A stretch of DNA of 64,000 nt, taken from a virus. The translations under genes were made by a program, and so were the position numbers. Positions 1-64,000 of this stretch are shown piece after piece. How positions within the stretch are numbered: position 1 is the stretch's first letter; each line of letters begins with the position of its first letter. The stretch is taken from positions 41,337 to 105,336 of the IMG/VR virus record IMGVR_UViG_3300025137_000020; one strand, given 5' to 3'. The notes beneath the pieces are model-generated. The model did not search any database, was not told the origin of the DNA, and saw only the letters and a list, made by a program, of their open reading frames with translations.

Positions 1-3000
1 TCCTTGCCATTAATCCTAACCTATTGTATGAAGTGTTAATATTGTTTCTAAAGGTAGTACCCGTTGTGTGCCTAACTACAAAGTGGTCGCCACTGCTGTT
101 ATCGCAGAGGTCTAAAACAAGACTACCGTAATCAGTGGCGTTGGTCGTCGCGGAGGAGTCTTTACTGTTTTCAGCATATAATCTTGCGCCATCTGTACCA
201 TCTCCAGCAGCTTGCTTATCGATGGCTGGAAACTGTAAGTATTCTTTTCTATTCAGATAACTGCTACTATCACCGGAAGATGCGAAGGTCCCAGCCGTTC
301 CGCGTATACGTACTGTCCCTTGTACATCCAATGCTTCAGCTGGTGTTGTAACACCTATACCAATCGAATCCGATTCGATCGTGGGCACTTTGAACTTAAC
401 TAAAGATTCGACTTCAGTACTATTCCAATCCATAACCCTGGTACTATCAGAATATAGGGCGAGGTCTTCGGAGTTATTTCCATGTGTTCTAAAATAATGG
501 CTTTTACCAGTACCAAAAGTGCCTTCTATCTTTAACGCAATATTGTTCTCGAAATCTCCTTTTAAATGAAGTTGGGCATCTGGATTAGTAAGGCCTATGC
601 CAACCTTACCATCTGTATCGATAGCTAATCTTTCTTTGCTATCAGTTTGATCATAAATTCTAAATACTCCAGCATCAGTAATAAGTCTAAAGTGACCTTC
701 AGAGTTCTGTAAGTCGTAGCCAGCTTGGCCAGCGCCTGTTGTCTTAACCAAGACTTTAGCACTCCCCACAGTTGTGTCAGTTACATCTAGAAGTGCAGTA
801 GGAGCGGTGACTCCTCCAATACCAACTTTTCCATCAGTATCAACTACGAACTTTGTTTGTGCTGGACGAGCCGTGTCAATGCCATCTGCGGCATAACCAA
901 GCATAAAGGTAGATTGAAGATAGCCGCTTCCCGCAAACCATTCACGATCATTGGCACTAACTGCGCTATTTAAGCTATCTTTAATATAAATCCCTGCGGC
1001 TCTACCTTCGAATCCTATTAGGTTTATGACTGCAGTATCCAACGGCGCAGCGCCGTCATCGGCTACATCTACCACTAATCCGCCATGACTAGTCGTCCTA
1101 ATCGTTCCGCCGGCGACGATGGAACCTACATCAGAAATATTACCAGATGCATCAACATCAAAATTACCATTAGCGGCCTGTATAGTTCCGTCTGCATATA
1201 TGTTACCACTAATATGAAGATTGCTACCGACATAAAGCTTCTTGGTCACGGCTAATCCGCCAGATAAAGTATTTGCTCCACCGTCTGCTGAGCTTGTTGC
1301 GTCTGTTGTTAAAGTATTAGTAAATATACCATTCATTGATATACCACCAACCTCATCCAAATCTACTTGGTTAAACTCTACAGTAGCTGAACTTCCCGTT
1401 GATGATATTCCAGTAACATTCAAATTACCAGTGATATTAACATTACCTTTTAATTTAGCGTCTCCATCGACCTGAAATTTGTATGGTCCGTAAGTCCGGC
1501 CATCTAAATCTACAGTAGCATCAGCCGAAGTTGCGTTTATTCCTACAAAACTATTGTCGGAGTCGATGGTTAGAGCGGTGTGCGTCGCGTCAACTTTTCT
1601 AAAGAAGTGCTTCGACGCGTCATAATAGGCTTTATTCTGTTGAGAGGCTTCGCTCCAAGTTCCGCTGTATAATTCTATATTTGCTCCACCGACGTTCAAA
1701 GCGTCACTCTGTAATATTAACTTCCGAGCTGTATTAGTGCCAAATGCACCTATGGTTCCACTATTTAGGAATATTCCTGCGGTCGCAAATCCGACATCGT
1801 AAGCACTAGTTGCACCAATACTCAGCCGTTGATTCGATGGGTTATAAATTAATTTATTGCTAGCGGTACTACCAATTTCTAAATTGCCGAGACCTACAAT
1901 TGAACTAGTTGAAAGTAGAGAACCACCAGTGACCGCCGAGCTAGCAGTAAGCGCTCCAGTTACAGTTGTTGTTGAATCTGTAATTGTAAGTCTATTACTG
2001 TTAGCAATTTTAAATTGGTGTTCTGTAGAGCCGGTAGAATCTTTTTCTATTCGATAATCATTGGATACAAAAGTACCATCACCATCACGGGTTTGGATTT
2101 CAAATGTATGGTCATTGCCAATAGTTAAATTAGTCTGATTATATCCAGTAGTAGTACTATCACCACCTGTAGGTGAGTTAGACGTATCAAAAAGTTTAAA
2201 CGATGGATTAGTACTTTTAGCGATGATCTGACCGATGGCAGTGATACTCCCCGTAGTACTAAGCTCTCCACTACTAGTAAGTGTCATCTTAGTAGCAGCA
2301 CCGTGGATACCGCCTATGCCGAATTTAATAGAACCCGTACCAGCATTTGACATATAAAATGCTTCATCTCTATGCCCTTGGATACCGTATCCATTAAATC
2401 GAGCATTTTGGTCACCCGGGTCACCATTTGTCCCTGTACCATCGCTGAAGAAGTCATTAACGCCTTTAATTGTTCCACCGACGTGCAATGTCGAAGATGG
2501 GGTGACGCCAGTACCAAGATTAATACCAACTCTATCATTGCCGGCATCTACAAATAGTGTGTCGTCATCGACATTCAAATCTGCCCCTGTTGAAATTAAT
2601 ACATCTTTTCTAAAATCAAATTTTCTATCGACGATAACCGTATTACCAGCTACTCCCAGCGAAATAGTATCGCCTTGCAGCTGGCTAAACAGAGTTCTTA
2701 AATCTTGGAAATCAGATTCCCGTGGAATCTGCATATCGAATGAACTGCTTCCAGTATATCCACTGGACAATGGGCTATTCAACCCATAAGTTAAATTCTG
2801 TTTAGATATTGAATCAACATGACCATAAGCATCAAATCCAATATTAGATAAAATCTCTACTTCTCTATGTCCGACTTCAGAATTTGCTGGAGAAGAAGAC
2901 GTAAACGTCTGGTCAGATTGAACACTAACCGCAGCATGATTAAGTGTAACCGTCTGATTGACCCCATTATTAAGAAAGAAGTTTCCGCCATCAGTTAAAT

Positions 3001-3883
3001 GATTACCAGCAGTGACTGTAACAAGTTTATTATTAGCTGAGTTGACTTCTAATTCACTGACTACGGTCAGCTGACCATATTGATTATAAGTAATTTGTGG
3101 TACTAATACCTTTCTTATTTTACCAGATGTGTGGGTGTAAGCTTGAGCTTCTTCTTCATCTGATATTGCACCTTTGGTGGCTGCGGTAATTAAACTAGTA
3201 AGACCAACTTCGGCTGCACCACCATTATTAACAACACCATTTGTTACAGTAATATTTCCGCCAGAAGCACCAGCTAAAGTCTTTACGTAGTTTCCGTGAG
3301 TTTTAACTCCAAGCTCAAGTGAATAATCTTTTACCGTAACTTTACCACTAGAAGAGTCTATATCTAACGGCCCTTTCTTTTCGTTTCCTGCTCCTAGCTG
3401 GTCGTTTCCATCAGCTCCAAATGTTTGATTGGTGTTAGAAAGTATACCACCTAATTCATTATCTTTAGCTGTAAGCAGGTTGATTGTTCTATCGGCTTGC
3501 AGATTGCCCGTTCCGTCTAACCCTATTCCAGCTGTTATAACAATAGTATCCCAAGCTTTATTTGATAAGTCAGTAGCAATAGCAGATAAGTCTTCTGCAT
3601 GTTCGGTAAGATTAACATCTATTTCAGAAATATCACCATCATTCTTAGTAATTTGACTTTGATGACTTACAATTGCAGTATTAAAGTCTGATGCCAATTG
3701 ATTTAAATTCTTACGAAGTTCTTCAATCGTATTTGTATTTTTAACACCACCACTTGGGAATGCCGATAAATCAGCTGCGGAGTACGCGGCTGCATATGGA
3801 CTACTTAACGCAGTCGGCGAATCAGCAGAGATTGTTCTGGCAGTATATGCTGGAGATTGGTGTGTTTGAGTTCCTGTTGGCAT
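1..3883 (-). CDS. Long tail-fibre-like protein, 3' end runs off the window (>1290 aa)
   Basis: Absent from the ORF track because it has no stop in the window. ATG at 3883 gives MPTGTQ...TNTIEELRKNLNQLASD. The same frame was open wherever I checked it, including at position 2. It has repeated fibre motifs GKVGIGLTNPDAQLHL, GKVGIGGVTAPTALLDV, SIGIGVTTPAEALDVQG and RVGINLGTGVTPSSTLHV. Confidence 0.8.
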   Translation of the reverse strand, partial: MPTGTQTHQSPAYTARTISADSPTALSSPYAAAYSAADLSAFPSGGVKNTNTIEELRKNLNQLASDFNTAIVSHQSQITKNDGDISEIDVNLTEHAEDLSAIATDLSNKAWDTIVITAGIGLDGTGNLQADRTINLLTAKDNELGGILSNTNQTFGADGNDQLGAGNEKKGPLDIDSSSGKVTVKDYSLELGVKTHGNYVKTLAGASGGNITVTNGVVNNGGAAEVGLTSLITAATKGAISDEEEAQAYTHTSGKIRKVLVPQITYNQYGQLTVVSELEVNSANNKLVTVTAGNHLTDGGNFFLNNGVNQTVTLNHAAVSVQSDQTFTSSSPANSEVGHREVEILSNIGFDAYGHVDSISKQNLTYGLNSPLSSGYTGSSSFDMQIPRESDFQDLRTLFSQLQGDTISLGVAGNTVIVDRKFDFRKDVLISTGADLNVDDDTLFVDAGNDRVGINLGTGVTPSSTLHVGGTIKGVNDFFSDGTGTNGDPGDQNARFNGYGIQGHRDEAFYMSNAGTGSIKFGIGGIHGAATKMTLTSSGELSTTGSITAIGQIIAKSTNPSFKLFDTSNSPTGGDSTTTGYNQTNLTIGNDHTFEIQTRDGDGTFVSNDYRIEKDSTGSTEHQFKIANSNRLTITDSTTTVTGALTASSAVTGGSLLSTSSIVGLGNLEIGSTASNKLIYNPSNQRLSIGATSAYDVGFATAGIFLNSGTIGAFGTNTARKLILQSDALNVGGANIELYSGTWSEASQQNKAYYDASKHFFRKVDATHTALTIDSDNSFVGINATSADATVDLDGRTYGPYKFQVDGDAKLKGNVNITGNLNVTGISSTGSSATVEFNQVDLDEVGGISMNGIFTNTLTTDATSSADGGANTLSGGLAVTKKLYVGSNLHISGNIYADGTIQAANGNFDVDASGNISDVGSIVAGGTIRTTSHGGLVVDVADDGAAPLDTAVINLIGFEGRAAGIYIKDSLNSAVSANDREWFAGSGYLQSTFMLGYAADGIDTARPAQTKFVVDTDGKVGIGGVTAPTALLDVTDTTVGSAKVLVKTTGAGQAGYDLQNSEGHFRLITDAGVFRIYDQTDSKERLAIDTDGKVGIGLTNPDAQLHLKGDFENNIALKIEGTFGTGKSHYFRTHGNNSEDLALYSDSTRVMDWNSTEVESLVKFKVPTIESDSIGIGVTTPAEALDVQGTVRIRGTAGTFASSGDSSSYLNRKEYLQFPAIDKQAAGDGTDGARLYAENSKDSSATTNATDYGSLVLDLCDNSSGDHFVVRHTTGTTFRNNINTSYNRLGLMAR

Positions 3884-3889
3884 CTTTGT

Positions 3890-4105
3890 TTAACCTATTT
3901 TATTTATTAAATTTTTTACTAAATCTTTTAGTTCATTTACTTCAGCTCTTAAATTATTCATATTATTTTTTTCTTCTAGAATCCTCTGTTTCTTTATAAT
4001 ATACTTTTCGTAAGCTTCACTGTCTGTATTTATAATAGCTTTAGAGTAATTATTCCTAAGCAGTTTAGGATTATCCTTAATTTGATGAAAATTACAATCG
4101 CTCAT
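3890..4105 (-). CDS. Small conserved T4-like virion-region protein (71 aa, coiled-coil C-terminus)
   Basis: Likely start MSDCNF at 4105. The LLRNNYSKAIINTDSEAYEKY motif resembles the small gene following VrlC in marine T4-like phages. Confidence 0.65.
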   Translation of the reverse strand: MSDCNFHQIKDNPKLLRNNYSKAIINTDSEAYEKYIIKKQRILEEKNNMNNLRAEVNELKDLVKNLINKIG

Positions 4106-4106
4106 T

Positions 4107-7100
4107 TTATTGGGTTGCGATTGCTCTAAAGTTTTTAATCTCTGGTACAATAGCGCTATCTGCAGTTGTACCATCGGATGCCACAGACCTTAGTATAATT
4201 TTTATCTGAAATTTAGTAAATAGATTTATGTCATCAGAAGTTGATGTTCGAAAGTGTACTTCTCTGAAGTTCCCGCTGACTGGTATAGTTGCCGATTCTA
4301 ATTTAACGTATGCGCTTGATCCAGTGATGTCATCAAATCTAGCATACACATCTACATTACATTGTGGCAAAGGCCTTTTAATGTCCATATATACGTCTAG
4401 CCTATCCGCCGAGTTGTCTAAAACTACTGGCTTCGTGATATATCTTGCATCTGCATTGCCATGTGTCTCTCTAGTTTCATTAGTCAAATCATTGTCAATG
4501 TTATTCTTAATTGACAATAATGATAATCTTTGAACATCTAATTGTGGAGTTACGTATTTATTGTTAGACTTTAGCGTTGCTGTTAAAGCTAATCGATTTG
4601 CATATAAATCTACTGTAGAATGTAGATTTAGAACTCTACCCGGCGATATGGAATACGTTTCACCGGCTACAGTAAGACTATATGAAATCGAAGTTCCTGG
4701 TAGTTCAACTGAGTTACCTGCATTCAGATTAATCGCGTCACACTTTACTGGATTGCCCGAAGTCGTACCTGCAGGAAAAATTTTAGTAAATGAAGAATAT
4801 CCACATGTAGTAGATGTTTTAGTTACAGACGATCCGCTTTCAAAGAATTGCATATAATTGATTTTCATCTTGAAATCTTTATTTTGATCAGGCGTCCAAG
4901 TTGAAGCATTAGCTGATTTGAGAGATACACCAGTATAAGGATTCTTTGTAATTCTTTGAGAACCTGCTCCTACATCAATTCCACCAACTTCAGAATGCCA
5001 TAATGTCCAATCTGGCGAGTTACTCATTACTACGATAGCATATTCACTTCCGCCTTTGAGATGTACTGGAGAGTCAAACACAAACTTAGTGGCTAATGAA
5101 GCATTGGTTGGGTCGACTTCTGCAATTGTTTTAGTCCCCACCGCTGCAGCGGCAGCGAGAGTTGCAGAAGCTCCGGCATCAACTGCGGCTTGAGCATTTG
5201 GGTATCTTTCAACTCTACTAAATGGAATCATTTTTTGGGTTGGAATACCATTCTCTGTTGGTACCAAGTGTATTGAAACTGGTAATTTACTATGAGATTT
5301 AGCAAAGTATAAATCAATATCTTTTAGTGTTATGCCAGCTGGGTATAAATCTCCATCTATTAAGAAGGTTTGTGCAAGAGGGTCAACGTGTCTAATTCTG
5401 CCAGTAGCTGCTACCTGAGTAGTTGTTAATGTTCTATTTGATTCAACTCGTCTTTCGTCAATTGCGACTCTTCTTGTAGTTAAAACTTGCTCTTCAACTG
5501 TCTGCAATAGGCCTCTAGCTGCGTATGTAGCTTTAGCATATGTTGTAGCAGCAGTCAAATCATTATTAGAATCGTCTGAAAATATTACTTCTCTTTCACC
5601 AGTTCTAAATCTGAGCGCGTCGTTATTTGGAATAACCAAATAACCTGTCAATGTGCCAGCGTCATTACTCACTAAAGTGTCTGCTGAGATATCACCTGGA
5701 GAATCGTTAGTGTGGTCTTGACGGGTCGAATCGTCTCTAAATTCGACAAACGCAGTAGATTTAACATAACCACTAACATCAACGCCATCAAAGAACGGAT
5801 ATATTGTAGTGTTAGGTTTTAATCCGGTAGCTCTAAAATACACTCTCCTTGAACGGATAAATGGTACAAAAGATACATCAACAACTTTGTCTCCTAAACT
5901 TTCTCTAATTGTTTCGAGTTCAGCAAACTGTTGCATGCCGTCTCTAGTTTGAATAGTTGATGTAGTTCTCGCCTCTAGTTCAATCTGAGCGCGTCTTTGG
6001 TTTACTGCTGTTACAGTACCACCATTAAATGTTGGTACCTCTAAAGTGTTTCTATGCCCGCATCTGCAATTTCTAGTATGGGTTGTCCCGCCATGCTGCC
6101 TCATAATATTTGCGGTCGAGGTCATGTTATTCCAACCCAAACTCCTAGTTTCGGTTACTCCACTCCAAGTTGTGTTCCAATCGTTCCAACGAGTACCTTC
6201 TGATGCTAATTGTTCATTTACTAGATTTAAAATAGCTTCAGAATTACCATCTTGTGATATAATTACTTCTGGTCTGCGATTAGTATCTCTCCATTCATCA
6301 TTGTCAGGCGAGAGCTTAACTTCACCCACCCAAGATGCTACATCAAATGGATTAACACTTATTGCAACTGATGCGAATGGTTGGTCAATCAACGTACCGA
6401 TTGAGCTAGAATTTAATCTAATAATATCTTCTTGGCCGATTGGTGAAGGGTCATCCACTATGCCCCCGGTGGTTTTTAGTTTGTCGTCTGCTTTATTGCC
6501 GGCTCCTGGTGTCCCAAGAGTAATTCCGATATTGGTAGTACGAAATGATGGCCTTAAGATTCCTTTTTCAGGCTCTATTGATATTCTATAACCAGGGTCA
6601 CTCGGCATGCCGATTGCGTGACCTTTAAATTCATCGACCATAATTCCATGCTTAAATCTGTCAATGATAGTATCATCGTCAAGCACTTTTTGATCTTTTG
6701 TAATCTGCTCTAAAAGGGATAATGAAGAATAGTACTCTAAGTTCTTAACGCGTCGGTCAATCTTACCGATGTCTTTCATCGTATAACGACGATTGTCATG
6801 GTAACCTATCTCGATACCCTGTACGGAATTTGTGTAAGCTGGTACATCTAAATCATAGAGCAACATTGCGTTATCTGGTATAGATTGAGGACCATTTGCT
6901 TCTGTATCGCCTTCTAAATATTCAAACTCGCCATTTGTTTTTAAAACTATTCTGTCGTGTCGAGGAATAAAAAATTCAATATTACCAAACTCAATAATAC
7001 CATTGGGGTCAATAGAAACATTTGAGCCTCTAAAGTCAATCATATCTAATAAATGTCGACCGCTGAAATGTGATACCTCAGCTCTTTGAACATTGGTAGC

Positions 7101-9305
7101 ATCTCCGGCTGAAACGTCATCACCAATTGTATATGAGTCAACCCAAAAAGCATCATTGCCAGTTTGGGCATGTTCTAAATATCTATAAGCGACTGTCAAT
7201 GTCTGTGTTGTAGTCACTGCTTTAGTGCATTTTAGTTGGCCTACACCATAATTAGTAGGTGTCTGGCCGTTCACTAAAATAAAGCTATCGGCTAAATCTC
7301 CATCAACACTACCTACAATAGTATCAATTCCAATGACATCGGTCTTTACTAAATTGGCGGTTTGACCTCTAGTATATGTAGATGTACTAATCACTTCGCC
7401 TGATATAAATGTTTTTGTTTTTGTTTTTAGTGTAGCAGTTCGCTTAAAAGAATATGTCGCCTTGGCGGCGGCAGCATTTGCAAATCCGTGGCCAGACGCT
7501 AGAGTTAAAGTACAATCTTGGGCTGAGTTCGTAATACTTACATTACTCACCTGTTTGAAGGCGCCAGATGCATTAACTACAATATAATCATTTGGGTTAT
7601 CTTGATAGTACTGACTTCCGCTCAATTGTGGTAATGCGATAGTTGCAACACTGCCAGAGACCGCTACAGTCCTGGTAGTTGAAGTTTCTCTAATAGGAAT
7701 TTTAATTGTATTGAGCGAACTGGAGGGTACTTGAGTTAGACTCTTTACCACATTTTGTGGAAGTGGGAATACTAAATCACCTGAACTGATATCATTTAGC
7801 TGAAATCCGCCAGCAAATCCATTAGTACCTGTAAATGTACTAGTACCATCTGCGGCAGTACCAAAAATAAATTTAGCCGCAGATAATTTATTAGCGCCCA
7901 TCGTCACAGCGCTAATATAAAGTCTAAATCTTCGTCCAGTATATTCTATACCTCGAATGGTACATGTTCCTAGAGATGACCCGCCAGATGTTGCTGATAA
8001 CGTATACGATGTAGGTGAAGAGGCATTAGCATCGCATTTGGGTAAATTAGCAATACTAGTCAATTCAATATAGTTACCTTGTCTAGCTTGAATAAATTCA
8101 CTGGTGTGAACTTCAGTGTCTCGTGCTTTATCAACAATGATTTCTTGTTTCTTTATAATTTCAATCCGCTTACCTTTTACGTAGGCGGTAGAAGGTTCTA
8201 GAGCTGCAATAAATTTAGCGCCGTTACCTGCAGGAACCGCACCAGCAGCGTATTTTCCTCGATTGAAACCGGTGTTCAAATGTTCTCTTAATTCAAGTTG
8301 GAACGGCTGAAGAGCGTAGTCTCCACTTTCTTCGAATGTTCTTGTGGCTAAAGTTTCTCCTAATTTATTGTACTTTGTTTGTACTGGCTGAGTAACTTGA
8401 GCCTGATTTAATGTTATGACATCAATTGCATTGGCTGTCGATGTTCCAACTACATGAGCGGGTGTACTAATTATTTGTGTGTCATCTGTAATTAAACAGA
8501 GAGTCAGGCTCATCGTAAATCTATCTGCGCCAGGAGCACTTTGATTTGTAGTTCCCGCTGCATTATCATAAAGAGTATTATCATTGACCGCACTAACTGT
8601 GCTCTCATTGACTAAAAAGCCTACTTTACCATCTAAGAGAGTGTACGGGGTTGATTGATCAACATCTATATATTTGGTTTGCGCGTTTGCAATAACAAAA
8701 TATCCTTTAATGAAATATACGCCCTTATTATTATGCAGCTTTATTGCGAACCCACTTTTTACTATATCAGTACCATCACCAAGTACACCATTCACTGACA
8801 AAAATATTTCACCACTATCTTGTAACTGAGTAGATATTTTAATGTCAGTTTGGATGCGAGTCCCGTTCTCAAAAGCTGTGGTTTGAGAATCATAACGGAC
8901 ATAGAATCTATACTTATCGCCAGATACTAATTCGTAATCCATAATGGTGGCAGAGACTGTTGCTGAGGCTAAGGCAGTCCCAACATAAATTCTTTTACCA
9001 ATAAGCGGTCTATTTGCATTTGCTGCTGCGCTTGCACCACCACTAGATAATGTGATATCTACCCATTGTACTTTATTATCAACATCAATTTCACCTTCAA
9101 GAACTCTCGTTCCGTCTACAAATATGTGCTGACCAAACTTATCAATCTGATCTTGAATAGCAGACTGCATTTGATTCAATTCACGAACTTGGACTGACCG
9201 CCCCGCCTGAAATAGAACCTTTAAGTAGTTTTTGTCTGAATTGCCACTGGCCGTATAATCGTCGAAATACGGTTGGCCTGCAGTTGATGATGTGTCGATT
9301 GCCAT
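4107..9305 (-). CDS. VrlC-like / DUF4815 virion structural protein (1732 aa)
   Basis: N-terminal PYFDDY..KNYLKVLFQAGRSVQVRELNQMQ; LEYYSSLSLLE; DPLAQTF; position downstream of gp8. Confidence 0.85.
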   Translation of the reverse strand: MAIDTSSTAGQPYFDDYTASGNSDKNYLKVLFQAGRSVQVRELNQMQSAIQDQIDKFGQHIFVDGTRVLEGEIDVDNKVQWVDITLSSGGASAAANANRPLIGKRIYVGTALASATVSATIMDYELVSGDKYRFYVRYDSQTTAFENGTRIQTDIKISTQLQDSGEIFLSVNGVLGDGTDIVKSGFAIKLHNNKGVYFIKGYFVIANAQTKYIDVDQSTPYTLLDGKVGFLVNESTVSAVNDNTLYDNAAGTTNQSAPGADRFTMSLTLCLITDDTQIISTPAHVVGTSTANAIDVITLNQAQVTQPVQTKYNKLGETLATRTFEESGDYALQPFQLELREHLNTGFNRGKYAAGAVPAGNGAKFIAALEPSTAYVKGKRIEIIKKQEIIVDKARDTEVHTSEFIQARQGNYIELTSIANLPKCDANASSPTSYTLSATSGGSSLGTCTIRGIEYTGRRFRLYISAVTMGANKLSAAKFIFGTAADGTSTFTGTNGFAGGFQLNDISSGDLVFPLPQNVVKSLTQVPSSSLNTIKIPIRETSTTRTVAVSGSVATIALPQLSGSQYYQDNPNDYIVVNASGAFKQVSNVSITNSAQDCTLTLASGHGFANAAAAKATYSFKRTATLKTKTKTFISGEVISTSTYTRGQTANLVKTDVIGIDTIVGSVDGDLADSFILVNGQTPTNYGVGQLKCTKAVTTTQTLTVAYRYLEHAQTGNDAFWVDSYTIGDDVSAGDATNVQRAEVSHFSGRHLLDMIDFRGSNVSIDPNGIIEFGNIEFFIPRHDRIVLKTNGEFEYLEGDTEANGPQSIPDNAMLLYDLDVPAYTNSVQGIEIGYHDNRRYTMKDIGKIDRRVKNLEYYSSLSLLEQITKDQKVLDDDTIIDRFKHGIMVDEFKGHAIGMPSDPGYRISIEPEKGILRPSFRTTNIGITLGTPGAGNKADDKLKTTGGIVDDPSPIGQEDIIRLNSSSIGTLIDQPFASVAISVNPFDVASWVGEVKLSPDNDEWRDTNRRPEVIISQDGNSEAILNLVNEQLASEGTRWNDWNTTWSGVTETRSLGWNNMTSTANIMRQHGGTTHTRNCRCGHRNTLEVPTFNGGTVTAVNQRRAQIELEARTTSTIQTRDGMQQFAELETIRESLGDKVVDVSFVPFIRSRRVYFRATGLKPNTTIYPFFDGVDVSGYVKSTAFVEFRDDSTRQDHTNDSPGDISADTLVSNDAGTLTGYLVIPNNDALRFRTGEREVIFSDDSNNDLTAATTYAKATYAARGLLQTVEEQVLTTRRVAIDERRVESNRTLTTTQVAATGRIRHVDPLAQTFLIDGDLYPAGITLKDIDLYFAKSHSKLPVSIHLVPTENGIPTQKMIPFSRVERYPNAQAAVDAGASATLAAAAAVGTKTIAEVDPTNASLATKFVFDSPVHLKGGSEYAIVVMSNSPDWTLWHSEVGGIDVGAGSQRITKNPYTGVSLKSANASTWTPDQNKDFKMKINYMQFFESGSSVTKTSTTCGYSSFTKIFPAGTTSGNPVKCDAINLNAGNSVELPGTSISYSLTVAGETYSISPGRVLNLHSTVDLYANRLALTATLKSNNKYVTPQLDVQRLSLLSIKNNIDNDLTNETRETHGNADARYITKPVVLDNSADRLDVYMDIKRPLPQCNVDVYARFDDITGSSAYVKLESATIPVSGNFREVHFRTSTSDDINLFTKFQIKIILRSVASDGTTADSAIVPEIKNFRAIATQ

Positions 9306-9316
9306 AGTTTATTCCT

Positions 9317-11149
9317 TTAAAATTGTATAATAAGTCTTACTTCTTCTGTTTGCTGTGCGTTTCTTCTAATTGGTGCTCTGTTATCAACAAATAAAACATC
9401 GCCAGTATCTTGATTATATTCTCCTTGCTTTAAATTAACGTATCCAATCGCAGCACTGCCCTGTTGAACACCATTACTGTTAAATATTTTAACATTACCA
9501 CTACTATTAAATGGTTTTTGGTTAATAGATTTATGGCTATTCTGGTGAAAGTAAATTCTGTATCCGCCGGATTGTGTGCCAGCCGTATTAGGGTCTCCGT
9601 CTATTGGGTCTAGTGCTTCGTACTCAGATACCTTATCAAGCCATGCAAGAGGATTTGTCGCAGTGCCGGCATCCATTTCTATATATGCTCCAGTTCCTAA
9701 GTTTTGAATTTCATTAGGAACTGAGTTCGCGAATACCTGAAGATACTGTAAACAGTTCATCGCTTTCTCCGCGGGAAGATTTTCTTCGTCTGGATATGTC
9801 CCGCCAGGACTATTCAAATCATCTTCAGCTGTTCTCATATCTTTTAGCGAGTCTCTAACTAATGACACCTGTCTAAAGTCAATGCCTACTAATGATTCTG
9901 CAATATATTGAGGTGGACTATTGTTAACACTTTCTGCAGATTCATTACCCACAGTTCCAACAAAGTCAGAAGAAATACCACAATAATAACTTGGAAGGTC
10001 CAATAGCGGACTCCAGCCAAAACCATTTTCGGGTGCAATTAAAGGTTGAATATCAGCTTCAACGAAGGTCGCTGAACTAATAAATAGATTCGCGGAATCA
10101 ATTACTTCAATACTGACTTCTCTCATCCCGCCGCCGTTTACTACAGATTGTGTCCAATTAGGTCCACTACTAGTACCTCCAGTTGCGGAAGATGCTGGGA
10201 CAGATGCTATTCCATATCCGAGCGCTTTAGCTTTGTCTAAATCCCATACAACTTTGGTAACTTGGCCACTCGCATTAGTTTCTAAAGATATATCAATTGC
10301 GGCCGTCTCATTACCTTGAAGTATTGTTCCATCTAATCTCCGACCTGTAAGTCGTGCCGGCAACGCATTACCATTAGCAACACTTCGATTTTCAGGATAC
10401 CCAGTGCCTGGAGTCTCAGCACCAATTCTAAATCCATATACTAAACCAGCTGTAGCTCTAGCGGCTCTCTGACGACCATTTTCATACGCGCCACCTTCGC
10501 CATGTCCTGCAATATTATTTAATCTACCGTCTACTAGTGCGTTTGGAGTAACATTTACAAATGTCTTTGAATCGCCAAACAGATTTGATAAACTTTCTTT
10601 ATTATAATAGTCAATATATCCCCAAATATAACCATCAGTATTTTGTACTACACCAAATGGAAAGTTTTCTCCAGCTGGCATTGTAGGAATTCGTGCGGTT
10701 GTGGCTAATCCACCATTGTTGCCTAAACAAACATAGAGCTTTGAGTGACCTAAACTATCTGTATACATTACATAACAAGGAAGTTCTTGTAAATTAATAT
10801 CGGCATCAAAACACCCGGTATTTGTAGGATCATATACTTTATACATGGCCCCAACTTTAAATTCAATTTGTGGTACAAGTCTAAGAACATCAGTAGCATC
10901 GATCTTCATAAGAGTCATAAGATTCTTTTTGATGTCTGCCTTTTCTAAAACATTACCTTCTGGCAACGGAACAATAAATCCGGTTTCTGCCTCGGTTCGG
11001 CCGTTATCATCTCTGTCCCAAGGGTCCGTTTTACCGATACCTACATAATAATTGACCGCTGTTGAAGTCGGTGATTGACTAGAACTAACATCTTCAATAA
11101 ACCTCTCAATGTTACTTTTTCTAAAATCGTCTGTGATAATTGCTGCCAT
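9317..11149 (-). CDS. gp8: Baseplate wedge subunit gp8
   Basis: MAAIITDDFR, YYVGIGKTDPW, DGYIWGY and C-terminal GDVLFVDNRAPIRRNAQQTEEVRLIIQF; synteny gp6-gp7-gp8. Confidence 0.9.
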   Translation of the reverse strand: MAAIITDDFRKSNIERFIEDVSSSQSPTSTAVNYYVGIGKTDPWDRDDNGRTEAETGFIVPLPEGNVLEKADIKKNLMTLMKIDATDVLRLVPQIEFKVGAMYKVYDPTNTGCFDADINLQELPCYVMYTDSLGHSKLYVCLGNNGGLATTARIPTMPAGENFPFGVVQNTDGYIWGYIDYYNKESLSNLFGDSKTFVNVTPNALVDGRLNNIAGHGEGGAYENGRQRAARATAGLVYGFRIGAETPGTGYPENRSVANGNALPARLTGRRLDGTILQGNETAAIDISLETNASGQVTKVVWDLDKAKALGYGIASVPASSATGGTSSGPNWTQSVVNGGGMREVSIEVIDSANLFISSATFVEADIQPLIAPENGFGWSPLLDLPSYYCGISSDFVGTVGNESAESVNNSPPQYIAESLVGIDFRQVSLVRDSLKDMRTAEDDLNSPGGTYPDEENLPAEKAMNCLQYLQVFANSVPNEIQNLGTGAYIEMDAGTATNPLAWLDKVSEYEALDPIDGDPNTAGTQSGGYRIYFHQNSHKSINQKPFNSSGNVKIFNSNGVQQGSAAIGYVNLKQGEYNQDTGDVLFVDNRAPIRRNAQQTEEVRLIIQF

Positions 11150-11179
11150 AAGTGTTCCCGTTAATTTAGATTTTAATCT

Positions 11180-11187
11180 TATTTATA
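11180..11187 (-). promoter_or_regulatory. T4-type late promoter TATAAATA
   Basis: Exact TATAAATA in the intergenic gap upstream of gp8. Confidence 0.8.
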
Positions 11188-11215
11188 TGAGTTGCTGTGT
11201 AATTTATTTAGTTAT

Positions 11216-14200
11216 TTAAAAATCAAAATCACCAGACTCAACTCCACCGTCTGTAATTTCTATTGATTTACCTCCACCCGAAACTGCTGTTACTAATAGT
11301 GTTCTGGCATTAGAAACTATGTTTGTCGGTGTAGTGTCATTAGGAGAATCATATTGTGCTCCTGCAAAATATTTTGTACTGCCCATAGTAAATTTGATGT
11401 CTGACGTATCAGTATCATTAAACGTAACAGCATTACCACTTACTGGATTCACTGCTATATCAACAATTGGGTTTTGTTGGTCTGATGCATCAACTACTTT
11501 AAATGTGCCACTCCTGCCTGTGCCAGTTACCCGCATTCCATTTACTATAGTGCCTGTTGGTGCTCCGGCTAATCTAATTGTAGTTTCTTTAAATATAATA
11601 GATTTACCATTCCCAATGTCGCCCGTAAGAGGACTACTTAATTCAATTGCACTCTGTCCAATACTAACAATTGTAACAGTTCCTGTTGGAAAATTAGCAT
11701 TTGTTGATGTTACCACCATTCCGGTCGATAAGCTACTCATACTATTACCGCTTTTGCCAGTTATAGTATGCACTCCCAACTTAGTATCTCCATTTATATA
11801 CGGTCTTTTTATTACTACATTATTTCCTAAATTTCCTGTAGGAGCTGAACTTATAGTTATCTGACTATTTGGTACATCAATATTGGTAATTGTAATTGTA
11901 CCAGATGGCCAAGTCGATGCGGTACAGGTTAACACATCGCCGATATTTAAATCTGCAATTGTATTTGTATAGCCATCTCTAAATCCATCGATTGCAAATG
12001 TAGCAGATGCTGCAGCAGTTTGATTTCTATCAAAGGTGAATACAGAACTTTTAGCAGTAGGTGCTACTCCAAATGTTCCAGTTGCATCTTCAATAGTACC
12101 AGTAGGTAATGTAAAGTACGCGTTATTCGCCCAAGATACATAGCATCTACTTAGTTCATCGCTATTAAATGTGGTTCCTGCAAAATCTATTTCCGGTCCA
12201 ACCGTCGCTCTACTTAAAGAACTTAGATTTAATTTATGAAATCCAATTAGCTTAACTCCACTTCCAATATTTTTAAACGCAGCATTCAATGTAGTTACAT
12301 TAGTCGTATCCAAACCTCTTACATCAATATGTCTAAGACTTGAACAATTTTCAAACAGTGTTCTTAAATTAGTAAGATTTGAAGTATTACTAATTCCTTT
12401 AATAGAAATGAAGTCGGTTAGTCCGGTACAACCTTTTAGTGATAATGATGCACTAGTACTACCACCTTGTACTAACGCCGAATTACCCAAATAGAATTTT
12501 CTTAAGTGTGTTTTGAAATTAGCTCGAGCTGCTGTTAATTGTATTGCAGTGATTCCAGTTACCGCCGCGGATGGACCTGAACTATTAATAGCCCCCACAT
12601 TAAATTTGTGGTATGTACCAGCCACTTTAATTATAAATCGTTGTGGTGATGCAGTTTCAGTATACACGTGATACAAATCGCGGTCTCTCGATGTGTCTAC
12701 TTGATTTGAGGTGCCGTCACCCCAATCGATTGAGATGTTATGGCCATTCGACGACTGATCTTTTTGGAATGGCAATATAATCATATTAGTATTAGTACCA
12801 CCAGAAGCTGGAATTTCAATTTCTATCAGAGTTTCGACTGGTGCGCCAGTACTTATAAGTGAGCCATTAATTTCATCTGAATATTCAATACCATTTTTAA
12901 TTTCGTCAATTGTCACTGAAAAGTCTTGGCCTTCAATAATATGACTGTAATTGCTAATAGCTTCATCTGCATTTAATATAGGTGTCTTCCAATTAATAAT
13001 TTGAATTTTCTTTTCATAATCATCTGCACCTAATTTATACTTAGCTTTGCCACTAGTAAGTTCTTCAATAGATGGTTCTAAGCCATTAACTTCATCGATT
13101 CGTGGAGCATAGAATTGTACTGGGTGTTCGGCATCTAATGGATTAGCATTCTGAAGAACAGTCAGCTGAATCTTAGTCATAGCAGAATTAAATTTCCAAT
13201 CTCCACGACTTGTAGAAGCTGGTAATGTACGAACTTTCAGTGGATTAGTACTTGGAAGATAGATACCACTATCTTCGTGGTCTGTAGTTCCTACATGCCC
13301 GAATGGTCTAATATGTCCGACTACTAAGAACCATTGATTTTCATTCAGTGGGTTTCCATCGGGCGATGAGGTTGTAGTTGAATTTAATCCAAAGTCAAAG
13401 TCATCTATAAATGTTGGTGTATTTATTTCATCACCGCTGGTAATGTTTATAGCTTCAAGTGTCGCACCAGAATCATTAAGTCCTTTCCATCTAAATACTT
13501 TAATACCACCGTCTGTAGTGTCATAAGGATTTACTCCTGCAGCGTATCTAACATCAGAAGCTTTAACCCATACTGACATTCGATATGTTTTACGTGTATC
13601 TACATCTACTTGTGGGCTTATAAATCCACCATCAGCAAAACTTATTACTTTACCGCTACTTGTATTAATAGTACCACTTACTAAATTTGCCCTGCCTATA
13701 AATTCTGTGCCGGAGGTAGTTAATGTTTGACCGGCTTTAATCTTAACTAAAATATTTGCTGTTTCATATACACCCGCTGCAGTAGTTTTACCATAATTAA
13801 CTCCACCATCCGTAATAGTAATTGATGTTGGTTTACCACCGCTTACTACAATCGTAGCTTTAGCTCCAACACCCACGGCATCTGAATCATTCGGCGAATC
13901 GGTTATTTCTACATTAGTGTATGTTCCATTAGTATATCCACTACCAGCTACATATCCTGTGCCACTTAAAAATATACTAGAAAGTTTTGCCCAGTCACCA
14001 TCTTTATTTCTGGCCTCCCATAATACATCTGTACTTCCAAATGGTGTTACACCTTCGAGCTGAACGTTTTCTTGCGTTGTTCTAAATGGAGAGTTACTTC
14101 CACTATTAAAGGCAATTGGGTTACCTAGAGCTTCAAAATTATTATTGGTTCCGGTACCGACTGTAAATGGTAAATTACCAGCTAGTAGATTTGATTCTAT

Positions 14201-17200
14201 TATCGGCAGCGCGTTTAAATCAAAGTCGCCTAAATTAGTATTCTTATCGCCTTTTACATTATAGAAATTAGTATCTGCGGGATGTTTAATATCAATTGCA
14301 ACACAAGCCTCATCATTTGTTTTAAGTGTATTTAACGAAATATCATAGTCTACATTATCTTTTAAGTCAATAATAGTTTCTCTTCTTTCGTCAATCTCGT
14401 CTTTGCCTTTTACTATATCAGAATCAAAACCTTCTTTAATATTAACGTCTTTGATATAGAAATATTCTCCGCTAGCATCACCAGTATACCCAGCATAACC
14501 ACGAAGTGCATTATCCTTTAGTGTAGTAACAAATCTAACTATAGGTCTAGGGTCTTGTTGAACAGAAGGTGCAATAAATTTATGAGTAAATGGTATCCAA
14601 TTGCCCTTTTCTGTCACAACTACTGGTTCAGTTCCATACGCGTCATAGCCGGCAAGATCGCCCGTCATAATCTGAAACTCGCCTGATAGATTTGAGAACA
14701 AAGGATTTCCAGTATCGTCATACACATATTGACCACTAATTTCGTCCGTAGCTCTTTGATTGATTCCTGCCATAACATGAATCTGTTCTAGTTTAGTATT
14801 TGTTGACGGTATATAAATCTTTCCGGTGACCTCATAAATCTCGCCTGGATTATATAATTCGCCTATTCCAAATCCACCAGACTCGTCACCGAGTGAAACA
14901 TAATGTAATACTGAAGAAGACGCAATATATTTTAAAGCACCATATTTACCTTTAGGTACGCCCAAGTATGGATTTCCGCTTGAATGATATTCTTGACCAA
15001 CATCCGCAGAATCTAAAGTTCTGTTCTCTAATGCAGGTACAATTAGAGTTCCGCCGTATTTAGTTGCGCCATCTGTGGCTGCAATACTGCTGAAATCTAC
15101 GGGTCTGTAAAATTCTGTATAAAAATTGGGGTGTTGATTTGTTCTTCCTATAAACCCAGCATCTGGAGCATCGGCGACTATACATTGGAAATTCCCTTGG
15201 TATACCCTCTTTCTTTTCTCGCGAACTTTAAAATTCTCAAGCTTCCAATTGTATTCATACAGTCTTTCGAGATCAGCGATTGCGGTATTAATTGCTAAAC
15301 TATTACCAGTCCTAGTTTGGTCTCTATCAACAATATGGTCAATTAGAATTTTAGGGTCATTCTCATCTGCGGGAATGTAAAGCTTATGTGTATTAGCGCC
15401 TTCTACAATCAGACCATTGTCTAATGGCTCTACTTTAACAAATCCACCGCTTCCGCTGATCCCATCGCCCGAATCTCTATTATAAAGTTGAAGTATATTT
15501 TCGCCAATAGATAGAAATTCTGATTCAAATACGAATAGGCTATAAAATTCACTCTCTGAAGTAATATTATTCAGCTGATTATTCTGGTCAGGTACTACTC
15601 TAACTGCCGTAGTAGATTTGTAATAGTCTACTGGAGTTCTTGTCCTACTTATCGAGTCGGCGTTAGTGTCATCAACTCTTAACTGGTGACCATTATGTGC
15701 AAAAGAGTATCCACCTTCAGCGTCTCCAATGTACAGATATATTCTACATATGCCTTCTAATGATGAGTTGAATTTAAATTCGTGAGGGCCTGTTCCGTGG
15801 TGTCCAGTACCACCCAAATCTGCATTTGGATTTCCAACACAAGAACTCGGGCTCGACCGACGTATTGGAAAATACTTTCCAATTTTACCGGCAGACAAGA
15901 ATAGATTCGCAGGAATATTTTTATCATTAATTTTAGTGGCATTAAACGAAATTTCATATGCCCGGTCTGATTCCCATCTAAAGTCATCCGATACATATGC
16001 ACCGAGCTCTCCTTTATTCACCGGTTCATTCGTAGAGAACTTAACATCTCTTGTTAAGTACAAGGGTCTGTCGTGAGTATTGCTTGCAAGCGCATTATGT
16101 TCAGTATTAATTTCACCATTACCTACAGTATCAACTATCAATGTTATGTCGGATAAACCTGAAAGATTTCCAATTTCAGCATTTGGAATGACAAATCTGT
16201 CGTATTCGTCAAAACCAGTTATATCAGTCAATAAGTCAATTTGACCATAGCTTCCGCCAATGCCCGCTCGATATGCTAATTCTAAACCACTACCAAACGA
16301 GCTTGTGATATCAACGCCATCTTTATCGGTTATAGTAAATTGGCCGTCAGTAAGTAATGTGTGCTCACTTATTGTACCAACAAGCGCTGACCTGCTAGCA
16401 GCTCCAGTTCGCCTAAAGCTTCGAGGTGTTGTAGCCTTAAGAGCTTGTGCGGAGTCTCCGCCCAATGATATAGTATTATTTAATTCCAATACTTCAATAC
16501 CACCGTTATATGTGAGTGGCGTGTAGTCAGTACTGGTTTCGGTCGCAGGAATTGGATTATGAGCAGGACTGTCAGAGGTTAACCTATCAAACGAAATACC
16601 AACTTTATCTGTTTCAGTAATTAAATATTTAACTTCTTCTTCGTCGCTTTTATTGGTTGAGTAGATATCTCTTACATCAATATTTGTAGGATATTTTGAC
16701 AACTGGTGAGGCAAAACATTATTGTGTAATAATGAATGTACACTCGGCGCTTCATTATTTTCATCTAAGTAATCAATTCTCGGTCTTGCGAATTCAATTT
16801 CATTGCCGGTAGTAATAGCTCTATACAAAAAACTTCTAATTAGAACCGCATTGGTGTCAGTGCCCAGCGAAAATTCTTGGATAGTTATACTAGAAATTTT
16901 ATTTTTAGTTTCAACAGAGTATATTCCGCCATCACTGTAATCATTATAGCTTAAGCTTTCAGCTTCCGTTCTTTTAAAGAAATTTTTATTATACGTGCCG
17001 TTACTGCCATCAGCTTTAGTTATATATCCAACTGCCATATACCATTTGCCTACTTCAATCCCATCTGGCAGAGAACTCAAATCAAAACTGAAAAAGTATG
17101 GATTATTAGTAGTAATTGTGTTATTCCGTTTCGACGCTACAGTTCCTCTTACACCACTACTTGTGCTGGTATATGGATAAGCGCCAAAATACAATTTGCC

Positions 17201-20200
17201 ATCGACCGCCTCATTAATTTTAAAAAATTGAATAAATCTGTAATCTTTAATCGCGGATTGGGTAGCTATAATCGGTGACTTGTATCCGCCGTTAGACCTT
17301 ATGCCCTCTACTGCATTTTTACTCGCGGCCCATACTACATCAATGTCTCCAAAGGGTCCAGTTCTAAATTCTCTAACCGACTCAGCATCATCTTTACTAA
17401 CACCATTCAAGCCAGTCCGATTCCATCGCCCAGTAACGCCATTCGCAGTAGTGTTAAAGTCACCGATACCCGGTCTCCACGGCAAATAGCTGGAAGATTT
17501 GAGTAGATTGGTTTCTACTTCAGGCGCAATATCCATTGAATGAACTCCGCTCAATTTAGAATCTTTCACTAAAGTGCCGACTGCAAATGTATTAGGATAT
17601 GTTTTGTTTGAATCAGTTGCTGGTGTAGGAACTACTGGAAGTGAGCTATTAGCAATTTTATTAAATCCAAAATTTGGGTCATGTTTTAAAATCGCATTGT
17701 TATAAACTGGTTTACCGTCAGCTCTTTCAATTTTTAAATTCTTAAATAGTGTACTAGGTACGTGTCCCTCTACTTTATTGGTAGTCGCGGGGCTGTAATG
17801 TCCAATAAGAACTATTCTAAACTTAGTTGAGGTTGGGTCAAACTTTGTAGACGAACGGCCAGTTTGATTTACGGGATATTTATTATATGAATATGGTGCG
17901 GTTCCAATTCGGGTATCAGCTCTGCGTGGATTAAATCCACTAAAGTTAGCAGTAAACGTTCTCGACTGCCCTCCAGTTAGATTGACACCACCGGCTATTC
18001 CGTAATTAAAGATCTGCTGCTCGTCAGAGAAAATTCTATTACCAGCATCATCAATACTGCTAACGCCGGCAAAAACCCTATTAGTTTTATCTGGCAATAA
18101 ATTTTCAATCTCTAATGATATATTGTATGTAGCATCTTCATCAATAGGTATTTCTAAAGGAATTTCTAACCATTGAGAATTACCATATAATACTAATCCG
18201 CCAAAGGCTTCGTCGTAATCATACCCGCCATGGTCAGCTCCGGTTTGCGCGTAATCGTTATAAGCAGTCACATATGGTGACCAGTCGTATCCAGTGAAAT
18301 CAATTTTACTGAGATACTTTGGATCGCTAGCTTCTAATTCGCTTCTGTGCTCCACCCAAGCACCATTTATATATTCTGAAACAGCTCCATTTGCATTAAT
18401 TCTTAATTTTTGATAGCCTGATGTGGGGTGAGCAATAACTACCGGATTACCCGTCAATACAGGTGTGTCAATACTAATTCTTTCTGTGCCGATGAATGGA
18501 TAATGTTCACATTTATCTGATGTAGTATATCTCAGTGATAATGACGGACTCACTTGCTGAGCATTGAGTGTCGACGTTAAAGTCGAGCTCGTCACTGTTT
18601 GAGACTTTTCAAATATTCTGTTATGCCTTTTGTCGTATACGATACATTGCGCAGTTCGCTTTCTGCTCCATGTAGTAGTCGAATTGCGATACTGAACACT
18701 GCCTTTGCTCTTTAACCATTCTCTTAAAAATGGTTCTCCTTGACTATTATTTCCTAATCTACAAGAAGATGCATCCTGAGTATATACAATAGCAATCTCA
18801 TTAGCTGAAATATTATCTAAGTGATTTACTAACTGCGATTCGGCGGCTTCGCTTTCAATGGTACTGTTGCCATACGTATCGTATGCTGCAGCCGAATAAG
18901 TTTTAGTAGTTGGATTGAATACTATTATGTTATGTCCGCGATTTACTTGGCCATAATTATATGTTGTAGCCGAACTGGTGGCTACTAATGTTGCGGAGCC
19001 AGATGCATTTTGAGTGGTAAGGTCTGGAAATATACCAGTACCTAGATTTGTGCCCGATAGCAATGTATTACCATCAGCTCTAAGACGGGCAATGTGCCAA
19101 GTTCCGTGTGTCGCTCCAGTTACCACCTCAGAAATATTTTCTTTCTTTATAACGTAAGTAGAATCACCGTCAGTGTGTCTGTAACTACCAAGCTTATTGG
19201 CAGAATATGCTCTATCAAAATCAGAGTTTGTTGCACTGCTTATTGTAATAGCCGACAATAAATCAAAAGTAGTACTAGGTCTTGCGACAGTTCTATCTGT
19301 AAAAGTAACGCCCCTAGCATACTCATCCTTTGAATCTAATTGTGTTCCCACAACTCTGAATACTGTATCTACAGCCTTTTGTTCTGCTGTAGCTGTTACG
19401 CCATTATCTGTAACCAATACGGAAACCTGTTTCTGACCATTTGGCAAATCATCAATTTGTTTAATTGATAATTCTCTTTCGTAGCCATCTTGACCTGTCC
19501 ATTTTGTACCAGCTACATATTTATCACTACCAGATTCCTTTAATTTAAAAGACAATTCAATTTCGGAATCTTTAGTAATCCTTGCGCCAGTACGTATACC
19601 GGTTCCATTACCATCTAAAGAAATATATTTGTCTTCGTATGCTAATGAATTAATACTGTTCAAAATAGCGTTATTGGTGTGTCCTTTTAGCGTAAAGCCG
19701 GCTGAATCACCATTAGTATCGATACCACCGTCACCGATTTGTTTTATTCTTAGTCCACTGTCGTGGTCATAGAACGTATCTTTTTTGCTATTAAAGTTAG
19801 GTTGAGTCGTTTTGTAAAATGCTGAGAATTTCTCATATAGAATAATTTCTAACAATACATTAAAGAAGTATTCCAACCAACCCGGCTGCCATTTTGGTGA
19901 GTGTTGGCCCTTTGCGACAGTCTGTTGAATAGCAGAAAGCCATACGCGTACACCATCAGCAACATTAATTCTTAATGGATCGCTATCTTTAGCTCGTCTA
20001 GATTCTAGTTCTAAGTACAACGCAGTAAAGAACTTTAAACCAGACGGGTGAATAAGTTTATTATAATCAGTATCCCATCTATCAACAGATAGGTTTGTTC
20101 TGATTACATATGAAAATTCTTGAAAGTAATCGCTATCGTGAAGTTTATTTACATCAGATAAAAATCCTTTTGTTCCGGCCCAAGATATTTTTCTAGGGTA

Positions 20201-22249
20201 TGAACTTCCACTGGAAGAAAGCCCAAAATTAGTTTCTACTATCGGGCTGCTAGCACTTCCAAACCCCTTTAACGCTGACGCGATAATCAGGTTCCGTCCC
20301 TTATTTGTAAAGTTAGTACTTCCATTATTATTAAAATCAATATCAATTATCTTGTTTAAGCCTGGTAATGACTTAGCGTTAACGTAATTTTTCAGCTCGG
20401 TGTCAGTACATACTCTATCATAAAAAGCAAACTGGTAAAAATATAATTCGCCATCTGGGTTTAAACCCTTTTCGCCACTTGTACCTGTTGAACCACTATT
20501 ATGGCAATACCCAAGCATCGATGGATATAGTGACATTTGATGATCGTTACGATCAATATTTCCGTTAGTTGTTGGCGTTATAGATTGCGGGCCGTTATCG
20601 GTCACGCCCGAATTTGTCATTGCAATTTTAACTACATCAAATGTAGTCATGATTCCGTTAGCTATTGTTGATTCTACAGTAATAGCTAATCTAATTCTCT
20701 GTCTACCTAAATTTGCGGTTTCTTGGAATGGAAATGCGCCTACTCCCGTTACATAGTTGTTAAATGTTTTACTAAAATCATTTTGATGATTACCAAACCG
20801 GCCAGCAATATTAAGATTATTGCTACCATCGATTTTAATAGAAACCCCACCGTCTTTACCTGCGTCTAGGCTTAGCTCATTTGCGCTTGCAAAATGAAGA
20901 TTGCTCGCGGCGAAAAGCGGGGAGTATTTGTGTGCATTTTGCTGGTTAGAATTATATCCAGCGGGTGGAGTAGGGTCTTTTCTATAATTATTTCCAAATT
21001 TAAAATCGATAAAGTATGTTGCTTTATTAACTTGCGAGTATGCACCCTGTTGGTAAAAAGCAATTCGTCTGTAATCCTCAAACCCCTTCTTATACCAGTA
21101 TTTTTCTAGTGTTGAAGATTCATCTGCAGTACCTTGGTATATGCCATCAGATGGTTTAAACAATACCTCTTTTGGATAAAATATAGAAGCAATCTCGTCA
21201 AAAAAGATTTTAAAGAAAGATTCGAGTGAAGCTTCACTACCCCGTGTATTATAATATTCTACAACCTTTTTATATAGTGAATTTCTATCTAAATTTTTAG
21301 CTTCGGGTATGCCTTTAGCAATTTCTTTTGATATTCTTCCAAGATAGTCATCTGTAGTTTTATCGATGTCGTGCTCTTCTAAAATTCTTTTTACCACATT
21401 AGTGGGTGAAGCAATAACATCACTGACTGTAAATATAGTAGTACCAAGAATATCAATTTCAATAACATCATCAATCCTGTATCCTTGCCCTGGTTTATTA
21501 GGAAAAACTGATACCGTTTTTCCCGTATCAACTACGATGTCTAATGTTAGGCCGGATCCGTGTCCGCCTATAGTTGGAACATTAGAAAAATTAATTAAAT
21601 CAGTTTTTGTCGGTGTAATCGCGGTGGTTAATGCAATAGGATTAATTGTCCCTTTTGAATACGCAGCTGACGTTGTGATGTCTGCAGTAATAGTCGATGC
21701 ACTTACGTGCTCAGACCACAATACATTTTCTAAATTGTCAATTTTACTACCAATTGGGTCAACCAACCAATCTCTATCATAAAAATCATATTTAACTTTA
21801 CCATCGAGTATTGATAGCATTACCCAAGTATCATTATAAGCAGTTCGACTAGAGTCGAGCCTCATTATAAAATACTCTGGCTGAATAAGACCTCTATAAA
21901 CTATAGTTCCTTTCGCTGATTGAGGAAAATTGCTCGCTACAATTTCTTCATCTGTCAATTTACCATATTGCTGATTATAAGTCGACGGGACAAATGATTT
22001 TACATCAAGTCCAAGTCGTGCATCAGATTCTTTTAAATCTGCATATTGAAGTTCTTCGCCAGAGCCAGTATTAATAATACTAATTCCGTTAACGACCCCA
22101 TCAATATTCATATAATCGTAATACTCTGTCAAAAGAGTAATAAGATTACTTGCATTACCTCTCAATTGCTCGGGTATGAGCGATTCTACGCGAGAAGACT
22201 CGTTATTATGTGGCTGAATTGCAAATGATTCAATGGCTTCGTGTGACAT
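11216..22249 (-). CDS. gp7: Baseplate wedge initiator gp7 with a very large multi-domain extension (3677 aa)
   Basis: gp7 core motifs LLTEYYDYM, EYYNTRGSEASLESFFKIFF and LHDSDYFQEFSYVIRT..LIHPSGLKFF within the first ~750 aa; lies between gp6 and gp8. Confidence 0.85.
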   Translation of the reverse strand: MSHEAIESFAIQPHNNESSRVESLIPEQLRGNASNLITLLTEYYDYMNIDGVVNGISIINTGSGEELQYADLKESDARLGLDVKSFVPSTYNQQYGKLTDEEIVASNFPQSAKGTIVYRGLIQPEYFIMRLDSSRTAYNDTWVMLSILDGKVKYDFYDRDWLVDPIGSKIDNLENVLWSEHVSASTITADITTSAAYSKGTINPIALTTAITPTKTDLINFSNVPTIGGHGSGLTLDIVVDTGKTVSVFPNKPGQGYRIDDVIEIDILGTTIFTVSDVIASPTNVVKRILEEHDIDKTTDDYLGRISKEIAKGIPEAKNLDRNSLYKKVVEYYNTRGSEASLESFFKIFFDEIASIFYPKEVLFKPSDGIYQGTADESSTLEKYWYKKGFEDYRRIAFYQQGAYSQVNKATYFIDFKFGNNYRKDPTPPAGYNSNQQNAHKYSPLFAASNLHFASANELSLDAGKDGGVSIKIDGSNNLNIAGRFGNHQNDFSKTFNNYVTGVGAFPFQETANLGRQRIRLAITVESTIANGIMTTFDVVKIAMTNSGVTDNGPQSITPTTNGNIDRNDHQMSLYPSMLGYCHNSGSTGTSGEKGLNPDGELYFYQFAFYDRVCTDTELKNYVNAKSLPGLNKIIDIDFNNNGSTNFTNKGRNLIIASALKGFGSASSPIVETNFGLSSSGSSYPRKISWAGTKGFLSDVNKLHDSDYFQEFSYVIRTNLSVDRWDTDYNKLIHPSGLKFFTALYLELESRRAKDSDPLRINVADGVRVWLSAIQQTVAKGQHSPKWQPGWLEYFFNVLLEIILYEKFSAFYKTTQPNFNSKKDTFYDHDSGLRIKQIGDGGIDTNGDSAGFTLKGHTNNAILNSINSLAYEDKYISLDGNGTGIRTGARITKDSEIELSFKLKESGSDKYVAGTKWTGQDGYERELSIKQIDDLPNGQKQVSVLVTDNGVTATAEQKAVDTVFRVVGTQLDSKDEYARGVTFTDRTVARPSTTFDLLSAITISSATNSDFDRAYSANKLGSYRHTDGDSTYVIKKENISEVVTGATHGTWHIARLRADGNTLLSGTNLGTGIFPDLTTQNASGSATLVATSSATTYNYGQVNRGHNIIVFNPTTKTYSAAAYDTYGNSTIESEAAESQLVNHLDNISANEIAIVYTQDASSCRLGNNSQGEPFLREWLKSKGSVQYRNSTTTWSRKRTAQCIVYDKRHNRIFEKSQTVTSSTLTSTLNAQQVSPSLSLRYTTSDKCEHYPFIGTERISIDTPVLTGNPVVIAHPTSGYQKLRINANGAVSEYINGAWVEHRSELEASDPKYLSKIDFTGYDWSPYVTAYNDYAQTGADHGGYDYDEAFGGLVLYGNSQWLEIPLEIPIDEDATYNISLEIENLLPDKTNRVFAGVSSIDDAGNRIFSDEQQIFNYGIAGGVNLTGGQSRTFTANFSGFNPRRADTRIGTAPYSYNKYPVNQTGRSSTKFDPTSTKFRIVLIGHYSPATTNKVEGHVPSTLFKNLKIERADGKPVYNNAILKHDPNFGFNKIANSSLPVVPTPATDSNKTYPNTFAVGTLVKDSKLSGVHSMDIAPEVETNLLKSSSYLPWRPGIGDFNTTANGVTGRWNRTGLNGVSKDDAESVREFRTGPFGDIDVVWAASKNAVEGIRSNGGYKSPIIATQSAIKDYRFIQFFKINEAVDGKLYFGAYPYTSTSSGVRGTVASKRNNTITTNNPYFFSFDLSSLPDGIEVGKWYMAVGYITKADGSNGTYNKNFFKRTEAESLSYNDYSDGGIYSVETKNKISSITIQEFSLGTDTNAVLIRSFLYRAITTGNEIEFARPRIDYLDENNEAPSVHSLLHNNVLPHQLSKYPTNIDVRDIYSTNKSDEEEVKYLITETDKVGISFDRLTSDSPAHNPIPATETSTDYTPLTYNGGIEVLELNNTISLGGDSAQALKATTPRSFRRTGAASRSALVGTISEHTLLTDGQFTITDKDGVDITSSFGSGLELAYRAGIGGSYGQIDLLTDITGFDEYDRFVIPNAEIGNLSGLSDITLIVDTVGNGEINTEHNALASNTHDRPLYLTRDVKFSTNEPVNKGELGAYVSDDFRWESDRAYEISFNATKINDKNIPANLFLSAGKIGKYFPIRRSSPSSCVGNPNADLGGTGHHGTGPHEFKFNSSLEGICRIYLYIGDAEGGYSFAHNGHQLRVDDTNADSISRTRTPVDYYKSTTAVRVVPDQNNQLNNITSESEFYSLFVFESEFLSIGENILQLYNRDSGDGISGSGGFVKVEPLDNGLIVEGANTHKLYIPADENDPKILIDHIVDRDQTRTGNSLAINTAIADLERLYEYNWKLENFKVREKRKRVYQGNFQCIVADAPDAGFIGRTNQHPNFYTEFYRPVDFSSIAATDGATKYGGTLIVPALENRTLDSADVGQEYHSSGNPYLGVPKGKYGALKYIASSSVLHYVSLGDESGGFGIGELYNPGEIYEVTGKIYIPSTNTKLEQIHVMAGINQRATDEISGQYVYDDTGNPLFSNLSGEFQIMTGDLAGYDAYGTEPVVVTEKGNWIPFTHKFIAPSVQQDPRPIVRFVTTLKDNALRGYAGYTGDASGEYFYIKDVNIKEGFDSDIVKGKDEIDERRETIIDLKDNVDYDISLNTLKTNDEACVAIDIKHPADTNFYNVKGDKNTNLGDFDLNALPIIESNLLAGNLPFTVGTGTNNNFEALGNPIAFNSGSNSPFRTTQENVQLEGVTPFGSTDVLWEARNKDGDWAKLSSIFLSGTGYVAGSGYTNGTYTNVEITDSPNDSDAVGVGAKATIVVSGGKPTSITITDGGVNYGKTTAAGVYETANILVKIKAGQTLTTSGTEFIGRANLVSGTINTSSGKVISFADGGFISPQVDVDTRKTYRMSVWVKASDVRYAAGVNPYDTTDGGIKVFRWKGLNDSGATLEAINITSGDEINTPTFIDDFDFGLNSTTTSSPDGNPLNENQWFLVVGHIRPFGHVGTTDHEDSGIYLPSTNPLKVRTLPASTSRGDWKFNSAMTKIQLTVLQNANPLDAEHPVQFYAPRIDEVNGLEPSIEELTSGKAKYKLGADDYEKKIQIINWKTPILNADEAISNYSHIIEGQDFSVTIDEIKNGIEYSDEINGSLISTGAPVETLIEIEIPASGGTNTNMIILPFQKDQSSNGHNISIDWGDGTSNQVDTSRDRDLYHVYTETASPQRFIIKVAGTYHKFNVGAINSSGPSAAVTGITAIQLTAARANFKTHLRKFYLGNSALVQGGSTSASLSLKGCTGLTDFISIKGISNTSNLTNLRTLFENCSSLRHIDVRGLDTTNVTTLNAAFKNIGSGVKLIGFHKLNLSSLSRATVGPEIDFAGTTFNSDELSRCYVSWANNAYFTLPTGTIEDATGTFGVAPTAKSSVFTFDRNQTAAASATFAIDGFRDGYTNTIADLNIGDVLTCTASTWPSGTITITNIDVPNSQITISSAPTGNLGNNVVIKRPYINGDTKLGVHTITGKSGNSMSSLSTGMVVTSTNANFPTGTVTIVSIGQSAIELSSPLTGDIGNGKSIIFKETTIRLAGAPTGTIVNGMRVTGTGRSGTFKVVDASDQQNPIVDIAVNPVSGNAVTFNDTDTSDIKFTMGSTKYFAGAQYDSPNDTTPTNIVSNARTLLVTAVSGGGKSIEITDGGVESGDFDF

Positions 22250-22255
22250 ATTTTA

Positions 22256-24115
22256 TTAATCTCGTGAGACTGTAGTATAACTAGCTAAACCAGAAGAACC
22301 AGCAATACTGATATTATCAATATCCCCTTGTATATTAGTTCTTTCCACGTCTATTTGTAAAATTTTCTTTCTTTGTGAAATGATATCATCGGCTGCCGGT
22401 CTAACTTCTACTCGTAATGATTCGTTAACATCATTCTGTAAATCTGATAAATCGACTAAACCTGTATTAGGATAAAGATAACCGACATTTGCATTAATAA
22501 TAACAACTCGACCAGTGGAGTCTATTTGGTACGCATAGATTTGTCGTTTTTCGCTATCACCTGGAATGTGTTTATCCGCAAGAATTGCTTCCTTTCCTCC
22601 AATTATAATTGAAGACGTTGCAATCATTGATTCAGACTGGTCTAGCTTTCCATCGATAGTAAATCCAAAATCCACTTGAGCGGTATCTAAAGAACTCGCT
22701 GTAATGTTTACTAATTTATATGCGTATACTCTAGCGATATTGTTCAAGATAGCCGGATTAGCTGCGTCGATTGAAGCTAATAAATTGGAGTGTCGGTATA
22801 CACCGTCAAAATTGTTTAGTTTCGATTGATTGTAATTAATTAGTGTTTGCTTAATAGTAGAAATTAATCCGCCTAAAGATGTACTAGTACCACTTGGGTC
22901 GTATTTAAAGAAAACTTCAAAATATATATATGTGTATTCGGGGTCAACAATAACTGGAGTTATACCAACCATCTTTTTAGACTCAAGCAATGAAAGAATT
23001 TCGGCTTTCTGTAAAGTAGTTAAATACGGAGCGGCGGTCGGTTTAGCTGAAATATAAACTTTACCGAATTGTGGAATAGGTTCTGTTTCGCCGCCCCATG
23101 CCGCAACGTTGTCAAGCCCTGAAAAGCTTTTCATAATGATTGACTTATAGTCATCAGATGTTACAGCTCTTTCCTGTGAGATAAAGGATAATGGGGCGTT
23201 ATATTTAATTGAATTAATATCTTCTACCTGATTACCTCCAGCTGCTTTTGCTGTAGTAGTAACTATCGCCGAGCCTGATTCATATTCTAATCCACTTTGA
23301 CCATCGGTAAAATTGAATAGAGAAGCTCCATTTGTTAAAGGCCCTTCGGAAACCAAATATGTAAGTCTAACTAGACCCGAGGCTGCAGGTCTTGCACCAA
23401 AAAGATTATTACCAAAGCGGATTTCAAAATTGCCATCTGCATTTTCATCTACAAAATAAATTTTTGAAGTACCATCTACGTTTGGAAATTCGGTAAATTT
23501 ATTATAGGCTTGCTGAGTACCATTGACCGCTGCAATTGTTGGAAAGACTTCTACTTTTAATGTTGAGGTATCTGCATTCTGCGCGTTAATAACAAATCTT
23601 TGGTCATAACTATTATCGATTGTATAATTCTCTACTCGAGTAGTACCCTGTTTAATAATTAGATTATTAAACGTAAAGGTTTCTTGAGATTCGTCTTTTT
23701 GAGCAACTGTAATCTCGGCTGTTTCAAATGAATAAGTTGTAGAATCAATACTAGTAGTAAATTGAGTACCTTGAGGAAGGGTGAGTGTGCTATTACTAGC
23801 TCCTTGTTTCGAACTCAATACTAATTTTATTGATGCTGATGGCGCAGTTACAGACTTAGGAGTATATCCAAGGAGCTTCGCGCGGGAAACAACATTACCA
23901 CGAACTTGAGCGGAATCAAGAAAAGATTCGTTCATTGCCATGTGAGCATTAACCGCATTATAATGTGTATTATATGCAAGAATGTCCATTATGTGATCAA
24001 GGCCAGAGCCTGTAAAATCATAGTCCGTAAATGGGCCCCCGGTGCGTTTAAAATAATCAATAAGATTAGCTTTAATCTTATCAAAATCTAGTTCTGTTGT
24101 ATTAAATTGTGACAT
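22256..24115 (-). CDS. gp6: Baseplate wedge subunit gp6
   Basis: TELDFDKIKANL, DYDFTGSGL..DILAYNTHYNA, NESFLDSAQVRGNVVSRAKLLGYTP, QERAVTSDDY, AWGGE, GKVYIS. Confidence 0.95.
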   Translation of the reverse strand: MSQFNTTELDFDKIKANLIDYFKRTGGPFTDYDFTGSGLDHIMDILAYNTHYNAVNAHMAMNESFLDSAQVRGNVVSRAKLLGYTPKSVTAPSASIKLVLSSKQGASNSTLTLPQGTQFTTSIDSTTYSFETAEITVAQKDESQETFTFNNLIIKQGTTRVENYTIDNSYDQRFVINAQNADTSTLKVEVFPTIAAVNGTQQAYNKFTEFPNVDGTSKIYFVDENADGNFEIRFGNNLFGARPAASGLVRLTYLVSEGPLTNGASLFNFTDGQSGLEYESGSAIVTTTAKAAGGNQVEDINSIKYNAPLSFISQERAVTSDDYKSIIMKSFSGLDNVAAWGGETEPIPQFGKVYISAKPTAAPYLTTLQKAEILSLLESKKMVGITPVIVDPEYTYIYFEVFFKYDPSGTSTSLGGLISTIKQTLINYNQSKLNNFDGVYRHSNLLASIDAANPAILNNIARVYAYKLVNITASSLDTAQVDFGFTIDGKLDQSESMIATSSIIIGGKEAILADKHIPGDSEKRQIYAYQIDSTGRVVIINANVGYLYPNTGLVDLSDLQNDVNESLRVEVRPAADDIISQRKKILQIDVERTNIQGDIDNISIAGSSGLASYTTVSRD

Positions 24116-24116
24116 A

Positions 24117-24551
24117 TTATCTTAATCTTTCTAAGTAAAAATCTATGGTTTGATCGCCCGGTGTACCAATAATATTAAAATGTACACTAACGGCCATGGC
24201 ATTCAATTCTGCGTTGTCCTGTATGTTAACTTTTATCTTACCTACTCTAGGCTCTAGGCTCGAGATCATATCTTTAATTTTATTTCTAATAGACTCGAAT
24301 GTATAGACATCTACATTATCAAACAATTGTTCAAATATACCACTGCCTATATTTGGGTTAAACAGTCTTTCACCTCTTTGGGTTAGTAGCAAATTTTTAA
24401 CAGACTGTTTAACTGCATCAATATCAGTAATAGGCCGGATATCATTATATGCGGGATGTGGCTTAAAAGATAAATCTAAATCGGCAAAAACCCGATCTTG
24501 CTTGACCGAGATATTCGACGCGCCATTGTTATTATAATCCGAATAAGCCAT
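24117..24551 (-). CDS. gp25: Baseplate wedge subunit gp25
   Basis: DLDLSF..HP, DAVKQSVKNLLLTQRGERLFNPNIGS, EPRV, LERLR. Confidence 0.95.
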   Translation of the reverse strand: MAYSDYNNNGASNISVKQDRVFADLDLSFKPHPAYNDIRPITDIDAVKQSVKNLLLTQRGERLFNPNIGSGIFEQLFDNVDVYTFESIRNKIKDMISSLEPRVGKIKVNIQDNAELNAMAVSVHFNIIGTPGDQTIDFYLERLR

Positions 24552-24557
24552 ATCAAC

Positions 24558-24565
24558 TATTTATA
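24558..24565 (-). promoter_or_regulatory. Late promoter TATAAATA
   Basis: Exact consensus 6 nt upstream of the gp25 ATG. Confidence 0.8.
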
Positions 24566-24571
24566 AGACTT

Positions 24572-26179
24572 TTAGTAGTCTTCGCCCAAGAAATCGCGTA
24601 GCTCTGGACTAATTCTTATGGGCTGTGTGGCTCCTTTAGGCACTTCGTGCACAAACCCAAAGGAAGCCAAATCTTTATGAGCTTGATAAGTGTCTGCGAA
24701 TTGTGTGACATATCTTTTACCATCCTCGCTCGTCGAATACATGAAGTGCGGAATAAATGAAGATTCGGAATGCTTAGATACTTGACTAGTATCTTCTTCA
24801 GTTGCATTTCCCGAAAGTACGGATTCCCACGGCTCAAGTTTTCCACCGACTGAATTTGGTATAAAGTTTCCTGCGGATGGAAAGTCTTCTAATTCTTTGA
24901 CTGCGGTATTTGTTGTCCAAGAAATCATTGTTAAAAAGGCCAAGCGACTTTCTTTACTAATTATTACTTTAGCGTTAAATAAAGTATTTACATAGTCGTG
25001 TATCATATTGGCATAATCATTATCTGCTTCTACATGAGTACTATTTCTTATGCTCGTGATAGTATAAAAATGTGGAATAAAATTTGCTCGATAATCATTA
25101 TATTTAAATTTAAATGCTGGTGGTATTCTTATCTTAGCTTCATCCGTACCACACAATTGCCTTAAGCCATATCCATACTCTGGATTATATTCTTTAATGC
25201 CGAAACCCACTTCATTATATACCTGTCGCTGGAGTTGGGGTTTGTATTGCTCATCAAATTTTCCATCATACCACCGGTTATTACCCCGAACGTCAGGTCG
25301 TCTACCGAGAGTAAGAAGCACCTTGCTCCCATAGTTCGATATCGCAGACTCCATATTTGCATATGCTGTTAGCTTTGACTTATATAAAACCCAACGGTCT
25401 AATGCAGGTGGAACTCGTATGTCTGGGTTTAATAAATAATAATCAGCCACTTGGCCCTCTGGGTTTCTTATTTTCCACGCAGACGGTAGGTTGTGAAACA
25501 TAGTGGATGCCTGAGTTTGGTCGCCTTGTTGAGTCATTCCGCGGGTCGTCTCTTCCATCTTCTCGCGAAGTGATTTCATAAATTCTTTCTCGGCTTCAAC
25601 TATTACGGCCTTCGCTGCTTTAGCTTGAGTTACAGAAAATCCTGACTGCGATATTATTTGGTCTACCTTCGGATCTGCCGGCATCTCCGCAGCAGTAGGT
25701 TGCACTGGCTCTGGGTCTTCTTGCTCTGGATTACCATCAATATTTTCTACTACATCAATAGTAGTAGGTGTTGGTTCTAATTTACCATCTGCTCCAACCT
25801 TAGCTTCTACTTTAGGAACGTCTTTACATATATCAAAGTCCAATAACGCAAGTGGGTTTTTTACTATATCCAGTACATCTTCAATATTATCGACGAGGTC
25901 ACCCCATGCGTTTTGTATTTTCTGTAAGTCTTCTAAAAGCTCAGGTGCACCGGCCTTAGCTTTTGCGATTAGTTTATTAATTTCATCTTGAAAATTAGGA
26001 ATTTCTGGCAACTTCGGTATACTTAGATTCATCGCATCTAGTTGCTCTTGGGCAGCTGCCTTTATGTCGGCCAATGCGTCTTTGCCAAGAGTGTCTAATT
26101 GAGCAAGCTTATCAGCCAATGCTTTTTTCTTTTCTTCTAAGCTCGCTAATAATTTATTCTTTCCACAATCTATTGCCAT
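24572..26179 (-). CDS. Hypothetical baseplate-region protein (535 aa; helical N-terminus, Pro/Glu linker, unknown globular C-terminus)
   Basis: Long ORF. Start MAIDCGK chosen because it follows the PAAR stop; the longer track start overlaps PAAR. Confidence 0.7.
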   Translation of the reverse strand: MAIDCGKNKLLASLEEKKKALADKLAQLDTLGKDALADIKAAAQEQLDAMNLSIPKLPEIPNFQDEINKLIAKAKAGAPELLEDLQKIQNAWGDLVDNIEDVLDIVKNPLALLDFDICKDVPKVEAKVGADGKLEPTPTTIDVVENIDGNPEQEDPEPVQPTAAEMPADPKVDQIISQSGFSVTQAKAAKAVIVEAEKEFMKSLREKMEETTRGMTQQGDQTQASTMFHNLPSAWKIRNPEGQVADYYLLNPDIRVPPALDRWVLYKSKLTAYANMESAISNYGSKVLLTLGRRPDVRGNNRWYDGKFDEQYKPQLQRQVYNEVGFGIKEYNPEYGYGLRQLCGTDEAKIRIPPAFKFKYNDYRANFIPHFYTITSIRNSTHVEADNDYANMIHDYVNTLFNAKVIISKESRLAFLTMISWTTNTAVKELEDFPSAGNFIPNSVGGKLEPWESVLSGNATEEDTSQVSKHSESSFIPHFMYSTSEDGKRYVTQFADTYQAHKDLASFGFVHEVPKGATQPIRISPELRDFLGEDY

Positions 26180-26183
26180 AATC

Positions 26184-26474
26184 TTAACCTCCTGCAAATA
26201 CGTTTGATGAACCAGACGCGACTGAAGTACATCCACTAATACCATCACCAACTCTTCCGCATCCTAGTCCATTTACTTTTACTGTGCTTGAACCTGCAGC
26301 GATCGGTGCAGAGTGCGATGGGCAAGGAGAACCAGGAAGTAAGTGCCCTGTGTTATTATCGCCTTGGCGAGACACAGCAATTCCATTAGCGAAAACATTT
26401 CCACTTCCGGCTGCTCTCACCATTCCACTACAATGAGCCACATCTGCGTCTCCTATTCTTGTTACTGCTGGCAT
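26184..26474 (-). CDS. gp5.4: PAAR spike-tip protein gp5.4
   Basis: MPAVTRIGD..HC, GSGNVFANGIAVSRQGD, GSSTVKVNG..GRVGD..C, SGSSNVFAGG. Confidence 0.95.
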   Translation of the reverse strand: MPAVTRIGDADVAHCSGMVRAAGSGNVFANGIAVSRQGDNNTGHLLPGSPCPSHSAPIAAGSSTVKVNGLGCGRVGDGISGCTSVASGSSNVFAGG

Positions 26475-26479
26475 ATCTC

Positions 26480-26487
26480 TATTTATA
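26480..26487 (-). promoter_or_regulatory. Late promoter TATAAATA
   Basis: Exact consensus 5 nt upstream of the PAAR ATG. Confidence 0.8.
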
Positions 26488-26489
26488 CC

Positions 26490-28073
26490 CTAAGTGGCGG
26501 TTTCCATATAAGTCTTTAACCACGTTAAAGCTGGTCTTTCTCCCGTACCATCACGATTAATTAATCCAGTCTGATGGCCCTGGTCGTATCTCCAATTCTC
26601 TGTGTTAATATATCCCCAAATCGTTACCCGTTCTACATTAGGGTGATTCCATATCGCTGGAAAAATAACTTGATATCTATCGAGTTGCTTTTGATCTATA
26701 TCGATACTATCGCTGTTTGTACCTGAGATATCAAGCTCTGTAATGTGGATAGGTAATCCAGTTTGACTATGTACATCGTCAATGGCTGCAGTGATTTGAG
26801 CTGCGGTCAAATCATTAATATTAAAATAATGAGATTGCATACCAACTCCGTCAATTAAATTTGGATTATGATTTTTAATTGCATTGACTGCAGCACAATT
26901 TTCATCACGAACTGTTTGATTACTCATCATACCAAAATCGTTTATCCAAATTTTTGCATTTGGAAAATAATTTCTTACTGTCTCGAAAATATAAATCGCC
27001 CAATCATAACCACTCGTACCAGCTCCACCAAATTGATTTATGATTCGAGTAGTACCAGCGTCTTGGTGACCTGTAGCGATTTCATTAAGCGCTGCGATAC
27101 CATAGATATCATCTCCATATCGTGTAGATATTGCACTACACCAAGTTTCAAAGGCCGACTTACTTTCAGCAACACTTAAACCTTCCCACCAATCGGGTGT
27201 ACCTTGATCAGCTCCCCAAATTAATGTATGCCATAACATTTTAATCCCATTTCTCTTACAATGAGCATGTAATATATCAGCTCCACTAAAATCGAATGTA
27301 CCACGAACCTTTTCTACTGGTTGCCATTTACAAAGATTGCCAGCGGCCGCACTATTCCATAAGTCGGCATAATTTGCAGCATTTTGCTCAGTAACAAAAG
27401 GTTGAGTGGATTGTATCTCACTCATCTGAGCAGTATTAATATTTCCAAGCAACTTACTCTTTTGATATGCTAATGCACCTATATTATCTGCAACTTGTAC
27501 ACGTTGTGCAGTAGCTCTACCTATAAGTTGAGCAAAAATATTTTGGTTTAAAACAGTATGAGTAAATGAATAAGTTAATCCATCAGTCGCACCACTGTCA
27601 TATTTTATTGCAAATTGTACTTGATACGTAACATCAACTTCACTGGAGCCCTCTTCGGCCTTAAATAATTCAACGTTGTCGGGCAAAGCAGTTATATTGT
27701 TTCCTATAGTGGGGGTTTCAATTAAATCACTTGAACCAGCCGAAACGTGTTTTACTACGTCGTCTGTGAATGCCCCATCGTATTGTCCGACTAATCTTAT
27801 TTTATATTCTCCACTGGTATCTACATCATGTGGATATGTTACAGCTGTTCCGCCTAGCTCAAGAGTGATTGTTATAGTATCATTCGTGCTTATGTTTTGA
27901 CTGATGTCAATAAAAGGCGAACCCGTCATGTGGGTCAATCCTGTTATTTCGGTGATATTACCATCGGGGCTAGAGTCTAAGTTTTTATTAACAGTAATTA
28001 GCTTTGTAAAATTAAATGCTTTGCCACGAGCTTTATCTTGGGAATTAATATCTGTGATTTCAATATCTGACAT
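26490..28073 (-). CDS. Beta-rich N-terminal domain fused to a GH10 (endo-xylanase family) catalytic domain
   Basis: GH10 motifs KW..VE..RGTFDFSGAD, HTLIWG, NE (acid/base), INDFG, IDGVGMQSH, LPIHITELDI (nucleophile) and VTIWG. Confidence 0.9.
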   Translation of the reverse strand: MSDIEITDINSQDKARGKAFNFTKLITVNKNLDSSPDGNITEITGLTHMTGSPFIDISQNISTNDTITITLELGGTAVTYPHDVDTSGEYKIRLVGQYDGAFTDDVVKHVSAGSSDLIETPTIGNNITALPDNVELFKAEEGSSEVDVTYQVQFAIKYDSGATDGLTYSFTHTVLNQNIFAQLIGRATAQRVQVADNIGALAYQKSKLLGNINTAQMSEIQSTQPFVTEQNAANYADLWNSAAAGNLCKWQPVEKVRGTFDFSGADILHAHCKRNGIKMLWHTLIWGADQGTPDWWEGLSVAESKSAFETWCSAISTRYGDDIYGIAALNEIATGHQDAGTTRIINQFGGAGTSGYDWAIYIFETVRNYFPNAKIWINDFGMMSNQTVRDENCAAVNAIKNHNPNLIDGVGMQSHYFNINDLTAAQITAAIDDVHSQTGLPIHITELDISGTNSDSIDIDQKQLDRYQVIFPAIWNHPNVERVTIWGYINTENWRYDQGHQTGLINRDGTGERPALTWLKTYMETAT

Positions 28074-28270
28074 TACATAGTTTCCCGTTCTAGTAATTCT
28101 TGTAACTTACCTTCCCACTGTTCCATTTCCTCATGCTGTTCATCAGTATGAGGTGGGTCAGGCATCTCTGGTACAAATGCAATTACGTTCTCAAATGACT
28201 CTGGTATTTCTTCAAAATTCTGATATACCTTAGTTCTACCACCTATTAAAATTTTAAAATAGTGTGCCAT
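28073..28270 (-). CDS. Small conserved protein downstream of gp5
   Basis: EIPESFENVIAFVPEMPDPPHTDEQHEEM motif recalled from marine T4-like phages; TAATG coupling on both sides. Confidence 0.7.
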   Translation of the reverse strand: MAHYFKILIGGRTKVYQNFEEIPESFENVIAFVPEMPDPPHTDEQHEEMEQWEGKLQELLERETM

Positions 28271-29622
28271 TAGTTTAGATTAATCCGCGAACCGTCGATA
28301 TCTGTAATTCCTGCTGCGTGTAAGTCCATCGCATCTGGTGTATCTACAGTAATCTTTCCGGTCGCGTCAATATCTAAAGTCGATGTCACATCAATCTTAT
28401 ATGTAGTATCAATAACATCTGTTCTTGCACCGGTATTTTGTTTAAGCGTACCAATAACTGACCGCGATTCATTACCCATAATTACACTCTTTAAATTTTT
28501 ACCAAATGTGATATTCCCGCTTCTCTTACATTCAAACTCAAACGCTCTTGGAGAATCATTTGCTGATGGAGATTGGTGACTAGCGTGAATAGTTCTTTTT
28601 TCGAATTCGCCAATACTAGAAATTAAATTTCCTTTTACATTCATCATTTGGTTTTTATCTACTTCAAGGAAATCAGACATCACGATCTTTTCATGCTTAT
28701 TGCCACGAACTAAAAGGTGATAATCTTTTTCTACTTCCATATAATAATCGCCTTTAACCAATGTTCTTGCATCACCGTTAATAGTTACATTGCAATTTCC
28801 TTTAATAGAAACATTATTATTTTCAAGTACAACCTTATATTCATTTCCATTTACAACGATAGTTTTATCTCCACTAGCATCAATTTCACTATAAGTACCT
28901 GAAGTGTGTTGTACTAAAATTCTTTCGTTATTGGGAGTTTCATCAAATTCTACAATATGACCACAGCCGTATTCTTTAGTATGGCAATTAGGATACGTAG
29001 GATTTGTAATATCTTCTTGGCTTTCTTGTAACCATCGTTTTCTTTCAAAGAATTTGGCGTCTTTCTGCAAAGTATTCTTAAGTGTGTCTGTGCTAGGCGG
29101 AACCGCCATTGGTATATTTACTTTCTTGCCGTCTTTATCGAGCGCGCGAGAATCATTCCGTAAACTACTTTTATCAATATAAGACTTAGACTCCCTATAT
29201 TCACTGGTAGCACCTTTAGGTTGGTCATTCGCGTTTGCAGTTCTGGGATTTTCTCCAAATGGGTCCGCGAACCCCTTTTCGTAATCAGAACCCATGGGTG
29301 TTCTAGATGGTAATGTTCCTAATACTAATGGGTCTTGGCATGCCTCGCCATCTCTAAAGAATCCAACTACCCAGCTACCTTGAACAACACCAGTAGCAGC
29401 TTCACCAATACCAGAGCATGACCCAGAAGTAATCGGTGTCATCACATTCGCCCACGGCAAATCAATAGTACGAATACCGTCTTCTTTATTTTTATTTGAG
29501 GTGTGATAACCAAAGCATCTTACTCTCACTCGTCCTTGTTCATACGGGTCGTGAATATCTTCTACTACACCAATAAACCAATGAAACCCCGTTGATAGGA
29601 AATTATTATTTTTATAATCCAT
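28270..29622 (-). CDS. gp5: Baseplate central spike gp5 (no lysozyme domain)
   Basis: OB-fold WFIGVVEDIHDP..GRVRVRCFGYH, DLPWA, GSWVVGFFRDG; YP..H..CGHIVEFDETP..ERI..H.SGT; beta-helix; terminal RINLN. Confidence 0.95.
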   Translation of the reverse strand: MDYKNNNFLSTGFHWFIGVVEDIHDPYEQGRVRVRCFGYHTSNKNKEDGIRTIDLPWANVMTPITSGSCSGIGEAATGVVQGSWVVGFFRDGEACQDPLVLGTLPSRTPMGSDYEKGFADPFGENPRTANANDQPKGATSEYRESKSYIDKSSLRNDSRALDKDGKKVNIPMAVPPSTDTLKNTLQKDAKFFERKRWLQESQEDITNPTYPNCHTKEYGCGHIVEFDETPNNERILVQHTSGTYSEIDASGDKTIVVNGNEYKVVLENNNVSIKGNCNVTINGDARTLVKGDYYMEVEKDYHLLVRGNKHEKIVMSDFLEVDKNQMMNVKGNLISSIGEFEKRTIHASHQSPSANDSPRAFEFECKRSGNITFGKNLKSVIMGNESRSVIGTLKQNTGARTDVIDTTYKIDVTSTLDIDATGKITVDTPDAMDLHAAGITDIDGSRINLN

Positions 29623-29625
29623 AAT

Positions 29626-30996
29626 TTAAATTTCGGAAAAAACTGAATCCTTTTTGCATTCTACGTCACATGTATATTTATCTTCTTGATCGTTAAATTC
29701 AAATTTGTGTAGAACTGACGTTATTAAATAATTACCAGAAAGCAATTTGTCGAGATGCCCGGTATCAGCATCTTCGCTGTTATACCCGCGGTATGCTATA
29801 GCTTCCATAGATTTAGGAAATAACAATTTGATTTTTCTACCAGCCTGTAAATTAAAATCGCCATTCAATGTAATATTTTGGGTCATTGTATTTAATTTAG
29901 AATTAAACGCGTTTATTGTAGCAGCCCCGTGTCGCATATCATTTCCATAGTTCTTATTTGCGCCATACGCTAATTCATTGATAGAAAAATATTCTGTATG
30001 GGCATCAGGCAAAGAATTTAAAGGTCTACTGTTATTTCTTCCAATCTTAAAAGACTGCGATAATAGTGTATGGCCTCTGTCTGATACAGCAGTCTTTCTA
30101 ACATTCGAACCGCTATCACCACCATAATCAAATTCTTTCTGTTTAAATGTTTTATTTGACAAATCTAGAAAATTATTTTTCGAGGCATAGCCGCCACGTA
30201 CTGATTGCGCAACCTTTGACATACCTAAATTAGAAGAGAAATCTAGTATTCTAGTCTGTCTTTCTACATAATCATCTTCGGTATGAGGTGCTGCAGTGTA
30301 TCCTTTTAAATAGACATATGCATTGTAATTTTTATTTAGTTCCGAATCCATTAAATACGACAGTGAATATAGTCGTACCATGTTATCAATGCTCTGGAAG
30401 AAAAAGAATGGTGCTCCGTTTTCATCGTGAGCAGATTTTCTAAAATACTCAATTGCGGATAATGGTTCTTGCATATTAATTATACCTTTATGCCTAGAAA
30501 CATCAGTTCCTTTAATAGACATACTATCATAAAATAAATCATTTTGTACAATTCTTCTAATCTGCTCACTAGCACTACTATTATATGCCCGAGAGATTTT
30601 CATAAATTTAGAATTATACGCATGATGCGAAATTCCCTTTAAAACGTATGCTTGCTGATTAGCATTAGTATGGGATTTTGCAAAGTCAGAGTATTCTGTA
30701 ATCACAAATTCCATAGTTCTATTAACCGGCGTGTCACTTACAAACGGCCATTTCTCAAACTCAATACTTAAAGTCTCTTGTCCAATAAGAGCAAAAGACT
30801 CAAAGAAATTAACTGAATCCGCAATAGTAACTTCGATTATAATTGAAGGTAAGTATATACTTTCACGAATTACAATATTAGAAATCAATTCGTCAATTAC
30901 ACGGAAGTCTCCTGTGTGATTATATAATTTAGCACTTACTAAACTGAAATGCGAAGGGTCTAAGCTTTTTCCACTGCTCGATAATGTTGTTGCCAT
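29626..30996 (-). CDS. Baseplate hub protein (gp27-like)
   Basis: Between gp53 and gp5; IRESIY, FFFFQS, GDFNLQAG, DKLLSGNYLITSVLHKF, KDS. Confidence 0.7.
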   Translation of the reverse strand: MATTLSSSGKSLDPSHFSLVSAKLYNHTGDFRVIDELISNIVIRESIYLPSIIIEVTIADSVNFFESFALIGQETLSIEFEKWPFVSDTPVNRTMEFVITEYSDFAKSHTNANQQAYVLKGISHHAYNSKFMKISRAYNSSASEQIRRIVQNDLFYDSMSIKGTDVSRHKGIINMQEPLSAIEYFRKSAHDENGAPFFFFQSIDNMVRLYSLSYLMDSELNKNYNAYVYLKGYTAAPHTEDDYVERQTRILDFSSNLGMSKVAQSVRGGYASKNNFLDLSNKTFKQKEFDYGGDSGSNVRKTAVSDRGHTLLSQSFKIGRNNSRPLNSLPDAHTEYFSINELAYGANKNYGNDMRHGAATINAFNSKLNTMTQNITLNGDFNLQAGRKIKLLFPKSMEAIAYRGYNSEDADTGHLDKLLSGNYLITSVLHKFEFNDQEDKYTCDVECKKDSVFSEI

Positions 30997-31006
30997 AATT
31001 TATTTC

Positions 31007-32506
31007 CTAATAACCTCCACCGCCACCAGAAGGAGCACCGCCACCAGAAGGAGCACCGCCACCACCAGCAGAACCACCTGATGAAAAACCTCCACCACCA
31101 CCAGTAGAAGCAGTAGATATGATTCCATTAGTACTTCCTACCCGAGTAAGACCTTGATTGAGTTTCCGTTTAAATTCTTTTACAAAATCTTCAATTAATT
31201 CAGGCCGGACAATTTTAATTCGACTTTTTTCATCATTCACACGTATTGCTGATTGATAATTACTAACATAATTCATTGGTTCTTGACCTTCTACTGCAAG
31301 TTCATTTCCATATGTTAAGTATTTGTATTCGCCATCAGCGTCAAGATATTGTTTTCGCTGAATACCGTTTAGCATATCATGCGCATTAATTTTATCGTCA
31401 AGATTTGCTGGGTCACCGCCTTGTCTGTAATAATATGCAGGGGCATTTCTTGCTGAAACAAATGAATGTTCTTTACCATCGGCTTGGCGTCTATACGGCT
31501 GAAGACCATACCACTTCATGTTTCCGTTAACGTACCAAGGAGTAAAATAATTTCTAAAAACGTTTAATGCAGCTTGAGTTCTTCCAATAGAAACATCTCT
31601 CGTCTGGTCTTGAAATTCTCTTAGAGGTAAATTATTATAGGCTAGTATATTACCGTCTACAGTAGTTTGGTTAGCTTGGCCAATAATTTGTGTTTCGAAC
31701 CACTCAAATAAATGTTCACACCATTCAACTCTTTCTGCCGTCATAAGATTCTTATAAAACGGACCCGGTTCCATGTGATTCGCACCGTCGCCTTCCCTAT
31801 AACCATTCTCCGAATTTTCTCCTATAATTGGCCAATCGTTAAACGTAAATGACATCGTACCTTGATGTGCCTCGCTAGCCCATGTTCCTAACGCGTTTTG
31901 CTGAAAATTTAAAACGGGGGTTTGTAATAAAGTGTTCTTTAACTCTAATTTAGCATCACCCATGAACAAATTTCTATTAGAAAAATCTTTTAGGTATAAT
32001 TGATTTAGCCCTTGGTCCCATTTTACAATTGAAGCCGTGGAAAAATTTCTATAAACTTTTAAATCTTCGTAAGATAAATCTAAACCCGCTAAGCTATTTG
32101 ATATATGCTCGTATTCTTTAGTTTCGGGGTCATTGTCTTCTTCTAATTGTCCCGTCGCTACAACAATCTTATCTCTAATAACTGGGTTTAACGTAAATAC
32201 GCCAATATTATCATACTCATTTGTAAATTCTGTTTCAATAGAAGAAGAGGCTTGAGGCCAATCATCTAAACCAGCTTTTAAACTTTCATTTATAATAAAG
32301 AACGTCCAATAATAATCTGGTGTACCATATAGCCTTTGCGATAAATTGTCTGGTCTTTCACCATCTCCGACCGTTATCAATCGATACGATGCAATATCAG
32401 AAGCGAGAATGTCATTAACGTCTACGTGGCGGAATAAATCAACAATCGCTTTAGGCTGATTGCCTATTTGTAATTGTGTAAATGGAAATTGGCTGAAAAA
32501 ACTCAT
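31007..32506 (-). CDS. gp53: Baseplate wedge gp53 (LysM-like), enlarged, with a Gly-rich tail
   Basis: MSFFSQFP, GERPDNLSQRLYGTPDYYWTFFIIN, WP, NDEKSRIKIVRPE. Confidence 0.9.
   Translation of the reverse strand: MSFFSQFPFTQLQIGNQPKAIVDLFRHVDVNDILASDIASYRLITVGDGERPDNLSQRLYGTPDYYWTFFIINESLKAGLDDWPQASSSIETEFTNEYDNIGVFTLNPVIRDKIVVATGQLEEDNDPETKEYEHISNSLAGLDLSYEDLKVYRNFSTASIVKWDQGLNQLYLKDFSNRNLFMGDAKLELKNTLLQTPVLNFQQNALGTWASEAHQGTMSFTFNDWPIIGENSENGYREGDGANHMEPGPFYKNLMTAERVEWCEHLFEWFETQIIGQANQTTVDGNILAYNNLPLREFQDQTRDVSIGRTQAALNVFRNYFTPWYVNGNMKWYGLQPYRRQADGKEHSFVSARNAPAYYYRQGGDPANLDDKINAHDMLNGIQRKQYLDADGEYKYLTYGNELAVEGQEPMNYVSNYQSAIRVNDEKSRIKIVRPELIEDFVKEFKRKLNQGLTRVGSTNGIISTASTGGGGGFSSGGSAGGGGAPSGGGAPSGGGGGY
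31018..31064. repeat. 18-bp tandem repeat (2.6 copies) encoding APSGGG
   Basis: caccgccaccagaaggag twice, then caccgccacca. Confidence 0.85.
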
Positions 32507-33663
32507 AGTACTCTTTGGTCCTTGTTATATGCTTTGTCGACCCCACCACCACCTTTGACCAGTCCGACATCCGTTTCAACAAATCCTTCTCCATAATTAA
32601 GAGCGGTGGCACGGGATGTTCCTTTATTACTAATGCCCCTTGCATTCATCATATCGTCGTCATCAGCACCTTCAGTACTATATTTTTCAATCATATTGTG
32701 AAGGTTATCGATATCGGTTCTTTCTAGAGCTCTTGCTTCTTGGAATGTCATTGATATATCGACTTCAAGTGGTGCACCATCTACGTGCCATACAGGCGCA
32801 GTAGTATTGAACGTAGAATTAAAATTTTGAAGGTAGCATGCCATGATACCAGGCAAAAATTTATTTGTCATAACACCCTTATCATTAATTCCTGTTAAAA
32901 ATTCAATTTCCCATATAGCAGGATATTGTAAAAAACCAGCAGAATCTGATTTACCTTGATTTAATCTTCCGGCGTACATATATCTTCTAAATCTATGATG
33001 TATATGTCTAATTGCCAATGCTTCTTCTTGACTATCTGCAATCATTTTGAAATTAAAGGTAAAAGAACGAATACCAGACCCTTGGAATGCAGTATTTTGA
33101 AATGGATTAGCAACGATTCGATTTGCAAATGTAACTTTATCTACAAACCCTTCAGCTCCTGCTAACTTAGCTCCAGCAATTCCTAATTTACCTAAGGCCT
33201 GAACAATAGTACCACTTTTAGTAAAATTGCCACCAAGTGAAGCAACACCAGCATCTTTGTTACCTTCTGTTCTATTTAATCCATCACTCAATCCCGCACC
33301 GAACATTCCTAAATCAATAGTAGAAAGCGCTGCATTATCAGCAAATGCGATATTAGCAGGACATGGAAAATATGTAGCTCTTCGTACTAAATTAAATATT
33401 TTTTCTCCACTTTTTTTAATGTCTTCTCGTTCAAAACAAGTAAAGCGAACCTGCGGCCGGGCAGTATTAGAATTTAAATTTAGAGGATATCTTAAGTCCT
33501 CTCTAGATACTACGGTCCTGTCTGGTATTAGAGCGTCAGCTCCTTGGCCTAAAAGATTTCCTTTAGTAATTGCACCTTCTCCAGTTGGTTTGACAGAGGT
33601 TTGCTTGTTCTGGCCAAGCCCGAGTACATCTGAGCCGAAGCTTTGGGAACTCCAACCAGCCAT
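32503..33663 (-). CDS. gp48: Baseplate tail-tube cap gp48
   Basis: LRYPL, NPFQNTAFQGSGIRSFTFNFKM, YP..WEIEF, GAPLEVDISMTFQE. Confidence 0.85.
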   Translation of the reverse strand: MAGWSSQSFGSDVLGLGQNKQTSVKPTGEGAITKGNLLGQGADALIPDRTVVSREDLRYPLNLNSNTARPQVRFTCFEREDIKKSGEKIFNLVRRATYFPCPANIAFADNAALSTIDLGMFGAGLSDGLNRTEGNKDAGVASLGGNFTKSGTIVQALGKLGIAGAKLAGAEGFVDKVTFANRIVANPFQNTAFQGSGIRSFTFNFKMIADSQEEALAIRHIHHRFRRYMYAGRLNQGKSDSAGFLQYPAIWEIEFLTGINDKGVMTNKFLPGIMACYLQNFNSTFNTTAPVWHVDGAPLEVDISMTFQEARALERTDIDNLHNMIEKYSTEGADDDDMMNARGISNKGTSRATALNYGEGFVETDVGLVKGGGGVDKAYNKDQRVL

Positions 33664-33686
33664 CAGATTATACCCCTTTTAAACGT

Positions 33687-33714
33687 TATAAATACCATCA
33701 TAACTCTATTTATA
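33687..33714. promoter_or_regulatory. Face-to-face pair of late promoters: TATAAATA on + (33687-33694, gp4) and on - (33707-33714, gp48)
   Basis: Two exact consensus sites in the 60-bp gap between divergent genes. Confidence 0.8.
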
Positions 33715-33723
33715 AAAAATGTT

Positions 33724-34170
33724 ATGGCATACCGCGGAAAATATAAAGTTAAGAAACCAGAAAAATACGAAGGTGATTTTAAAAATGTAGTGTACCGTTC
33801 TCTTTGGGAAAGACAGTTCTTTAGGTGGTGTGAAGATAATAGCGAAGTAGTTCGTTGGGGTTCTGAAACTGTTGTAATTCCGTATAGATGTAAAACCGAC
33901 AATAAAATGCATCGATATTTTATGGACGTTAAGGTCAAATTTAAAGATGGTAGAACAATACTGGTTGAAATAAAACCTGAAATACAGACAAAACCACCCA
34001 AAAAGGGTTCTCGTAAAACAAAAAAGTATTTGAACGAGGTCATGACTTATATAAAAAATACTTCTAAATGGAATCAGGCCGAAAAGTATTGTGATGCCCG
34101 TGGGTGGGAGTTTAAAATCTTCACAGAAAAAACACTTAAATCGCTTGGTATACGCTTGCTAAACTCATAA
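33724..34170 (+). CDS. gp4: Head completion nuclease gp4 (TnsA-like)
   Basis: MAYRGKY...PEKYEGD..NVVYRSLWE, W.SE, HRYFMD, EIKP, N..KW, FTE. Confidence 0.95.
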   Translation: MAYRGKYKVKKPEKYEGDFKNVVYRSLWERQFFRWCEDNSEVVRWGSETVVIPYRCKTDNKMHRYFMDVKVKFKDGRTILVEIKPEIQTKPPKKGSRKTKKYLNEVMTYIKNTSKWNQAEKYCDARGWEFKIFTEKTLKSLGIRLLNS

Positions 34171-34178
34171 ATAGAGTT

Positions 34179-34769
34179 ATGGCAACGTCTTTATTAAAAA
34201 AGTTTGAGGGTGGATTATCTTATAATGAGATTGAATCCTATACGTCTAAAGCCCGCACTTGGTATTTAAACGAATTACAAGGTATGCGGATGAATAGACA
34301 AGCTCTGATTAGAGACCCCGAAACAATTAAAAAAGCGAGGCCATTGCCAGGAAGAATGTTCATGTTTTTTTATGACGCTAAGCATAAAGCTACTTTGCCA
34401 TACTACGATCGTTTTCCGCTAATTCTTATGGTTGAATCCGCAGCACCTAAAAAAGGTTTTTACGGTTTAAATTTTCATTACTTAGATTATAGAAAAAGAG
34501 CAATTCTCCTTTCAAGACTTTTACAGTATTCAAATAACAAAAAATACGACGAATCAACTCGATTGAGATTGAGTTATAAATTATTAAAGGGCGCATCTAA
34601 GTTGGCCGCATTCAAACCATGCTTTAAGCACTATTTACCTAGCCAAATAAAAAGCCAAATAAAAATGGTTCCGGCTGATTATTGGGAAACCGCACTATTC
34701 TTTCCGAGTGAACAATTTAAAGGAGCATCAAAAAATGCAGTATTTTCTGATAGTAGGAGACAAATCTAA
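34179..34769 (+). CDS. gp2: DNA end protector gp2
   Basis: GRMFMFFYDAKHKATLPYYDRFPL, GLNFHYL, PCFKHYL. Confidence 0.95.
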   Translation: MATSLLKKFEGGLSYNEIESYTSKARTWYLNELQGMRMNRQALIRDPETIKKARPLPGRMFMFFYDAKHKATLPYYDRFPLILMVESAAPKKGFYGLNFHYLDYRKRAILLSRLLQYSNNKKYDESTRLRLSYKLLKGASKLAAFKPCFKHYLPSQIKSQIKMVPADYWETALFFPSEQFKGASKNAVFSDSRRQI

Positions 34770-35464
34770 TGGGATTATTTGATTCAATAAAAAAATTAGC
34801 TAGTAATGGCGGACAGGGCCATCGGGTTGATGACTTAAAAGCTGTTATTGGTAAAAGAGGCGGTATCGCAAAAACCAATCGGTTTGTTGTGATCATGACC
34901 CCACCAGCAGCTACGTTGCTCAATAAAGATTTTAAAGGACTTCTTTTTCAAGGTCTTACTGGTAATTTAGGACTAAATGATTTCTTTAACGACCCACGAG
35001 ATATAGCGATGCTTTGCAGGAGCTGTACATTACCTGGACGCTCAATAAATACTCTAGAATTTCCAAAAGAAGGTTATAAAAATCAGGTAAAATATCCAAC
35101 CTCATATGTAAATGAAGACGTGAGTTTTAATTTTCTGCTAACAAATGATTATTATATGAAAAAGGTTTTTGACGATTGGCAAGCTTTAGTTTTTGACCAA
35201 ACTAATCATACTATTTCTTATAAGACGACTTATACGTCTGATGTTATTATTCAACAATTAGATCAAGATAATAATGTAGTATTTGGCGTAAAATTAAGTA
35301 ATGCATATCCAACAGCAATTAATAGTATTGCATTAGACAATAATCAATCAGACGCGGTTCAAGAACTCCAAGTAACAATGACATACGATGACTTTGCACC
35401 TGAAGGCGCACTAAGTTCTATTGTATCAGGTCTAAAAGAAGTATTAGACTTCAAATTATTTTAA
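34769..35464 (+). CDS. Tail-tube-fold protein (gp54/gp19-like tube initiator)
   Basis: GGIAKTNRF, C..CTLPGR, FDDWQ, I.QLD, AYP..IN.I.L, VTMTY. Confidence 0.8.
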   Translation: MGLFDSIKKLASNGGQGHRVDDLKAVIGKRGGIAKTNRFVVIMTPPAATLLNKDFKGLLFQGLTGNLGLNDFFNDPRDIAMLCRSCTLPGRSINTLEFPKEGYKNQVKYPTSYVNEDVSFNFLLTNDYYMKKVFDDWQALVFDQTNHTISYKTTYTSDVIIQQLDQDNNVVFGVKLSNAYPTAINSIALDNNQSDAVQELQVTMTYDDFAPEGALSSIVSGLKEVLDFKLF

Positions 35465-35496
35465 CAACAACTAAATTATAAAAGAAAAATTAAATT

Positions 35497-36204
35497 ATGG
35501 CACTACCTAAATTAGAAACCCCTACCTATGAGACAACTATTCCGTCTACAGGTAAGACGATTGAGTATCGACCTTTTCTTGTAAAAGAAGAAAAAATATT
35601 GATGATGGCTCAAGAATCGCAGGACACTGCGCAAGCAATTGGAGCATTGAAAAAAATTATTAGCTCTTGTACGTTTGGAAAGGTCGACCCTAACGAGTTG
35701 ACTACATACGACGCGGAGTTCTTATTTCTTCAATTGCGAATTAAAAGTGTTGGAGAAACTGTTGAATTTCAAATTAAGTGCAGTGATCCAGATTGTGACG
35801 GAATGACTGACGTTATTGTAGACTTAACTCAGGTTGACGTAATAATGCCTGAGGAACCGCCAGTAACTAATATTAAGTTAAATGATAACATCGGTATGAC
35901 ACTTAAAGAAGTTACGCTTAAAGATGCAATAGGTTTATCTGGCAAAGAAATGGAGGATATTACCGGCCTTGTTGCGACAGTAATTGACACAATATACGAC
36001 GACGAAAAGGTCTATAATGTTAAAGACGTACCAAAGAAAGAACTGGCTACATTTATTGATTCGCTTAATCACAATCAACTAGAGCTCGTAACAGAATTTA
36101 TACAGAAGCAACCACAAATTAAAAAGGAAATAAGATATACATGCGTAAAATGCGGTAAAGAAAATGTTATAGTGCTAAGCGGCCTACAGGATTTTTTCGC
36201 CTAG
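35497..36204 (+). CDS. gp26: Baseplate hub assembly protein gp26
   Basis: MALPKL..P.Y...IPSTG..I.YRPFLVKEEKIL, LRIKSVGE, Cys pairs, C-terminal GLQDFF. Confidence 0.92.
   Translation: MALPKLETPTYETTIPSTGKTIEYRPFLVKEEKILMMAQESQDTAQAIGALKKIISSCTFGKVDPNELTTYDAEFLFLQLRIKSVGETVEFQIKCSDPDCDGMTDVIVDLTQVDVIMPEEPPVTNIKLNDNIGMTLKEVTLKDAIGLSGKEMEDITGLVATVIDTIYDDEKVYNVKDVPKKELATFIDSLNHNQLELVTEFIQKQPQIKKEIRYTCVKCGKENVIVLSGLQDFFA
36189..36198 (+). promoter_or_regulatory. Candidate -1 ribosomal frameshift site (G GAT TTT / T TTT TTC)
   Basis: X XXY YYZ heptamer two codons before the gp26 stop; the -1 frame is the gp51-like frame. Confidence 0.65.
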
Positions 36205-36392
36205 GCCTTTCACATGATTCATTAACTAATCATTATCAAACTAACTTTTCTATGATGCAGCATCATAAATATAGCTTGACAGAATTAGAAACCATGTTAC
36301 CGTGGGAAAGGCAAATTTACACAACCCTACTCATTCAACACATTAAAGAAGAAAACGATAAAATAGAACAGCAAAATAGAAGCTCTGCCTAA
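36201..36392 (+). CDS. gp51: gp51-like hub assembly catalyst region (-1 frame relative to gp26; first ATG at 36252)
   Basis: Not in the track. Translates LGLSHDSLTNHYQTNFSMMQHHKYSLTELETMLPWERQIY..., and its TAA overlaps the next ATG. Confidence 0.85.
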   Translation, partial: LGLSHDSLTNHYQTNFSMMQHHKYSLTELETMLPWERQIYTTLLIQHIKEENDKIEQQNRSSA

Positions 36393-38530
36393 TGGATATA
36401 GACAATATAATCAAAAATAGTAAAACGCTATCGCAATTGACGAAAGATATTTCGAAAATTGCTAAAAATGGCGGCGGTGGCGGTGTGGGTGGAAAGGTCG
36501 CTCAAGGCGCGACAGGAATTAATCGAATTGACCAAAAGATTGATGATGTCAAATCTGCGCTTGGTAATAATACTACGGTTCAGTTTTTTAAAGACCCCGC
36601 CGCAGTGTTAGGGAAAGGAATGAGAGGAGTTATACAACCTTTTACTGACTTTTTGCCAAATATGGTAGATCAGCTTAAAAAATTTAATCCATTTGGTAAT
36701 GGAAGTAATAAAGGAGTAGCTAAATCATTAAGTCGCTTATCAGAAGCTACTGAAAATAATACAAGATTGCTTGAAATCATATCTGGTAATACTTTAAGTG
36801 GAGATGAAATTGCGGGTGGTATGCAAGAAGCATTAGGCCAGACCGTAATGAGAGATTCGGTTAAGCAATTGAATTTACAAGATTCTTCGTTAAAAGAACT
36901 TTCGCTGCTGAGAACGCAATTCGCTGTATTGCCAGACCAAATGATAGGTGTATTAGCTAAACCAATCAATAGTGCTATCGGCGCTTCGATGAAGGGTGTA
37001 AAGAATTTTGGTAATATGCTGTTCAAAAAAGATAAAGGCGAGGAGCAAGTTAAAGGCCTATCGCAGGTTCAGCATGAGCTAGCTCAATTTGGTAAAGTGT
37101 CCAGCAGTGATACTGAAGCAGAAATGCACCAAAAACAATCTCATCACAATGAATTATTGCAGGCTAACAATTCACTTCTTAGTGGTTCAATGGCAGATAA
37201 ACTATCGGCAGAACACCTCCACAATATCGAAAACATTCTATTAGGAGATACTGACGTTAGCCAAGAAAAATTAAAATTTGATATTCGCGAGAGAAGACGA
37301 ATGTTGGCTCAAGACCAAGCGATGGCTGAGTCAAAGCGCGATGATATGACTCGCCAAACCGAGCTGTTCGAGGGCATCGGCGCTAAACTAGAAGCTATTG
37401 GTGATGCTTTAGGCATGGGTGGTGAGAATGGTAAAACCTCTAAAAAAGCAGGCGGTATATTTGATTGGATTAAGAAAAACTTTATGGGCATTGGCGGCGG
37501 ATTACTTGCTGGTGCTACAATTGGCGGTGGTGCTATCAGTGGATTATTCTTAGGAATGATTAATGTACTAACTGAAGGCTTTAGGATTTTGGGACGAAGA
37601 CGAGTAATGGTTACTCGAGGAGCTGGTGTATTAGCTATTATGGGGCTTTCTCTTCTTCCATTCGCGGGGTCTTTAGCTGTATTAAATAAAGCAATGAATG
37701 GATTTACTTTAAAGAAAGTGGGAGTCTTCGCTGCGATGTTAGGAGTCTTAGGAGCAACTATAGCTGGATTCGCGATTGCTATTGCGACTGGCGTTGGTGG
37801 CGTTGCGGTGGCGGGAGCAATTGGTTTATTAGCTCTTTTAGGCGCGGCTTTGCTGCCATTTGGCAAAGCTATTAGTATGGCAGGAGATGGTATTGAACCT
37901 GCAGCCGACTTATTCTCAGCGCTTGCAGCGGTTAAATGGAGTTCTTTCTTTTTAGCTGGCCCAGCATTAAATGCATTAGCTTCTTCTTTAAGAGCCTTTA
38001 AAGGATTGCCCGATATTGCAGGTGATAATTCTTCCGCATTTGGTATGATCGGTGGAATTAGTGACAAAATTACTGCATCATTGCCCAATGCGGCTAAGCC
38101 AATTCAAGATTTTAATACAGCTCTTGCCGGACTCTCTTCTATAAAACTTGACAATAGTATTGGCAATGCTCTAAGTGGAATATATAAAGCTGTAGATAAG
38201 CGAGACTTTCAGAAAAGACTAGAAGCTGCTGGTAAAGGTATGAAATCACTACTAGGTTCTATTAATTCAGAGCTTAACAAGATGGAAGGTCGAGCACTTG
38301 ATAAAGTCATGCAACTATTAAATAGTGGTGAAACGTCTATCGATTTGATTGGGTCAACTAATACTACTGGTGCACAAATGTACGCTGGAAGTGCTATGGG
38401 CCCTAATGGAAATGGAGGGTCATTTATTAATGTTGATAATTCTACTGGTGGTACTAGTACAAATATTCAAGTTACTCAACAGACTCTACCGCACGTTAAT
38501 GATACTACGATGTCATTATTACGCGCATAA
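36392..38530 (+). CDS. Probable tape-measure protein (gp29-like)
   Basis: 712 aa, helical, Ala/Gly-rich hydrophobic central region; position after gp26/gp51. Confidence 0.7.
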   Translation: MDIDNIIKNSKTLSQLTKDISKIAKNGGGGGVGGKVAQGATGINRIDQKIDDVKSALGNNTTVQFFKDPAAVLGKGMRGVIQPFTDFLPNMVDQLKKFNPFGNGSNKGVAKSLSRLSEATENNTRLLEIISGNTLSGDEIAGGMQEALGQTVMRDSVKQLNLQDSSLKELSLLRTQFAVLPDQMIGVLAKPINSAIGASMKGVKNFGNMLFKKDKGEEQVKGLSQVQHELAQFGKVSSSDTEAEMHQKQSHHNELLQANNSLLSGSMADKLSAEHLHNIENILLGDTDVSQEKLKFDIRERRRMLAQDQAMAESKRDDMTRQTELFEGIGAKLEAIGDALGMGGENGKTSKKAGGIFDWIKKNFMGIGGGLLAGATIGGGAISGLFLGMINVLTEGFRILGRRRVMVTRGAGVLAIMGLSLLPFAGSLAVLNKAMNGFTLKKVGVFAAMLGVLGATIAGFAIAIATGVGGVAVAGAIGLLALLGAALLPFGKAISMAGDGIEPAADLFSALAAVKWSSFFLAGPALNALASSLRAFKGLPDIAGDNSSAFGMIGGISDKITASLPNAAKPIQDFNTALAGLSSIKLDNSIGNALSGIYKAVDKRDFQKRLEAAGKGMKSLLGSINSELNKMEGRALDKVMQLLNSGETSIDLIGSTNTTGAQMYAGSAMGPNGNGGSFINVDNSTGGTSTNIQVTQQTLPHVNDTTMSLLRA

Positions 38531-38537
38531 TATAAAA

Positions 38538-38614
38538 TGGTACTCCGAGCAGGACTCGAACCTGCGACCCACGGTTTAGAAAACCGTTGCTCTATCCAAC
38601 TGAGCTATCGGAGC
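38538..38614 (-). tRNA. tRNA-Arg(UCU) with encoded CCA
   Basis: GCTCCGATAGCTCAGTTGGATAGAGC-ACGGT TT TCT AA ACCGT-GGTTCGAGTCC-TCGGAGTACCA. Confidence 0.95.
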
Positions 38615-38616
38615 AT

Positions 38617-38644
38617 AAAAAAGGCCACCCCGAAAGATGGCCTT
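38617..38644 (-). terminator. Rho-independent terminator after gp32
   Basis: GGCCATCT-TTCG-GGGTGGCC followed by T6. Confidence 0.85.
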
Positions 38645-38661
38645 CTCGTTAATTATTCATT

Positions 38662-39555
38662 TTACTCTTGAGCGAGCTTCGCGAAGAACGACATTGCGTC
38701 ATCATCTTCACTCTTAGCTGCTGCTGGAGCGGGAGTCGAGGGTGTATCCGTATAAGGTACATCTTCGTCTAGAACAACAGACTCAGCTGTTGTGTGAGTG
38801 TTTGATACTTCAGTCTCACCGATTACTTCGAAGAGTTTCTTCTTCAGATCGCCATAAGACTTGTATTGCTCTGGGTCAATATACTCACCAAGATTGTGAA
38901 GACCACCATAGACAGATTCAAGCTTAGCATCTTCAGCACCAAGGAACTCTGACGAATCAGCGAACTCAGATTTATCGTAGTTACGATAACCTTCTACTTG
39001 GCGGATCTTCAACTTGAAGTCTGCACCACCCCAAAAATCGAAAGGATTTACAGGTGTTTCGTCTTGAAACTGTGGTTGCATTACATCCATAATCTTGTCA
39101 AAGATTTTCTTACCATACTGGTAAAGGAATACTTTACCTTCATTTTCTGGTGCAGATGGATCGCTTACGACATAGATGTTAGATACATAGTGCAAACGAC
39201 GCTTACGGTCACGAGCAACTTGTTTATCTTCTTCTCTGCCTGAGTTCCACAGTTGTGAGTTCATTTCTGATACAGGATCGTCTTTACCAATAGAGGTAAG
39301 TGACTTCTCGATGTACCAACGACCTGTTGGCCCTTTGAACCCGTGGTCCCAGTATCTAACCCAAGGTACATCTTGACCTTCGGCTGCTGGAAGAAACCGA
39401 ATAACGGCATATCCGTTACCAGCCTTATCGACTGTTGGTTTCCATTCACGTTCGTCCTTGTAGGACTTCTTCTCTCCACCTCCTGCTGTTTCCGCCGCAG
39501 CCAACAATTTTCCAATTGTGGTGTCTCTAGCTGCCTTCATATTTTGGAATGACAT
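38662..39555 (-). CDS. gp32: Single-stranded DNA-binding protein gp32
   Basis: DKAGNGYAVIRFLP, HGFKGPTGRWYIE, GKKIFDKI, NPFDFWGGADFKLKIR, YRNYDKSEF, acidic tail. Confidence 0.97.
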   Translation of the reverse strand: MSFQNMKAARDTTIGKLLAAAETAGGGEKKSYKDEREWKPTVDKAGNGYAVIRFLPAAEGQDVPWVRYWDHGFKGPTGRWYIEKSLTSIGKDDPVSEMNSQLWNSGREEDKQVARDRKRRLHYVSNIYVVSDPSAPENEGKVFLYQYGKKIFDKIMDVMQPQFQDETPVNPFDFWGGADFKLKIRQVEGYRNYDKSEFADSSEFLGAEDAKLESVYGGLHNLGEYIDPEQYKSYGDLKKKLFEVIGETEVSNTHTTAESVVLDEDVPYTDTPSTPAPAAAKSEDDDAMSFFAKLAQE

Positions 39556-39600
39556 ATTATTTTATCTTTCTGTTTGTTATTATTATTTTGTATATACAAT

Positions 39601-39629
39601 ATATTACACTGTATGTTCTAAGTTGTAAA
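39601..39629 (-). promoter_or_regulatory. Sigma70-type promoter TTTACA-17-TAATAT
   Basis: Upstream of gp32; exact 17-nt spacer. Confidence 0.65.
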
Positions 39630-40238
39630 GACTTTAATTGCAATCTTTTTCAACTTCTCTGTATTTATCCATTGGGACAAAAATGTTTTGTTGTTTTTAT
39701 AGTGAACCAGTTTTTGTGGCCACTGTAAAGTTTCTTCGCATACCTTCTCTGCTCGAGATACAAAGTCAGTCATTAAATCTAAGGCTACAATCGTAGACAT
39801 AGAAGTATGTTTAAATACTGGTGGTATACTATTAGTGTCTGCTGTCAGAAGTTCATCAAACGACTGCACCTCTTTAGTTGCTTTCTTTAATTCTCTTTCA
39901 AAGTTATATGCTTGAGATTGTAACCAAGATTGTAGTTCTTCGTACAGGCTCTCGTCATACTCTCTAATGAAATAGTTTCCTACATTAGCATTAACATATG
40001 CTAATTTAATTACTGCATCTTGAGTAGGATAATCTCTAGCTATCTTTTTATATAGCCATTGATTCTTATCTGCTGCAAACTTGTTATGGTTAAACCAAGG
40101 CATCTTATATCGATACTTGACTGCATCATAGCTCTTTGTTCTAAAGTGGTGATTCACTGCATTGCAGATACACCAAGCTGCGTATGGGTCTGATTTAACC
40201 AAAGGGTAATTCGTTTCCGTTCGTATTTGGGATAACAT
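39618..40238 (-). CDS. gp59: Helicase loader gp59
   Basis: HF..KSYD..KY, Y.FE; synteny 33-59-32; divergent sequence. Confidence 0.75.
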   Translation of the reverse strand: MLSQIRTETNYPLVKSDPYAAWCICNAVNHHFRTKSYDAVKYRYKMPWFNHNKFAADKNQWLYKKIARDYPTQDAVIKLAYVNANVGNYFIREYDESLYEELQSWLQSQAYNFERELKKATKEVQSFDELLTADTNSIPPVFKHTSMSTIVALDLMTDFVSRAEKVCEETLQWPQKLVHYKNNKTFLSQWINTEKLKKIAIKVFTT

Positions 40239-40449
40239 TGAACTTCATTGCTTCAGCTTCCAACTTAGCCTTGAGTGGTCCTTTAACTAATTTTGCAATG
40301 TCATGCGGATCAATAGCAAATTCTTCGCATACATCGAGTAAAGCTTCGGAGTATTTCATACCATCTGTATGTACTAATAAGCAGACTTTTTCTGCTAATG
40401 ATTTTTTCGTAAATGCCACAGGCACCTGTGGAGTTTTTTGTTTTGCCAT
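40195..40449 (-). CDS. gp33: Late transcription co-activator gp33
   Basis: YSEALLDVCEEFAID...KLVKGPLKAKLEAEA..N....LP; start MAKQK. Confidence 0.85.
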   Translation of the reverse strand: MAKQKTPQVPVAFTKKSLAEKVCLLVHTDGMKYSEALLDVCEEFAIDPHDIAKLVKGPLKAKLEAEAMKFNVIPNTNGNELPFG

Positions 40450-40473
40450 AGTTTGTTTTAAAAATATAATATT

Positions 40474-40502
40474 ATTATACCATTTCTGGTGTAAAGTGTC
40501 AA
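40474..40502 (-). promoter_or_regulatory. Perfect sigma70 promoter TTGACA-17-TATAAT
   Basis: TTGACA CTTTACACCAGAAATGG TATAAT upstream of gp33. Confidence 0.85.
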
Positions 40503-40607
40503 CTCTTATTGCCGTAAATGGTAACATATATCAATCGGCATATAGCATAGACACTCACTACACCAATCACAACAGTTCCGAACTCGGCTAGTTTTGATAA
40601 CATGTAA

Positions 40608-40892
40608 TTACTCATCTGGTAGAAGCCCTCTAATTTGCGAAGGTGTATAACCTTCTGATTCTAGTAACTCAATAACAATATCTTTATCGACATTACCGTA
40701 CACCTGGTCTCCGTTCATACCAAGCTCTGGAATCTTCCCAAAGGTATTACCTTCAAAGTAAGCTAGCTCATAACTAAAGTATGGACCTTGGTCGTGCTTA
40801 GGCGAACAATAGTGGAACTCACTCGCCTGCACTGAAAGCTCTCCGTCGCGGAATGGTATCGTTGGGTTTTGCGGTTTCATTTTAATATTCAT
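40608..40892 (-). CDS. Hypothetical protein
   Basis: Contains LSVQASEFHYCSP, a motif recalled from small phage proteins. Confidence 0.65.
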   Translation of the reverse strand: MNIKMKPQNPTIPFRDGELSVQASEFHYCSPKHDQGPYFSYELAYFEGNTFGKIPELGMNGDQVYGNVDKDIVIELLESEGYTPSQIRGLLPDE

Positions 40893-41039
40893 CGATTTCT
40901 CCTTTGTAGCCCGCGTGAACTAATACGCTTGGTGTGACTTCGTCTTTGATAGACTCGACAAACTTTGAGTCGAGTTCTAATAGCTTTTTGACAATCTTGA
41001 CCATCAGTTGTTCTGATAGTGTTAGTTTCTTTAATTTAG

Positions 41040-42158
41040 TTATTTGCATAATATAATTTTACAGTGTTCATTTACTCTGCCATTCACTGGCTGTTTGTTA
41101 CCTTTTAGTTTATCCCAACCCTTTACCAAATCAGCTGTAGACAATATTGTTTCTACTTGATTAGCTCGGATTGTGAATTGTTGACTCTTATCTTTATCAA
41201 AGTCTTTGATAGACGTACCTCGTACAGATAATCCATTTCGCGTAAGAGCAGAATACTTTTGTAATTTTCTGGTCTTTTGATTGAATAAGACTACATGGCT
41301 TGAACCAGGAATCTTAACCGCTGACACATCGGAATTTTCTTTATCGTAATTCATGTCACGAACTTGAGCGCCCGCGGGCTTCACTTTCTTGACTCGAACA
41401 ATGGTTTTTGCGTTCGCCTTTTCGTACTTTGATACGTCGGCTTTCATCTTTTCTAAAGTCTTAACCCATTTGTTCAGTTCACGTCTGCTGAGGAAAGAAT
41501 AACCTTCTACCATTTGGTCGCAGGTTTTCTCGTATGCTTCTTTGGCATCACTAATATGTCTGTCTAAGAAGTCATGTACAAACTTGCAGCCTCTAGACGG
41601 AATACTTGCTCCGGCTAAGAGTGTTGCGATATGTACCGATGCAATATTACTTGCATCTTCAGACCAATCATCAAGTGCGTAATCAATGTGCGAGATAACT
41701 TCAGCATCTACTTTTTGCTCCAATCGTTTCATTGGTGAAATAGCTGGTGCTTTTGGTTTATCATTTGCTACATGGCCATCTTCACTAGATATAAAGTCTA
41801 GATTCTTAGCCTTTATAATGCATGTACCAATATTGTTCTTTAAGTACGGATTAGCATAAGGCATTCCACGATTAATCATTCGAGCAATCTTTCCTAGGGT
41901 GGTCACGCCAACCTTTTCTCCATGCTTCTTAATGAGTTTAATGTCACTCTTTGAATAGCTGTTATCAGCCATGTATGCCAATAGGTCTGGTATCAAATCT
42001 TTTGCAGAGGTGTAATAGGCATAAAATCCTAGTGCACTACTGAATTTCTTCTCAACCGCTTCTGGTGATAATAGACTAACATCGTCCCAAGTTGGTTCGG
42101 TGCCAGTGTAATTAGCATCATCTGCTTTTACTTCGCCTGTTCGTGTGAATACTCCCAT
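41040..42158 (-). CDS. Conserved T4-like hypothetical protein (372 aa)
   Basis: Long ORF, YTGTEP.W, EGYSFL, FNQKTRKL, NGRVNEHCKIL. Confidence 0.75.
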   Translation of the reverse strand: MGVFTRTGEVKADDANYTGTEPTWDDVSLLSPEAVEKKFSSALGFYAYYTSAKDLIPDLLAYMADNSYSKSDIKLIKKHGEKVGVTTLGKIARMINRGMPYANPYLKNNIGTCIIKAKNLDFISSEDGHVANDKPKAPAISPMKRLEQKVDAEVISHIDYALDDWSEDASNIASVHIATLLAGASIPSRGCKFVHDFLDRHISDAKEAYEKTCDQMVEGYSFLSRRELNKWVKTLEKMKADVSKYEKANAKTIVRVKKVKPAGAQVRDMNYDKENSDVSAVKIPGSSHVVLFNQKTRKLQKYSALTRNGLSVRGTSIKDFDKDKSQQFTIRANQVETILSTADLVKGWDKLKGNKQPVNGRVNEHCKIILCK

Positions 42159-42352
42159 TATAGATATGTCCCCATTAGTGATAGTTCATCTTGAATGTCA
42201 TCGTCGGTAGTTGGTAACGCATCATATGCGAAAACACCTTCGTTGACGTTAATTTTGTTGCCCTTCGGGTCAGCTACCGGTTCACCAGTAGTGTCATTGT
42301 ACCAGCCGATCTCGTCGTCATACAATATTTTATCTTTTTTTGGTCTTGCCAT
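42158..42352 (-). CDS. Hypothetical protein
   Basis: Coupled (TAATG) to the next gene; promoter upstream. Confidence 0.6.
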   Translation of the reverse strand: MARPKKDKILYDDEIGWYNDTTGEPVADPKGNKINVNEGVFAYDALPTTDDDIQDELSLMGTYL

Positions 42353-42390
42353 AATATATATTTTTTTCCTAATTGATTGTTATAATATCT

Positions 42391-42419
42391 AATTTACACT
42401 ATTCTTCGTCATCTGTCAA
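42391..42419 (-). promoter_or_regulatory. Sigma70-type promoter TTGACA-17-TAAATT
   Basis: Consensus -35, 17-nt spacer. Confidence 0.6.
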
Positions 42420-42596
42420 CAAAAATCTGTCAATAAATGGATTTAAAAACGGGAATGCACATCGAAAACTCAAATACAGAATTTGCAATGGAACCACCGC
42501 TAGCACAATAATAAATTCTAAAGATACCTTCAGTAGTACACTGATGCTAGCTTCAATAGAAGCATCTAAGTGTTCAAAGTATTCTCTAGTTGTCAT
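42399..42596 (-). CDS. Small membrane protein
   Basis: Hydrophobic stretch; packed in operon. Confidence 0.55.
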   Translation of the reverse strand: MTTREYFEHLDASIEASISVLLKVSLEFIIVLAVVPLQILYLSFRCAFPFLNPFIDRFLLTDDEE

Positions 42597-42813
42597 TTAT
42601 AATTGCATTAATAGTCTCGCCCATGCATTTTAGCTCATTGCGAACATCATCTTTATGTGATGCGTAATGACCCATTGCCTCATCTAATCTTTCGACTGCT
42701 ACTTTAGCAACCTTCGCGCGATCTTCTATAATAGCCGCGGGTTTTGTACTTGAGGTATTACCACCTACTATTTCTAGGATAACCTCAGTTTGTGTTTTAG
42801 TTGTATTTTCCAT
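42586..42813 (-). CDS. Hypothetical protein
   Basis: ORF packed in operon. Confidence 0.55.
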   Translation of the reverse strand: MENTTKTQTEVILEIVGGNTSSTKPAAIIEDRAKVAKVAVERLDEAMGHYASHKDDVRNELKCMGETINAIINDN

Positions 42814-42822
42814 AATAAATTT

Positions 42823-43107
42823 CTATCCAACTGCTTGGTTTGAGCCATAGTCATCAATTTCGTAATAATAACCATCAGCGTGTGACGCGTCTTTTAGTGA
42901 AATACAAACACAATATGGCCACCTGCCAGATTTAGTAAGATACTTATATCGATTTGGATTGTTCTTTCCAAGTCGACCTTGTAACTTTAGTCGTATTCCA
43001 GTTCCACGAATAGCTTTACGGATCGCAGCCACTGCTTCCATATCTTTGACACTATCCATATTGAATGTTCCAGCGTAACCCGGTACTCTACCATTTTTTA
43101 TTTTCAT
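42823..43107 (-). CDS. Hypothetical protein
   Basis: ORF packed in operon; RLKLQGRLGKNNP. Confidence 0.6.
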   Translation of the reverse strand: MKIKNGRVPGYAGTFNMDSVKDMEAVAAIRKAIRGTGIRLKLQGRLGKNNPNRYKYLTKSGRWPYCVCISLKDASHADGYYYEIDDYGSNQAVG

Positions 43108-43318
43108 AATCTATTTAATACTATTTTGATAATTCTGTTCTATTTTTTCGAGTCCATCTTGCTTTCACGACAAGAGGATTATTTTCACAAGCCGGTAACA
43201 TTCGCTTAAATGTTTCCCAACTCGGCTTTGGCGGAGGTAAGTCCGTCCACATTTTCATTCTTGCTTTATCTTCCATAATTTACTTAATACTATTTTGATA
43301 ATTCGCTTCTAATTTTTC
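43105..43318. repeat. ~45-bp imperfect direct repeat (43105-43149 and 43274-43318), 21-bp identical core
   Basis: ttaatactattttgataattc at 43115-43135 and 43284-43304. Confidence 0.85.
43121..43276 (-). CDS. Small hypothetical protein (51 aa) between the direct repeats
   Basis: MEDKARMKMWTDLPPPKPSWETFKRMLP...; below the track cutoff. Confidence 0.5.
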   Translation of the reverse strand: MEDKARMKMWTDLPPPKPSWETFKRMLPACENNPLVVKARWTRKNRTELSK

Positions 43319-43462
43319 AGCAGTCTCTTTGCCGAATACTTTATCCATACCTTTGTATGGGCAACCTAATTTACCACGATTGTGATTATAATTAGCTTGG
43401 GTCAATGTGTCAACCAAAGACTTTGTCTCAGCTGAGTTTGTTGGTAAATTAATGCTATACAT
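43280..43462 (-). CDS. Hypothetical protein
   Basis: ORF packed in operon. Confidence 0.55.
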   Translation of the reverse strand: MYSINLPTNSAETKSLVDTLTQANYNHNRGKLGCPYKGMDKVFGKETAEKLEANYQNSIK

Positions 43463-43561
43463 TTTTTGATTTCTCCAATTCTATTAGTCCTAACTTATAA
43501 AGAACTTTTTGTACAATTGTCGCTTTGCGATATAAAAGACGCTGATATCTTGCTGTCATAA

Positions 43562-44077
43562 TTAGTACCTCACTCCTGTCCAACGAACTGATTTGACCCG
43601 TAAGTCTTCGACTGAATCGTCGATAACATTTCCTCGAGCGAAGTTTCGAGCGGGAGCGTTATAACCTGCTGCCTTTAGAAGGTCGCCGTATTTAAATTTC
43701 TTATCTTTCTTAGTGTTAACGATGAATCCCCAAACTCCACTACCAGTCATAATCTTGATGTATTTGGAGCCTTTCTTTTCGCTGATCGTTGTAGCAAACT
43801 TGTGATACATATTTTCGGCAATCACATCAGACTCGCTAGGCTGACATTCATAAGCTGTCTTGTCTTCTGGTATTTTAGACCAAGTTTTGTAATCTTCTGA
43901 TATTAGACATTTAATCAAATCTACCGCGTCATACATTTCACGGCCTGCTTTAACTAGATGATGATCGGCAGGTAAATCCCCACCTAAAATCCTAACCGCG
44001 GCCGGTTCTGATTTGTTTACCTTAGCGTTGGTCGCTACCCAATTTACTAAACTCATATTTGATTTTCCCTCTTTCAT
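43562..44077 (-). CDS. Conserved early phage protein (GDLLKAA..APA..ARGN family)
   Basis: KYIKI...VWGFI...GDLLKAAGYNAPARNFARGNV..WTG; start placed downstream of the promoter (44077 or 44056). Confidence 0.7.
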   Translation of the reverse strand: MKEGKSNMSLVNWVATNAKVNKSEPAAVRILGGDLPADHHLVKAGREMYDAVDLIKCLISEDYKTWSKIPEDKTAYECQPSESDVIAENMYHKFATTISEKKGSKYIKIMTGSGVWGFIVNTKKDKKFKYGDLLKAAGYNAPARNFARGNVIDDSVEDLRVKSVRWTGVRY

Positions 44078-44083
44078 ATGTAT

Positions 44084-44112
44084 ATTATACCATATTTGGG
44101 CACAGTTGTACA
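44084..44112 (-). promoter_or_regulatory. Early sigma70-type promoter TGTACA-17-TATAAT
   Basis: Heads the block of small genes. Confidence 0.75.
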
Positions 44113-44138
44113 CGGCTTTGTAAGATAAATGCATCTAT

Positions 44139-44220
44139 AAGTCGTTGATATGCAATGACTTGCGATTACGGCGAAAAAACCCACAAAAAATGTATAAGTG
44201 ATACAGCCGCAAGGACTTAT
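44139..44220. repeat. Two related inverted repeats (AAGTCGTTG-N5-CAATGACTT; ATAAGT-N15-ACTTAT)
   Basis: Seen at 44139-44161 and 44194-44220, upstream of the early promoter. Confidence 0.65.
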
Positions 44221-44483
44221 GAATTATACACAATATCGGCCAGATGGCTTTCGAACTTTTCGATTACCTGTACCCTATTCGGCCAAAGAATATACTCTTT
44301 ATCGGGGTTTTGTTTGAGGTTAGCCAATAAAGGCTTTACTGCATTGTGCAGTTTCTTTAATTTCTCTTCGTTTTCTGTAGCAGTTGATGCTGAGGCGGTG
44401 GCTTTTTGAGCTACCTCTAGTTCACTCTCATTAACTGCAGTGAACCCGAAGTCATCTATTGTCCAAAATTCGTCTGATGCCAT
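44217..44483 (-). CDS. Conserved hypothetical protein
   Basis: DFGFTAV.E.EL, PLL.NL..NPDKEYI.WPNR motif of marine T4-like phages. Confidence 0.75.
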   Translation of the reverse strand: MASDEFWTIDDFGFTAVNESELEVAQKATASASTATENEEKLKKLHNAVKPLLANLKQNPDKEYILWPNRVQVIEKFESHLADIVYNS

Positions 44484-44487
44484 AATA

Positions 44488-44775
44488 TTAATCCTCGTCA
44501 CTGCCTAGACTACTACGATGTTTGTCTGTGATATGTCTTTCTTGTATAAGAATCTTTAGTTTCATATCCAGGCGAATCATGTCGTTATCTAGCGCTTGAA
44601 CCTGTTTCTTTAGTTTACCTAATGATGAACCTGCAGAATTAAGAGCTGGTTTAACTTCTCTTGTTACCCATTTCCATATATACCAGATAAAATATCCGCA
44701 TAACAATAATGCAATAACGGGAAACCCGTAAGTTCCTATTGTATCTGCCCAAAAACTAAAATCTCTTCCACTCAT
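44488..44775 (-). CDS. Single-TM + coiled-coil membrane protein
   Basis: YGFPVIALLLCGYFIWYIWKWVT, LDNDMIRLD. Confidence 0.7.
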   Translation of the reverse strand: MSGRDFSFWADTIGTYGFPVIALLLCGYFIWYIWKWVTREVKPALNSAGSSLGKLKKQVQALDNDMIRLDMKLKILIQERHITDKHRSSLGSDED

Positions 44776-44776
44776 A

Positions 44777-45061
44777 TTAATCGTCTCTGCAATCTTCTTT
44801 GCCTTCGCTTGCTGCGACTCGCGCGAGATTTGGTTCTACGTTGAATGCACTAGAGAATAAACAATCAATCTTTACAATATCGTTATTCATTACATCACAT
44901 TTGTTTTCAAGTGCGAGTAATGATTTTGATATACCATCTACCTGATCTGTAACTTGTGCTAAAATAAACTTTAGAATTAGAAATAGGAATCCACCACAGG
45001 CTAATGCTACGGTAATTGGTACTCCTACTTGGTTGATAAAATTGAGTATATCTCCAGTCAT
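44777..45061 (-). CDS. Single-TM + coiled-coil membrane protein (paralogue of neighbour)
   Basis: VGVPITVALACGGFLFLILKFIL, MNNDIVKID, GKEDCRDD. Confidence 0.7.
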   Translation of the reverse strand: MTGDILNFINQVGVPITVALACGGFLFLILKFILAQVTDQVDGISKSLLALENKCDVMNNDIVKIDCLFSSAFNVEPNLARVAASEGKEDCRDD

Positions 45062-45066
45062 AAGTA

Positions 45067-45074
45067 TATTTATA
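45067..45074 (-). promoter_or_regulatory. Late promoter TATAAATA
   Basis: Exact consensus 5 nt before the ATG. Confidence 0.8.
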
Positions 45075-45110
45075 CAAAAAGACCCCTACAACACAAAGTT
45101 ATAGGGGTCT
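45075..45110 (-). terminator. Rho-independent terminator
   Basis: AGACCCCTATAAC-TTTGT-GTTGTAGGGGTCT followed by a T-run. Confidence 0.85.
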
Positions 45111-45128
45111 AAGTGATATTTAATTAGA

Positions 45129-45839
45129 TTAGAAGCTGAAAGCTACACCAAAATCGAGGGTTCCTTCCCACGCATCGTTGGTTCCAGCGTATCCGCTTAG
45201 ATCATTATTCAAGTAATTATACTGCGCGTACAGAGCTTTATACTGAGCTCTTACGAATCCTAGTGTATAACTATAGTCATCTGCGTATCCAAATGACTGG
45301 CCTAAGCCTCCACCGACATATAGGTCAAGTGAATTCTTTGACACCAAGAGTTGAGCAACTGAGGCTTCAACAACTCCTGCTTGATCTTCATCAATAGAAA
45401 CGTCAATCTGTGTGGTAAACACATCAAGCACGTTAAGATCGTATACGGCATAAAGCTCATACACATCGTCACTACCATCAGCTTGTGATAATAGTACTCC
45501 TGTACCTAGTGCACCGATTGGTGTACTTAGTGTAGTTCCAACTGAAACATACAGCTCAGAAGTGTCTGAATCAACATACTCTAGATCGCCTCGTAGACCG
45601 ATTGCCTTAAAGATAGGCAGGTCTGCACCGACTTTATAATATAGAGAATCTTCTGAACTCGCATAAGAGCCAGAATCGATCCGTTTTTCATATTGACCCA
45701 CTTCTACATCAACGAAAGTCTTAGCTGCAATTTCTTGAGCTTCAGCTTTACCTGAGAAGAATAATAGGTATCCGACGATCACCACGATAGCAGCGATAGT
45801 CCATTTACATGTTACTAGTTTTGTTAGTATTTTTTTCAT
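45129..45839 (-). CDS. Outer-membrane beta-barrel (porin-like) protein
   Basis: Signal peptide ending AEA|Q, alternating amphipathic strands, C-terminal DFGVAFSF with terminal Phe. Confidence 0.75.
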   Translation of the reverse strand: MKKILTKLVTCKWTIAAIVVIVGYLLFFSGKAEAQEIAAKTFVDVEVGQYEKRIDSGSYASSEDSLYYKVGADLPIFKAIGLRGDLEYVDSDTSELYVSVGTTLSTPIGALGTGVLLSQADGSDDVYELYAVYDLNVLDVFTTQIDVSIDEDQAGVVEASVAQLLVSKNSLDLYVGGGLGQSFGYADDYSYTLGFVRAQYKALYAQYNYLNNDLSGYAGTNDAWEGTLDFGVAFSF

Positions 45840-45914
45840 ATTTACTTTTGTGTTAAACGAAGACACACCCGTGTCCTCTTTTAAATTTTTTGTTACTCCC
45901 AAATGGCTCTGTGC

Positions 45915-46400
45915 TTATCTCTTCCCGCCGGGTGTAAAATAGAACCCGATGATTGCCCCCAAAGTGGTAATCGAGATGAGCGAGATGTGCCCTGTTGTAA
46001 TTGATGTGGTGACTCCACTGTCGAGCGGCACTTTGAACAGTCCCCACAAGACGCTGATTTCTTTGAATTGTTCTGGTGGAACAAAGGTGACGAGGTCAAT
46101 GCTGGGGTAACATGTGCAGAGTATGGAGATGGTTGCAAAGTTGAGCATCCCAATAAGTGCGATAAGACGACGAGTAGCACGAGTAAATAAAGAAGATTCT
46201 GTATCAGTTGCTTCTCCAAAAACAGCCTTTTGAAATGCCAGGTTTGAGTTACCCATTTGCATGTCTCTAACCAGTTCTCTTTTTGCTTTTGCTTCTTTGT
46301 TTTCATTTGCGCTTTGTATAAATCCACCAACTATCTTGAGCATTGAACCCATTCCGGTTGCTCCTAGAGTTGATAGTAACATTGTAACCAATCCGAACAT
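45915..46400 (-). CDS. Holin-like multi-TM protein
   Basis: TM segments, TRRLIA and C-terminal AIIGFYF..R resemble 3-TM holins. Confidence 0.55.
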   Translation of the reverse strand: MFGLVTMLLSTLGATGMGSMLKIVGGFIQSANENKEAKAKRELVRDMQMGNSNLAFQKAVFGEATDTESSLFTRATRRLIALIGMLNFATISILCTCYPSIDLVTFVPPEQFKEISVLWGLFKVPLDSGVTTSITTGHISLISITTLGAIIGFYFTPGGKR

Positions 46401-46409
46401 AAAATTTGT

Positions 46410-46434
46410 GGTGGTTTATACGGCCCACCTACCG
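46410..46434 (-). promoter_or_regulatory. Candidate H-type RNA pseudoknot 9 nt upstream of an ATG
   Basis: CGGT-A-GGTGG-GCCG-TATAAA-CCACC. Confidence 0.55.
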
Positions 46435-46435
46435 G

Positions 46436-46609
46436 TTATTTGCCTAGATGTTTCTTCCACTTAGCGGGAAGGTCTTCAATCTTAGCTTCTAGTTCCTTAG
46501 CCGTCGATTCAGCTTCAGCCACTAACTTATTTACCTTTTTGATGTTATTGCGTACGACTAATGCGCCGACAACAAAACCAACGATGAATATAATTATTGT
46601 TGTAATCAT
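46436..46609 (-). CDS. Small N-terminal-TM coiled-coil protein (57 aa)
   Basis: MITTIIIFIVGFVVGALVVRNN...; below the track cutoff. Confidence 0.65.
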   Translation of the reverse strand: MITTIIIFIVGFVVGALVVRNNIKKVNKLVAEAESTAKELEAKIEDLPAKWKKHLGK

Positions 46610-46621
46610 TATTTAGTTTAT

Positions 46622-46810
46622 TTAGTTTATCATGCCATGGCTACATGCGCCAGAGCAGATATGTTGCATTGTAGCATGTTCAGTACTGCATTCTTCATCT
46701 TGATGACCACAGCCACAGCCATTCAAGGAATTTAGGATTATTAGTCCTGCGATAATAAGAGCGCCAATAATGACTTTCTTATTCTTTAGGTATTTTACAT
46801 ATTGTTCCAT
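46622..46810 (-). CDS. Small Cys/His-rich membrane or lipoprotein
   Basis: KK + hydrophobic stretch + LNGC; start MEQYV after the late promoter. Confidence 0.6.
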   Translation of the reverse strand: MEQYVKYLKNKKVIIGALIIAGLIILNSLNGCGCGHQDEECSTEHATMQHICSGACSHGMIN

Positions 46811-46817
46811 AGTATAT

Positions 46818-47249
46818 CTATTTATAAAAGATGTGCCGTCCAATGACCGCGGTTTTTCTCATACTTTTAGTCCAATAAGGACTCTTAATATAATTAGCGT
46901 GATAGTGATCAGCTCCGTTAACATAATTGCTTTCTCTGCCCAATGCTCTTTTGGCGATTTCCCAACGAGGGTGTGACTTGGCTTTTGTGATTCCGTCTTC
47001 TACTGAAATTTCATTCCAACAAGAAAATTGTTTTCTCTGTAAACATACTTCCGCTGGAGTTAAATTTCTTTTCATTGCTCTATTCACTATCACCTCGTGA
47101 ACTGCTTCAATCGCGCCGACATAATATTCACCACCTGCTTCTAAGATGATAGTTGCAATAACTACATCTTGTTCATAAGTACTGCCCTCACAACTTTTGC
47201 AACCAATGATTGCAGCCATCATAACTAACCATGCTAATATAATCTTCAT
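46818..47249 (-). CDS. Cell-wall hydrolase, SleB/Hydrolase_2 family
   Basis: [39 protein letters not shown]; signal or lipobox-like N-terminus. Confidence 0.9.
46819..46826 (-). promoter_or_regulatory. Late promoter TATAAATA
   Basis: Exact consensus overlapping the hydrolase stop. Confidence 0.7.
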
Positions 47250-48385
47250 AATAAAATCTGTGTAATCTTTTCTGCTAAATCCTTAAACCATTCTACTCCA
47301 TGGCCTCGAGTTGTTTCAGCCGCGGTGCCGATACGAATACCACTTGTTTCAACAAACGATCTTTTATCATTAGGTACTCCATTCTTATTTACGGTGATGT
47401 CATTCTCTTCTAATAAGTCAGCGGCGTGTCTTCCGCTATAGGGTTTATCGCTTAGGTCGATTAGTACAATGTGAGAATCTGTACCTCCACACTGTACTTT
47501 AAATCCGTTCTTAATAAATACTTCAGCCATCGCTTTAGCATTATCTATAACTGCTTGAGCATAATATCTGAACTCTTTAGTGTCTGCCTCAACGAACGCT
47601 TGAGCTTTCCCTGCAACGATATTCATGAGTGGACCACCTTGAGTGCCAGGAAAGATTGCACTGTTAATCTTCTTTGAGTAAGATTCGTCGTTCCAAAGAA
47701 TAATACCACCTCGTGGACCTCTTAGAGTTTTGTGAGTAGTTGACGTAACAACATCAGCATAAGGCACAGGAGATGGATAAGCATTACCCGCAATCAAACC
47801 TGAGTAGTGAGCCATGTCGACTAAAAGATATGCCCCAACTCTATCAGCGATTTCTCTAAACGTTTTAAAGTCAATTACACCAGGATAAGCACTTGCTCCT
47901 GCAATAATCATTTTTGGTTTAACGTCTTCTGCTTGTTTTTGAATCGCATTATAATCTAAAAAGCCATTTTCATCTACACCATAGTGATGTGATTCGTATA
48001 CTTTACCAGATATATTCACTTTAGCTCCATGTGATAAGTGGCCACCACTCGCTAAATCCATTCCGAGAATCTTATCACCTGGCTTTAATAGCGCTTGATA
48101 GACCGCAGTGTTTGCATTAGCACCACAATGAGGTTGAACATTAGCAAACTTACACCCATAGATATCCTTTAGCTTTTCAATAGCAAAAGTTTCAATAGTA
48201 TCCATGTGTTCACAACCATTATAGTAACGCTTACCTGGATAACCTTCAGCATACTTATTTGTAAATATACTACCAGCTAATTCCATTACAGCATTACTAG
48301 CAAAGTTCTCACTCGCAATAAGTTCAATCGTCTTTGATTGGCGTAGCTGTTCTTGTACTAAAATTTCTTTAATTTCTTTGTTCAT
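47246..48385 (-). CDS. glyA: Serine hydroxymethyltransferase
   Basis: [43 protein letters not shown] (PLP lysine), GGP, SGIRIGT. Confidence 0.97.
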
Positions 48386-48389
48386 CGTT

Positions 48390-49847
48390 TTATCGTATCA
48401 TATTGTCCAAAAACTCGGTGTGGTCATCGGCCTGTAATAATAATTTATTAATAGTTTCTTTGTATTCTGATGGTGATGGACTTAATTGTTCATAGCCGTG
48501 GAGGTTAAATTTATTATTGTTAATTTCTATACCATTTATTACCTGTAAATATTGATAAAGACCAAAATCATCGTCGATGTTATAATCTAAGTTTCTTAGA
48601 TTATTTTCTTTAATATTGTCTAACATAGTTTGTAGTTTAGAAGGAATGGGGTAATCATCTCTGAAGTTTTTCCAAAATTTACTTGTATTTCTTTTTGTCA
48701 TATAATGAAGATACAGAAAATTCAAGACATCGTCCATCCTGTCTCCCATAATTTCATTAAACAGATCTAAACTTTTTTGATTAGGGTTCTCAGTCTCATT
48801 TATAAAATGTTTAAACGTTTCTAGTTGACCTATAGTCAACATTAAAGAAGTGGCTTCGAGAGGCTCTACAAAACCGGTAGATAAGCCTACAGCCATGCAG
48901 TTTTTTATCCATACGTTTTGCTGTCTACCTGCTTTGAATGGTATAACTTTTCTAACAGTCAAATCTCTTTTAAAATAATTTTGTGCCTCGTCAAGTGCTT
49001 GGTCTTCGTCAATATAATCGCTATCAAAAACATAACCAGAGCCTGTTCTATGTTGTAGCGGTATTTGCCATATCCACCCGTGATCTAGTGCTACGGCGGA
49101 TGTGTAAGGATTAATCTTTTCATCGCGATCAATCCAAAAGGCTATTGACTTCTTCATGGGCAGGTGTTTTGAATAAGAAATCCATTTTCCATTAAACACT
49201 TTATCTATAAGTAGTCTTGCAAAACCAGAACAATCGAAGGTAAAATCGACATCAAGTTTAATGCCATTAGTCAGATTAATATTTTTGATATAGCCGTTAT
49301 CTGATTTTTCTACATGACTAAAATCGCCAGTTACAACTTCAATACCTCTTTCTTCTCCTACCTCTTGTAAATATTTAGATAGGAGTTGTGCATCAAAGTG
49401 TAATGAATACGAGGTCTTACTTAAATCAATTAATTTTTTATACGACAATTTAGAAGTATAGATGTATTCATTGAAATCTAAACCGTTTTGCATTAAATGT
49501 TTAATATAATACTCTTCACACCCGCTGTGAAAAATATTTTTAATGCCAAAATTAGAAATTGTATCGCTAAAGCCATGGAAGTATTTTTTTCCATCACCAT
49601 TCCAGTTTTCAAAGGATATGCCATGTTTTATACTACCTTTTGTGTTTCTTAACACGGCGAATGGACAAATATCTAATTCGCGTAAGAAGTCAACTACGTT
49701 AGGGGTAGTGCCTTCGCCGACACCAATGGCTCCTATTGTTTCTCCTTGAACTAATTTAATGTTGGCTAAAGGAAATAGTTTTTTTATATACAGCGCAGTA
49801 AGCCAACCAGCGGTGCCTCCACCTAAAATGCAATAATTTTTCTTCAT
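48390..49847 (-). CDS. Flavin-dependent (tryptophan) halogenase family protein
   Basis: [43 protein letters not shown]. Confidence 0.92.
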
Positions 49848-49856
49848 ACCGATAGA

Positions 49857-50030
49857 CTATTTTTCTGGCGGTTTCGCGAAGAATTGTGATCCCGCCTGCA
49901 TAAGCTCTGTCAAGTCTTTATTAAATTTGACCGTAAGCTCATCGGTTTGAGCCTCAGCATGTTTAAGAACATTGATAGTACCAAGCATCGCAAAACACTT
50001 TTCCTGTAGGTTGTCGATAACATCATTCAT
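49857..50030 (-). CDS. Hypothetical protein
   Basis: ORF in operon; start MNDVID. Confidence 0.5.
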   Translation of the reverse strand: MNDVIDNLQEKCFAMLGTINVLKHAEAQTDELTVKFNKDLTELMQAGSQFFAKPPEK

Positions 50031-50032
50031 TA

Positions 50033-50158
50033 TTATAGTAAACTTAACCACATGAAAAGGGCAATGGTGAAAGCTCCACCAAATACTCCTATTATAATTT
50101 TATCGGCGGTCGTGAGAAATCCGCGATCAGCGTTCCTTTGATTCATTGATTTTTTCAT
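50033..50158 (-). CDS. Small membrane peptide (41 aa)
   Basis: MKKSMNQRNADRGFLTTADKIIIGVFGGAFTIALFMWLSLL. Confidence 0.45.
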   Translation of the reverse strand: MKKSMNQRNADRGFLTTADKIIIGVFGGAFTIALFMWLSLL

Positions 50159-50165
50159 AATAAAT

Positions 50166-50242
50166 TGGCACCCCTACACGGATTCGAACCGTGGTTGACG
50201 CGATGAAAACGCGGTGTCCTAACCAGACTAGACGATAGGGGC
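50166..50242 (-). tRNA. tRNA-Glu(UUC) with encoded CCA
   Basis: GCCCCTATCGTCTAGTCTGGTTAGGAC-CGCG TT TTC AT CGCG-GGTTCGAATCC-TAGGGGTGCCA. Confidence 0.95.
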
Positions 50243-50268
50243 ATAAAATTCTTAATTTTCATATGTAT

Positions 50269-50297
50269 ATATTACCCTATTTGGGCCTTATTGTCAA
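50269..50297 (-). promoter_or_regulatory. Sigma70-type promoter TTGACA-17-TAATAT for the tRNA-Glu/halogenase/glyA unit
   Basis: Consensus -35, 17-nt spacer. Confidence 0.7.
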
Positions 50298-50766
50298 CTA
50301 CCAATTCTCGTAAAAATTGGACCTCCACAGTCTTCCTAAACTTACACCCTATGAAGGTTGTTTCAAATAGGGATCGTTTATCATTGGGTATTTCGTAAAG
50401 GGGCACTAAGGTGTACTCAGAGGTGTCAGATAGGGCATTTTCAGCCTTTGTAGCCAGCACACAGTCATCATATTTTACCATATATTCCCACCAATCGTCG
50501 ATTGATTCCCACTCTTTTCCTCGAGCTCGTTCGAACACTTCGAACCTGGAAATTGTGTGTGCTCGGTGAATTCCCTTTAAATCACTGAAATCCTTTGATA
50601 TTAGAAGATTCATAGCATCTTCAGTTATGCCACGTGGTCGCCAAGCACCTTTCCACGCCGAGAAACATGATGCCCATGCTCTAGTGATATACGACGCAGG
50701 TATTTCTTTACTATTAGCAAAATGCTTAAATATACCAAATAATTCTTGTTTCAGGTTTTCGTTCAT
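50272..50766 (-). CDS. Hypothetical protein, weak HNH-like pattern
   Basis: GIT..A, HRAH, CVLATKAEN. Confidence 0.55.
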   Translation of the reverse strand: MNENLKQELFGIFKHFANSKEIPASYITRAWASCFSAWKGAWRPRGITEDAMNLLISKDFSDLKGIHRAHTISRFEVFERARGKEWESIDDWWEYMVKYDDCVLATKAENALSDTSEYTLVPLYEIPNDKRSLFETTFIGCKFRKTVEVQFLRELVVDNKAQIG

Positions 50767-50773
50767 AAAATAA

Positions 50774-50801
50774 TAAGCAGTTTAAACTCGTGCTTAGGAG
50801 T
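50774..50801 (-). promoter_or_regulatory. Candidate H-type RNA pseudoknot 7 nt upstream of an ATG
   Basis: ACTC-C-TAAGCA-C-GAGT-TTAAAC-TGCTTA. Confidence 0.65.
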
Positions 50802-50824
50802 ACCCTATTAGATAAATACGATTA

Positions 50825-50989
50825 ATGAGAATAGCAAAATACTGTTTAGATATAACTGAATTTGAATGGCTCCCATGGTATAGAGCAGAGTTTGAGTTTG
50901 AAGACGCCCGCGAAGAAAAAGGATATGCTTATGTACATCGTGGGTGGTTGTGGTTTGTATTATCGCACCGCGTTAGTTTTGGCCAGTAG
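50825..50989 (+). CDS. Small aromatic-rich protein (54 aa), lone plus-strand gene
   Basis: MRIAKYCLDITEFEWLPWY...RGWLWFVLS; GATAAATA late-like site just upstream. Confidence 0.5.
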   Translation: MRIAKYCLDITEFEWLPWYRAEFEFEDAREEKGYAYVHRGWLWFVLSHRVSFGQ

Positions 50990-51140
50990 AGATATCTTTT
51001 ATTTCTACTTTAATCAAATCTTCTTTTAACTCGTCTTTCAAAACTTCAATATAATGTTCGCATTCTTCTTTTGGCATATCAATTGTAGTTCTAGGATGAA
51101 GAGTTCTGCCGTCTTTCTTTCTTGTGTAAGTTACTATCAT
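50973..51140 (-). CDS. Small hypothetical protein (55 aa)
   Basis: ATGA overlap with the gp41 stop; MIVTYTRKKDGRTLHP... Confidence 0.55.
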   Translation of the reverse strand: MIVTYTRKKDGRTLHPRTTIDMPKEECEHYIEVLKDELKEDLIKVEIKDISTGQN

Positions 51141-52513
51141 ACCGTAAATGTGCTGAAGTCTTGAGTGTTAGAAGATGCCGATTCACCAATTGTATATTCG
51201 TGAACGTCTGGCATTATATCTTCTTGAGCACTTTCGTCTAATTCATATAATCTCATCTTTGGTCGGTCGATGCCAACTACGAAGCGTTTGTTCTTTGTTG
51301 GGTCATTGTAACGGTTCTTTAATTGTTTGAACATTACTTGATTCATACCTTCGAGTTGCTCGGTAGATATCATCGCCAACATTAAGTCAGCTGTTGCCGG
51401 CAAACCAAATGATTCTGAAGTATCAGTTAGTTCTACATCAGATGAATTAAATCCACCACGAGTGACTTGAGTCGCTGACCAAATAGGAACATTGAACTCT
51501 GCCGCCAAACCGCGGACTTCTTCGGCGATTGCTTTTACCATGTGATAAGTATTTACTGAACCACTAAGACCTTTGATTCGAGCTGAACCACAGATGTTTA
51601 GATAGTCGATGTAAATCATATCTGGCTTGAAGTCTTTCTTTAATTCTAGTTCATTCAATAGAGCACGGAAGTGACCAGTATGAGCTGATGCAGTTGGGTA
51701 CTCTTTGATAATCAATCGACCTCGAGTCTTTGCTTTGATCTTGTCAATGTGAGATTCGAATTGATTCTTACTTAGAGCATTCAATTGGTCAATCTCAACA
51801 TCCATAAGATTCGCATCAATACGTTCAGCGATTCTTTCTTCAGCCATCTCAAGAGTAATGTATAGAACATTCTTACCTTGGTCTAATGCGGCTGCAGCAA
51901 AGTGACACATCGCGAGAGATTTACCAACACCAGTTCCTGCAAGAATAATGTTCAATGTCTTCTTAGTGATACCACCATTGGTGATAGTATTGAGCATTGG
52001 TATGTCAAACGGAACCTTCTCTTCAACCCTATGATAGAAATCAAATCGGCCAGAGAAGTCTTCGATGTAATCGTGACCTACATTCCTGTCAAATGAAACT
52101 TGAAGAGCTTTCTGTAGTATATCAGGTATTGCTCCTGTATCTAGCTCTGGCTCTTTTCCGTCTATAATCTGAATAGACTTCATAATGCCAAGGAAGACTG
52201 ATCGCTCTTTACACCAAGCTTCAGTGTGTTCTAACATCCACTTATCGTCAATCTTCTCATCGACAATACAGTCATTAATAATATCAAGAACGTCTTGATT
52301 GTTTTCTGTATTCTTGGCGGAGTTTACGAACTCGACCTGAAGAGTTGATTTAGACGGTAATGAATTATAGTCTGTAATGAACTTTAGAATTAAGTCATAA
52401 GCAATTCTGTCTTGACCTTCAAAGTATTCGGGCTTTACAAATGGTAATGCTTTACGAGCAAAGTGCTCATCATTACATATCTTCTTTAATATCAGTCGTT
52501 GTATGTTTGTCAT
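51137..52513 (-). CDS. gp41: Replicative DNA helicase gp41
   Basis: Walker A AGTGVGKS, YITLEMAEERIAERID, IKEYPT, DYLNIC, SATQ, SESFGLPATAD, KNRY. Confidence 0.97.
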   Translation of the reverse strand: MTNIQRLILKKICNDEHFARKALPFVKPEYFEGQDRIAYDLILKFITDYNSLPSKSTLQVEFVNSAKNTENNQDVLDIINDCIVDEKIDDKWMLEHTEAWCKERSVFLGIMKSIQIIDGKEPELDTGAIPDILQKALQVSFDRNVGHDYIEDFSGRFDFYHRVEEKVPFDIPMLNTITNGGITKKTLNIILAGTGVGKSLAMCHFAAAALDQGKNVLYITLEMAEERIAERIDANLMDVEIDQLNALSKNQFESHIDKIKAKTRGRLIIKEYPTASAHTGHFRALLNELELKKDFKPDMIYIDYLNICGSARIKGLSGSVNTYHMVKAIAEEVRGLAAEFNVPIWSATQVTRGGFNSSDVELTDTSESFGLPATADLMLAMISTEQLEGMNQVMFKQLKNRYNDPTKNKRFVVGIDRPKMRLYELDESAQEDIMPDVHEYTIGESASSNTQDFSTFTV

Positions 52514-52799
52514 TATCTGCGAATTCTTCTTCCAATATGTATTTTAATATTCTACTAATGTAGTCTTTGAATTTTCTACTTTCTTTTAGCTCGTCTGCGG
52601 TATATCTATTACACCCTTTGTTAACAAAGAACTGAAATTCTAAGCCTAGTTGGTCATTACCTTTATCCTCTTTCAGCGATACTTTGCCATATGTAAAGAT
52701 TGTTCCTTTGAACCTGCCCTCTTTAAGGTTGATGGCATATAGTTCTTGAGAATCTTTTTCTACATAGCTAAATGAGTTACTAGTTATCTTCTTCTGCAT
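52473..52799 (-). CDS. Conserved protein between uvsX and gp41 (gene-40 position)
   Basis: G.FKG.I..YGKV; synteny. Confidence 0.65.
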   Translation of the reverse strand: MQKKITSNSFSYVEKDSQELYAINLKEGRFKGTIFTYGKVSLKEDKGNDQLGLEFQFFVNKGCNRYTADELKESRKFKDYISRILKYILEEEFADNDKHTTTDIKEDM

Positions 52800-53835
52800 C
52801 TTCTACTTCTTCGGTTATCATTTGAACATGGCCTACAGAGAACTTGTCTTTGATAGCTTTAGCTAAGTCTGTCTTAGCAAAGATACCAGACCAAAATTCT
52901 TCAGTCAATGTTTCTTTCATTCGTTTATTACCAGTTAGTTCTTCTCCTGTCGCAGGATTAACTGCTTGATACCAGCCAACCTTTGGCTTCTTAACGTATC
53001 CTAATTGAAGAGCAACATCTGTAAGACCAGACCATTGTGCGATACCGCCTTCCCAAGTTACTGAGATAGGAATCTTTGACTTCTCTCGTACGAAACGAGA
53101 TTTCTCAACATTGATTACGAAGTTGTAACCTTTGATTTCTGTACCTTCTTTTTCTTGTTGCCTTCCGATAATCCATACATTGTCGGCTGAGTACATAATA
53201 CCAGTACCGCCTGAAACAATAGCTTTAGGGAATAGACCAATTTCTTGATACGTGTGATTAACTGCAAGAAGCGGAATGTTTTTCATTGTAAGATAAGGAG
53301 TAACCATACGGAATAATCCTTTCAATGCTTTTGCACGAGTCATGTCCGCGACTGATTTTTCATTGATTGCATCATCAAGCTCTTTCTTCGAAGCAAGGTT
53401 ACCAACCGAATCAATCATAACAATCACTTTATCACCACGCTCAATTAATTCTAACTGACCAACTAAATCAAATTTAAGTTGCTCTACATTAGGAATTGGA
53501 GTGTGAAGAACTCTGTCTGTATCGATGCCGAAAGCTTCGAAGTAAGACTGAGGTGAACCGAACTCAGAATCATAGAAGAGCAATACTGCATCTTCGTGTT
53601 TCTTGAGATAAGCAGCAGCCATCAACAATCCAAATGATGTTTTGAAATGCTTTGATGGGCCAGCGAGAACCGTAAGACCAGATGTTAGACCACCATCGAT
53701 TGAACCCGATAGCGCTACATTAATCATTGGAACAGATGTTTGACATACATCTTTTTTTGAATACAGGGCTGACTTCGATAGAATATCAGTACCTGCGATT
53801 TTTGAGTTTTTCTTTAATTTATCTAATAGGGACAT
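52780..53835 (-). CDS. uvsX: RecA-like recombinase UvsX
   Basis: AGPSKHFKT, YDSEFG, DSVGNLASKKE, DMTRAK, NHTY, SGGTG. Confidence 0.97.
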   Translation of the reverse strand: MSLLDKLKKNSKIAGTDILSKSALYSKKDVCQTSVPMINVALSGSIDGGLTSGLTVLAGPSKHFKTSFGLLMAAAYLKKHEDAVLLFYDSEFGSPQSYFEAFGIDTDRVLHTPIPNVEQLKFDLVGQLELIERGDKVIVMIDSVGNLASKKELDDAINEKSVADMTRAKALKGLFRMVTPYLTMKNIPLLAVNHTYQEIGLFPKAIVSGGTGIMYSADNVWIIGRQQEKEGTEIKGYNFVINVEKSRFVREKSKIPISVTWEGGIAQWSGLTDVALQLGYVKKPKVGWYQAVNPATGEELTGNKRMKETLTEEFWSGIFAKTDLAKAIKDKFSVGHVQMITEEVEDAEEDN

Positions 53836-53862
53836 AATTTATATTTTCTTAATAGTTATACT

Positions 53863-53891
53863 ATTATACATGATTCTTGCTAAGTTGTAAA
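53863..53891 (-). promoter_or_regulatory. Promoter gtcTTTACA-17-TATAAT
   Basis: Upstream of uvsX. Confidence 0.8.
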
Positions 53892-53896
53892 GACAT

Positions 53897-55090
53897 TTAT
53901 GCAAGGAATTGTTCTAAACTGTTCTCCTCAAGCTCGTGAGAAGTATTCGTATTGTTTTGTCTTATGAATTTAGTTTTCATAGTATCAAGCTTACCATCAA
54001 GATAGTCTTTAACTGACTGAGCCATATCTTGCGCAGTAGTAACTGGTACATTTTGACAAATCATATTGATGTTCTTCTTACCGCCAACTAATTGAAAGTC
54101 TTTCGGCATCCTCATAATTGACAGCGCTTCACGAATAGAAATGAATCTATCTTCGTCGGGGTGTATTAATGAAGTAGCAAAGTGTCCAACGAATGCTGAG
54201 GTATGACCTTTACCAAACTCAATTCCTCGTTTCATAATGTTTCCGCCTGCTTTATACTTAGCCTCAATTCTTAAACACTTAGCAGCTTCTTTATCAAATC
54301 CATTCGCAGTCATCCATTCAGCGACTTGCGGGTAAGGAATCTTTTTATCTTCAATATAGTTTAGGGTGTTAGTTGACTTCTCGATCTTAGCAAAGAACTC
54401 TTTATGGGTAATCCCGCCTTCGATTTCTTCAAGTATGTATCGATACCAAGGATCGTCACTCGGCTTCTTGTCATTAACCAATGCATTCATTGGGTCGTCA
54501 TCAGATACAAAAGCATTGCGAATTGTTTCTTCGATTGGCTCTTTCTCTTTACTAAAGTACGGCATATAAGGAACGTTCTCCGCGTTCCAAAAGAAGTAGA
54601 AAGAACGATTACGAACTTGACCTAATCCGTGAAGAGTCGACTTAGTCTTATAAAGAGTCATCGTATAACCATTATCGTCTGCAACCTTTCTGAGCTTCTC
54701 GACAACTGGCTTACCCATATTACCATAAAGACCAGGAGCATTCTCACCCCAAAAGACTTTTGGTTTAACCTCACTTAATACGTACTTAGCTGATTCGATC
54801 ATCCAATCATTCGCAGCGTTGTCAGCATTAGCATTTACATTTAACATTGAAAGACCAGCACATGGGCAAACTGAATTGACTACATCAACTTGGCCTCCGT
54901 GACTACCACCCTCATCCAATACATGATAAGGAACTTCGTTCTTGTAATGATTCAATAGCTGAGAATCATTCGCGCCGAAGGCTTTGTACGACATAATATA
55001 CTTTGGTCTTTTACCAAAGGCGTTTTGCATCGCGATTGTTTCTCCACCAATCAGTGGAATGATACTTGCATATGTATAATTATTTTCCAT
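53897..55090 (-). CDS. C5 cytosine methyltransferase-fold protein with an atypical motif I
   Basis: Motif IV PCAGLS, motif VI ENAPGL, motif VIII Q.R.RSF, HP.E.RFISIRE...P.DF, QNV.V; motif I is IIPLIGG rather than FxGxGG. Confidence 0.85.
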   Translation of the reverse strand: MENNYTYASIIPLIGGETIAMQNAFGKRPKYIMSYKAFGANDSQLLNHYKNEVPYHVLDEGGSHGGQVDVVNSVCPCAGLSMLNVNANADNAANDWMIESAKYVLSEVKPKVFWGENAPGLYGNMGKPVVEKLRKVADDNGYTMTLYKTKSTLHGLGQVRNRSFYFFWNAENVPYMPYFSKEKEPIEETIRNAFVSDDDPMNALVNDKKPSDDPWYRYILEEIEGGITHKEFFAKIEKSTNTLNYIEDKKIPYPQVAEWMTANGFDKEAAKCLRIEAKYKAGGNIMKRGIEFGKGHTSAFVGHFATSLIHPDEDRFISIREALSIMRMPKDFQLVGGKKNINMICQNVPVTTAQDMAQSVKDYLDGKLDTMKTKFIRQNNTNTSHELEENSLEQFLA

Positions 55091-55532
55091 TAGTTACTCT
55101 TTCTCTCAATTCACTGGTTGAAAAGGAATGCCGTCTTTTATTATAGTGGATATGGCATAACCCTTTCCCCGTGTGTTCTTTGTTTTTATATTCTTCTCCA
55201 CAGATTCTAATATCGGGGTTGATAGTTTGAATCATATCTTCTAAATCTTTTTCGCTTTCAAATGGTATTACTTCATCGACATACTGACAAGACGCAACCT
55301 GAACATATCTTTCAAAGATAGACTGAATAGGTTTGTTCTTTGTGTCGGGCCGATCCAGAGTTGGGTCTGTTAAAAGTCCTATAATTAAATAGTCACACAA
55401 TTGCTTTGACTCCTGTAGCATTACTACATGGCCTGCGTGCATTAAGTCAAATGACGATGCGGTGAAGCCAACTACTACTTCTTCAATTGGCTTATCTAGC
55501 TTCCGCGCTAGTTCTTTCTTATCAATAAACAT
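55080..55532 (-). CDS. Cytidylyltransferase-like nucleotidyltransferase (TagD/RfaE-II fold)
   Basis: FDLMHAGH (HxGH), KPIQSIFER, YVDEVIP, R.HSFSTSELR. Confidence 0.9.
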   Translation of the reverse strand: MFIDKKELARKLDKPIEEVVVGFTASSFDLMHAGHVVMLQESKQLCDYLIIGLLTDPTLDRPDTKNKPIQSIFERYVQVASCQYVDEVIPFESEKDLEDMIQTINPDIRICGEEYKNKEHTGKGLCHIHYNKRRHSFSTSELRERVTNGK

Positions 55533-56553
55533 CCTGTATTAATCCTATAATAAATTCTTTGTCGTGATGGTATTTTATCACTCGAGTCAATTCACACCGT
55601 ACTAAAATATTTATATCTTTAGCGCGGAGCTTATTGTAAGTGCATAATGTTCGTCTTGAAAGGTCAATCAATTCGGGCGTAACATTATTAATATAAAGGC
55701 TTGCAATAAACTTAGCGATGTCTAATTCAAGACAACCAAAGACATCGGGTATGGGGTCGATTAGAGTTAATCGATCATCGTCAAATAGTAGATTAGTTAA
55801 TCCAAAGTCTCCGTGAGCGAATGATTCTTCTGGCCATTCGATAAGTTTTAGTTCGTCAAATACTAACGCCCATAATACGTCTTGCTCTAGATCACACTCA
55901 TTGATATGTTTGCGGATTCTTTCTATGTACGTGGTAAAGTTATTTTGCTCTTGGTACTTTACCCTTTTGAATCGGTCTAAATTCTCTTGAATCATCGCCA
56001 ATGCACGATGAGGATGTCTAAAGAAGTACGTGTTGTCGTGGTTAATATATTCCATAGTCATAGTTTCACCTACGACTCTTTCTACATTAGGAACACTAGC
56101 GCCCGTCTTCTTTACTACTTCGAACCATTCATTCACCTCATGCGACCTAGCATCTGTCTTATGAACCAATCGGCCATCAGTATAAATGTCAGAGCCGGAA
56201 AGCCCGCCTTCTAGATTTCGTATATCAGTATCAATAAAATCTTCTGGTGATATACCTTTATCGTCTACATAGTATGCAGCTAATGGCTTATCAAACGAAA
56301 GACTGTTGTAATTTATATTGTGGTCAGATAGCCAACTCCTTATTTCTTCTCCATACTTCGCTTCAGCTTCTTCGCGAGTTTTGCAAGAGATAGAACCGCG
56401 GGCGGTGAAGATATCAATCTGCCAACCGTCTTTATAAAGTTTGTTTATCTTTTCGATTAGCGGTATATTTGGTTTAGCATCTTTAAATTTCCTGTTTACG
56501 GGAAATGCTAGTGTGTCGTCGAAATCTAATACTATACGTTTGTGATGTTTCAT
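55522..56553 (-). CDS. HAD phosphatase fused to an APH/choline-kinase-like phosphotransferase
   Basis: N-terminal DFDDTL, FTARG, KP.A.YYVDDK; C-terminal GGLSG, MEYI, HGDFGLTN, LIDP, DIAK. Confidence 0.85.
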   Translation of the reverse strand: MKHHKRIVLDFDDTLAFPVNRKFKDAKPNIPLIEKINKLYKDGWQIDIFTARGSISCKTREEAEAKYGEEIRSWLSDHNINYNSLSFDKPLAAYYVDDKGISPEDFIDTDIRNLEGGLSGSDIYTDGRLVHKTDARSHEVNEWFEVVKKTGASVPNVERVVGETMTMEYINHDNTYFFRHPHRALAMIQENLDRFKRVKYQEQNNFTTYIERIRKHINECDLEQDVLWALVFDELKLIEWPEESFAHGDFGLTNLLFDDDRLTLIDPIPDVFGCLELDIAKFIASLYINNVTPELIDLSRRTLCTYNKLRAKDINILVRCELTRVIKYHHDKEFIIGLIQDVY

Positions 56554-57953
56554 GCGAAAAATGATTCCAAAGAAGATGTTTCTTCTTCAGACTTTTGTTG
56601 TTTATTGTTTACTAAAATGTAATTTTCTCGTTTAAGATAAGAGCCGGGTGCAGTCATTATAACCTCACCCCTCTCACGTAAATCTTTTGCGGATGGAAAG
56701 AATTTATTTATGGCTTCTGCAGCATTGACTTTATTCTCTCTTTTGCCATGCATCAATATAGTCTCTAAGTACTTAGGCGCTAGATTGTCAATGTCGTTGA
56801 ACTTATAAATTAGTTCTCTGCAAGCTTCTCTCCTATCTACCCATTCATTTTTATTATGCCAAAGTCTATCGAGTTCTGCAGCCAAAGCTTCTTCTTGGTT
56901 AGCTTCTGCAGTAAGTGCGCAGTCATAATCAACCCATCTCTTACCTTCTGGCGAATAAGCGTTCTCTGCAAATTGTTTATTGAGTACGGGTAGAGTCAAT
57001 AGAAATGATTCGATCTGAGTGTATTCCATTCGTGTACCATATTCTCTTTCGTCTGTTAGTCGATAGCCACACCAAGAAGCAAACGATGCACCAAGAGTTT
57101 TCATACCCCAATCGTATGGATAAGATTCGTATGCATTTACGGTGACTTCTTCAATAGGCAACTTGCAATTGTGTTTGATATTACCGTCTTTATCAAATCG
57201 ATGTATACGAACAAAGTCTCTGAATGGTGGAATATATGGTCCAGGCCATCTGTGTAATTCTTTTTTGTCGTCAAAGGCTACTGAAGAAATCGATCTCTCG
57301 CAACCTACTAAAGATAATTGCCAATCGGCCATGTACTTACTTGAACGACAGATTAGTGCAGGGTCTTTTAATGGAGACATACGACCAATGTATAAAAAAT
57401 GTTTAATTGGTCCGTCAGTACGATATTTGTTATACGCGTTTGGTTCAATCCAAATAGGGTTTTCTATAATCCTATCTTTTAAACCTTCGTCGAAGTCTGT
57501 GTATGCTCTAGATGAAAGTCCGTCTTTAGATTGAAGAACTGCCACATCGGCATAAGAAAATAGTTCGCATGCCTGGGGAACTGAGTTGATAGTATTAACA
57601 GAGATGCCATGGTCGTGCATTACAACGATGGGGTCGTTTATCTTTTCAATAAATCGTCTGTATCTATCACAATAGTCTGTGTGTTTACGAATAGGAGCTG
57701 AGTGACAGATAAGTATATCACACTTATTAGCTACATCGATAATTCCTACTGAGGCATCTTGTTCTGAAGCTGTTACTTCTAGAACTTCACCTTTGAATTT
57801 GTTATCTTTAGCTCGGCCATATCGACCACCATTGATAAAATCAAATACAACGGAGTCATGGCCATTATCATATAACCACTTCTCAAAGAATAAAGCACCA
57901 CGAGTAACTCCACACCCATCGATACCTTTTCCAAAAACAAAACCTATTCTCAT
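56550..57953 (-). CDS. T4 alpha-glucosyltransferase-like DNA glycosyltransferase (GT-B)
   Basis: N-terminus MRIGFVFGKGIDGCGVTR mirrors T4 Agt (G(L/I)(E/D)GCGVT); HDH, YIGR...KDP, EYTQIE. Confidence 0.8.
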   Translation of the reverse strand: MRIGFVFGKGIDGCGVTRGALFFEKWLYDNGHDSVVFDFINGGRYGRAKDNKFKGEVLEVTASEQDASVGIIDVANKCDILICHSAPIRKHTDYCDRYRRFIEKINDPIVVMHDHGISVNTINSVPQACELFSYADVAVLQSKDGLSSRAYTDFDEGLKDRIIENPIWIEPNAYNKYRTDGPIKHFLYIGRMSPLKDPALICRSSKYMADWQLSLVGCERSISSVAFDDKKELHRWPGPYIPPFRDFVRIHRFDKDGNIKHNCKLPIEEVTVNAYESYPYDWGMKTLGASFASWCGYRLTDEREYGTRMEYTQIESFLLTLPVLNKQFAENAYSPEGKRWVDYDCALTAEANQEEALAAELDRLWHNKNEWVDRREACRELIYKFNDIDNLAPKYLETILMHGKRENKVNAAEAINKFFPSAKDLRERGEVIMTAPGSYLKRENYILVNNKQQKSEEETSSLESFFA

Positions 57954-57979
57954 ACTATTCTTAATAATTTATAAACACT

Positions 57980-58008
57980 ATTATACCATGATTTTAACAC
58001 AGTGTAAA
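57980..58008 (-). promoter_or_regulatory. Promoter gtcTTTACA-17-TATAAT
   Basis: Heads the four-gene GT/kinase/NTase/MTase operon. Confidence 0.8.
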
Positions 58009-58016
58009 GACAAAAG

Positions 58017-58190
58017 TTACATTGTCTTCGCGCAATACTTTAGCATAGTTAGTAGAATAACTACTCCACCTGCATACATGAGCATTGCTTGCCAGAAGTC
58101 TTTATTCTTCCAAAAAGTCATTGAACCATACTTAGGAGAACATACACAACATTCACTCTTATTTCGTTTTTTACTTTTTAACTTCGGCAT
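58017..58190 (-). CDS. Small basic membrane protein (57 aa)
   Basis: MPKLKSKKRNKSECCVC...TM; below the track cutoff. Confidence 0.45.
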   Translation of the reverse strand: MPKLKSKKRNKSECCVCSPKYGSMTFWKNKDFWQAMLMYAGGVVILLTMLKYCAKTM

Positions 58191-58332
58191 ATTCTCTTAT
58201 TCTTATTCCGTGCTCATTAATATAATCTTTAGTTGGCACTCTTAGTTTTTTCTTACCACTTTTGACATCAGCTTCGAACTGAGCAGTTTTTTCTTCAAGT
58301 ATTTCTTGAATTCGTTTTTTAAGCGATGTCAT
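58171..58332 (-). CDS. Small hypothetical protein (53 aa)
   Basis: MTSLKKRIQEILEEK...; fills the gap. Confidence 0.45.
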   Translation of the reverse strand: MTSLKKRIQEILEEKTAQFEADVKSGKKKLRVPTKDYINEHGIRIREYAEVKK

Positions 58333-58945
58333 CTACTTCTGACCCGTGGTTTTTGTCTCTTAAATTATAGTGGTCATCAGCCATATAAGGGTTTTCATCC
58401 TCTAGTTCTTTATGGTGATGTAACGTTTGTGGCTCACCTAAATGCTCCGTTATAGTATCTTTATTCTGTCCGTTAGTATTCCATTGCCAATCGTGAAACA
58501 TATTATATTCATCAACTGCTATACCAACGTATTTCATTTGAGCTTTGCTGAAGTTGCACCCAGATTTCCAGTTTTTTCCGTGTATTTCAATGTCTGGCAT
58601 GACTACTCTAGCAACACCAATTTGAATTAATCCTTTAAAGCAATCTTCGCAGGCGGGTAATCCGTGAACATAAACAGTTGCTCCTTTAAGTGATACACCA
58701 TGTTGAGTTGCATTGTAGATCATATTCATTTCGGCATGAACCATCAACTTTAACTTAGCTTGTCTGTCAATTAATAAGTCATCATCATCTACTACACCTT
58801 TAGGAAATCCATTGTAACCTGTAGCAATGATTCGCTTATCACTAACTGCGATAGCACCCACTTGGGTTGAAGGGTCTTTCGACCACGTAGCAACTTCTTT
58901 TGCTATTTTTAAAAATCTGTAGTCCCACTTATTCATTTGTTTCAT
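58319..58945 (-). CDS. cd: dCMP deaminase
   Basis: WSKDPSTQVGA, GYNGFP, HAEMN, ACEDC zinc ligands. Confidence 0.93.
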   Translation of the reverse strand: MKQMNKWDYRFLKIAKEVATWSKDPSTQVGAIAVSDKRIIATGYNGFPKGVVDDDDLLIDRQAKLKLMVHAEMNMIYNATQHGVSLKGATVYVHGLPACEDCFKGLIQIGVARVVMPDIEIHGKNWKSGCNFSKAQMKYVGIAVDEYNMFHDWQWNTNGQNKDTITEHLGEPQTLHHHKELEDENPYMADDHYNLRDKNHGSEVDDIA

Positions 58946-59738
58946 CTGCTTCGATAGCTATTGCTTCTATTTCTTGTTGTTTAAGATCGTAAATGGTAAC
59001 AGGTATTTTCTGTCTTTCGGTTCCAACATGTATCATGTCATGCGATGGCTTATTATATTCTCCTGTTATGCAATTCAGTTTTATATTTTCTATAAACTTA
59101 TAATGTCTATCGTATACGTGTAACGAACCTACATTCCAATAGATTTCGCCTGGTTCGTATACGACATCTAAATCCAATAGAAGCTTGTCTCGTACGTGAG
59201 TCTGCCAAGCGAGGTCATTGTTGTAACCGAACACTGCATCGTTAGATCGCATATATACCGAGGTGATAAGTTTGCCATCACGAATGAAGTACTGAACATT
59301 GTTAGTACAAATAAAGTCAGACATATCATCAATCTTATAGTCTTGCCAAATAGATGGACGCGTGTAAATCATATTAGCACGACGAGAGTCTGGTGAAGTA
59401 TTTAGTTCGTGTAAAACTTCTTTATATTGGTTCCAATTGTCTTGAGAGTATGCAAGGTAGCCATAGTTAGAATTGATTACTCCCATGTTGCTCGCGGTAG
59501 CTTTCCATATTGCTGGGCATTCGCCTGGTATATCTTGAACCATTAATGATTGTGATTCATACCATTCAAGCTCGCGTTTGATGTAATCATAATTTGGTTT
59601 TCGTATAATGTATGGCTCATCAGCAACGAAACACGCATTAATAATCTCAATAGTGCTTGAGCCAGTTTTGTCGGCAACAAACTCTTTGTCTCTTAGTTTG
59701 TCTATAAACTGTTTTGTTATTTCTTTTACCTTTTGCAT
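58929..59738 (-). CDS. gp42: dCMP hydroxymethylase (T4 gp42-like thymidylate-synthase homologue)
   Basis: RELEWY, NSNYG, SRRA.MIYTRPS, DFICTN.VQY.IRD, MRSND.VFGYNND (Asp at the dCMP-specificity position), WNVGSLHVY.RH. Confidence 0.88.
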   Translation of the reverse strand: MQKVKEITKQFIDKLRDKEFVADKTGSSTIEIINACFVADEPYIIRKPNYDYIKRELEWYESQSLMVQDIPGECPAIWKATASNMGVINSNYGYLAYSQDNWNQYKEVLHELNTSPDSRRANMIYTRPSIWQDYKIDDMSDFICTNNVQYFIRDGKLITSVYMRSNDAVFGYNNDLAWQTHVRDKLLLDLDVVYEPGEIYWNVGSLHVYDRHYKFIENIKLNCITGEYNKPSHDMIHVGTERQKIPVTIYDLKQQEIEAIAIEADETNE

Positions 59739-59749
59739 AATTTAAATTC

Positions 59750-60301
59750 TTATTTTACAAGTTCTATATTACCAGAAATAATGGCTCTGTCAATACCAGA
59801 ATTGCTCGGCAATTGACAATGGAGTACATCTGAAGGCCACATGATAAACTTACCTTGCTTTGCGTCGACCACCCATTCGATGTCGCAATTTGGGTAAGAA
59901 TAATATCTAGTTCCCTGGTGGTTTTTTTCATCTATGTCTACATACCAAGCGAATGACCATCTGCTCATCATGGGCCCTTGGTCCCCGTGGTTGTGCGGAG
60001 CGTGCCATACGTTGTCTTTAGTTATTTGAGTCCACAGAGCCAAAAAATTCATATCAGATGCTCCTCTATCAGCAATAAACTCCGCGAAATTATGATTCAT
60101 ATATTTACGAAGCAAATTGAGCCATCCGTCAAAGAACACGGAAGGCTCTTCTTGGCCAAACTCGGTTCGGATGCCGTCTGGATTTGTGTTTAAACTTTCG
60201 CCAGCTTCATTTAGTGTTGAGTAATAGTCTTCAGGCGTTATGTCAGTGTCCCAAACATAGAACTCAATTGGTGGGAATGGTGTATACTTATTTGCTCCCA
60301 T
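59750..60301 (-). CDS. 2OG-Fe(II) oxygenase-like protein
   Basis: W....HAPHNH, WPS.V.H..P, R.IISGNI; start MGANK overlaps the upstream stop. Confidence 0.7.
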   Translation of the reverse strand: MGANKYTPFPPIEFYVWDTDITPEDYYSTLNEAGESLNTNPDGIRTEFGQEEPSVFFDGWLNLLRKYMNHNFAEFIADRGASDMNFLALWTQITKDNVWHAPHNHGDQGPMMSRWSFAWYVDIDEKNHQGTRYYSYPNCDIEWVVDAKQGKFIMWPSDVLHCQLPSNSGIDRAIISGNIELVK

Positions 60302-60656
60302 CGATATGCTTATTCGTTGAGGGTTCGCGGTTGAGAAAATCTTTAGAACCATCTTGGCCTTCAATGCCGTTGCGGCAATAGGCTGCAATAAAAGAGCTGT
60401 AATTGATTAGGTCTTTAGCCGAGTCTTCGATTGATTCGAAGTTTTGCTGGTACGACTCATCAGACTCCATTGCTTCAATGACTGAATACATACGAAGAAC
60501 TTTTGCGTATACAATATCTAATATCGTAAGAACACCACGTGGATAGTAGTCAGCTTGCTTAATACGCGAGTTAGGATTCTGGTAATCGTTTGATTTTTTA
60601 ATTTGTAGTTCGGCACACTCTTTAAGTACCTTTAGTGATTCTTTATCAATTGTCAT
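60288..60656 (-). CDS. Nucleotide-modification-associated all-alpha (MazG-like, DUF1599/Nmad1-type) protein
   Basis: KKSNDY, K..R, ESIEDS..DLINY. Confidence 0.7.
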   Translation of the reverse strand: MTIDKESLKVLKECAELQIKKSNDYQNPNSRIKQADYYPRGVLTILDIVYAKVLRMYSVIEAMESDESYQQNFESIEDSAKDLINYSSFIAAYCRNGIEGQDGSKDFLNREPSTNKHIDGSK

Positions 60657-60662
60657 AGTTAT

Positions 60663-60691
60663 ACTATACCTTATTTTTAGGCTTTTGTAAA
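60663..60691 (-). promoter_or_regulatory. Promoter TTTACA-17-TATAGT
   Basis: Upstream of the Nmad/oxygenase/gp42/cd genes. Confidence 0.7.
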
Positions 60692-61026
60692 TAATAAAAT
60701 TCAAGTAAAAACATCATACAGCATATTGCGTGAGCTGCATGGTGTACACCGGTTTCGGGGTCGAGCTTTTCATCTTTCATAAGAGCCCACATATGCCTTT
60801 GAGCAGCTGCAAAATAACGATCATCAATATTGTCAAGCTTTTTCCAATTGTGTCGATCGTACTTCTTTGCGCCGATGGTTAATACTTTTACCACGTCATC
60901 TAACGCGTTGGGTGGTATTAAAGAGTAGTCAGGCTTATCGTCATCAAATTTGATTCCGCCGTTTGCTGAATTCTTCTTCGCAAACTTAGCTTTCCTTTCC
61001 CACTCTTTTAGTTTTTCTTCTGTCAT
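60664..61026 (-). CDS. dATP/dGTP diphosphohydrolase-domain protein (DUF5664)
   Basis: G.KFD..KP.YSLIP, V..VLT.GA.KY...NW, AA.RH, D.ETG.HH.AHA.CC.MFL. Confidence 0.85.
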   Translation of the reverse strand: MTEEKLKEWERKAKFAKKNSANGGIKFDDDKPDYSLIPPNALDDVVKVLTIGAKKYDRHNWKKLDNIDDRYFAAAQRHMWALMKDEKLDPETGVHHAAHAICCMMFLLEFYYLQKPKNKV

Positions 61027-61193
61027 TACTTTCTTTTTTCTTTATTGTTCTTAATGGCTTTATCAATTTTAGGAGTTACCATTACTCCAACGGTTTCGTT
61101 AAATACTAATGGGCCGCTTGAACGTCCTAGTAGTTTTCGCTTAGAGGGATTTGCAGCTCTAATGTCTGCACCGGGTTTTAATTTTTTACTCAT
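61026..61193 (-). CDS. Small basic protein (55 aa)
   Basis: MSKKLKPGADIRAANP...; TAATG coupling. Confidence 0.5.
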   Translation of the reverse strand: MSKKLKPGADIRAANPSKRKLLGRSSGPLVFNETVGVMVTPKIDKAIKNNKEKRK

Positions 61194-61196
61194 ATC

Positions 61197-61430
61197 TTAT
61201 ATAAAATTTCTAAATTCTTTTAATTCTTTTACTATCTCTATAAAAAGTTCAATATCACTTTTAGTATTAATGATGGTTACTTTGTGCTGTAATAATACCT
61301 CGTTTTGTGTTGTTACAGTTTCATTTAAATTGGTTACTACTTCTTTAAGCTTTTTAGCCTCATAGTCTAATATTCCAATCCAGCCAAAAGTAAGTATTAC
61401 TGCGATGGTGATTATAATCTTTTGTCTCAT
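61197..61430 (-). CDS. Small TM + coiled-coil protein
   Basis: MRQKIIITIAVILTFGWIG. Confidence 0.55.
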   Translation of the reverse strand: MRQKIIITIAVILTFGWIGILDYEAKKLKEVVTNLNETVTTQNEVLLQHKVTIINTKSDIELFIEIVKELKEFRNFI

Positions 61431-61432
61431 AA

Positions 61433-61972
61433 TTAAAATGTTCGTTGTATATCCAATACATTGAATACATATTGTACGCACTTACATTGAGCTATTACAT
61501 CCTCAATAGCATTGTGCGCTTGGAAGTCGATTTTAGATTTGATATCGTCTGGTATTAATCCTGTTACGGTACGAGAGTCTTTCTCATTCCAAAACTTCCA
61601 TGGCTGTTGCATATCATAGTGACGATATAAATGACCAAGCATTGGAAAGTCGAATGATGGCCCTTGGCACCAAATCTTACTTACTCCGTCGAACCACTCA
61701 TTCAAAGCCAACAAACCATCTTTGACATCTACTCGATCATGCTCAGAGAAAGTATCATTACGAACTTCTTCTGATTGAGTACCCCACCACTTAAGAGTAC
61801 CGTCATCAATTATACGGCCTTTCTCTACCTGACCAGATGTATCCAACTTTAAATAAAGTTTATCAACTGGCTCGTCAGTATTAAAAGGATTGAACTTTGC
61901 CGCTCCTATAGTTAGAACAACAGCATCTTGGGTAGTACCCAGAGTTTCTAAATCAACCATTCCTTGCATCAT
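61433..61972 (-). CDS. DEDD 3'-5' exonuclease (DexA-like)
   Basis: MVDLETLG, W.QG..FD, PW.FW...DSRT, HNAIED. Confidence 0.88.
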   Translation of the reverse strand: MMQGMVDLETLGTTQDAVVLTIGAAKFNPFNTDEPVDKLYLKLDTSGQVEKGRIIDDGTLKWWGTQSEEVRNDTFSEHDRVDVKDGLLALNEWFDGVSKIWCQGPSFDFPMLGHLYRHYDMQQPWKFWNEKDSRTVTGLIPDDIKSKIDFQAHNAIEDVIAQCKCVQYVFNVLDIQRTF

Positions 61973-62013
61973 AATATATTACCTACACATTCTTTAATTT
62001 TGTTCATATATAT

Positions 62014-62042
62014 AGTATACTATATTTTGGCACAAATGTAAA
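62014..62042 (-). promoter_or_regulatory. Promoter gtcTTTACA-17-TATACT
   Basis: Upstream of the exonuclease. Confidence 0.75.
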
Positions 62043-62045
62043 GAC

Positions 62046-62699
62046 TTATTTTTCGATTTTCTTCTTAATTATCTCTTTACCGGCAGGTCCTGTCCAATGC
62101 ATTATCTTCTTATTTGGATTGTCCTGTCCTCTAGCTACTAGAACTCTTAACCACTGATACTCCATTGGCATCTCAACTAAGTTTTTTAATTGATGTGGTT
62201 GAACATGAACTAAATTGTGTAATACCTCTTGGTCACCTCTTAACCAACCGTTGTTGCACCATTCAGTCCAAACTTTTAAAATGTCTGGTGTGTCTTTTAC
62301 TACTACAACACCAGTTGCGTGCCATTTTTCATTAGCCACCTCTTTTCTTCTACACGGGTCATCTGTAATACCCATGTTAGTACCATCAACATAATCAAAT
62401 ATATCACTAATGTCTGCGAGTACTTCACAATCGACGTCTATCCAACATTTGTATTCGTATGGTGCGTCGATAAGAGTTTGAGGTTTATGAAACCACGAGC
62501 ATTTGTGATGCTTAGGATATTTAATAAAGTGGTCAGCTCTTTCTTCAGCCCATTCAGACCAGCCGTTATCCATACCAAAATCACAAATAACGACATCAGT
62601 ATTATTATGTTTCCATACATTTTCTAACCACCATGGTAGCATCCACTGATGATTAGAATCGACACCAGTTATAAAGCATTGTTTTTTCTTAGAAGACAT
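62046..62699 (-). CDS. GT-A glycosyltransferase (GT8-like)
   Basis: DFGM, W..KP, WIDVD (DxD), TGVV, GDQEVL, HWTG; start MSSKKK. Confidence 0.8.
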   Translation of the reverse strand: MSSKKKQCFITGVDSNHQWMLPWWLENVWKHNNTDVVICDFGMDNGWSEWAEERADHFIKYPKHHKCSWFHKPQTLIDAPYEYKCWIDVDCEVLADISDIFDYVDGTNMGITDDPCRRKEVANEKWHATGVVVVKDTPDILKVWTEWCNNGWLRGDQEVLHNLVHVQPHQLKNLVEMPMEYQWLRVLVARGQDNPNKKIMHWTGPAGKEIIKKKIEK

Positions 62700-62706
62700 A
62701 TAACGA

Positions 62707-62997
62707 TTATTCAGTTTCGTTATAAAATGGAAATACCATTTGTCTATCGTCTTCAGGCTGTACCTCGCTGACGCTTTCTTCTTGGGTATTAAATCGCTGT
62801 AGCAGAGCGAGCATTTCTTTTTTGTGTGATACCTCTTGTTTAAAAAGAGCCGACTCTTCATCCATCGTAGGAAGAATCATTTGCTTCTCGTTAATGTGCA
62901 ACCAATATTCAAGGCTGTCTATTTTATTTTGAACCCAGTCACTCATTCGGTGCCGGTTGCTGTAACTATGTGTTCCGTTCATATTTTTTATCTCCAA
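62707..62997 (-). CDS. Hypothetical protein
   Basis: ORF packed in operon. Confidence 0.5.
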   Translation of the reverse strand: MEIKNMNGTHSYSNRHRMSDWVQNKIDSLEYWLHINEKQMILPTMDEESALFKQEVSHKKEMLALLQRFNTQEESVSEVQPEDDRQMVFPFYNETE

Positions 62998-63485
62998 TAA
63001 TTTTTTGGATAGTATTGTTGGTGGGTGTGCCTATGACACTTTTGTAAAGCCATAGCTTCTAGGAAAGTGGGAACTATAGCACAATCGACGTGGCTATATC
63101 CTAACTCTCGTGCTGCATATAGACGATTCGACCCTCCCCATACTACAAGTAATTTTTCATCTTGTTTGTCATCCGCCATCCAAAATGGGAGTTCATTTAT
63201 AAGGTGGCCGTACTTTGCTTTCTGCCCTTTTAACTCAGCCTTTGTACATTTGACTGTCAACAATGGATTATACAATCCGTTCTTAGCTATATCATCTTTG
63301 ATCGGGCCATAAAACTCTTTGCCCAAATGTGAAATAGCTTTTGGAACAGATGCCCACAACTCGTTTACGTCATGTTGCTCAATCAGATACTTTTTATTGT
63401 GTGTTTTTGATTCGAACTTTGTGGTATTTTGCCAATACCCTTGTTTATGGTAATTGCTTTTTAATAGTCTCATTTTATAGTTCAC
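62988..63485 (-). CDS. ParB/Srx-like domain protein
   Basis: DI.KNGL.NP, GGSNRL.AARELG. Confidence 0.65.
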   Translation of the reverse strand: MNYKMRLLKSNYHKQGYWQNTTKFESKTHNKKYLIEQHDVNELWASVPKAISHLGKEFYGPIKDDIAKNGLYNPLLTVKCTKAELKGQKAKYGHLINELPFWMADDKQDEKLLVVWGGSNRLYAARELGYSHVDCAIVPTFLEAMALQKCHRHTHQQYYPKNYWR

Positions 63486-64000
63486 TGCTTAATACATATT
63501 CTAAAGCCCTTTGCGCTTCTTTTTCAATTGGTCTATTCTTATACCATCCACCCGTCTCTAAATCTATTTGTCTGCATAGAATAGTAATATCGGTTGCTGA
63601 TATAGGATATTTATACTTGATCGCAGAGCCTGCTATAGAAATCATTATCTGAAACATTTTGTGATACCATCCCGCTTCAGATATAGTACGATACTCGTCT
63701 ACTAATCGTTTATGTACGAACTTACAATCGTGGTATGAAGACCAGGTGTAGTCGTCGTTAGTAAGACTATCTTTTCTATGTTGAAGAATTGCTCTTTGCA
63801 TTTCGACAGGAAGTTTAGATAAGAATGTACCACTATTATCTACATACTCGTGCCGATCCATTAGCTCTTTAGGATTTAGTTCTTTACCTTTATTGGCGAA
63901 GCAAAAGTTAAATGCATTAGGATACACGGCTGGTATATAATACATACGAGATAAGTCTTTAGTCTGTGGGTCACCAATAGAATTGAACTCTTTATTTAGT
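63475..64000 (-). CDS. C-terminal part of a primase/prim-pol-like protein (5' end outside the window)
   Basis: Frame is open to 64000: ..GDPQTKDLSRMYYIPA; helical C-terminal domain GWYHKM...WY.NRP..EA.RA. Confidence 0.6.
   Translation of the reverse strand, partial: LNKEFNSIGDPQTKDLSRMYYIPAVYPNAFNFCFANKGKELNPKELMDRHEYVDNSGTFLSKLPVEMQRAILQHRKDSLTNDDYTWSSYHDCKFVHKRLVDEYRTISEAGWYHKMFQIMISIAGSAIKYKYPISATDITILCRQIDLETGGWYKNRPIEKEAQRALEYVLSSEL

Follow-up and report, generated by a model that had tools for sequence, protein, structure and literature searches.

A predicted GH10 glycanase joined to a gp5.1-like domain in the baseplate operon of an uncultured marine T4-like phage

The minus strand of an uncultured marine T4-like phage carries, between the genes for its gp5 spike and its PAAR spike tip, a 527-amino-acid fusion of a gp5.1-like domain to a GH10 domain, hereafter P0001 (26490..28073, (-); ORF list and translation). 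Positions refer to the window, the 64,000-nucleotide stretch of viral DNA analysed here. Eighteen relatives align with the N terminus of P0001 from M1. The gp5 spike (450 amino acids; 28270..29622, (-)) consists of an OB domain and a β-helix, as identified by Pfam Gp5_OB and Gp5_trimer_C and by alignment to T4 gp5 residues 3–125 (OB domain) and 387–534 (β-helix). About 75 residues separate the two domains, compared with about 210 in T4, and Pfam finds no lysozyme domain in the protein, confirming the first-pass annotation of a gp5 that lacks lysozyme. An acidic ORF of 65 amino acids (28073..28270, (-)) follows gp5; it belongs to phrog_24555 (PHROG E = 2.1e-8), is 36% identical to PHM2_080 of phage P-HM2 (E = 2e-13) and is of a type that sits directly upstream of the gp5.1-like gene wherever IMG/VR loci reach upstream. 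On the other side of the GH10 gene lies a gp5.4-like PAAR spike-tip protein of 96 amino acids (26184..26474, (-); Pfam PAAR_motif, E = 3.8e-9), 82% identical to the PAAR protein of P-HM2. The 535-amino-acid protein after PAAR gave no lead in Pfam, PHROG or Atlas.

The genes are tightly packed. TAATG overlaps join the gp5 stop to the start of the 65-residue ORF and the stop of that ORF to the GH10 start, and 15 nt separate the GH10 stop from the PAAR start. The overlaps bear out the earlier proposal that the GH10 gene is translationally coupled into the gp5 operon, although that proposal overlooked the small ORF between gp5 and the GH10 gene. A motif search located the T4-type late-promoter-like motif TATAAATA in the gap that separates GH10 from PAAR (26480..26487, (-)) and again ahead of the gp48-like gene that is first in the GH10-containing operon (33707..33714, (-)). 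The total count of the motif is not above chance (10 versus 9.9 expected). The copy at 26480 lies directly upstream of a minus-strand start codon, as do at least four more (11180, 24558, 33707 and 45067). We infer that the GH10 operon is transcribed late.

P0001 comprises an N-terminal β-sandwich (residues 1–190; 27504..28073, (-)), defined by homology to a standalone family of PAAR-neighbour proteins (phrog_23903) and remotely to T4 gp5.1; an inter-domain linker (residues 191–222; 27408..27503, (-)), placed by AlphaFold2 secondary structure, pLDDT and alignment; and a GH10 (β/α)8 catalytic domain (residues 223–519; 26517..27407, (-)), identified by Pfam, phmmer and Foldseek. The linker is partly helical with low confidence in the AlphaFold2 model, and in the alignment the standalone homologues stop just short of it. 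Pfam Glyco_hydro_10 (PF00331) matches residues 223–519 with an E value of 4.8e-49 and a score of 167.7 bits (cut-off, 22.1 bits), covering profile positions 19–308 of 311. The AlphaFold2 model has a mean pLDDT of 80.7, with the GH10 region mostly at 80–98, and superposes on GH10 xylanases. Its top Foldseek match is 4pmy (TM 0.87, target-normalised; 32% identity), and among at least 500 matches at E ≤ 0.001, 49 of the 50 matches listed are GH10 enzymes. A phmmer search of the PDB likewise paired the GH10 domain with 4pmy (E = 8.8e-48; next best, 7e-20). The first-pass annotation had placed a complete GH10 barrel at about 26490–27460, which is about right, behind a β-rich N-terminal domain of about 200 residues, and the model is indeed all-β over roughly the first 190. 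It had also noted the absence of a signal peptide. In agreement, the first 75 residues contain no hydrophobic segment (highest 15-residue Kyte–Doolittle mean, 0.67); cellular GH10 relatives begin with hydrophobic leaders, and several have T9SS C-terminal domains.

Both catalytic glutamates recognized in the first-pass annotation are present. The predicted acid/base catalyst, E331 in ALNE (27081..27083, (-)), lines up with the NE motif of 4pmy, and the predicted nucleophile, E446 in ITELD (26736..26738, (-)), with its ITEFD. These two residues are invariant in an alignment of 19 relatives, as are the other −1 subsite residues (N246, K249, H282, N330, Q413, H415, W486 and W494), down to 39% identity. 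Judged by its sequence, the GH10 domain is a predicted catalytically intact retaining β-glycanase.

The −2 subsite is different. In canonical GH10 xylanases, the Glu of the TPEN motif binds the −2 xylose. As described earlier, this motif reads AAGN in P0001 (WNSAAAGNLCKW versus WNKLTPENGGKW in 4pmy, the closest solved GH10), and alignment places G245 (27339..27341, (-)) at the position of the cellular −2 subsite Glu, with the Asn kept. Among proteins that cover the motif, 26 of the 27 phage-type ones have G at this position and one has N, and the 14 cellular relatives all have E. The −2 Glu–Asn pair is a mark of typical xylanase specificity rather than of GH10 membership, and loss of the xylose-binding Glu in every phage copy spanning the motif points away from ordinary xylan. 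The xylose-containing capsule and the binding to algal xylan particles suggested by the first-pass annotation find no support. By far the closest solved structure, the GH10 endo-β-1,4-xylanase XynB of Xanthomonas axonopodis pv. citri (PDB 4pmx, 4pmy and 4pn2), shares with P0001 the short GH10 subtype and the catalytic residues (TM 0.87). XynB, however, is a free enzyme of one domain that retains TPEN, whereas P0001, at 32% identity, has AAGN and an N-terminal spike-module domain. The change at the −2 subsite could reflect a switch from cleavage to binding, and some relatives carry lectin-like domains, as would be expected if the GH10 domain were a glycan-binding, receptor-binding domain that has lost turnover. 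This reading is very improbable given that both catalytic glutamates and the other −1 subsite residues are invariant across such divergent relatives.

A GH10 phylogeny, proposed in the first-pass annotation as a route to the donor, places all 28 GH10 fusions in one clade (SH-aLRT 99), with Bacteroidota enzymes as its weakly supported sister group (support 87 in a quick tree). The catalytic residues are kept in all 28 fusions, GH10 is joined to the N-terminal domain in all 26 fusion-type clusters that reach the N terminus, and both fusion and position are conserved over 35–88% sequence divergence. On this sequence evidence the GH10 domain was probably captured once from a cell, with a member of the Bacteroidota as the probable donor, and has since been retained with its −2 subsite altered. 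The cellular relatives are xylanases secreted by organisms that degrade polysaccharides, for example Bacteroidota, Paenibacillus and Opitutaceae. Such relatives would fit an auxiliary metabolic gene, a xylanase acquired from a polysaccharide-degrading host, which would raise the host's carbon supply during infection and would lie here by chance. We regard this as highly unlikely. Without an export signal, the enzyme has no route from a living cell to xylan; it also lacks the canonical xylose-binding Glu of the −2 subsite. Its gene belongs to a late structural operon, and neither fusion nor position has drifted over the divergence given above.

In 50,697 phage records, neither megablast with the 12-kb module nor tblastn with the protein found a cultured relative; the only matches were two gut phage contigs with GH10 domains about 25% identical. 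The closest isolates infect OM43 and SAR11, with gp6 identity of only 33–36%. Clues to the host gave no lead: the 105-kb contig contains no psbA, and the window contains two tRNAs only.

The N-terminal domain of P0001 aligns collinearly, at full length, with standalone proteins of 150–180 amino acids (phrog_23903) that are common in T4-like phages; in more than 200 metagenomic clusters the same protein has 150–190 amino acids. An HMM built from 121 standalone proteins matches P0001 residues 76–177 with 49 bits, blastp of the domain against standalone IMG/VR ORFs gives 29–37% identity, and a BFVD fold search returns the P-HM1 protein as the best match. The PHROG library, its phrog_23903 HMM included, does not match the domain alone at E ≤ 1. 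A PDB-wide fold search recovers generic β-sandwiches only, and because the best Z score, 7.8, is inside the background range, we assign no specific fold. The phrog_23903 protein of P-HM1, P-HM2 and MED4-213 (PHM2_081) is a clear homologue of P0001 residues 1–190, and its neighbours match those seen here, with a phrog_24555 small ORF upstream and a 75–94% identical PAAR protein downstream. Proteins of the PHM2_081 type are all standalone and without a catalytic domain, whereas P0001 carries GH10. In these three phages the protein is annotated as a 'toxin' ('putative RTX toxin'); we reject this label for phrog_23903 proteins, for which it has no Pfam support.

Neighbourhoods of relatives, taken from IMG/VR and metagenome scans, show that the setting of this family is conserved. 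The order small ORF, standalone protein, PAAR, gp25 and gp6 recurs in 58 of 62 IMG/VR loci, and the remaining four stop short of PAAR; in most loci gp5 immediately precedes this set. Every GH10 fusion on a contig that reaches far enough has the same gene order. The phages with the conserved PAAR-neighbour protein are a large group of T4-like phages from marine and fresh waters. The first-pass annotation had raised the possibility of relatives with the N-terminal domain alone or with other cargo domains. Standalone and GH10-fused forms both occur, but no other cargo is fused to the domain among 1.84 billion representatives searched exhaustively by phmmer or in the 62 IMG/VR loci.

Standalone relatives are far commoner than fusions, and in the IMG/VR loci their gp5 genes are equally short and are accompanied by no GH10. 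This distribution bears on whether GH10 is a spike-borne stand-in for the absent gp5 lysozyme that enters the periplasm and cuts peptidoglycan or another periplasmic glycan. Such a role would suit a gp5 without a lysozyme domain, and the spike-borne glycosidase of T4 works in the periplasm, where the spike is translocated (bioRxiv 10.1101/2025.08.28.672839). The many relatives with a short gp5 and without GH10 nevertheless indicate that the enzyme is an add-on, not a required replacement, which weakens this suggestion. Furthermore, Ser-rich linkers and Ig-like or lectin-like domains in relatives resemble extracellular polysaccharide-binding architecture, and we know of no peptidoglycan-cleaving member of the CAZy family GH10. 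We therefore consider the stand-in role improbable.

The standalone family also shows a remote link to T4 gp5.1. One standalone member, P0052, matches phrog_1168, the gp5.1 family, at E = 6e-6, and hhalign of the standalone/N-terminal-domain family against the gp5.1 family gives E values of 2.7e-5 and 1.7e-5 (probabilities of 74% and 79%) over 111–123 columns; the phrog_1168 HMM has no direct match in the GH10 contig or in P-HM2. A fold search with the N-terminal domain returns probable gp5.1 proteins of 145–172 amino acids from T4-like phages of Aeromonas and Acinetobacter, at target-normalised TM scores of 0.44–0.56. Like the gene studied here, T4 gp5.1 (phrog_1168; PF26906 in newer Pfam) lies beside gp5 and the PAAR tip and is all-β, and in size it is matched by the standalone relatives of P0001 (145–185 amino acids). 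The order gp5, gp5.1, gp5.4 is found in T4 and in Acinetobacter phage 133, which has a 145-amino-acid gene between gp5 and gp5.4; here the order is gp5, 65-residue ORF, GH10 gene, PAAR. The differences from T4 are the C-terminal GH10 fusion and the 65-residue ORF between gp5 and the gene, which T4 lacks. The PAAR-neighbour β-sandwich protein is probably the counterpart of T4 gp5.1, although the sequence similarity is remote. T4 5.3, considered as a counterpart of the 65-residue ORF, was rejected; it resembles a homing-endonuclease DNA-binding remnant. Also set aside was the 667-amino-acid 'tail lysozyme' at the same position in the Methylophilales phage Melnitz, a gp5-like β-helix protein with no significant similarity to P0001. 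The regions examined in Melnitz and HTVC008M contain no gp5.1-like gene.

T4 gp5.1 is of unknown function, is absent from T4 particle reconstructions and has been modelled onto a side face of gp5.4 (PMC13611949). Its absence from the published reconstructions is what would be seen if P0001 were a soluble, late, non-particle enzyme, freed at lysis to degrade capsule, EPS or particle-bound polysaccharide for progeny escape or to clear decoy receptors. The missing signal peptide also fits release by lysis. We consider such an enzyme unlikely, and equally unlikely the accompanying view that the gp5.1-like domain acts as an assembly factor or a chaperone and plays no part in docking. Both leave unexplained the fusion to a PAAR-neighbour protein in all 26 clusters reaching the N terminus, the tight coupling to the gp5 operon and the gathering of fibre-like, β-helix and Ig-like modules at one spot.

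That gathering is evident from relatives. A near-identical phage, with flanks of 96–98% nucleotide identity, has 2.4 kb inserted at the 3′ end of the GH10 gene, which brings in a poly-Ser linker, Ig-like domains and an S8 protease ORF. In other relatives the additions are Laminin_G_3 lectin-like domains, a β-helix protein or a fibre-like protein; in one (L167), a separate β-helix ORF follows the fusion. Cargo other than GH10 occurs only as separate adjoining ORFs, and no gp5.1-like domain was found in these (S8 protease, β-helix, fibre-like and the 535-residue protein after PAAR), the exception being a 206-amino-acid paralogue in three loci (L169, L170 and L163). The locus is a small, well-bounded hot-spot where phages that are nearly identical exchange enzymes relevant to host range.

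Enzymes mounted on phage fibres and tailspikes are known, and in T4 a lysozyme lies within gp5. The T4 gp5 lysozyme is likewise a glycoside hydrolase genetically tied to, and made together with, the cell-puncturing device, but it is a GH24 domain inserted in gp5, whereas here a GH10 TIM barrel sits on a gp5.1-like partner and gp5 is enzyme-free. Tailspike and tail-fibre depolymerases probably share the purpose of removing host surface glycan locally before injection. Their catalytic domains are trimeric right-handed β-helices encoded by fibre or tailspike genes, whereas Foldseek identifies the catalytic domain of P0001 as a TIM barrel, not a right-handed parallel β-helix, and its gene lies in the central spike module. 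In type VI secretion systems (T6SS), spike (VgrG) and PAAR genes flank variable enzymes and small conserved helpers, and the variable enzymes here are a glycanase, a protease and a β-helix protein. The locus resembles vgrG–adaptor–effector–PAAR islands but is a phage baseplate operon in which we detected none of the T6SS adaptor families DUF4123, DUF1795 and DUF2169. In our literature search, neither a GH10 enzyme in a phage spike module nor a fusion of any enzyme to a gp5.1-type protein came up, and queries pairing GH10 or xylanase with phage particles yielded nothing beyond terms that begin with the same letters, such as GH108.

Collectively, these observations lead us to favour, by a modest degree, the view that P0001 is a glycanase associated with the spike tip and directed at a glycan of the host envelope; its docking on the spike, its presence in the virion and its substrate are what we infer. 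P0001 would be made late with the baseplate hub and spike proteins, and its gp5.1-like domain would dock it on or beside the gp5–PAAR tip. Just beneath the baseplate, the GH10 domain would then cut a β-linked glycan of the host envelope (capsule, EPS, O-antigen or S-layer glycan); alternatively, it may travel inward with the spike. An argument against docking at the spike tip is mechanical: a globular load of 58 kDa is awkward for a tip that pierces membranes. The first-pass view of a glycanase of the spike apparatus, not of metabolism, is strengthened by the PAAR-partner N-terminal domain, the coupled baseplate operon, the lack of an export signal and the variable slot.

As a natural domain-fusion clue, the GH10 fusion argues that the gp5.1 family physically partners the spike tip. 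More tentatively, gp5.1-like proteins of T4-like phages might be general spike-tip adaptors: bound to the PAAR/gp5 tip, they would carry or recruit cargo that is exchangeable and degrades the envelope. That cargo could conceivably be the GH10 glycanase here and, in relatives, the S8 protease, the β-helix enzyme and the lectin or Ig modules. If so, the locus would be the phage counterpart of T6SS VgrG–PAAR effector islands, and the long-unexplained T4 ORFan 5.1 would gain a function. The ORFans of T4 with late promoters are 5.1, 5.3 and 5.4 only (bioRxiv 10.1101/2025.08.28.672839), and a spike-tip partnership of the gp5.1 family offers a testable function for one of these three. The same idea would cover a protein of hundreds of marine phage clusters that is now mislabelled as 'toxin'. 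The fusion is also a warning that such viral CAZymes are not to be counted as carbon-cycling auxiliary genes.

The 105-kb IMG/VR viral contig that contains the window (estimated completeness about 59%) comes from a marine T4-like myovirus whose nearest cultured relatives, Methylophilales phage Melnitz and Pelagibacter phages HTVC008M and Mosig, share only 33–36% identity in gp6. Its baseplate operon runs on the minus strand from a gp48-like gene (32503–33663) through a gp53-like gene (31007–32506), a tail protein (29626–30996) and gp5 (28270–29622) to a 65-aa ORF (28073–28270). The 527-aa GH10 fusion (26490–28073) lies between this ORF and the spike-tip PAAR gene (26184–26474), which is followed by a ~535-aa protein without assigned function (24572–26179), gp25, gp6 and a 3677-aa gp7-like giant. 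TAATG overlaps join gp5 to the 65-aa ORF and the latter to the GH10 gene, whose stop lies 15 nt from the PAAR start. T4-type late-promoter-like TATAAATA motifs stand directly upstream of the operon's first gene, PAAR and gp25; their total in the window is not above chance expectation, so only their positions are informative. That a gene in this setting serves host metabolism seems very improbable.

The ~535-aa protein has a coiled-coil-like N-terminus and gave no Pfam, PHROG or Atlas lead; its listed TTG start (26251) overlaps PAAR, and the ATG at 26179 is the likely start. Homologues occur at two compared loci (L156 and L157; 27–28% identity). Besides the 3677-aa ORF, which takes the gp7 position right after gp6, the outsized baseplate and fibre genes at 4107–22249 (minus strand) encode a gp8-like protein of 610 aa and a DUF4815 protein of 1732 aa. 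Elsewhere on this strand, a serine hydroxymethyltransferase (E = 1e-152) adjoins a tryptophan-halogenase-family protein (E = 5e-112) at 47246–49847, and a cluster at 53897–59738 (a C5 cytosine methylase-fold protein, a weak APH-like kinase, a weak Agt-like glucosyltransferase, dCMP deaminase and a thymidylate-synthase-fold enzyme) suggests DNA hypermodification.

Pfam Glyco_hydro_10 matches residues 223–519 of the fusion (E = 4.8e-49), and an AlphaFold2 model of the protein (mean pLDDT 80.7) superposes on GH10 xylanases. The closest solved structure by sequence is Xanthomonas XynB (4pmy; E = 8.8e-48, with the next GH10 at 7e-20). The acid/base E331 (ALNE) and nucleophile E446 (ITELD) are invariant in 19 relatives with identity down to 39%, as are N246, K249, H282, N330, Q413, H415, W486 and W494; a protein that binds glycan without catalysis is a reading to which we give very little credence. 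The first-pass annotation correctly read the TPEN substrate motif as AAGN (WNKLTPENGGKW in XynB versus WNSAAAGNLCKW in the window protein). Among phage-type proteins spanning the motif, the Glu position is Gly in 26 and Asn in 1; all 14 cellular relatives spanning it keep Glu. Loss of this −2 Glu is specific to the phage GH10 clade, and it argues against ordinary β-1,4-xylan as the substrate. We found no hydrophobic segment in the window protein. Signal peptides stand at the N-termini of its cellular GH10 relatives, several of which also have T9SS sorting domains. It is possible, though unlikely, that the phage protein is a soluble enzyme freed at lysis.

The analysis yielded its new result in the N-terminal half, which proved homologous to a standalone family of PAAR neighbours. 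A phmmer search with residues 1–215 against 1.84 billion representative proteins returned few relatives, three of them standalone proteins of 150–163 aa. One, P0053, matches the gene labelled 'toxin' or 'putative RTX toxin' that stands directly upstream of PAAR in Prochlorococcus phages P-HM1, P-HM2 and MED4-213. The homology is supported by four observations. An HMM built from 121 standalone members matches residues 76–177 of the window protein (49 bits); collinearity extends from residue 1 to the standalone end, where the fusion runs on into its linker; direct blastp gives 29–37% identity; and the neighbouring genes are homologous, with the 65-aa ORF 36% identical to P-HM2 PHM2_080 (E = 2e-13) and the PAAR proteins 82% identical. 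Whether relatives carry the N-domain alone, a question raised in the first-pass annotation, is answered by this large family beside PAAR, which comprises at least 212 clusters at 90% identity. Pfam gives no support to the RefSeq/PHROG toxin label for PHM2_081 (L006:6929–7438) and its family, phrog_23903; a conserved protein of the spike module appears to have been mis-annotated.

Gene order at 62 IMG/VR standalone loci is small ORF, standalone protein, PAAR, gp25 and gp6, with PAAR reached in 58 and the remaining four stopping at a contig edge. PAAR abuts gp25 in standalone-type phages, which do not carry the ~535-aa protein. Most of the 62 loci have a short gp5 immediately ahead of the small ORF. 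Were GH10 a periplasmic substitute for lysozyme, it would make good the lysozyme missing from gp5; in these commoner relatives gp5 is just as short and GH10 is absent, which renders the idea improbable and makes GH10 an add-on rather than a required replacement. Melnitz encodes a gp5 OB-domain protein (L004:7619–8659), then a separate gp5-like β-helix protein, then PAAR; a VanY/M15 peptidase match to the first (22.4 bits, below the 25-bit cut-off) is a hint that the spikes of related phages bear another wall-cutting enzyme.

The standalone family occupies a position resembling that of T4 gp5.1. T4 gene order is 5, 5.1 (164 aa), the segC homing-endonuclease insertion with its remnant 5.3, 5.4 (PAAR) and 6. 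Standalone P0052 gives a match to phrog_23903 (E = 1.6e-16) and a nearly full-length one to phrog_1168, the gp5.1 family (E = 6e-6), and hhalign aligns the N-domain and gp5.1 families (74% probability, E = 2.7e-5 over 123 columns; a second alignment pair, 79%, E = 1.7e-5). In a Foldseek search of predicted viral structures with the N-domain model, the P-HM1 protein ranked first, followed by 145–172-aa proteins of Aeromonas phage 65.2 and Acinetobacter phages Henu6 and 133. Phage 133 has a 145-aa gene between gp5 and gp5.4 that T4 gp5.1 matches by tblastn; we infer, solely from organism and length, that it is the BFVD entry. Although the phrog_1168 HMM found no direct match in the window contig or P-HM2, we consider homology to T4 gp5.1 quite likely. 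T4 gp5.1 has been modelled on a side face of gp5.4 and has not been seen in cryo-EM maps (PMC13611949). The only T4 ORFans with late promoters are 5.1, 5.3 and 5.4 (preprint 10.1101/2025.08.28.672839).

Phage-type GH10 domains occur in about 28 protein clusters but on only three IMG/VR contigs, including the window's; metagenome contigs supply more. Where contigs are long enough, the small ORF precedes the fusion, and no more than one extra ORF separates the fusion from PAAR. A quick maximum-likelihood tree groups the phage GH10 domains, without exception, in a single clade (SH-aLRT 99) and places a Bacteroidota clade as its sister at support 87, below the tool's strong-support mark of 95; the donor was possibly a member of Bacteroidota. 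The single clade, together with identity to cellular relatives of at most about 40%, points to one old capture, apparently retained for long under selection for catalysis. One clade member, P0027 (376 aa, on a 20-kb metagenome contig), is without the gp5.1-like domain and has CNN in place of AGN at the −2 subsite motif.

The site between fusion and PAAR is variable. A near-identical phage, L002 (IMGVR_UViG_3300017763_003712; flanks 96–98% identical in nucleotides, gp6 100% over the available 409 aa), has 2.4 kb inserted at the GH10 gene 3′ end (L002:5248–9289 versus window 26490–28073). The insertion gives the fusion a poly-Ser linker and two Ig-like domains, making an 803-aa protein, and brings a separate 542-aa Peptidase_S8 ORF directly upstream of PAAR. 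P0004 and P0018 end in Laminin_G_3 lectin-like domains, with a homologous extension in P0020; the slot holds a 681-aa right-handed β-helix protein in L167 and a fibre-like protein in L154, L155, L160 and L164. In some divergent phages with the GH10 fusion, a second gp5.1-like protein, a standalone paralogue of 206 aa, is encoded between fusion and PAAR (L169:312–932, L170:298–918, L163:3339–3737), suggesting duplication before or after GH10 capture. Within the N-domain, just after a conserved GSS(D/N)L.ETPT, a ~42-aa segment (window 27713–27736, minus strand, versus L002:5588–5686) is inserted in most close relatives and absent from the window protein, P0004, P0010, P0028 and all standalone proteins. 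Such modular variation among otherwise identical phages would be typical of host-surface interaction genes, and the combination of Ser-rich linkers and Ig-like or lectin-like modules in relatives speaks for an extracellular polymer as target.

The best-supported reading, which we favour by a modest measure, is a spike-associated glycanase acting on a host envelope glycan: the gp5.1-like domain would bring the enzyme to the spike tip complex, where the GH10 domain, a predicted catalytically active β-glycanase, would cut that glycan. Spike-borne and fibre-borne phage enzymes are well known; our literature search found no paper on a GH10 enzyme in a phage spike module or on any enzyme fused to a gp5.1-type protein. 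The main value of the fusion is that it offers a concrete, testable role for the gp5.1 family.

Follow-up and report, generated by a model that had tools for sequence, protein, structure and literature searches.

We found that an uncultured marine T4-like phage carries a likely DNA-hypermodification locus (53897-63485), in which an operon quite probably glycosylates 5-hydroxymethylcytosine (hmC) with an NDP-sugar that the phage makes itself. The locus lies in a window of 64,000 nt, positions 41,337-105,336 of IMG/VR record IMGVR_UViG_3300025137_000020, a 105-kb fragment that is 59% complete. As a whole, the genes are best explained by a likely pathway of three steps. First, by homology, a deaminase, a gp42-type hydroxymethylase, and one or two pyrophosphatases would turn the dC pool into hydroxymethyl-dCMP/dCTP, and DNA would therefore be made with hmC. 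Second, as domain logic and a published reconstitution suggest, the APH-type kinase half of a fusion enzyme would phosphorylate the anomeric hydroxyl of a host sugar phosphate, most likely D-glycero-D-manno-heptose 7-phosphate, the HAD half would take off the distal phosphate, and an HxGH nucleotidyltransferase (NTase) resembling HldE domain II would convert the sugar 1-phosphate to an NDP-sugar. Third, an AGT-family GT-B glycosyltransferase (GT) would move the sugar onto hmC in duplex DNA, at the hydroxymethyl group, and would probably be kept at the replication fork by its C-terminal SLExFF tail, a clamp-binding peptide. The resulting base would be of the heptosyl-hmC type and not glucosyl-hmC.

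The first-pass annotation of this DNA had proposed a phage-built sugar donor for hmC and called it a candidate new pathway. The proposal of such a donor is probably right, but it is not new. An identical enzyme architecture was reconstituted earlier (10.1101/2023.12.21.572611), and RB69-type phages are reported to make their own UDP-arabinose for DNA glycosylation (PMC13326640). The locus is a new example of an enzyme set shown to work in 2023, and the remaining puzzle of the cluster is its conserved methyltransferase-like gene.

Operon layout and linkage to gp42

All genes of the locus are on the minus strand (Table 1). A promoter-like site and four overlapping genes are present where the first-pass annotation placed them, and the identities it gave to the four products agree with the profile and motif evidence, which indicates an AGT-family GT, a HAD/APH fusion, an HxGH NTase, and a motif-complete C5-methyltransferase. 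The promoter-like site scores 11/12 against the consensus, has an extended TG -10, and sits inside the 63-nt gap upstream of the GT start. It has the joint best score in a 10.5-kb scan, in which the total of promoter-like matches was not above that of shuffles (45 vs 36.7 +/- 6.4). Downstream, the GT gene overlaps the fusion gene by 4 nt, the fusion gene overlaps the NTase gene by 11 nt, and the NTase gene overlaps the methyltransferase gene (MT) by 11 nt. These overlapping reading frames indicate translational coupling of the donor-synthesis genes to the GT.

Table 1. Features of the locus, with positions in the window
Feature	Position	Strand	Basis
C5-cytosine methyltransferase-fold enzyme (MT), 397 aa, ends SLEQFLA	53897..55090	-	PF00145
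HxGH (HAGH) nucleotidyltransferase, 150 aa, HldE-domain-II/TagD-like	55080..55532	-	PF01467 CTP_transf_like 1.5e-14
Bifunctional HAD phosphatase (residues 1-~110)/APH-type sugar kinase (residues ~120-343)	55522..56553	-	Profiles, AF2 model
AGT-family (T4 alpha-glucosyltransferase-like, GT-B) DNA glycosyltransferase, 467 aa, ends SLESFFA	56550..57953	-	Profile and predicted fold
Sigma-70-type promoter-like site, TTTACA-17-TGxTATAAT, heading the four-gene operon	57980..58008	-	Consensus match only
dCMP deaminase	58319..58945	-	PF00383 7.7e-20
gp42-type dCMP hydroxymethylase	58929..59738	-	4.7e-76 to T4 gp42 (1B49), ~57% identity
2OG-Fe(II) oxygenase, accessory, not TET/JBP-like	59750..60388	-	phrog_81 9e-23; Pfam Oxy_3/Oxy_5 below threshold
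XP12-type all-alpha nucleotide pyrophosphohydrolase, candidate dCTPase	60288..60704	-	Homology and neighborhood
PF18909 (dATP/dGTP diphosphohydrolase N-terminal) protein, second candidate pool-editing pyrophosphatase	60664..61026	-	PF18909 1.3e-33
Possible GT8/GT-A-like protein, lead only	62046..62861	-	Language-model (atlas) neighbors
Possible ParB_N-like protein, lead only	62988..63485	-	Language-model (atlas) neighbors

Does the sugar cassette travel with hmC synthesis? The first-pass annotation had suggested this question as a check, and the answer was positive. Among 80 IMG/VR relatives (the best 80 of 180 hits), the fusion gene was linked to gp42 in 40/40 loci and to the NTase and the MT in 54/54 loci each, counting in every case the loci with enough flank; these relatives form one clade, and the figures therefore largely reflect shared ancestry. 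In all of these 80 loci (best of 180), the cassette had gp42 on one side and UvsX/gp41 on the other, in a neighborhood of replication genes, and capsid or other structural genes were never next to it. In an unrelated Agathobaculum siphovirus, too, the HAD/APH-NTase-GT trio has a TS homolog as its neighbor.

This placement bears on whether the sugar genes act on DNA at all. They could instead serve virion protein glycosylation or remodeling of host surface polysaccharide, or the GT could use host UDP-glucose independently of its neighbors. Such a role would fit the JGI name of the fusion homologs, 'capsule biosynthesis phosphatase', the presence of similar HAD/kinase/NTase genes in cyanophages without gp42, and the virion glycosylation known from other phages (PMC12619734). 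We nevertheless consider it very improbable. Besides the position of the cassette among replication genes, the GT is of the AGT family and has a polymerase-like clamp peptide, its gene overlaps the donor genes, and the GT of the published system required both donor enzymes.

Genes for the hmC precursor

The dCMP hydroxymethylase has its catalytic Cys in DFICTN, aligned to T4 C148, and carries Asp at the equivalents of both E. coli D169 and N177 (RSNDAVFGYNND), which is the hydroxymethylase signature. Asp at the N177 position specifies cytosine, and D169N marks 5hoC synthases (PMC13326640). The RSND..FGY.ND motif was found in 47/58 related loci with a gp42 match; the other 11 matches yielded no motif. 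The dCMP deaminase is kept beside gp42 in 53/82 loci. Homologs of the XP12-type gene occur in 33 related loci. In XP12-like phages their neighbor is a TS homolog, and in Serratia phage Muldoon it is gp42. A homolog of either the PF18909-type or the XP12-type gene occurs in 39/40 loci with enough upstream flank, and the majority of related loci have just one of the two.

For the genes upstream of the operon, the first-pass annotation holds in part. The deaminase, the gp42-type enzyme, the two pyrophosphatases, and the 2OG oxygenase stand, whereas the 'GT-A' and 'ParB' proteins are weak leads, neither of which matched a Pfam, PHROG, or NCBIfam family. Atlas neighbors of the 'GT-A' protein, whose true start is probably near residue 55, include clusters with Nucleotid_trans or Glyco_transf_8 in 10-13% of members. 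For the 'ParB' protein, 12/30 atlas neighbors are clusters with PF02195 in 12% of members. The oxygenase was found in the three closest loci only, at 37% identity. Across the related loci compared, none of these three genes is a conserved part of the module.

The window resembles T4 in its gp42 (57% identity), dCMP deaminase, dC-pool pyrophosphatase, AGT-family transferase, and, probably, the attachment of this GT to the sliding clamp; the hmC pathway genes of T4 are gp42, cd, gp56, and the alpha-glucosyltransferase AGT. The two differ in their candidate dCTPases, which are of the XP12 and PF18909 types in the window and gp56 in T4. Moreover, T4 uses host UDP-glucose without donor-synthesis genes, whereas the window phage encodes them, and T4 has no C5-methyltransferase, whereas the operon has one.

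The transferase, its donor, and the sugar

By profile and predicted fold, the GT is best assigned to the AGT family (CAZy GT72). It matches phrog_2888 (alpha-glucosyltransferase) over its full length at 2e-30 and Pfam AGT (PF11440) at 2e-5, the latter over the N-terminal 131 positions only and at 24.3 bits vs a cut-off of 25. T4 AGT is the sole PDB match of the family profile (1e-15, over the N-domain). In a Foldseek search with the AF2 model, which is of moderate confidence (pLDDT 68.6), the top 9 matches were all T4 AGT (best 1xv5, E 3e-16, TMt 0.79-0.81), followed by GT4 enzymes at TMt ~0.6. Sequence similarity to AGT is kept only in the N-terminal (acceptor) domain, and the donor domain has diverged. 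T4 AGT itself is a DNA hmC transferase and binds gp45 (PMC13216743).

The fusion enzyme has the HAD motif DFDDT and scores 1.6e-11 to TIGR01689 and 1.3e-4 to APH; its profile matches are 9iqw (6e-15), 1xpj (3e-14), and methylthioribose kinase (2e-3), an anomeric sugar kinase that is touched by the kinase profile. The kinase half is APH/choline-kinase-like, with an invariant HGDFGxxN...D, and matches that fold in the AF2 model (pLDDT 88.6). The catalytic residues D10, D12, D97, D98, H247, D249, N254, and D266 are invariant across homologs, as are those of the NTase, which matches phrog_7878 at 1e-33. The best family of the NTase is TIGR02199 rfaE_dom_II, the heptose-1-P adenylyltransferases (5e-22), ahead of TagD (8e-16), with a score of 78.2 bits that lies far under the equivalog cut-off of 181.5 (TagD, 58.3 bits). 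Its PDB matches are ethanolamine-phosphate and glycerol-3-phosphate cytidylyltransferases.

The first-pass annotation had left the donor as either a non-standard NDP-sugar or a CDP-polyol. That a phage-made donor serves hmC is well supported by context, namely the gp42 signature, the AGT-family GT, the coupled donor genes, and the 40/40 linkage, and of the two donors we favor an NDP-sugar. The HxGH enzyme might instead make a CDP-alcohol (CDP-glycerol, CDP-ribitol, or CDP-choline/ethanolamine), whose phospho-alcohol would be put on hmC through a phosphodiester. Two features point that way, the identity of the nearest NTase relatives with solved structures and the choline-kinase/APH-like fold of the kinase, but the transferase is clearly AGT-like, and that is a family of Leloir sugar transferases. 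The HAD-kinase fusion also suits a bisphosphate-to-1-phosphate route, which polyol phosphates do not need, and the homologous reconstituted architecture yielded heptose. We therefore regard a CDP-alcohol donor as highly unlikely.

Which sugar would the NDP-sugar carry? The closest precedent is contig 53, a subclass III biosynthetic gene cluster (Pyle, Lund, O'Toole, Saleh; bioRxiv 10.1101/2023.12.21.572611; Cell Rep 2024;43:114631). In E. coli, its HAD/APH enzyme, cytidylyltransferase, and GT-B DNA GT were all needed for 5-heptosyl- and di-heptosyl-methylcytosine (10.1101/2023.12.21.572611). Likened by description, both loci have a bifunctional HAD/APH enzyme, a stand-alone NTase of the cytidylyltransferase fold, and a GT-B DNA GT beside a C5-methyltransferase, and from its genes we propose for the window the same 5hmC acceptor and a donor likewise made by the phage from host metabolites. 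A published survey also associated GT-B enzymes with ThyS, APH, and NTP-transferase genes. The two loci differ in the source of hmC, which in contig 53 is made post-replicatively by a C5-methyltransferase and the TET-like 5mYOX and in the window would come from the gp42-type dCMP hydroxymethylase; the 105-kb record (59% complete) gave no Tet_JBP match, and neither did the control genomes. They also differ, again by description, in the transferase: GT53 is GT4/BshA-like, with 429 aa (10.1101/2023.12.21.572611), whereas the 467-aa GT of the window resembles AGT (GT72) and has a putative clamp-binding tail. Because of this difference in the transferases, the sugar could differ from the heptose of contig 53. 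Heptose as the sugar is a tentative assignment from the genes, to which we give somewhat less than an even chance.

The order of reactions would be that of the bacterial ADP-heptose pathway (GmhA, HldE, GmhB): a kinase phosphorylates the anomeric position, a HAD enzyme removes the distal phosphate, and an HxGH enzyme transfers the nucleotidyl group. Here the kinase has an APH/choline-kinase fold and is fused to the phosphatase, whereas the bacterial kinase is of the PfkB/ribokinase fold and is fused to the NTase. The bacterial pathway includes GmhA, whereas the 105-kb record (59% complete) yielded neither GmhA nor another isomerase gene, and the family scores of the window enzymes lie far under the equivalog cut-offs.

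By the same pathway logic, the sugar delivered could be arabinose or a different pentose, or a sugar of some other kind, in place of heptose. Host arabinose-5-P would then pass through the 1,5-bisphosphate and the 1-phosphate to NDP-arabinose, the route that RB69/HY126-type phages take in the Afh pathway. That pathway produces arabinosyl-5-hydroxycytosine in RB69, DLP3, and HY126 (Lee et al., NAR 2026, PMC13326640), and like the window it combines a phage-made NDP-sugar (by kinase, HAD phosphatase, and nucleotidyltransferase) with GT-B transferases on DNA and a cluster beside a TS homolog. The HAD domain of the fusion shares homology with the AfhF/1xpj group, which serves UDP-arabinose synthesis in phages; AfhF-type phosphatases from arabinosylating phages of Acinetobacter and Escherichia are among these homologs, and a match to 1xpj was likewise reported for RB69 gp51 (PMC13326640). 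In addition, the related cultured phage vB_Psh_XG4 pairs a gp42-like gene and an MT with an AfhE-like NTP_transferase/APH fusion. We still consider arabinose or another such sugar unlikely. In the Afh pathway a MurU/RmlA-type NTase and the kinase form one fused protein (AfhE), apart from the HAD enzyme, whereas the kinase-HAD fusion and separate HxGH-fold NTase of the window are the contig 53 (heptose) architecture, and the best family of this NTase is the heptose-1-P adenylyltransferases. The Afh pathway also has a SIS arabinose-5-P isomerase, and neither SIS nor SIS_2 had a match in the 105-kb record (59% complete). Finally, the Afh base is 5hoC, from a D169N TS homolog, whereas the window TS homolog keeps D169. 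The RB69-type set of D169N TS, SIS isomerase, and AfhE fusion is absent here, and the HAD domain alone is common to both.

The methyltransferase-fold enzyme and the clamp peptide

The heptosyl-hmC reading must also accommodate the MT, which is a conserved, integral, and co-transcribed part of the module. It matches PF00145 DNA_methylase at 8.5e-15 (55.4 bits vs a cut-off of 22), and motifs I (PLIGG), IV (PC), VI (ENAP), VIII (QxRxR), IX, and X (QNxPV) are kept in 43 unique homologs. In a genome substituted at C5, the role of such an enzyme is a puzzle: an intact C5-methyltransferase fits poorly with complete substitution at that position, and this is a point against our best explanation. We think it quite improbable that the MT, instead of methylating cytosine, uses C6 attack and exocyclic-methylene chemistry on hmC or glycosyl-hmC of nascent DNA. 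In that case the MT would represent a hypermodification enzyme of a new class, and the final base would be more elaborate than heptosyl-hmC.

The MT and the GT share one further feature. Within the last 10 residues, L[DE]x[FLM][FLMY] occurs in 2/127 ORFs of the window, and these are the GT and the MT. The C-terminal GT residues E463, F465, and F466 do not vary among 14 homologs. Because their SLExF[FL] ends resemble the end of the DNA polymerase of a complete relative (SLEDFFGQV), these shared tails suggest that both enzymes are tethered to the clamp. A milder version of the proposal for the MT is that it and the GT, the whole modification machinery, might travel with the sliding clamp and form a writer complex coupled to the replisome.

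A probable donor-making cassette beside a hydroxymethylase gene

Previous work has shown that a viral gene cluster can encode both the sugar donor and the transferase for DNA glycosylation. Pyle, Lund, O'Toole and Saleh (10.1101/2023.12.21.572611; Cell Rep 2024) described contig 53, which encodes a bifunctional HAD/APH enzyme, a cytidylyltransferase and a GT-B DNA glycosyltransferase, and in E. coli 5-heptosyl- and di-heptosyl-methylcytosine formed on 5hmC only when all three were present. Their metagenome survey reports ThyS-associated GT-B enzymes, and the neighbours annotated in it include APH phosphotransferase and NTP-transferase genes (10.1101/2023.12.21.572611). RB69, DLP3 and HY126 make UDP-arabinose for DNA glycosylation via an isomerase, AfhE and AfhF (PMC13326640). 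The cluster in the window is a further example of this type of system, with one interesting question, its methyltransferase (MT). The first-pass annotation had proposed a new pathway in which the phage builds an activated donor, an NDP-sugar or CDP-polyol, and transfers it to hmC in its DNA. By sequence and by analogy with the published reconstitution, this mechanism is probably right. However, the pathway is not new, because the same architecture and phage-made donors had already been published in contig 53 and in RB69, DLP3 and HY126.

In architecture, the window and contig 53 share an HAD/APH fusion, a nucleotidyltransferase (NTase) and a GT-B enzyme. They differ in the source of hmC, which is gp42 in the window and MT plus TET in contig 53, and in the transferase, which is AGT-like rather than BshA-like. 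TET is present in contig 53, whereas none was found in the window's record.

The window is the final 64 kb of a 105-kb virus record estimated to be 59% complete, and the two end at the same position. Near-identical DNA is present in marine and seawater metagenomes, with four runs from two studies containing half or more of the words sampled; no RNA runs are listed among the sequencing runs with this DNA. Deposited phages gave no match to the 9.6-kb region by megablast. Every gene of the finding lies on the minus strand. We confirmed the previously noted promoter-headed operon of four overlapping genes and the genes upstream of it (see table). The overlaps are 4, 11 and 11 nt, in order, and UvsX and then a gp41-type helicase follow downstream. 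The promoter-like site sits within the 63-nt gap preceding the glycosyltransferase (GT) gene and has the joint top score in a 10.5-kb scan, in which promoter-like matches overall were not enriched over shuffles. A second site with identical hexamers lies just past the MT stop, immediately before uvsX.

Features of the modification cluster and its surroundings (window coordinates)
Feature	Position	Strand	Detail
GT, glycosyltransferase	56550-57953	-	467 aa
HAD/kinase fusion	55522-56553	-	343 aa
HxGH nucleotidyltransferase (NTase)	55080-55532	-	150 aa
C5-methyltransferase (MT)	53897-55090	-	397 aa
C-terminal codons of MT and GT	53897-53920, 56550-56573	-	SLExF[FL]A tail
Promoter-like site	58008-57980	-	TTTACA-17-TATAAT + extended TG; consensus match 11/12
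Second promoter-like site	53863-53891	-	TTTACA-17-TATAAT; 11/12
Thymidylate synthase (TS) homolog, gp42-type	58929-59738	-	
Rv2179c-like 3'-5' exonuclease	61433-61972		1.3e-34
Gene labelled 'GT-A' in the first pass	62046-62861		
Gene labelled 'ParB-like' in the first pass	62988-63485		
Primase-like gene (phrog_9765), C-terminal portion	63475-64000		cut by window/record end

From precursor base to proposed sugar transfer

The identity of the precursor base follows from the TS homolog, which aligns with T4 dCMP hydroxymethylase (4.7e-76, ~57% identity). It retains the catalytic Cys and has Asp at the positions of E. coli N177 and D169. Asp at the N177 position gives cytosine specificity (PMC13326640), and 5-hydroxycytosine synthases bear D169N (Lee et al., PMC13326640). 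Because Asp is kept at the D169 position, we rule out a 5-hydroxycytosine synthase and agree with the first reading of this protein as a gp42-type hydroxymethylase. It is flanked, also as first described, by genes for a dCMP deaminase and two pyrophosphatase-type proteins. One of these is a PF18909 diphosphohydrolase (1.3e-33); the other is a small all-alpha protein with homologs next to the TS homolog (XP12-type phages) or next to gp42 (Serratia phage Muldoon). Judging from sequence, either could substitute for the T4 gp56 dCTPase.

The fusion has a TIGR01689 match and the DxDxT motif of HAD enzymes, and its profile retrieves two small HAD structures at ~1e-14: 9iqw, its best HAD structural relative, and 1xpj. 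The structure that RB69 gp51 is reported to match best is also 1xpj; gp51 is the phosphatase in the phage route to UDP-arabinose (PMC13326640). A literature search that included HY126 found no primary paper for PDB 9IQW/9IQU. PHROG phrog_1238 labels this domain (fusion residues 2-109) a phosphoheptose isomerase; we reject the label, which looks like a mis-annotation because both the motifs and the structural relatives of the domain are those of HAD proteins. Many GenBank phage records repeat the name, which looks propagated. The C-terminal half has an APH/choline-kinase fold with an invariant HGDFGxxN...D and a weak profile match to methylthioribose kinase, an anomeric sugar kinase. The NTase has an HAGH motif, and its best family is TIGR02199, heptose-1-phosphate adenylyltransferase (5e-22, with TagD behind), at a score far below the equivalog cut-off. 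Analogy suggests that the transferred sugar may be a heptose. No SIS isomerase was found in the 105-kb, 59% complete record, so the substrate sugar phosphate is presumably host-derived.

The GT had been called Agt-like, and profile and fold comparisons bear this out. It matches the PHROGs alpha-glucosyltransferase family (2e-30) and scores slightly below the Pfam AGT cut-off. When a profile of 14 homologs was searched against PDB, T4 AGT was the sole match (1e-15), over the N-terminal domain only. The AF2 model is of moderate confidence (pLDDT 68.6); its top nine Foldseek matches are all T4 AGT (E 3e-16, TMt ~0.8), with GT4 enzymes clearly behind (TMt ~0.6). On sequence and predicted fold, the GT is an AGT-family enzyme whose donor domain has diverged.

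The C-termini of the GT (SLESFFA) and MT (SLEQFLA) suggest where these enzymes act. L[DE]x[FLM][FLMY] occurs within the last ten residues of only these two among 127 window ORFs, and the tail is kept in homologs of both. SLEDFFGQV is the C-terminus of the DNA polymerase in a complete relative of 170.7 kb, and T4 alpha-GT binds gp45 (Sommer et al. 2004; confirmed in PMC13216743). The tail is probably a gp45 clamp-binding peptide. Since the tails are conserved and polymerase-like and the T4 enzyme binds the clamp, the GT and MT probably act there on nascent DNA, which argues for the GT being a DNA enzyme.

Tet_JBP, family-B polymerase and the gp45 family were not found in the 105-kb record (59% complete), and for Tet_JBP and gp45 this absence is weak evidence because control genomes gave no signal either. 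A TET-like reading of the nearby 2OG oxygenase was ruled out: the protein is of the phrog_81 type and, among the related loci, is confined to the three closest.

Conservation across a marine phage clade

How widespread is the cassette? Metagenome proteins include >200 fusion homologs at ≥49% identity. We fetched the best 80 of 180 IMG/VR loci matching the fusion and mapped the window proteins onto them; gene context comes from these loci and local tblastn. Among these best 80, every locus whose upstream flank reaches 4 kb has gp42 (40 of 40), a positive outcome of the co-occurrence test suggested in the first pass, and one of the two pyrophosphatases is present in 39 of these. Both the NTase and MT are found in 54/54 loci with at least 3.5 kb downstream, and the AGT-like GT in 26 loci. 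The order gp42, cassette, UvsX-gp41 is constant in this set, and structural genes never intervene. These counts mostly reflect stable inheritance because all the loci belong to one clade. Two loci from other sub-clades, L024 and L056, have a different GT-B of 419-425 aa in place of the AGT-like GT, and between fusion and NTase they carry an additional conserved ORF of 305 aa that matches no Pfam family (L024 11031-11948; L056 11008-11925).

The heptose-type donor cassette had previously been reconstituted only from a methyltransferase/TET metavirome contig. Here, it is a regular component of the genomes in a large clade of uncultured, T4-like marine phages, which make hmC in the T4 way. DNA of this clade probably contains a base that has yet to be measured in a natural virion, and such a base would affect how restriction and CRISPR are evaded, bias in the sequencing of marine viromes and the toolbox of hmC-labelling enzymes.

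The primase-like gene is kept upstream of gp42 in 19 related loci, and a distant homolog of the exonuclease (~25% identity) comes after MT in another sub-clade. The 'GT-A' and 'ParB-like' labels come solely from language-model neighbours and are possible readings; neither gene is conserved in the related loci.

The methyltransferase and similar islands in unrelated phages

The invariant MT-fold gene is a concrete puzzle that is open to testing. Motifs I, IV (PC), VI (ENAP), VIII (QxRxR), IX and X are conserved across 43 unique homologs. The C5 position should be taken already in the DNA of this phage, yet MT is motif-complete. Either substitution is incomplete and MT would methylate residual C, or MT may act on the modified cytosine. 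Several unrelated phages also have this gene next to a dC-specific thymidylate-synthase homolog. In Cyanophage S-TIM54 (OP053362; 6126-6968 and 8998-10215), an MT homolog (32% identity) lies 2 kb from a 'ThyA' gene whose product is probably dCMP-specific, because Asp occupies the position of E. coli N177 (ARSNDMATGVPLD).

Independent support for the system beyond the clade comes from an Agathobaculum siphovirus, Pseudoalteromonas phage vB_Psh_XG4 and Bacillus phage G. In the siphovirus, fusion, NTase and TS homolog adjoin one another; a search for TET-linked relatives seeded with its fusion gave only two partial loci. The cultured marine phage vB_Psh_XG4 (PP712099, an unannotated record; cluster at 100-6580) encodes a gp42-like TS with the D/D signature, an AfhF-like HAD, an AfhE-like NTP_transferase+APH fusion, two GT-B enzymes and a C5-MTase 31% identical to the window MT. 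It is a possible experimental handle for the chemistry. In phage G (JN638751, 219303-230140), the MT homolog gp301 lies near the AGT-like GTs gp306 and gp313, and the same island encodes NTP_transferase gp309, HAD hydrolase gp310 and a 353-aa protein without assigned function. Its gene content suggests a further island that makes its own donor for DNA glycosylation.

Judged by UvsX (69%), the nearest relative among deposited phages is Phage C48C1 (OQ984149). Its corresponding polymerase-to-UvsX position (6295-10041) holds genes for a DNA methyltransferase, a nucleotide-sugar epimerase and a UDP-glucose dehydrogenase. Genes that modify DNA and sugars seem to accumulate in this slot.

Follow-up and report, generated by a model that had tools for sequence, protein, structure and literature searches.

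A phage-specific C5-cytosine-methyltransferase-like protein with a rebuilt cofactor pocket and its association with cytosine replacement

C5-cytosine methyltransferases (C5-MTases) rank among the best-understood DNA enzymes. What such an enzyme might contribute to a phage whose genomic cytosines should already be substituted at C5 is the question raised by a gene in a 64,000-nucleotide stretch of the viral record IMGVR_UViG_3300025137_000020 (positions 41,337 to 105,336), referred to as the window, on which all positions are given. The open reading frame at 53897..55090 on the minus strand, as are all features discussed, encodes a 397-aa C5-cytosine-methyltransferase-like protein (MT), assigned by PF00145, an AF2 model and fold matches to the C5-MTase fold with a rebuilt cofactor pocket. 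In the initial annotation it had been reasoned that either the replacement of cytosine by 5-hydroxymethylcytosine (hmC) is partial and backed up by this enzyme, or the enzyme has been repurposed.

Fold, catalytic residues and cofactor pocket

The Pfam DNA_methylase profile PF00145 matches MT with 55 bits (E 8.5e-15), the match being restricted to profile positions 61-323 with the motif I-III region unmatched; residues 1-60 of MT are left unaligned by Pfam and PDB profiles. The AF2 model (pLDDT 96) displays a complete two-domain C5-MTase fold, with residues 3-367 matching M.HaeIII (1dct) and M.HhaI (2uz4) at VIA Z of 25.8 and 25.4, respectively, and an rmsd of 3.0-3.1 Å across 277-291 residues. 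The closest fold matches are DNA MTases in their DNA-bound form.

The catalytic PC, EN and QxRxR motifs had been described as intact and motif I as IIPLIGG, and direct reading of the protein bears out both statements. Motif IV (54860..54865) consists of P76 and the catalytic C77, followed by A78 where PCQ of HaeIII, MET1 and canonical MTases has Gln; motif VI (54737..54745) reads E116-N117-A118 (canonical ENV) and motif VIII (54605..54619) Q158-V-R160-N-R162, so that motifs IV, VI and VIII are all present upon alignment to HaeIII, HhaI and MET1. Motif IX is represented by R315...R320-E321. As read from the sequence, MT carries the full set of residues for cytosine flipping, attack of Cys77 on C6 and N3 protonation by Glu116/Arg160/Arg162.

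The amino-terminal half of the pocket was placed by profile-profile alignment (hhalign) in which a profile of 96 family members was matched, at a probability of 99.7%, to one combining Dcm with 57 canonical MTases; the canonical profile was needed, as an alignment with Dcm alone left the MT N-terminus unaligned. Motif I, residues I10-I11-P12-L13-I14-G15-G16 (55043..55063; canonical LFxGxGG), is thereby set on LFAGAGG, with F replaced by I, A by P and the first G by L. Conservation was counted in an alignment of the 96 diverse relatives, in which P12, L13, G15 and G16 are invariant (96/96) and the family form of motif I is xPL(I/V)GG with Leu for the first Gly in 96/96. The ribose-binding acid of motif II is absent, there being no Asp or Glu among the 96 relatives at either candidate position, N41 as placed by hhalign (N 90, H 6) or S34 as placed by the strand ends of the AF2 model (S 86, T 8). 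In motif X, C345-Q346-N347-V348-P349 (54044..54058; canonical GNxVP), aligned to IGNAVP of HaeIII and GRMVP of CmoX (8yf3), Val-Pro is retained and Gln346, present in 96/96, substitutes the Asn at the position of HhaI N304 and CmoX R350.

Conserved as well are C77 and E116 (96/96 each) and motif VIII (Q in 95/96, both Arg in 96/96), and nearly so A78 (85/96, others Ser or Gly) at the position of HhaI Gln82 and A118 (94/96) at the position of the ENV Val (HhaI V121). These small residues close to C5 would equally suit a bulkier 5-substituted base, which speaks against a role on leftover cytosines. HhaI Q82 and N304 shape the transferred group, with methyl transfer by M.HhaI Q82A being reduced about 16-fold (PMC3526304), and so does CmoX R350 (PMC12783734). 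As catalytic and pocket residues are invariant, the change in MT is therefore a family signature and not decay, and a decayed pseudo-enzyme is ruled out on the same grounds.

The alteration noted initially in the SAM-binding motif is thus real and family-conserved, and the change in the pocket reaches past motif I to the positions of HhaI Q82 and N304. To call the SAM motif broken would be an overstatement, as motif I is altered with its G-G and the Rossmann architecture kept; because of these retained features, some nucleotide-type cofactor may still be bound. To our knowledge, no characterised C5-MTase has lost FxGxG or the acid of motif II, and all of them bind SAM or Cx-SAM via the same motifs. 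MT shares with M.HhaI, M.HaeIII and Dcm (PF00145) the two-domain fold, motifs IV, VI, VIII and IX (RxxxxRE) and the motif X V-P, but differs from canonical enzymes at motif I, motif II, Gln82, the ENV Val, Asn304 and the target recognition domain (TRD), which is largely helical and conserved family-wide rather than diversified. On the level of distribution, the family differs in being confined to viruses, and its association is with dCMP-modifying and not with restriction enzymes.

The best PDB sequence match of MT (E 2e-7) is CmoX of Synechococcus phage S-B43 (PDB 8yf3), a DNA cytosine C5-carboxymethyltransferase (PMC12783734). Like MT, CmoX combines a phage C5-MTase fold with a small residue in place of the motif IV Gln and a replaced motif X Asn, and, as it uses a donor other than SAM, it illustrates that this pocket has been re-tooled in nature before. 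Unlike MT, CmoX has kept the canonical adenosine contacts Phe25, Glu47, Phe48 and Asp69; its motifs include SPPC and Arg350 and CmoA is encoded alongside it, whereas MT has CPCA, Gln346 and rebuilt motifs I and II. A search for CmoA (TIGR00740), in which the E. coli control was positive, returned only a 15-bit match with 4 stops in the phage's own record and none in 8 MT-family records, 4 of them complete. A CmoX-type carboxymethylase identity was rejected on the lack of the Arg and of CmoA in the records searched.

Genomic context and distribution

MT is the final gene of a unit that starts with an AGT-like DNA glycosyltransferase (GT; 56550..57953; phrog_2888 E 2e-30, PF11440 24 bits), continues with a HAD phosphatase-like plus APH-type kinase protein (55522..56553; profile matches) and a cytidylyltransferase-like nucleotidyltransferase (55080..55532; PF01467, phrog_7878 heptose-1-P adenylyltransferase-like), with an 11-nt overlap between its stop and the start of MT. 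Stop/start overlaps within the unit amount to 4, 11 and 11 nt, and promoter-like sites of the region, identified as consensus matches only, are located solely ahead of the GT, at 57980..58008 (sigma-70-like, 11/12, extended -10), and ahead of the gene for the UvsX recombinase (52780..53835; profile matches, synteny), the conserved downstream neighbour of MT.

Nearby are encoded a dCMP deaminase (58319..58945; profile matches), a gp42-type dCMP hydroxymethylase (58929..59738; signature DCDD, E 5e-76 to T4 1b49) and a MazG-like NTP pyrophosphohydrolase (60664..61026; PF18909 115 bits), a candidate dCTP remover often found beside gp42 in related loci. The gp42 homologue has Asp at ThyA (E. coli) positions 169, 177 and 143, with Asp at 169 and 177 being the diagnostic rule for dCMP hydroxymethylases (PMC13326640). 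The premise that the genome cytosines should already be C5-substituted is largely supported by the gp42 signature, the dCMP deaminase, the MazG-like protein and the AGT-like GT. In the 59%-complete, 105-kb record, a gp56-type dCTPase was not matched by tblastn or PF08761 (even T4 gp56 reaches no more than 23 bits), a gp1-type dNMP kinase was not found and T4 gp43, gp44, gp45, gp56 and gp62 had no counterpart; these last five genes probably lie beyond the contig end, which follows soon after a primase-like ORF.

The locus of this uncultured T4-like phage resembles the T4 hmC module in its order 41-40-uvsX-[modification slot]-42 and in a gp42 orthologue of 57% identity. MT occupies the slot of T4 beta-gt (T4 order 41-40-uvsX-segA-beta-gt-42); T4 is without a C5-MTase-like gene, whereas the slot is filled here by an NDP-sugar cassette, the AGT-like GT and MT. 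T4 and related enteric phages do without an enzyme of this kind, an observation against a need to treat leftover cytosines.

Another comparison is offered by the C5-MT/TET (5mYOX)/GT pathway (PMC8256090; bioRxiv 2023.12.21.572611), in which a C5-MT-type gene likewise stands beside DNA glycosyltransferases and the end product is equally a glycosylated 5-substituted cytosine, TAGT-family GTs being present in related MT loci. In that pathway, however, the hydroxymethyl group arises by methylation and TET oxidation, whereas in the MT phage its source is a gp42-type synthase that acts ahead of replication. A PF12851 (Tet_JBP) scan gave no match in the own record or in 8 family records, though no positive control responded. 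A 2OG oxygenase gene adjoining the MT unit shows sub-threshold generic 2OG matches only (single-sequence AF2 pLDDT 31) and recurs in only 2 related loci (jackhmmer over fetched loci). With no TET match in the records scanned and a non-conserved 2OG gene, an MT-TET-GT pathway is disfavoured.

Relatives of MT number 2537 at E<=1e-5, with 258 cluster representatives at E<=1e-30, and the Atlas clusters of the family are 100% viral. Of the family members in prokaryote MAGs, 13/13 are in T4-like phage context; a 14th hit, in an isolate genome (Victivallis), is frameshifted and lies within a lambda-like prophage. With megablast, no phage record matched the MT region and tblastn returned 8 records only. 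In at least four lineages MT co-occurs with dCMP-specific thymidylate synthase (TS) homologues: an Asp177-type TS homologue is found alongside MT in 17/17 close-clade loci (at least 15 kb) and 23/24 XG4-like loci; among diverse or jumbo loci it is present within 10 kb in 15/45 and, when whole MT-bearing records at least 50% complete are considered, in 7/7. The link recurs between lineages 25-35% identical, in differing gene orders, and extends to the cultured Pseudoalteromonas phage vB_Psh_XG4 as well as to the S-TIM5 cyanophages, in which Asp occupies position 177 of the 'ThyA'. In the controls, a TS homologue was nearby in 0/64 canonical C5-MTase loci, drawn from prokaryote genomes and the better control, and in 0/42 Dcm-like loci, a weak viral control made up mostly of chromosomal dcm at provirus edges. 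Homologues occurring independently of gp42/Agt, which by the initial annotation would have spoken against its reading, are thus not what is encountered.

The GT cassette beside MT is hypervariable (AGT, TAGT, GT-B, epimerase, aminotransferase or none), whereas MT is conserved, which fits a sugar-independent substrate. Furthermore, MT is also accompanied by synthases of the 5hoC type (D169N) and by ThyA-like Asp177 synthases, in keeping with a general function in cytosine replacement. In many jumbo phages, MT is located far from gp42 and GT. One relative carries a fused CXXC zinc finger, a domain that binds unmethylated CpG. The 560-aa neighbour protein of MT in S-TIM54 gave no Pfam or PHROG match, and no publication was found on the MT family or on S-TIM5 DNA modification.

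MT ends with SLEQFLA (53900..53920), which is like the clamp-binding tail of DNA polymerases; gp43 homologues in related loci end with the same motif (TLESFFV, SLDEFFA, SIEDFFG and others), as do MT orthologues. Only three ORFs in the 105-kb record have such an ending; it is unmistakable in MT and the GT (SLESFFA), whereas a halogenase-like ORF fits by no more than a loose regex match. Jumbo-phage members of the family are without the tail, which counts against the role on leftover cytosines. By this motif likeness, MT would bind the sliding clamp through its tail; a predicted complex of the gp45 clamp of a related phage with the C-terminal 54 residues of that phage's own MT (score 0.08, mark 0.32) is neutral either way. 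In eukaryotes, DNMT1 is a cytosine-C5 enzyme in which a short PCNA-binding peptide couples modification to replication. The comparison is an analogy only, as the MT peptide is C-terminal and T4-type and its clamp binding deduced from the motif.

Candidate substrates and reactions

The best explanation for these observations is that MT is a working phage-specific DNA cytosine enzyme that functionally belongs to the cytosine-replacement module. More specifically, MT may act on newly replicated phage DNA and modify cytosines that escaped replacement, using a non-canonical donor pocket, a reading to which we assign a probability of about 0.4. Through its polymerase-like tail, MT would ride the sliding clamp and scan nascent phage DNA, substituting leftover C5-H cytosines at C5 and so depriving host and phage nucleases of plain cytosine. 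As a donor, SAM might be held differently in the non-canonical pocket to give 5mC; if 5mC from SAM were the product, the conserved changes in motifs I and II and at the Q82/V121/N304 positions would have no obvious explanation. Alternatively, methylene-tetrahydrofolate or formaldehyde could be used to give hmC, which would be glycosylatable by the neighbouring GT. Tentatively, and with lower probability, the family may perform a chemistry undescribed in nature, either as a post-replicative C5-hydroxymethylase that 'proofreads' cytosines to hmC with methylene-tetrahydrofolate or formaldehyde, or as an enzyme of hmC exchange, by which the hydroxyl or sugar on the 5-methylene would give way to another group; in T4-like clades, it would be delivered to nascent DNA by the clamp.

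Action on hmC itself is an unlikely alternative. Cys77 would add to C6 of hmC or its glycoside, the 5-CH2-O substituent would leave and the exocyclic methylene would take up a nucleophile held in the pocket, resulting in a 5-(X-methyl)cytosine, exchange or removal. If replacement is complete, C5 is occupied and no normal C5-transferase substrate exists; MT is, as predicted from gene overlaps and the promoter match, co-transcribed with hmC glycosylation genes, and a pocket with A78 for Gln and A118 for Val near C5 and a rebuilt SAM half, with Leu for the first glycine of motif I and no acid in motif II, would be compatible with such a reaction. C5-MTases reportedly couple thiols to hmC in vitro (Liutkeviciute et al.). 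Covalent binding of canonical C5-MTases to 5hmC DNA, from which the hydroxymethyl group can be lost, has been described (PMC11347137). On the other hand, MT is conserved where sugars and GT types vary or are missing from the slot, is distant from gp42 and GT in many jumbo phages, and is accompanied in other phages by 5hoC-type and S-TIM5 ThyA-like Asp177 synthases, whose 5-substituent may not be hydroxymethyl. Equally, the residues of the pocket show no co-variation with the type of synthase, and no conserved nucleophile-supplying partner is seen in related loci.

That MT is an ordinary SAM-dependent, sequence-specific 5mC MTase serving anti-restriction, without a tie to hmC and with a neighbourhood that reflects inherited synteny, is improbable. 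In its favour are the full C5-MTase fold, all catalytic motifs, the Rossmann strand order and the motif I G-G; phages commonly carry orphan MTases, and class I methyltransferases generally tolerate varied motif I sequences. However, as MT is tied to TS homologues across distant lineages and canonical MTases in both control sets are not, an ordinary free-standing restriction-evasion methylase is disfavoured; neither FxGxG nor the motif II acid is ever present in the family, the TRD has not diversified, and a fully hmC genome would offer nothing to methylate. A role elsewhere or without catalysis, such as marking or trapping unmodified host or superinfecting DNA, acting on RNA or serving as a cytosine-sensing DNA-binding subunit, seems highly improbable. 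In its favour, plain cytosine sets host DNA apart during infection by a C-replacing phage, and Dnmt2 is an example of the fold acting on RNA. Against it, the invariant Cys, Glu and both Arg (96/96) speak for catalysis, the polymerase-like tail suggests an association with nascent DNA and the clamp of the phage itself, and the top fold matches are DNA-bound DNA MTases.

Significance for phage biology

The MT family comprises thousands of metagenomic sequences that combine a retained covalent-catalysis machinery with a donor pocket rebuilt in a single, constant manner, and its occurrence is almost restricted to phages with cytosine replacement of their own. Irrespective of its reaction, MT represents an unrecognised, apparently near-obligatory step in the cytosine replacement of marine T4-like and jumbo phages, which may consist in clearing up leftover cytosines, in setting a further mark or in editing hmC. 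Were the tails to bind the clamp, MT would also be a phage counterpart of replication-coupled DNMT1. MT could yield a new base modification or a tool enzyme, such as CmoX and the engineered Q82A/N304A MTases already are for DNA labelling and sequencing, and with vB_Psh_XG4 and the S-TIM5 cyanophages as cultured carriers, its function is directly testable.

Fold and donor pocket

The 397-aa C5-methyltransferase-fold protein (MT) encoded at 53897-55090 (-) is matched by the Pfam C5-methyltransferase profile at 55 bits, over profile positions 61-323 only, and a search with the family profile aligned its residues 1-64 to no solved methyltransferase. As read from the sequence, it possesses motif IV (P76-C77), motif VI (E116-N117-A118), motif VIII (Q158-x-R160-x-R162), R315...R320-E321 and C-Q346-N-V-P, and its motif I is IIPLIGG. 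Modelled by AlphaFold2 with 96 relatives as input (pLDDT 96), it has a Rossmann half with normal strand-helix order and matches M.HaeIII (Z 25.8) and M.HhaI (Z 25.4) full length with residues 3-367, and global profile-profile alignment against 57 canonical methyltransferases and Dcm places IIPLIGG on LFAGAGG (99.7%). Sequence, model and alignment thus bear out the initial annotation of intact PC, EN and QxRxR motifs with IIPLIGG replacing FxGxGG.

The altered pocket is a signature of the whole MT family. One database yields 2537 relatives at E<=1e-5, a second yields 980 cluster representatives (258 of them at E<=1e-30), and the ESM-Atlas clusters are 100% viral. Among 96 diverse members (mean identity 29%), P12, L13, G15, G16, C77, S81, E116, R160, R162 and Q346 are each found in 96/96, A118 in 94/96, N41 in 90/96 and A78 in 85/96 (Ser/Gly in the remainder), position 34 being Ser (86) or Thr (8) and position 35 aromatic in 92/96. 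The canonical motif II glutamate maps to N41 by hhalign or to S34 by the strand ends of the model, and none of the 96 members has an acidic residue at either position. Also altered is the site of the transferred group, where A78 aligns with HhaI Gln82, Q346 with Asn304 and A118 with the Val of ENV. In M.HhaI the transferable group lies between Gln82 and Asn304, and Q82A reduces methyl transfer ~16-fold (PMC3526304).

By sequence, the best PDB match is CmoX (8yf3), a natural phage carboxymethyltransferase in which Arg350 at the Asn304 position binds the Cx-SAM carboxyl and Ser directly follows the catalytic Cys (PMC12783734), so that the C5-methyltransferase pocket has already been re-tooled once in nature. 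CmoX, however, has kept motifs I and II, which are changed in the MT family, a separate re-tooling. Lacking both the Arg and SPPC, the protein is not of CmoX type, and CmoA was found neither in its own record nor in four complete genomes bearing the family. The mapping of residues Q82, N304 and R350 links the family to known pocket positions; literature searches found no publication on it. Long C-terminal extensions are found in some members encoded on short contigs (P0208, 598 aa, ending in a CXXC zinc finger, PF02008; P0155, 768 aa; P0175, 653 aa; P0180, 1462 aa; no Pfam family matched the extensions of the latter three); these members may be eukaryotic or giant-virus versions.

Operon-like unit and probable cytosine substitution

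Within a 105-kb IMG/VR virus record that is 59% complete, the window takes up the right-hand 64 kb; every gene surrounding MT is on the minus strand. On one side are the gp41 helicase (51137-52513), an ORF at the gp40 position (52473-52799) and UvsX (52780-53835), and on the other a cytidylyltransferase-like protein (55080-55532), a HAD-phosphatase/APH-kinase protein (55522-56553), an AGT-like DNA glycosyltransferase (GT, 56550-57953), dCMP deaminase (58319-58945) and a gp42-type thymidylate synthase (TS) homologue (58929-59738). A 2OG-Fe(II) oxygenase (59750-60388; phrog_81, sub-threshold Pfam 2OG matches) is placed between gp42 and a MazG-like pyrophosphohydrolase (60664-61026; PF18909). Because GT, kinase, nucleotidyltransferase and MT overlap successively by 4, 11 and 11 nt, and good sigma-70-like matches occur only before GT (58008-57980) and before uvsX (53891-53863), these four genes look like a single unit ending with MT. 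As the T4 order is 41-40-uvsX-segA-beta-gt-42, the unit fills the slot of T4's hydroxymethylcytosine (hmC) glucosyltransferase.

With T4 dCMP hydroxymethylase the TS homologue shares 57% identity (E 5e-76), and its residues at ThyA positions 177 (where Asp denotes dCMP specificity), 143 and 169 are all Asp. 5-Hydroxy-dCMP synthases are recognised by Asn at 169 (PMC13326640, 2026), so the homologue is of the hydroxymethyl type. With this signature, the making of hmC is well supported, and the replacement of cytosine may be full or partial. Methylene-THF for gp42 would be fed by a phage serine hydroxymethyltransferase (PF00464, 509 bits; 47246-48385, -), directly upstream of which is encoded a full-length member of the flavin-dependent tryptophan halogenase family (PF04820, 375 bits; 48390-49847, -). 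Neither a gp56-type dCTPase nor a gp1 kinase was found in the 59%-complete record, T4 gp56 itself barely matching its own Pfam model. The MazG-like gene, near gp42 here, adjoins gp42 in many related loci and repeatedly lies immediately upstream (L009, L068, L100, L169, L208, L231-L236, L299, L306-L309), in several clades with no recognisable gp56, and is a candidate functional substitute for the T4 dCTPase. A C5-MT/TET/GT system is unlikely, as a search run without positive control gave no Tet_JBP match and the adjacent oxygenase is present in only 2 fetched related loci.

Association with dCMP-modifying synthases

All 80 close viral loci (54-87% identity) have the order gp42 - dCMP deaminase - variable cassette - MT - UvsX - gp41, with a synthase in 17/17 loci of at least 15 kb. 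A second clade (32-35% identity), including the cultured Pseudoalteromonas phage vB_Psh_XG4, is arranged as gp43 ... gp42 - deaminase - NTP-transferase/kinase - GT - (GT) - MT in 23 of the 24 loci that span 15 kb or more. In a diverse set (24-33% identity), mostly jumbo-phage contigs, a synthase lies within 10 kb of MT in 15 of 45 long loci and elsewhere in 9 of 15 whole records searched, including 7/7 of those at least 50% complete. No TS homologue was nearby in 64 canonical C5-methyltransferase loci of prokaryote genomes (FAGAGG, PCQ, ENV, GNAVP) or in 42 Dcm-like loci. As the family accompanies synthases across several lineages and these controls do not, homologues independent of gp42, named initially as the counter-evidence, are not the pattern encountered.

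Synthase partners could be typed as hydroxymethyl or hydroxy enzymes: among 119 TS-family ORFs from the fetched loci, 116 have Asp177, 111 the hydroxymethylase and 2 the 5-hydroxycytosine (5hoC) signature, and the three with Asn177 (true ThyA type) all occur in MT-bearing loci, two of which also hold a gp42-type synthase. TS homologues with Asp169Asn, the 5-hydroxy-dCMP synthase signature, occur in MT-bearing jumbo-phage records (L250 in G007; L251 and L249 in G005), G005 having one enzyme of hmC type and one of 5hoC type. In S-TIM5 cyanophages, MT stands beside a gene annotated ThyA that is of Asp177 type. The one in Cyanophage S-TIM54 (OP053362; L003, 6126-6968), with Asp not Asn at 177 and Cys at 143, adjoins the MT homologue and a 560-aa protein of no known family, and by these residues probably encodes a dCMP-modifying enzyme (methylase or hydroxymethylase) rather than a thymidylate synthase.

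All 13 members in prokaryote MAGs lie in T4-like phage context. The sole isolate-genome copy (Victivallis vadensis DSM 14823, NZ_QEKH01000007, L311 about 2960-4229) belongs to a prophage of lambda-like type, with terminase, portal and capsid, and has a frameshift just past IIPLIG, its N-terminal 12 residues being in a different frame; no gp42 homologue was found nearby. Some phages carry two paralogues (L141 and L157, both in record G008; L146, 1255-2560 and 8737-10000), those of L146 flanking a GT / NTP-transferase-kinase cassette that adjoins gp42.

Proposed site of action and possible reaction

DNA glycosyltransferases belonging to three families (AGT-like, TAGT PF20691, AGT PF11440) and MT, in the window and six related loci (L085, L049, L084, L043, L050, L076), share a (S/T)L(E/D)xF(F/L/M)x tail with the phage DNA polymerase. 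MT ends in SLEQFLA (53900-53920, -) and GT in SLESFFA (56553-56573, -); related loci have TLESFFV, SLDEFFA, SIEDFFG, TLEEFFA and similar on gp43, QLDQFMV, TLESFI and LQLTEFML on MT orthologues, and SLEDFF and GLEEFFA on TAGT- and AGT-type enzymes in the slot. T4 gp43 binds the gp45 clamp via such a tail. The shared peptides suggest a set of DNA-modifying enzymes recruited by the clamp, and MT and GT would be clamp clients acting on nascent phage DNA. Three ORFs of the 105-kb record bear the tail, clearly so MT and GT, the halogenase-like ORF being a loose regex match only; jumbo-phage members have none. Homologues of gp41 (window 51137-52513, -; L021, L026, L043, L050, L075, L084) have a separate conserved C-terminal motif (DFSTFTV, DFSAFKI, KFESFKL, FGDFKL), which may be a further docking peptide.

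It can be stated firmly that the protein is a catalytically competent, phage-specific cytosine-C6-attacking enzyme and part of a cytosine-replacement module, and that its donor pocket resembles none known from a characterised C5-methyltransferase. Tentatively, at a probability of about 0.4, the best reading is that it would handle cytosines that escaped replacement: MT is conserved while the sugar cassette differs between phages or is absent from the slot, jumbo-phage MT is unlinked from gp42 and GT, the synthase partner can be a hydroxymethyl, a hydroxy or a ThyA-like Asp177 enzyme with no co-variation of the pocket, and one relative has a CXXC finger. Substitution chemistry on hmC itself, the main rival, gains from the reduced size of the residues beside C5 and from the gene's place in the operon, but conserved MT with variable sugars and synthase partners of non-hydroxymethyl type render it rather unlikely. 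Lower still stands an ordinary 5mC methylase unlinked to replacement, the recurrent synthase association being set against its methyltransferase fold, and a non-catalytic protein, or one with a role away from phage DNA, is very improbable.

For the favoured handling of escaped cytosines, the donor may be SAM in a different binding mode or, since Leu13 replaces the glycine that normally leaves the cofactor room, a non-SAM one-carbon unit, which would regenerate hmC for GT.
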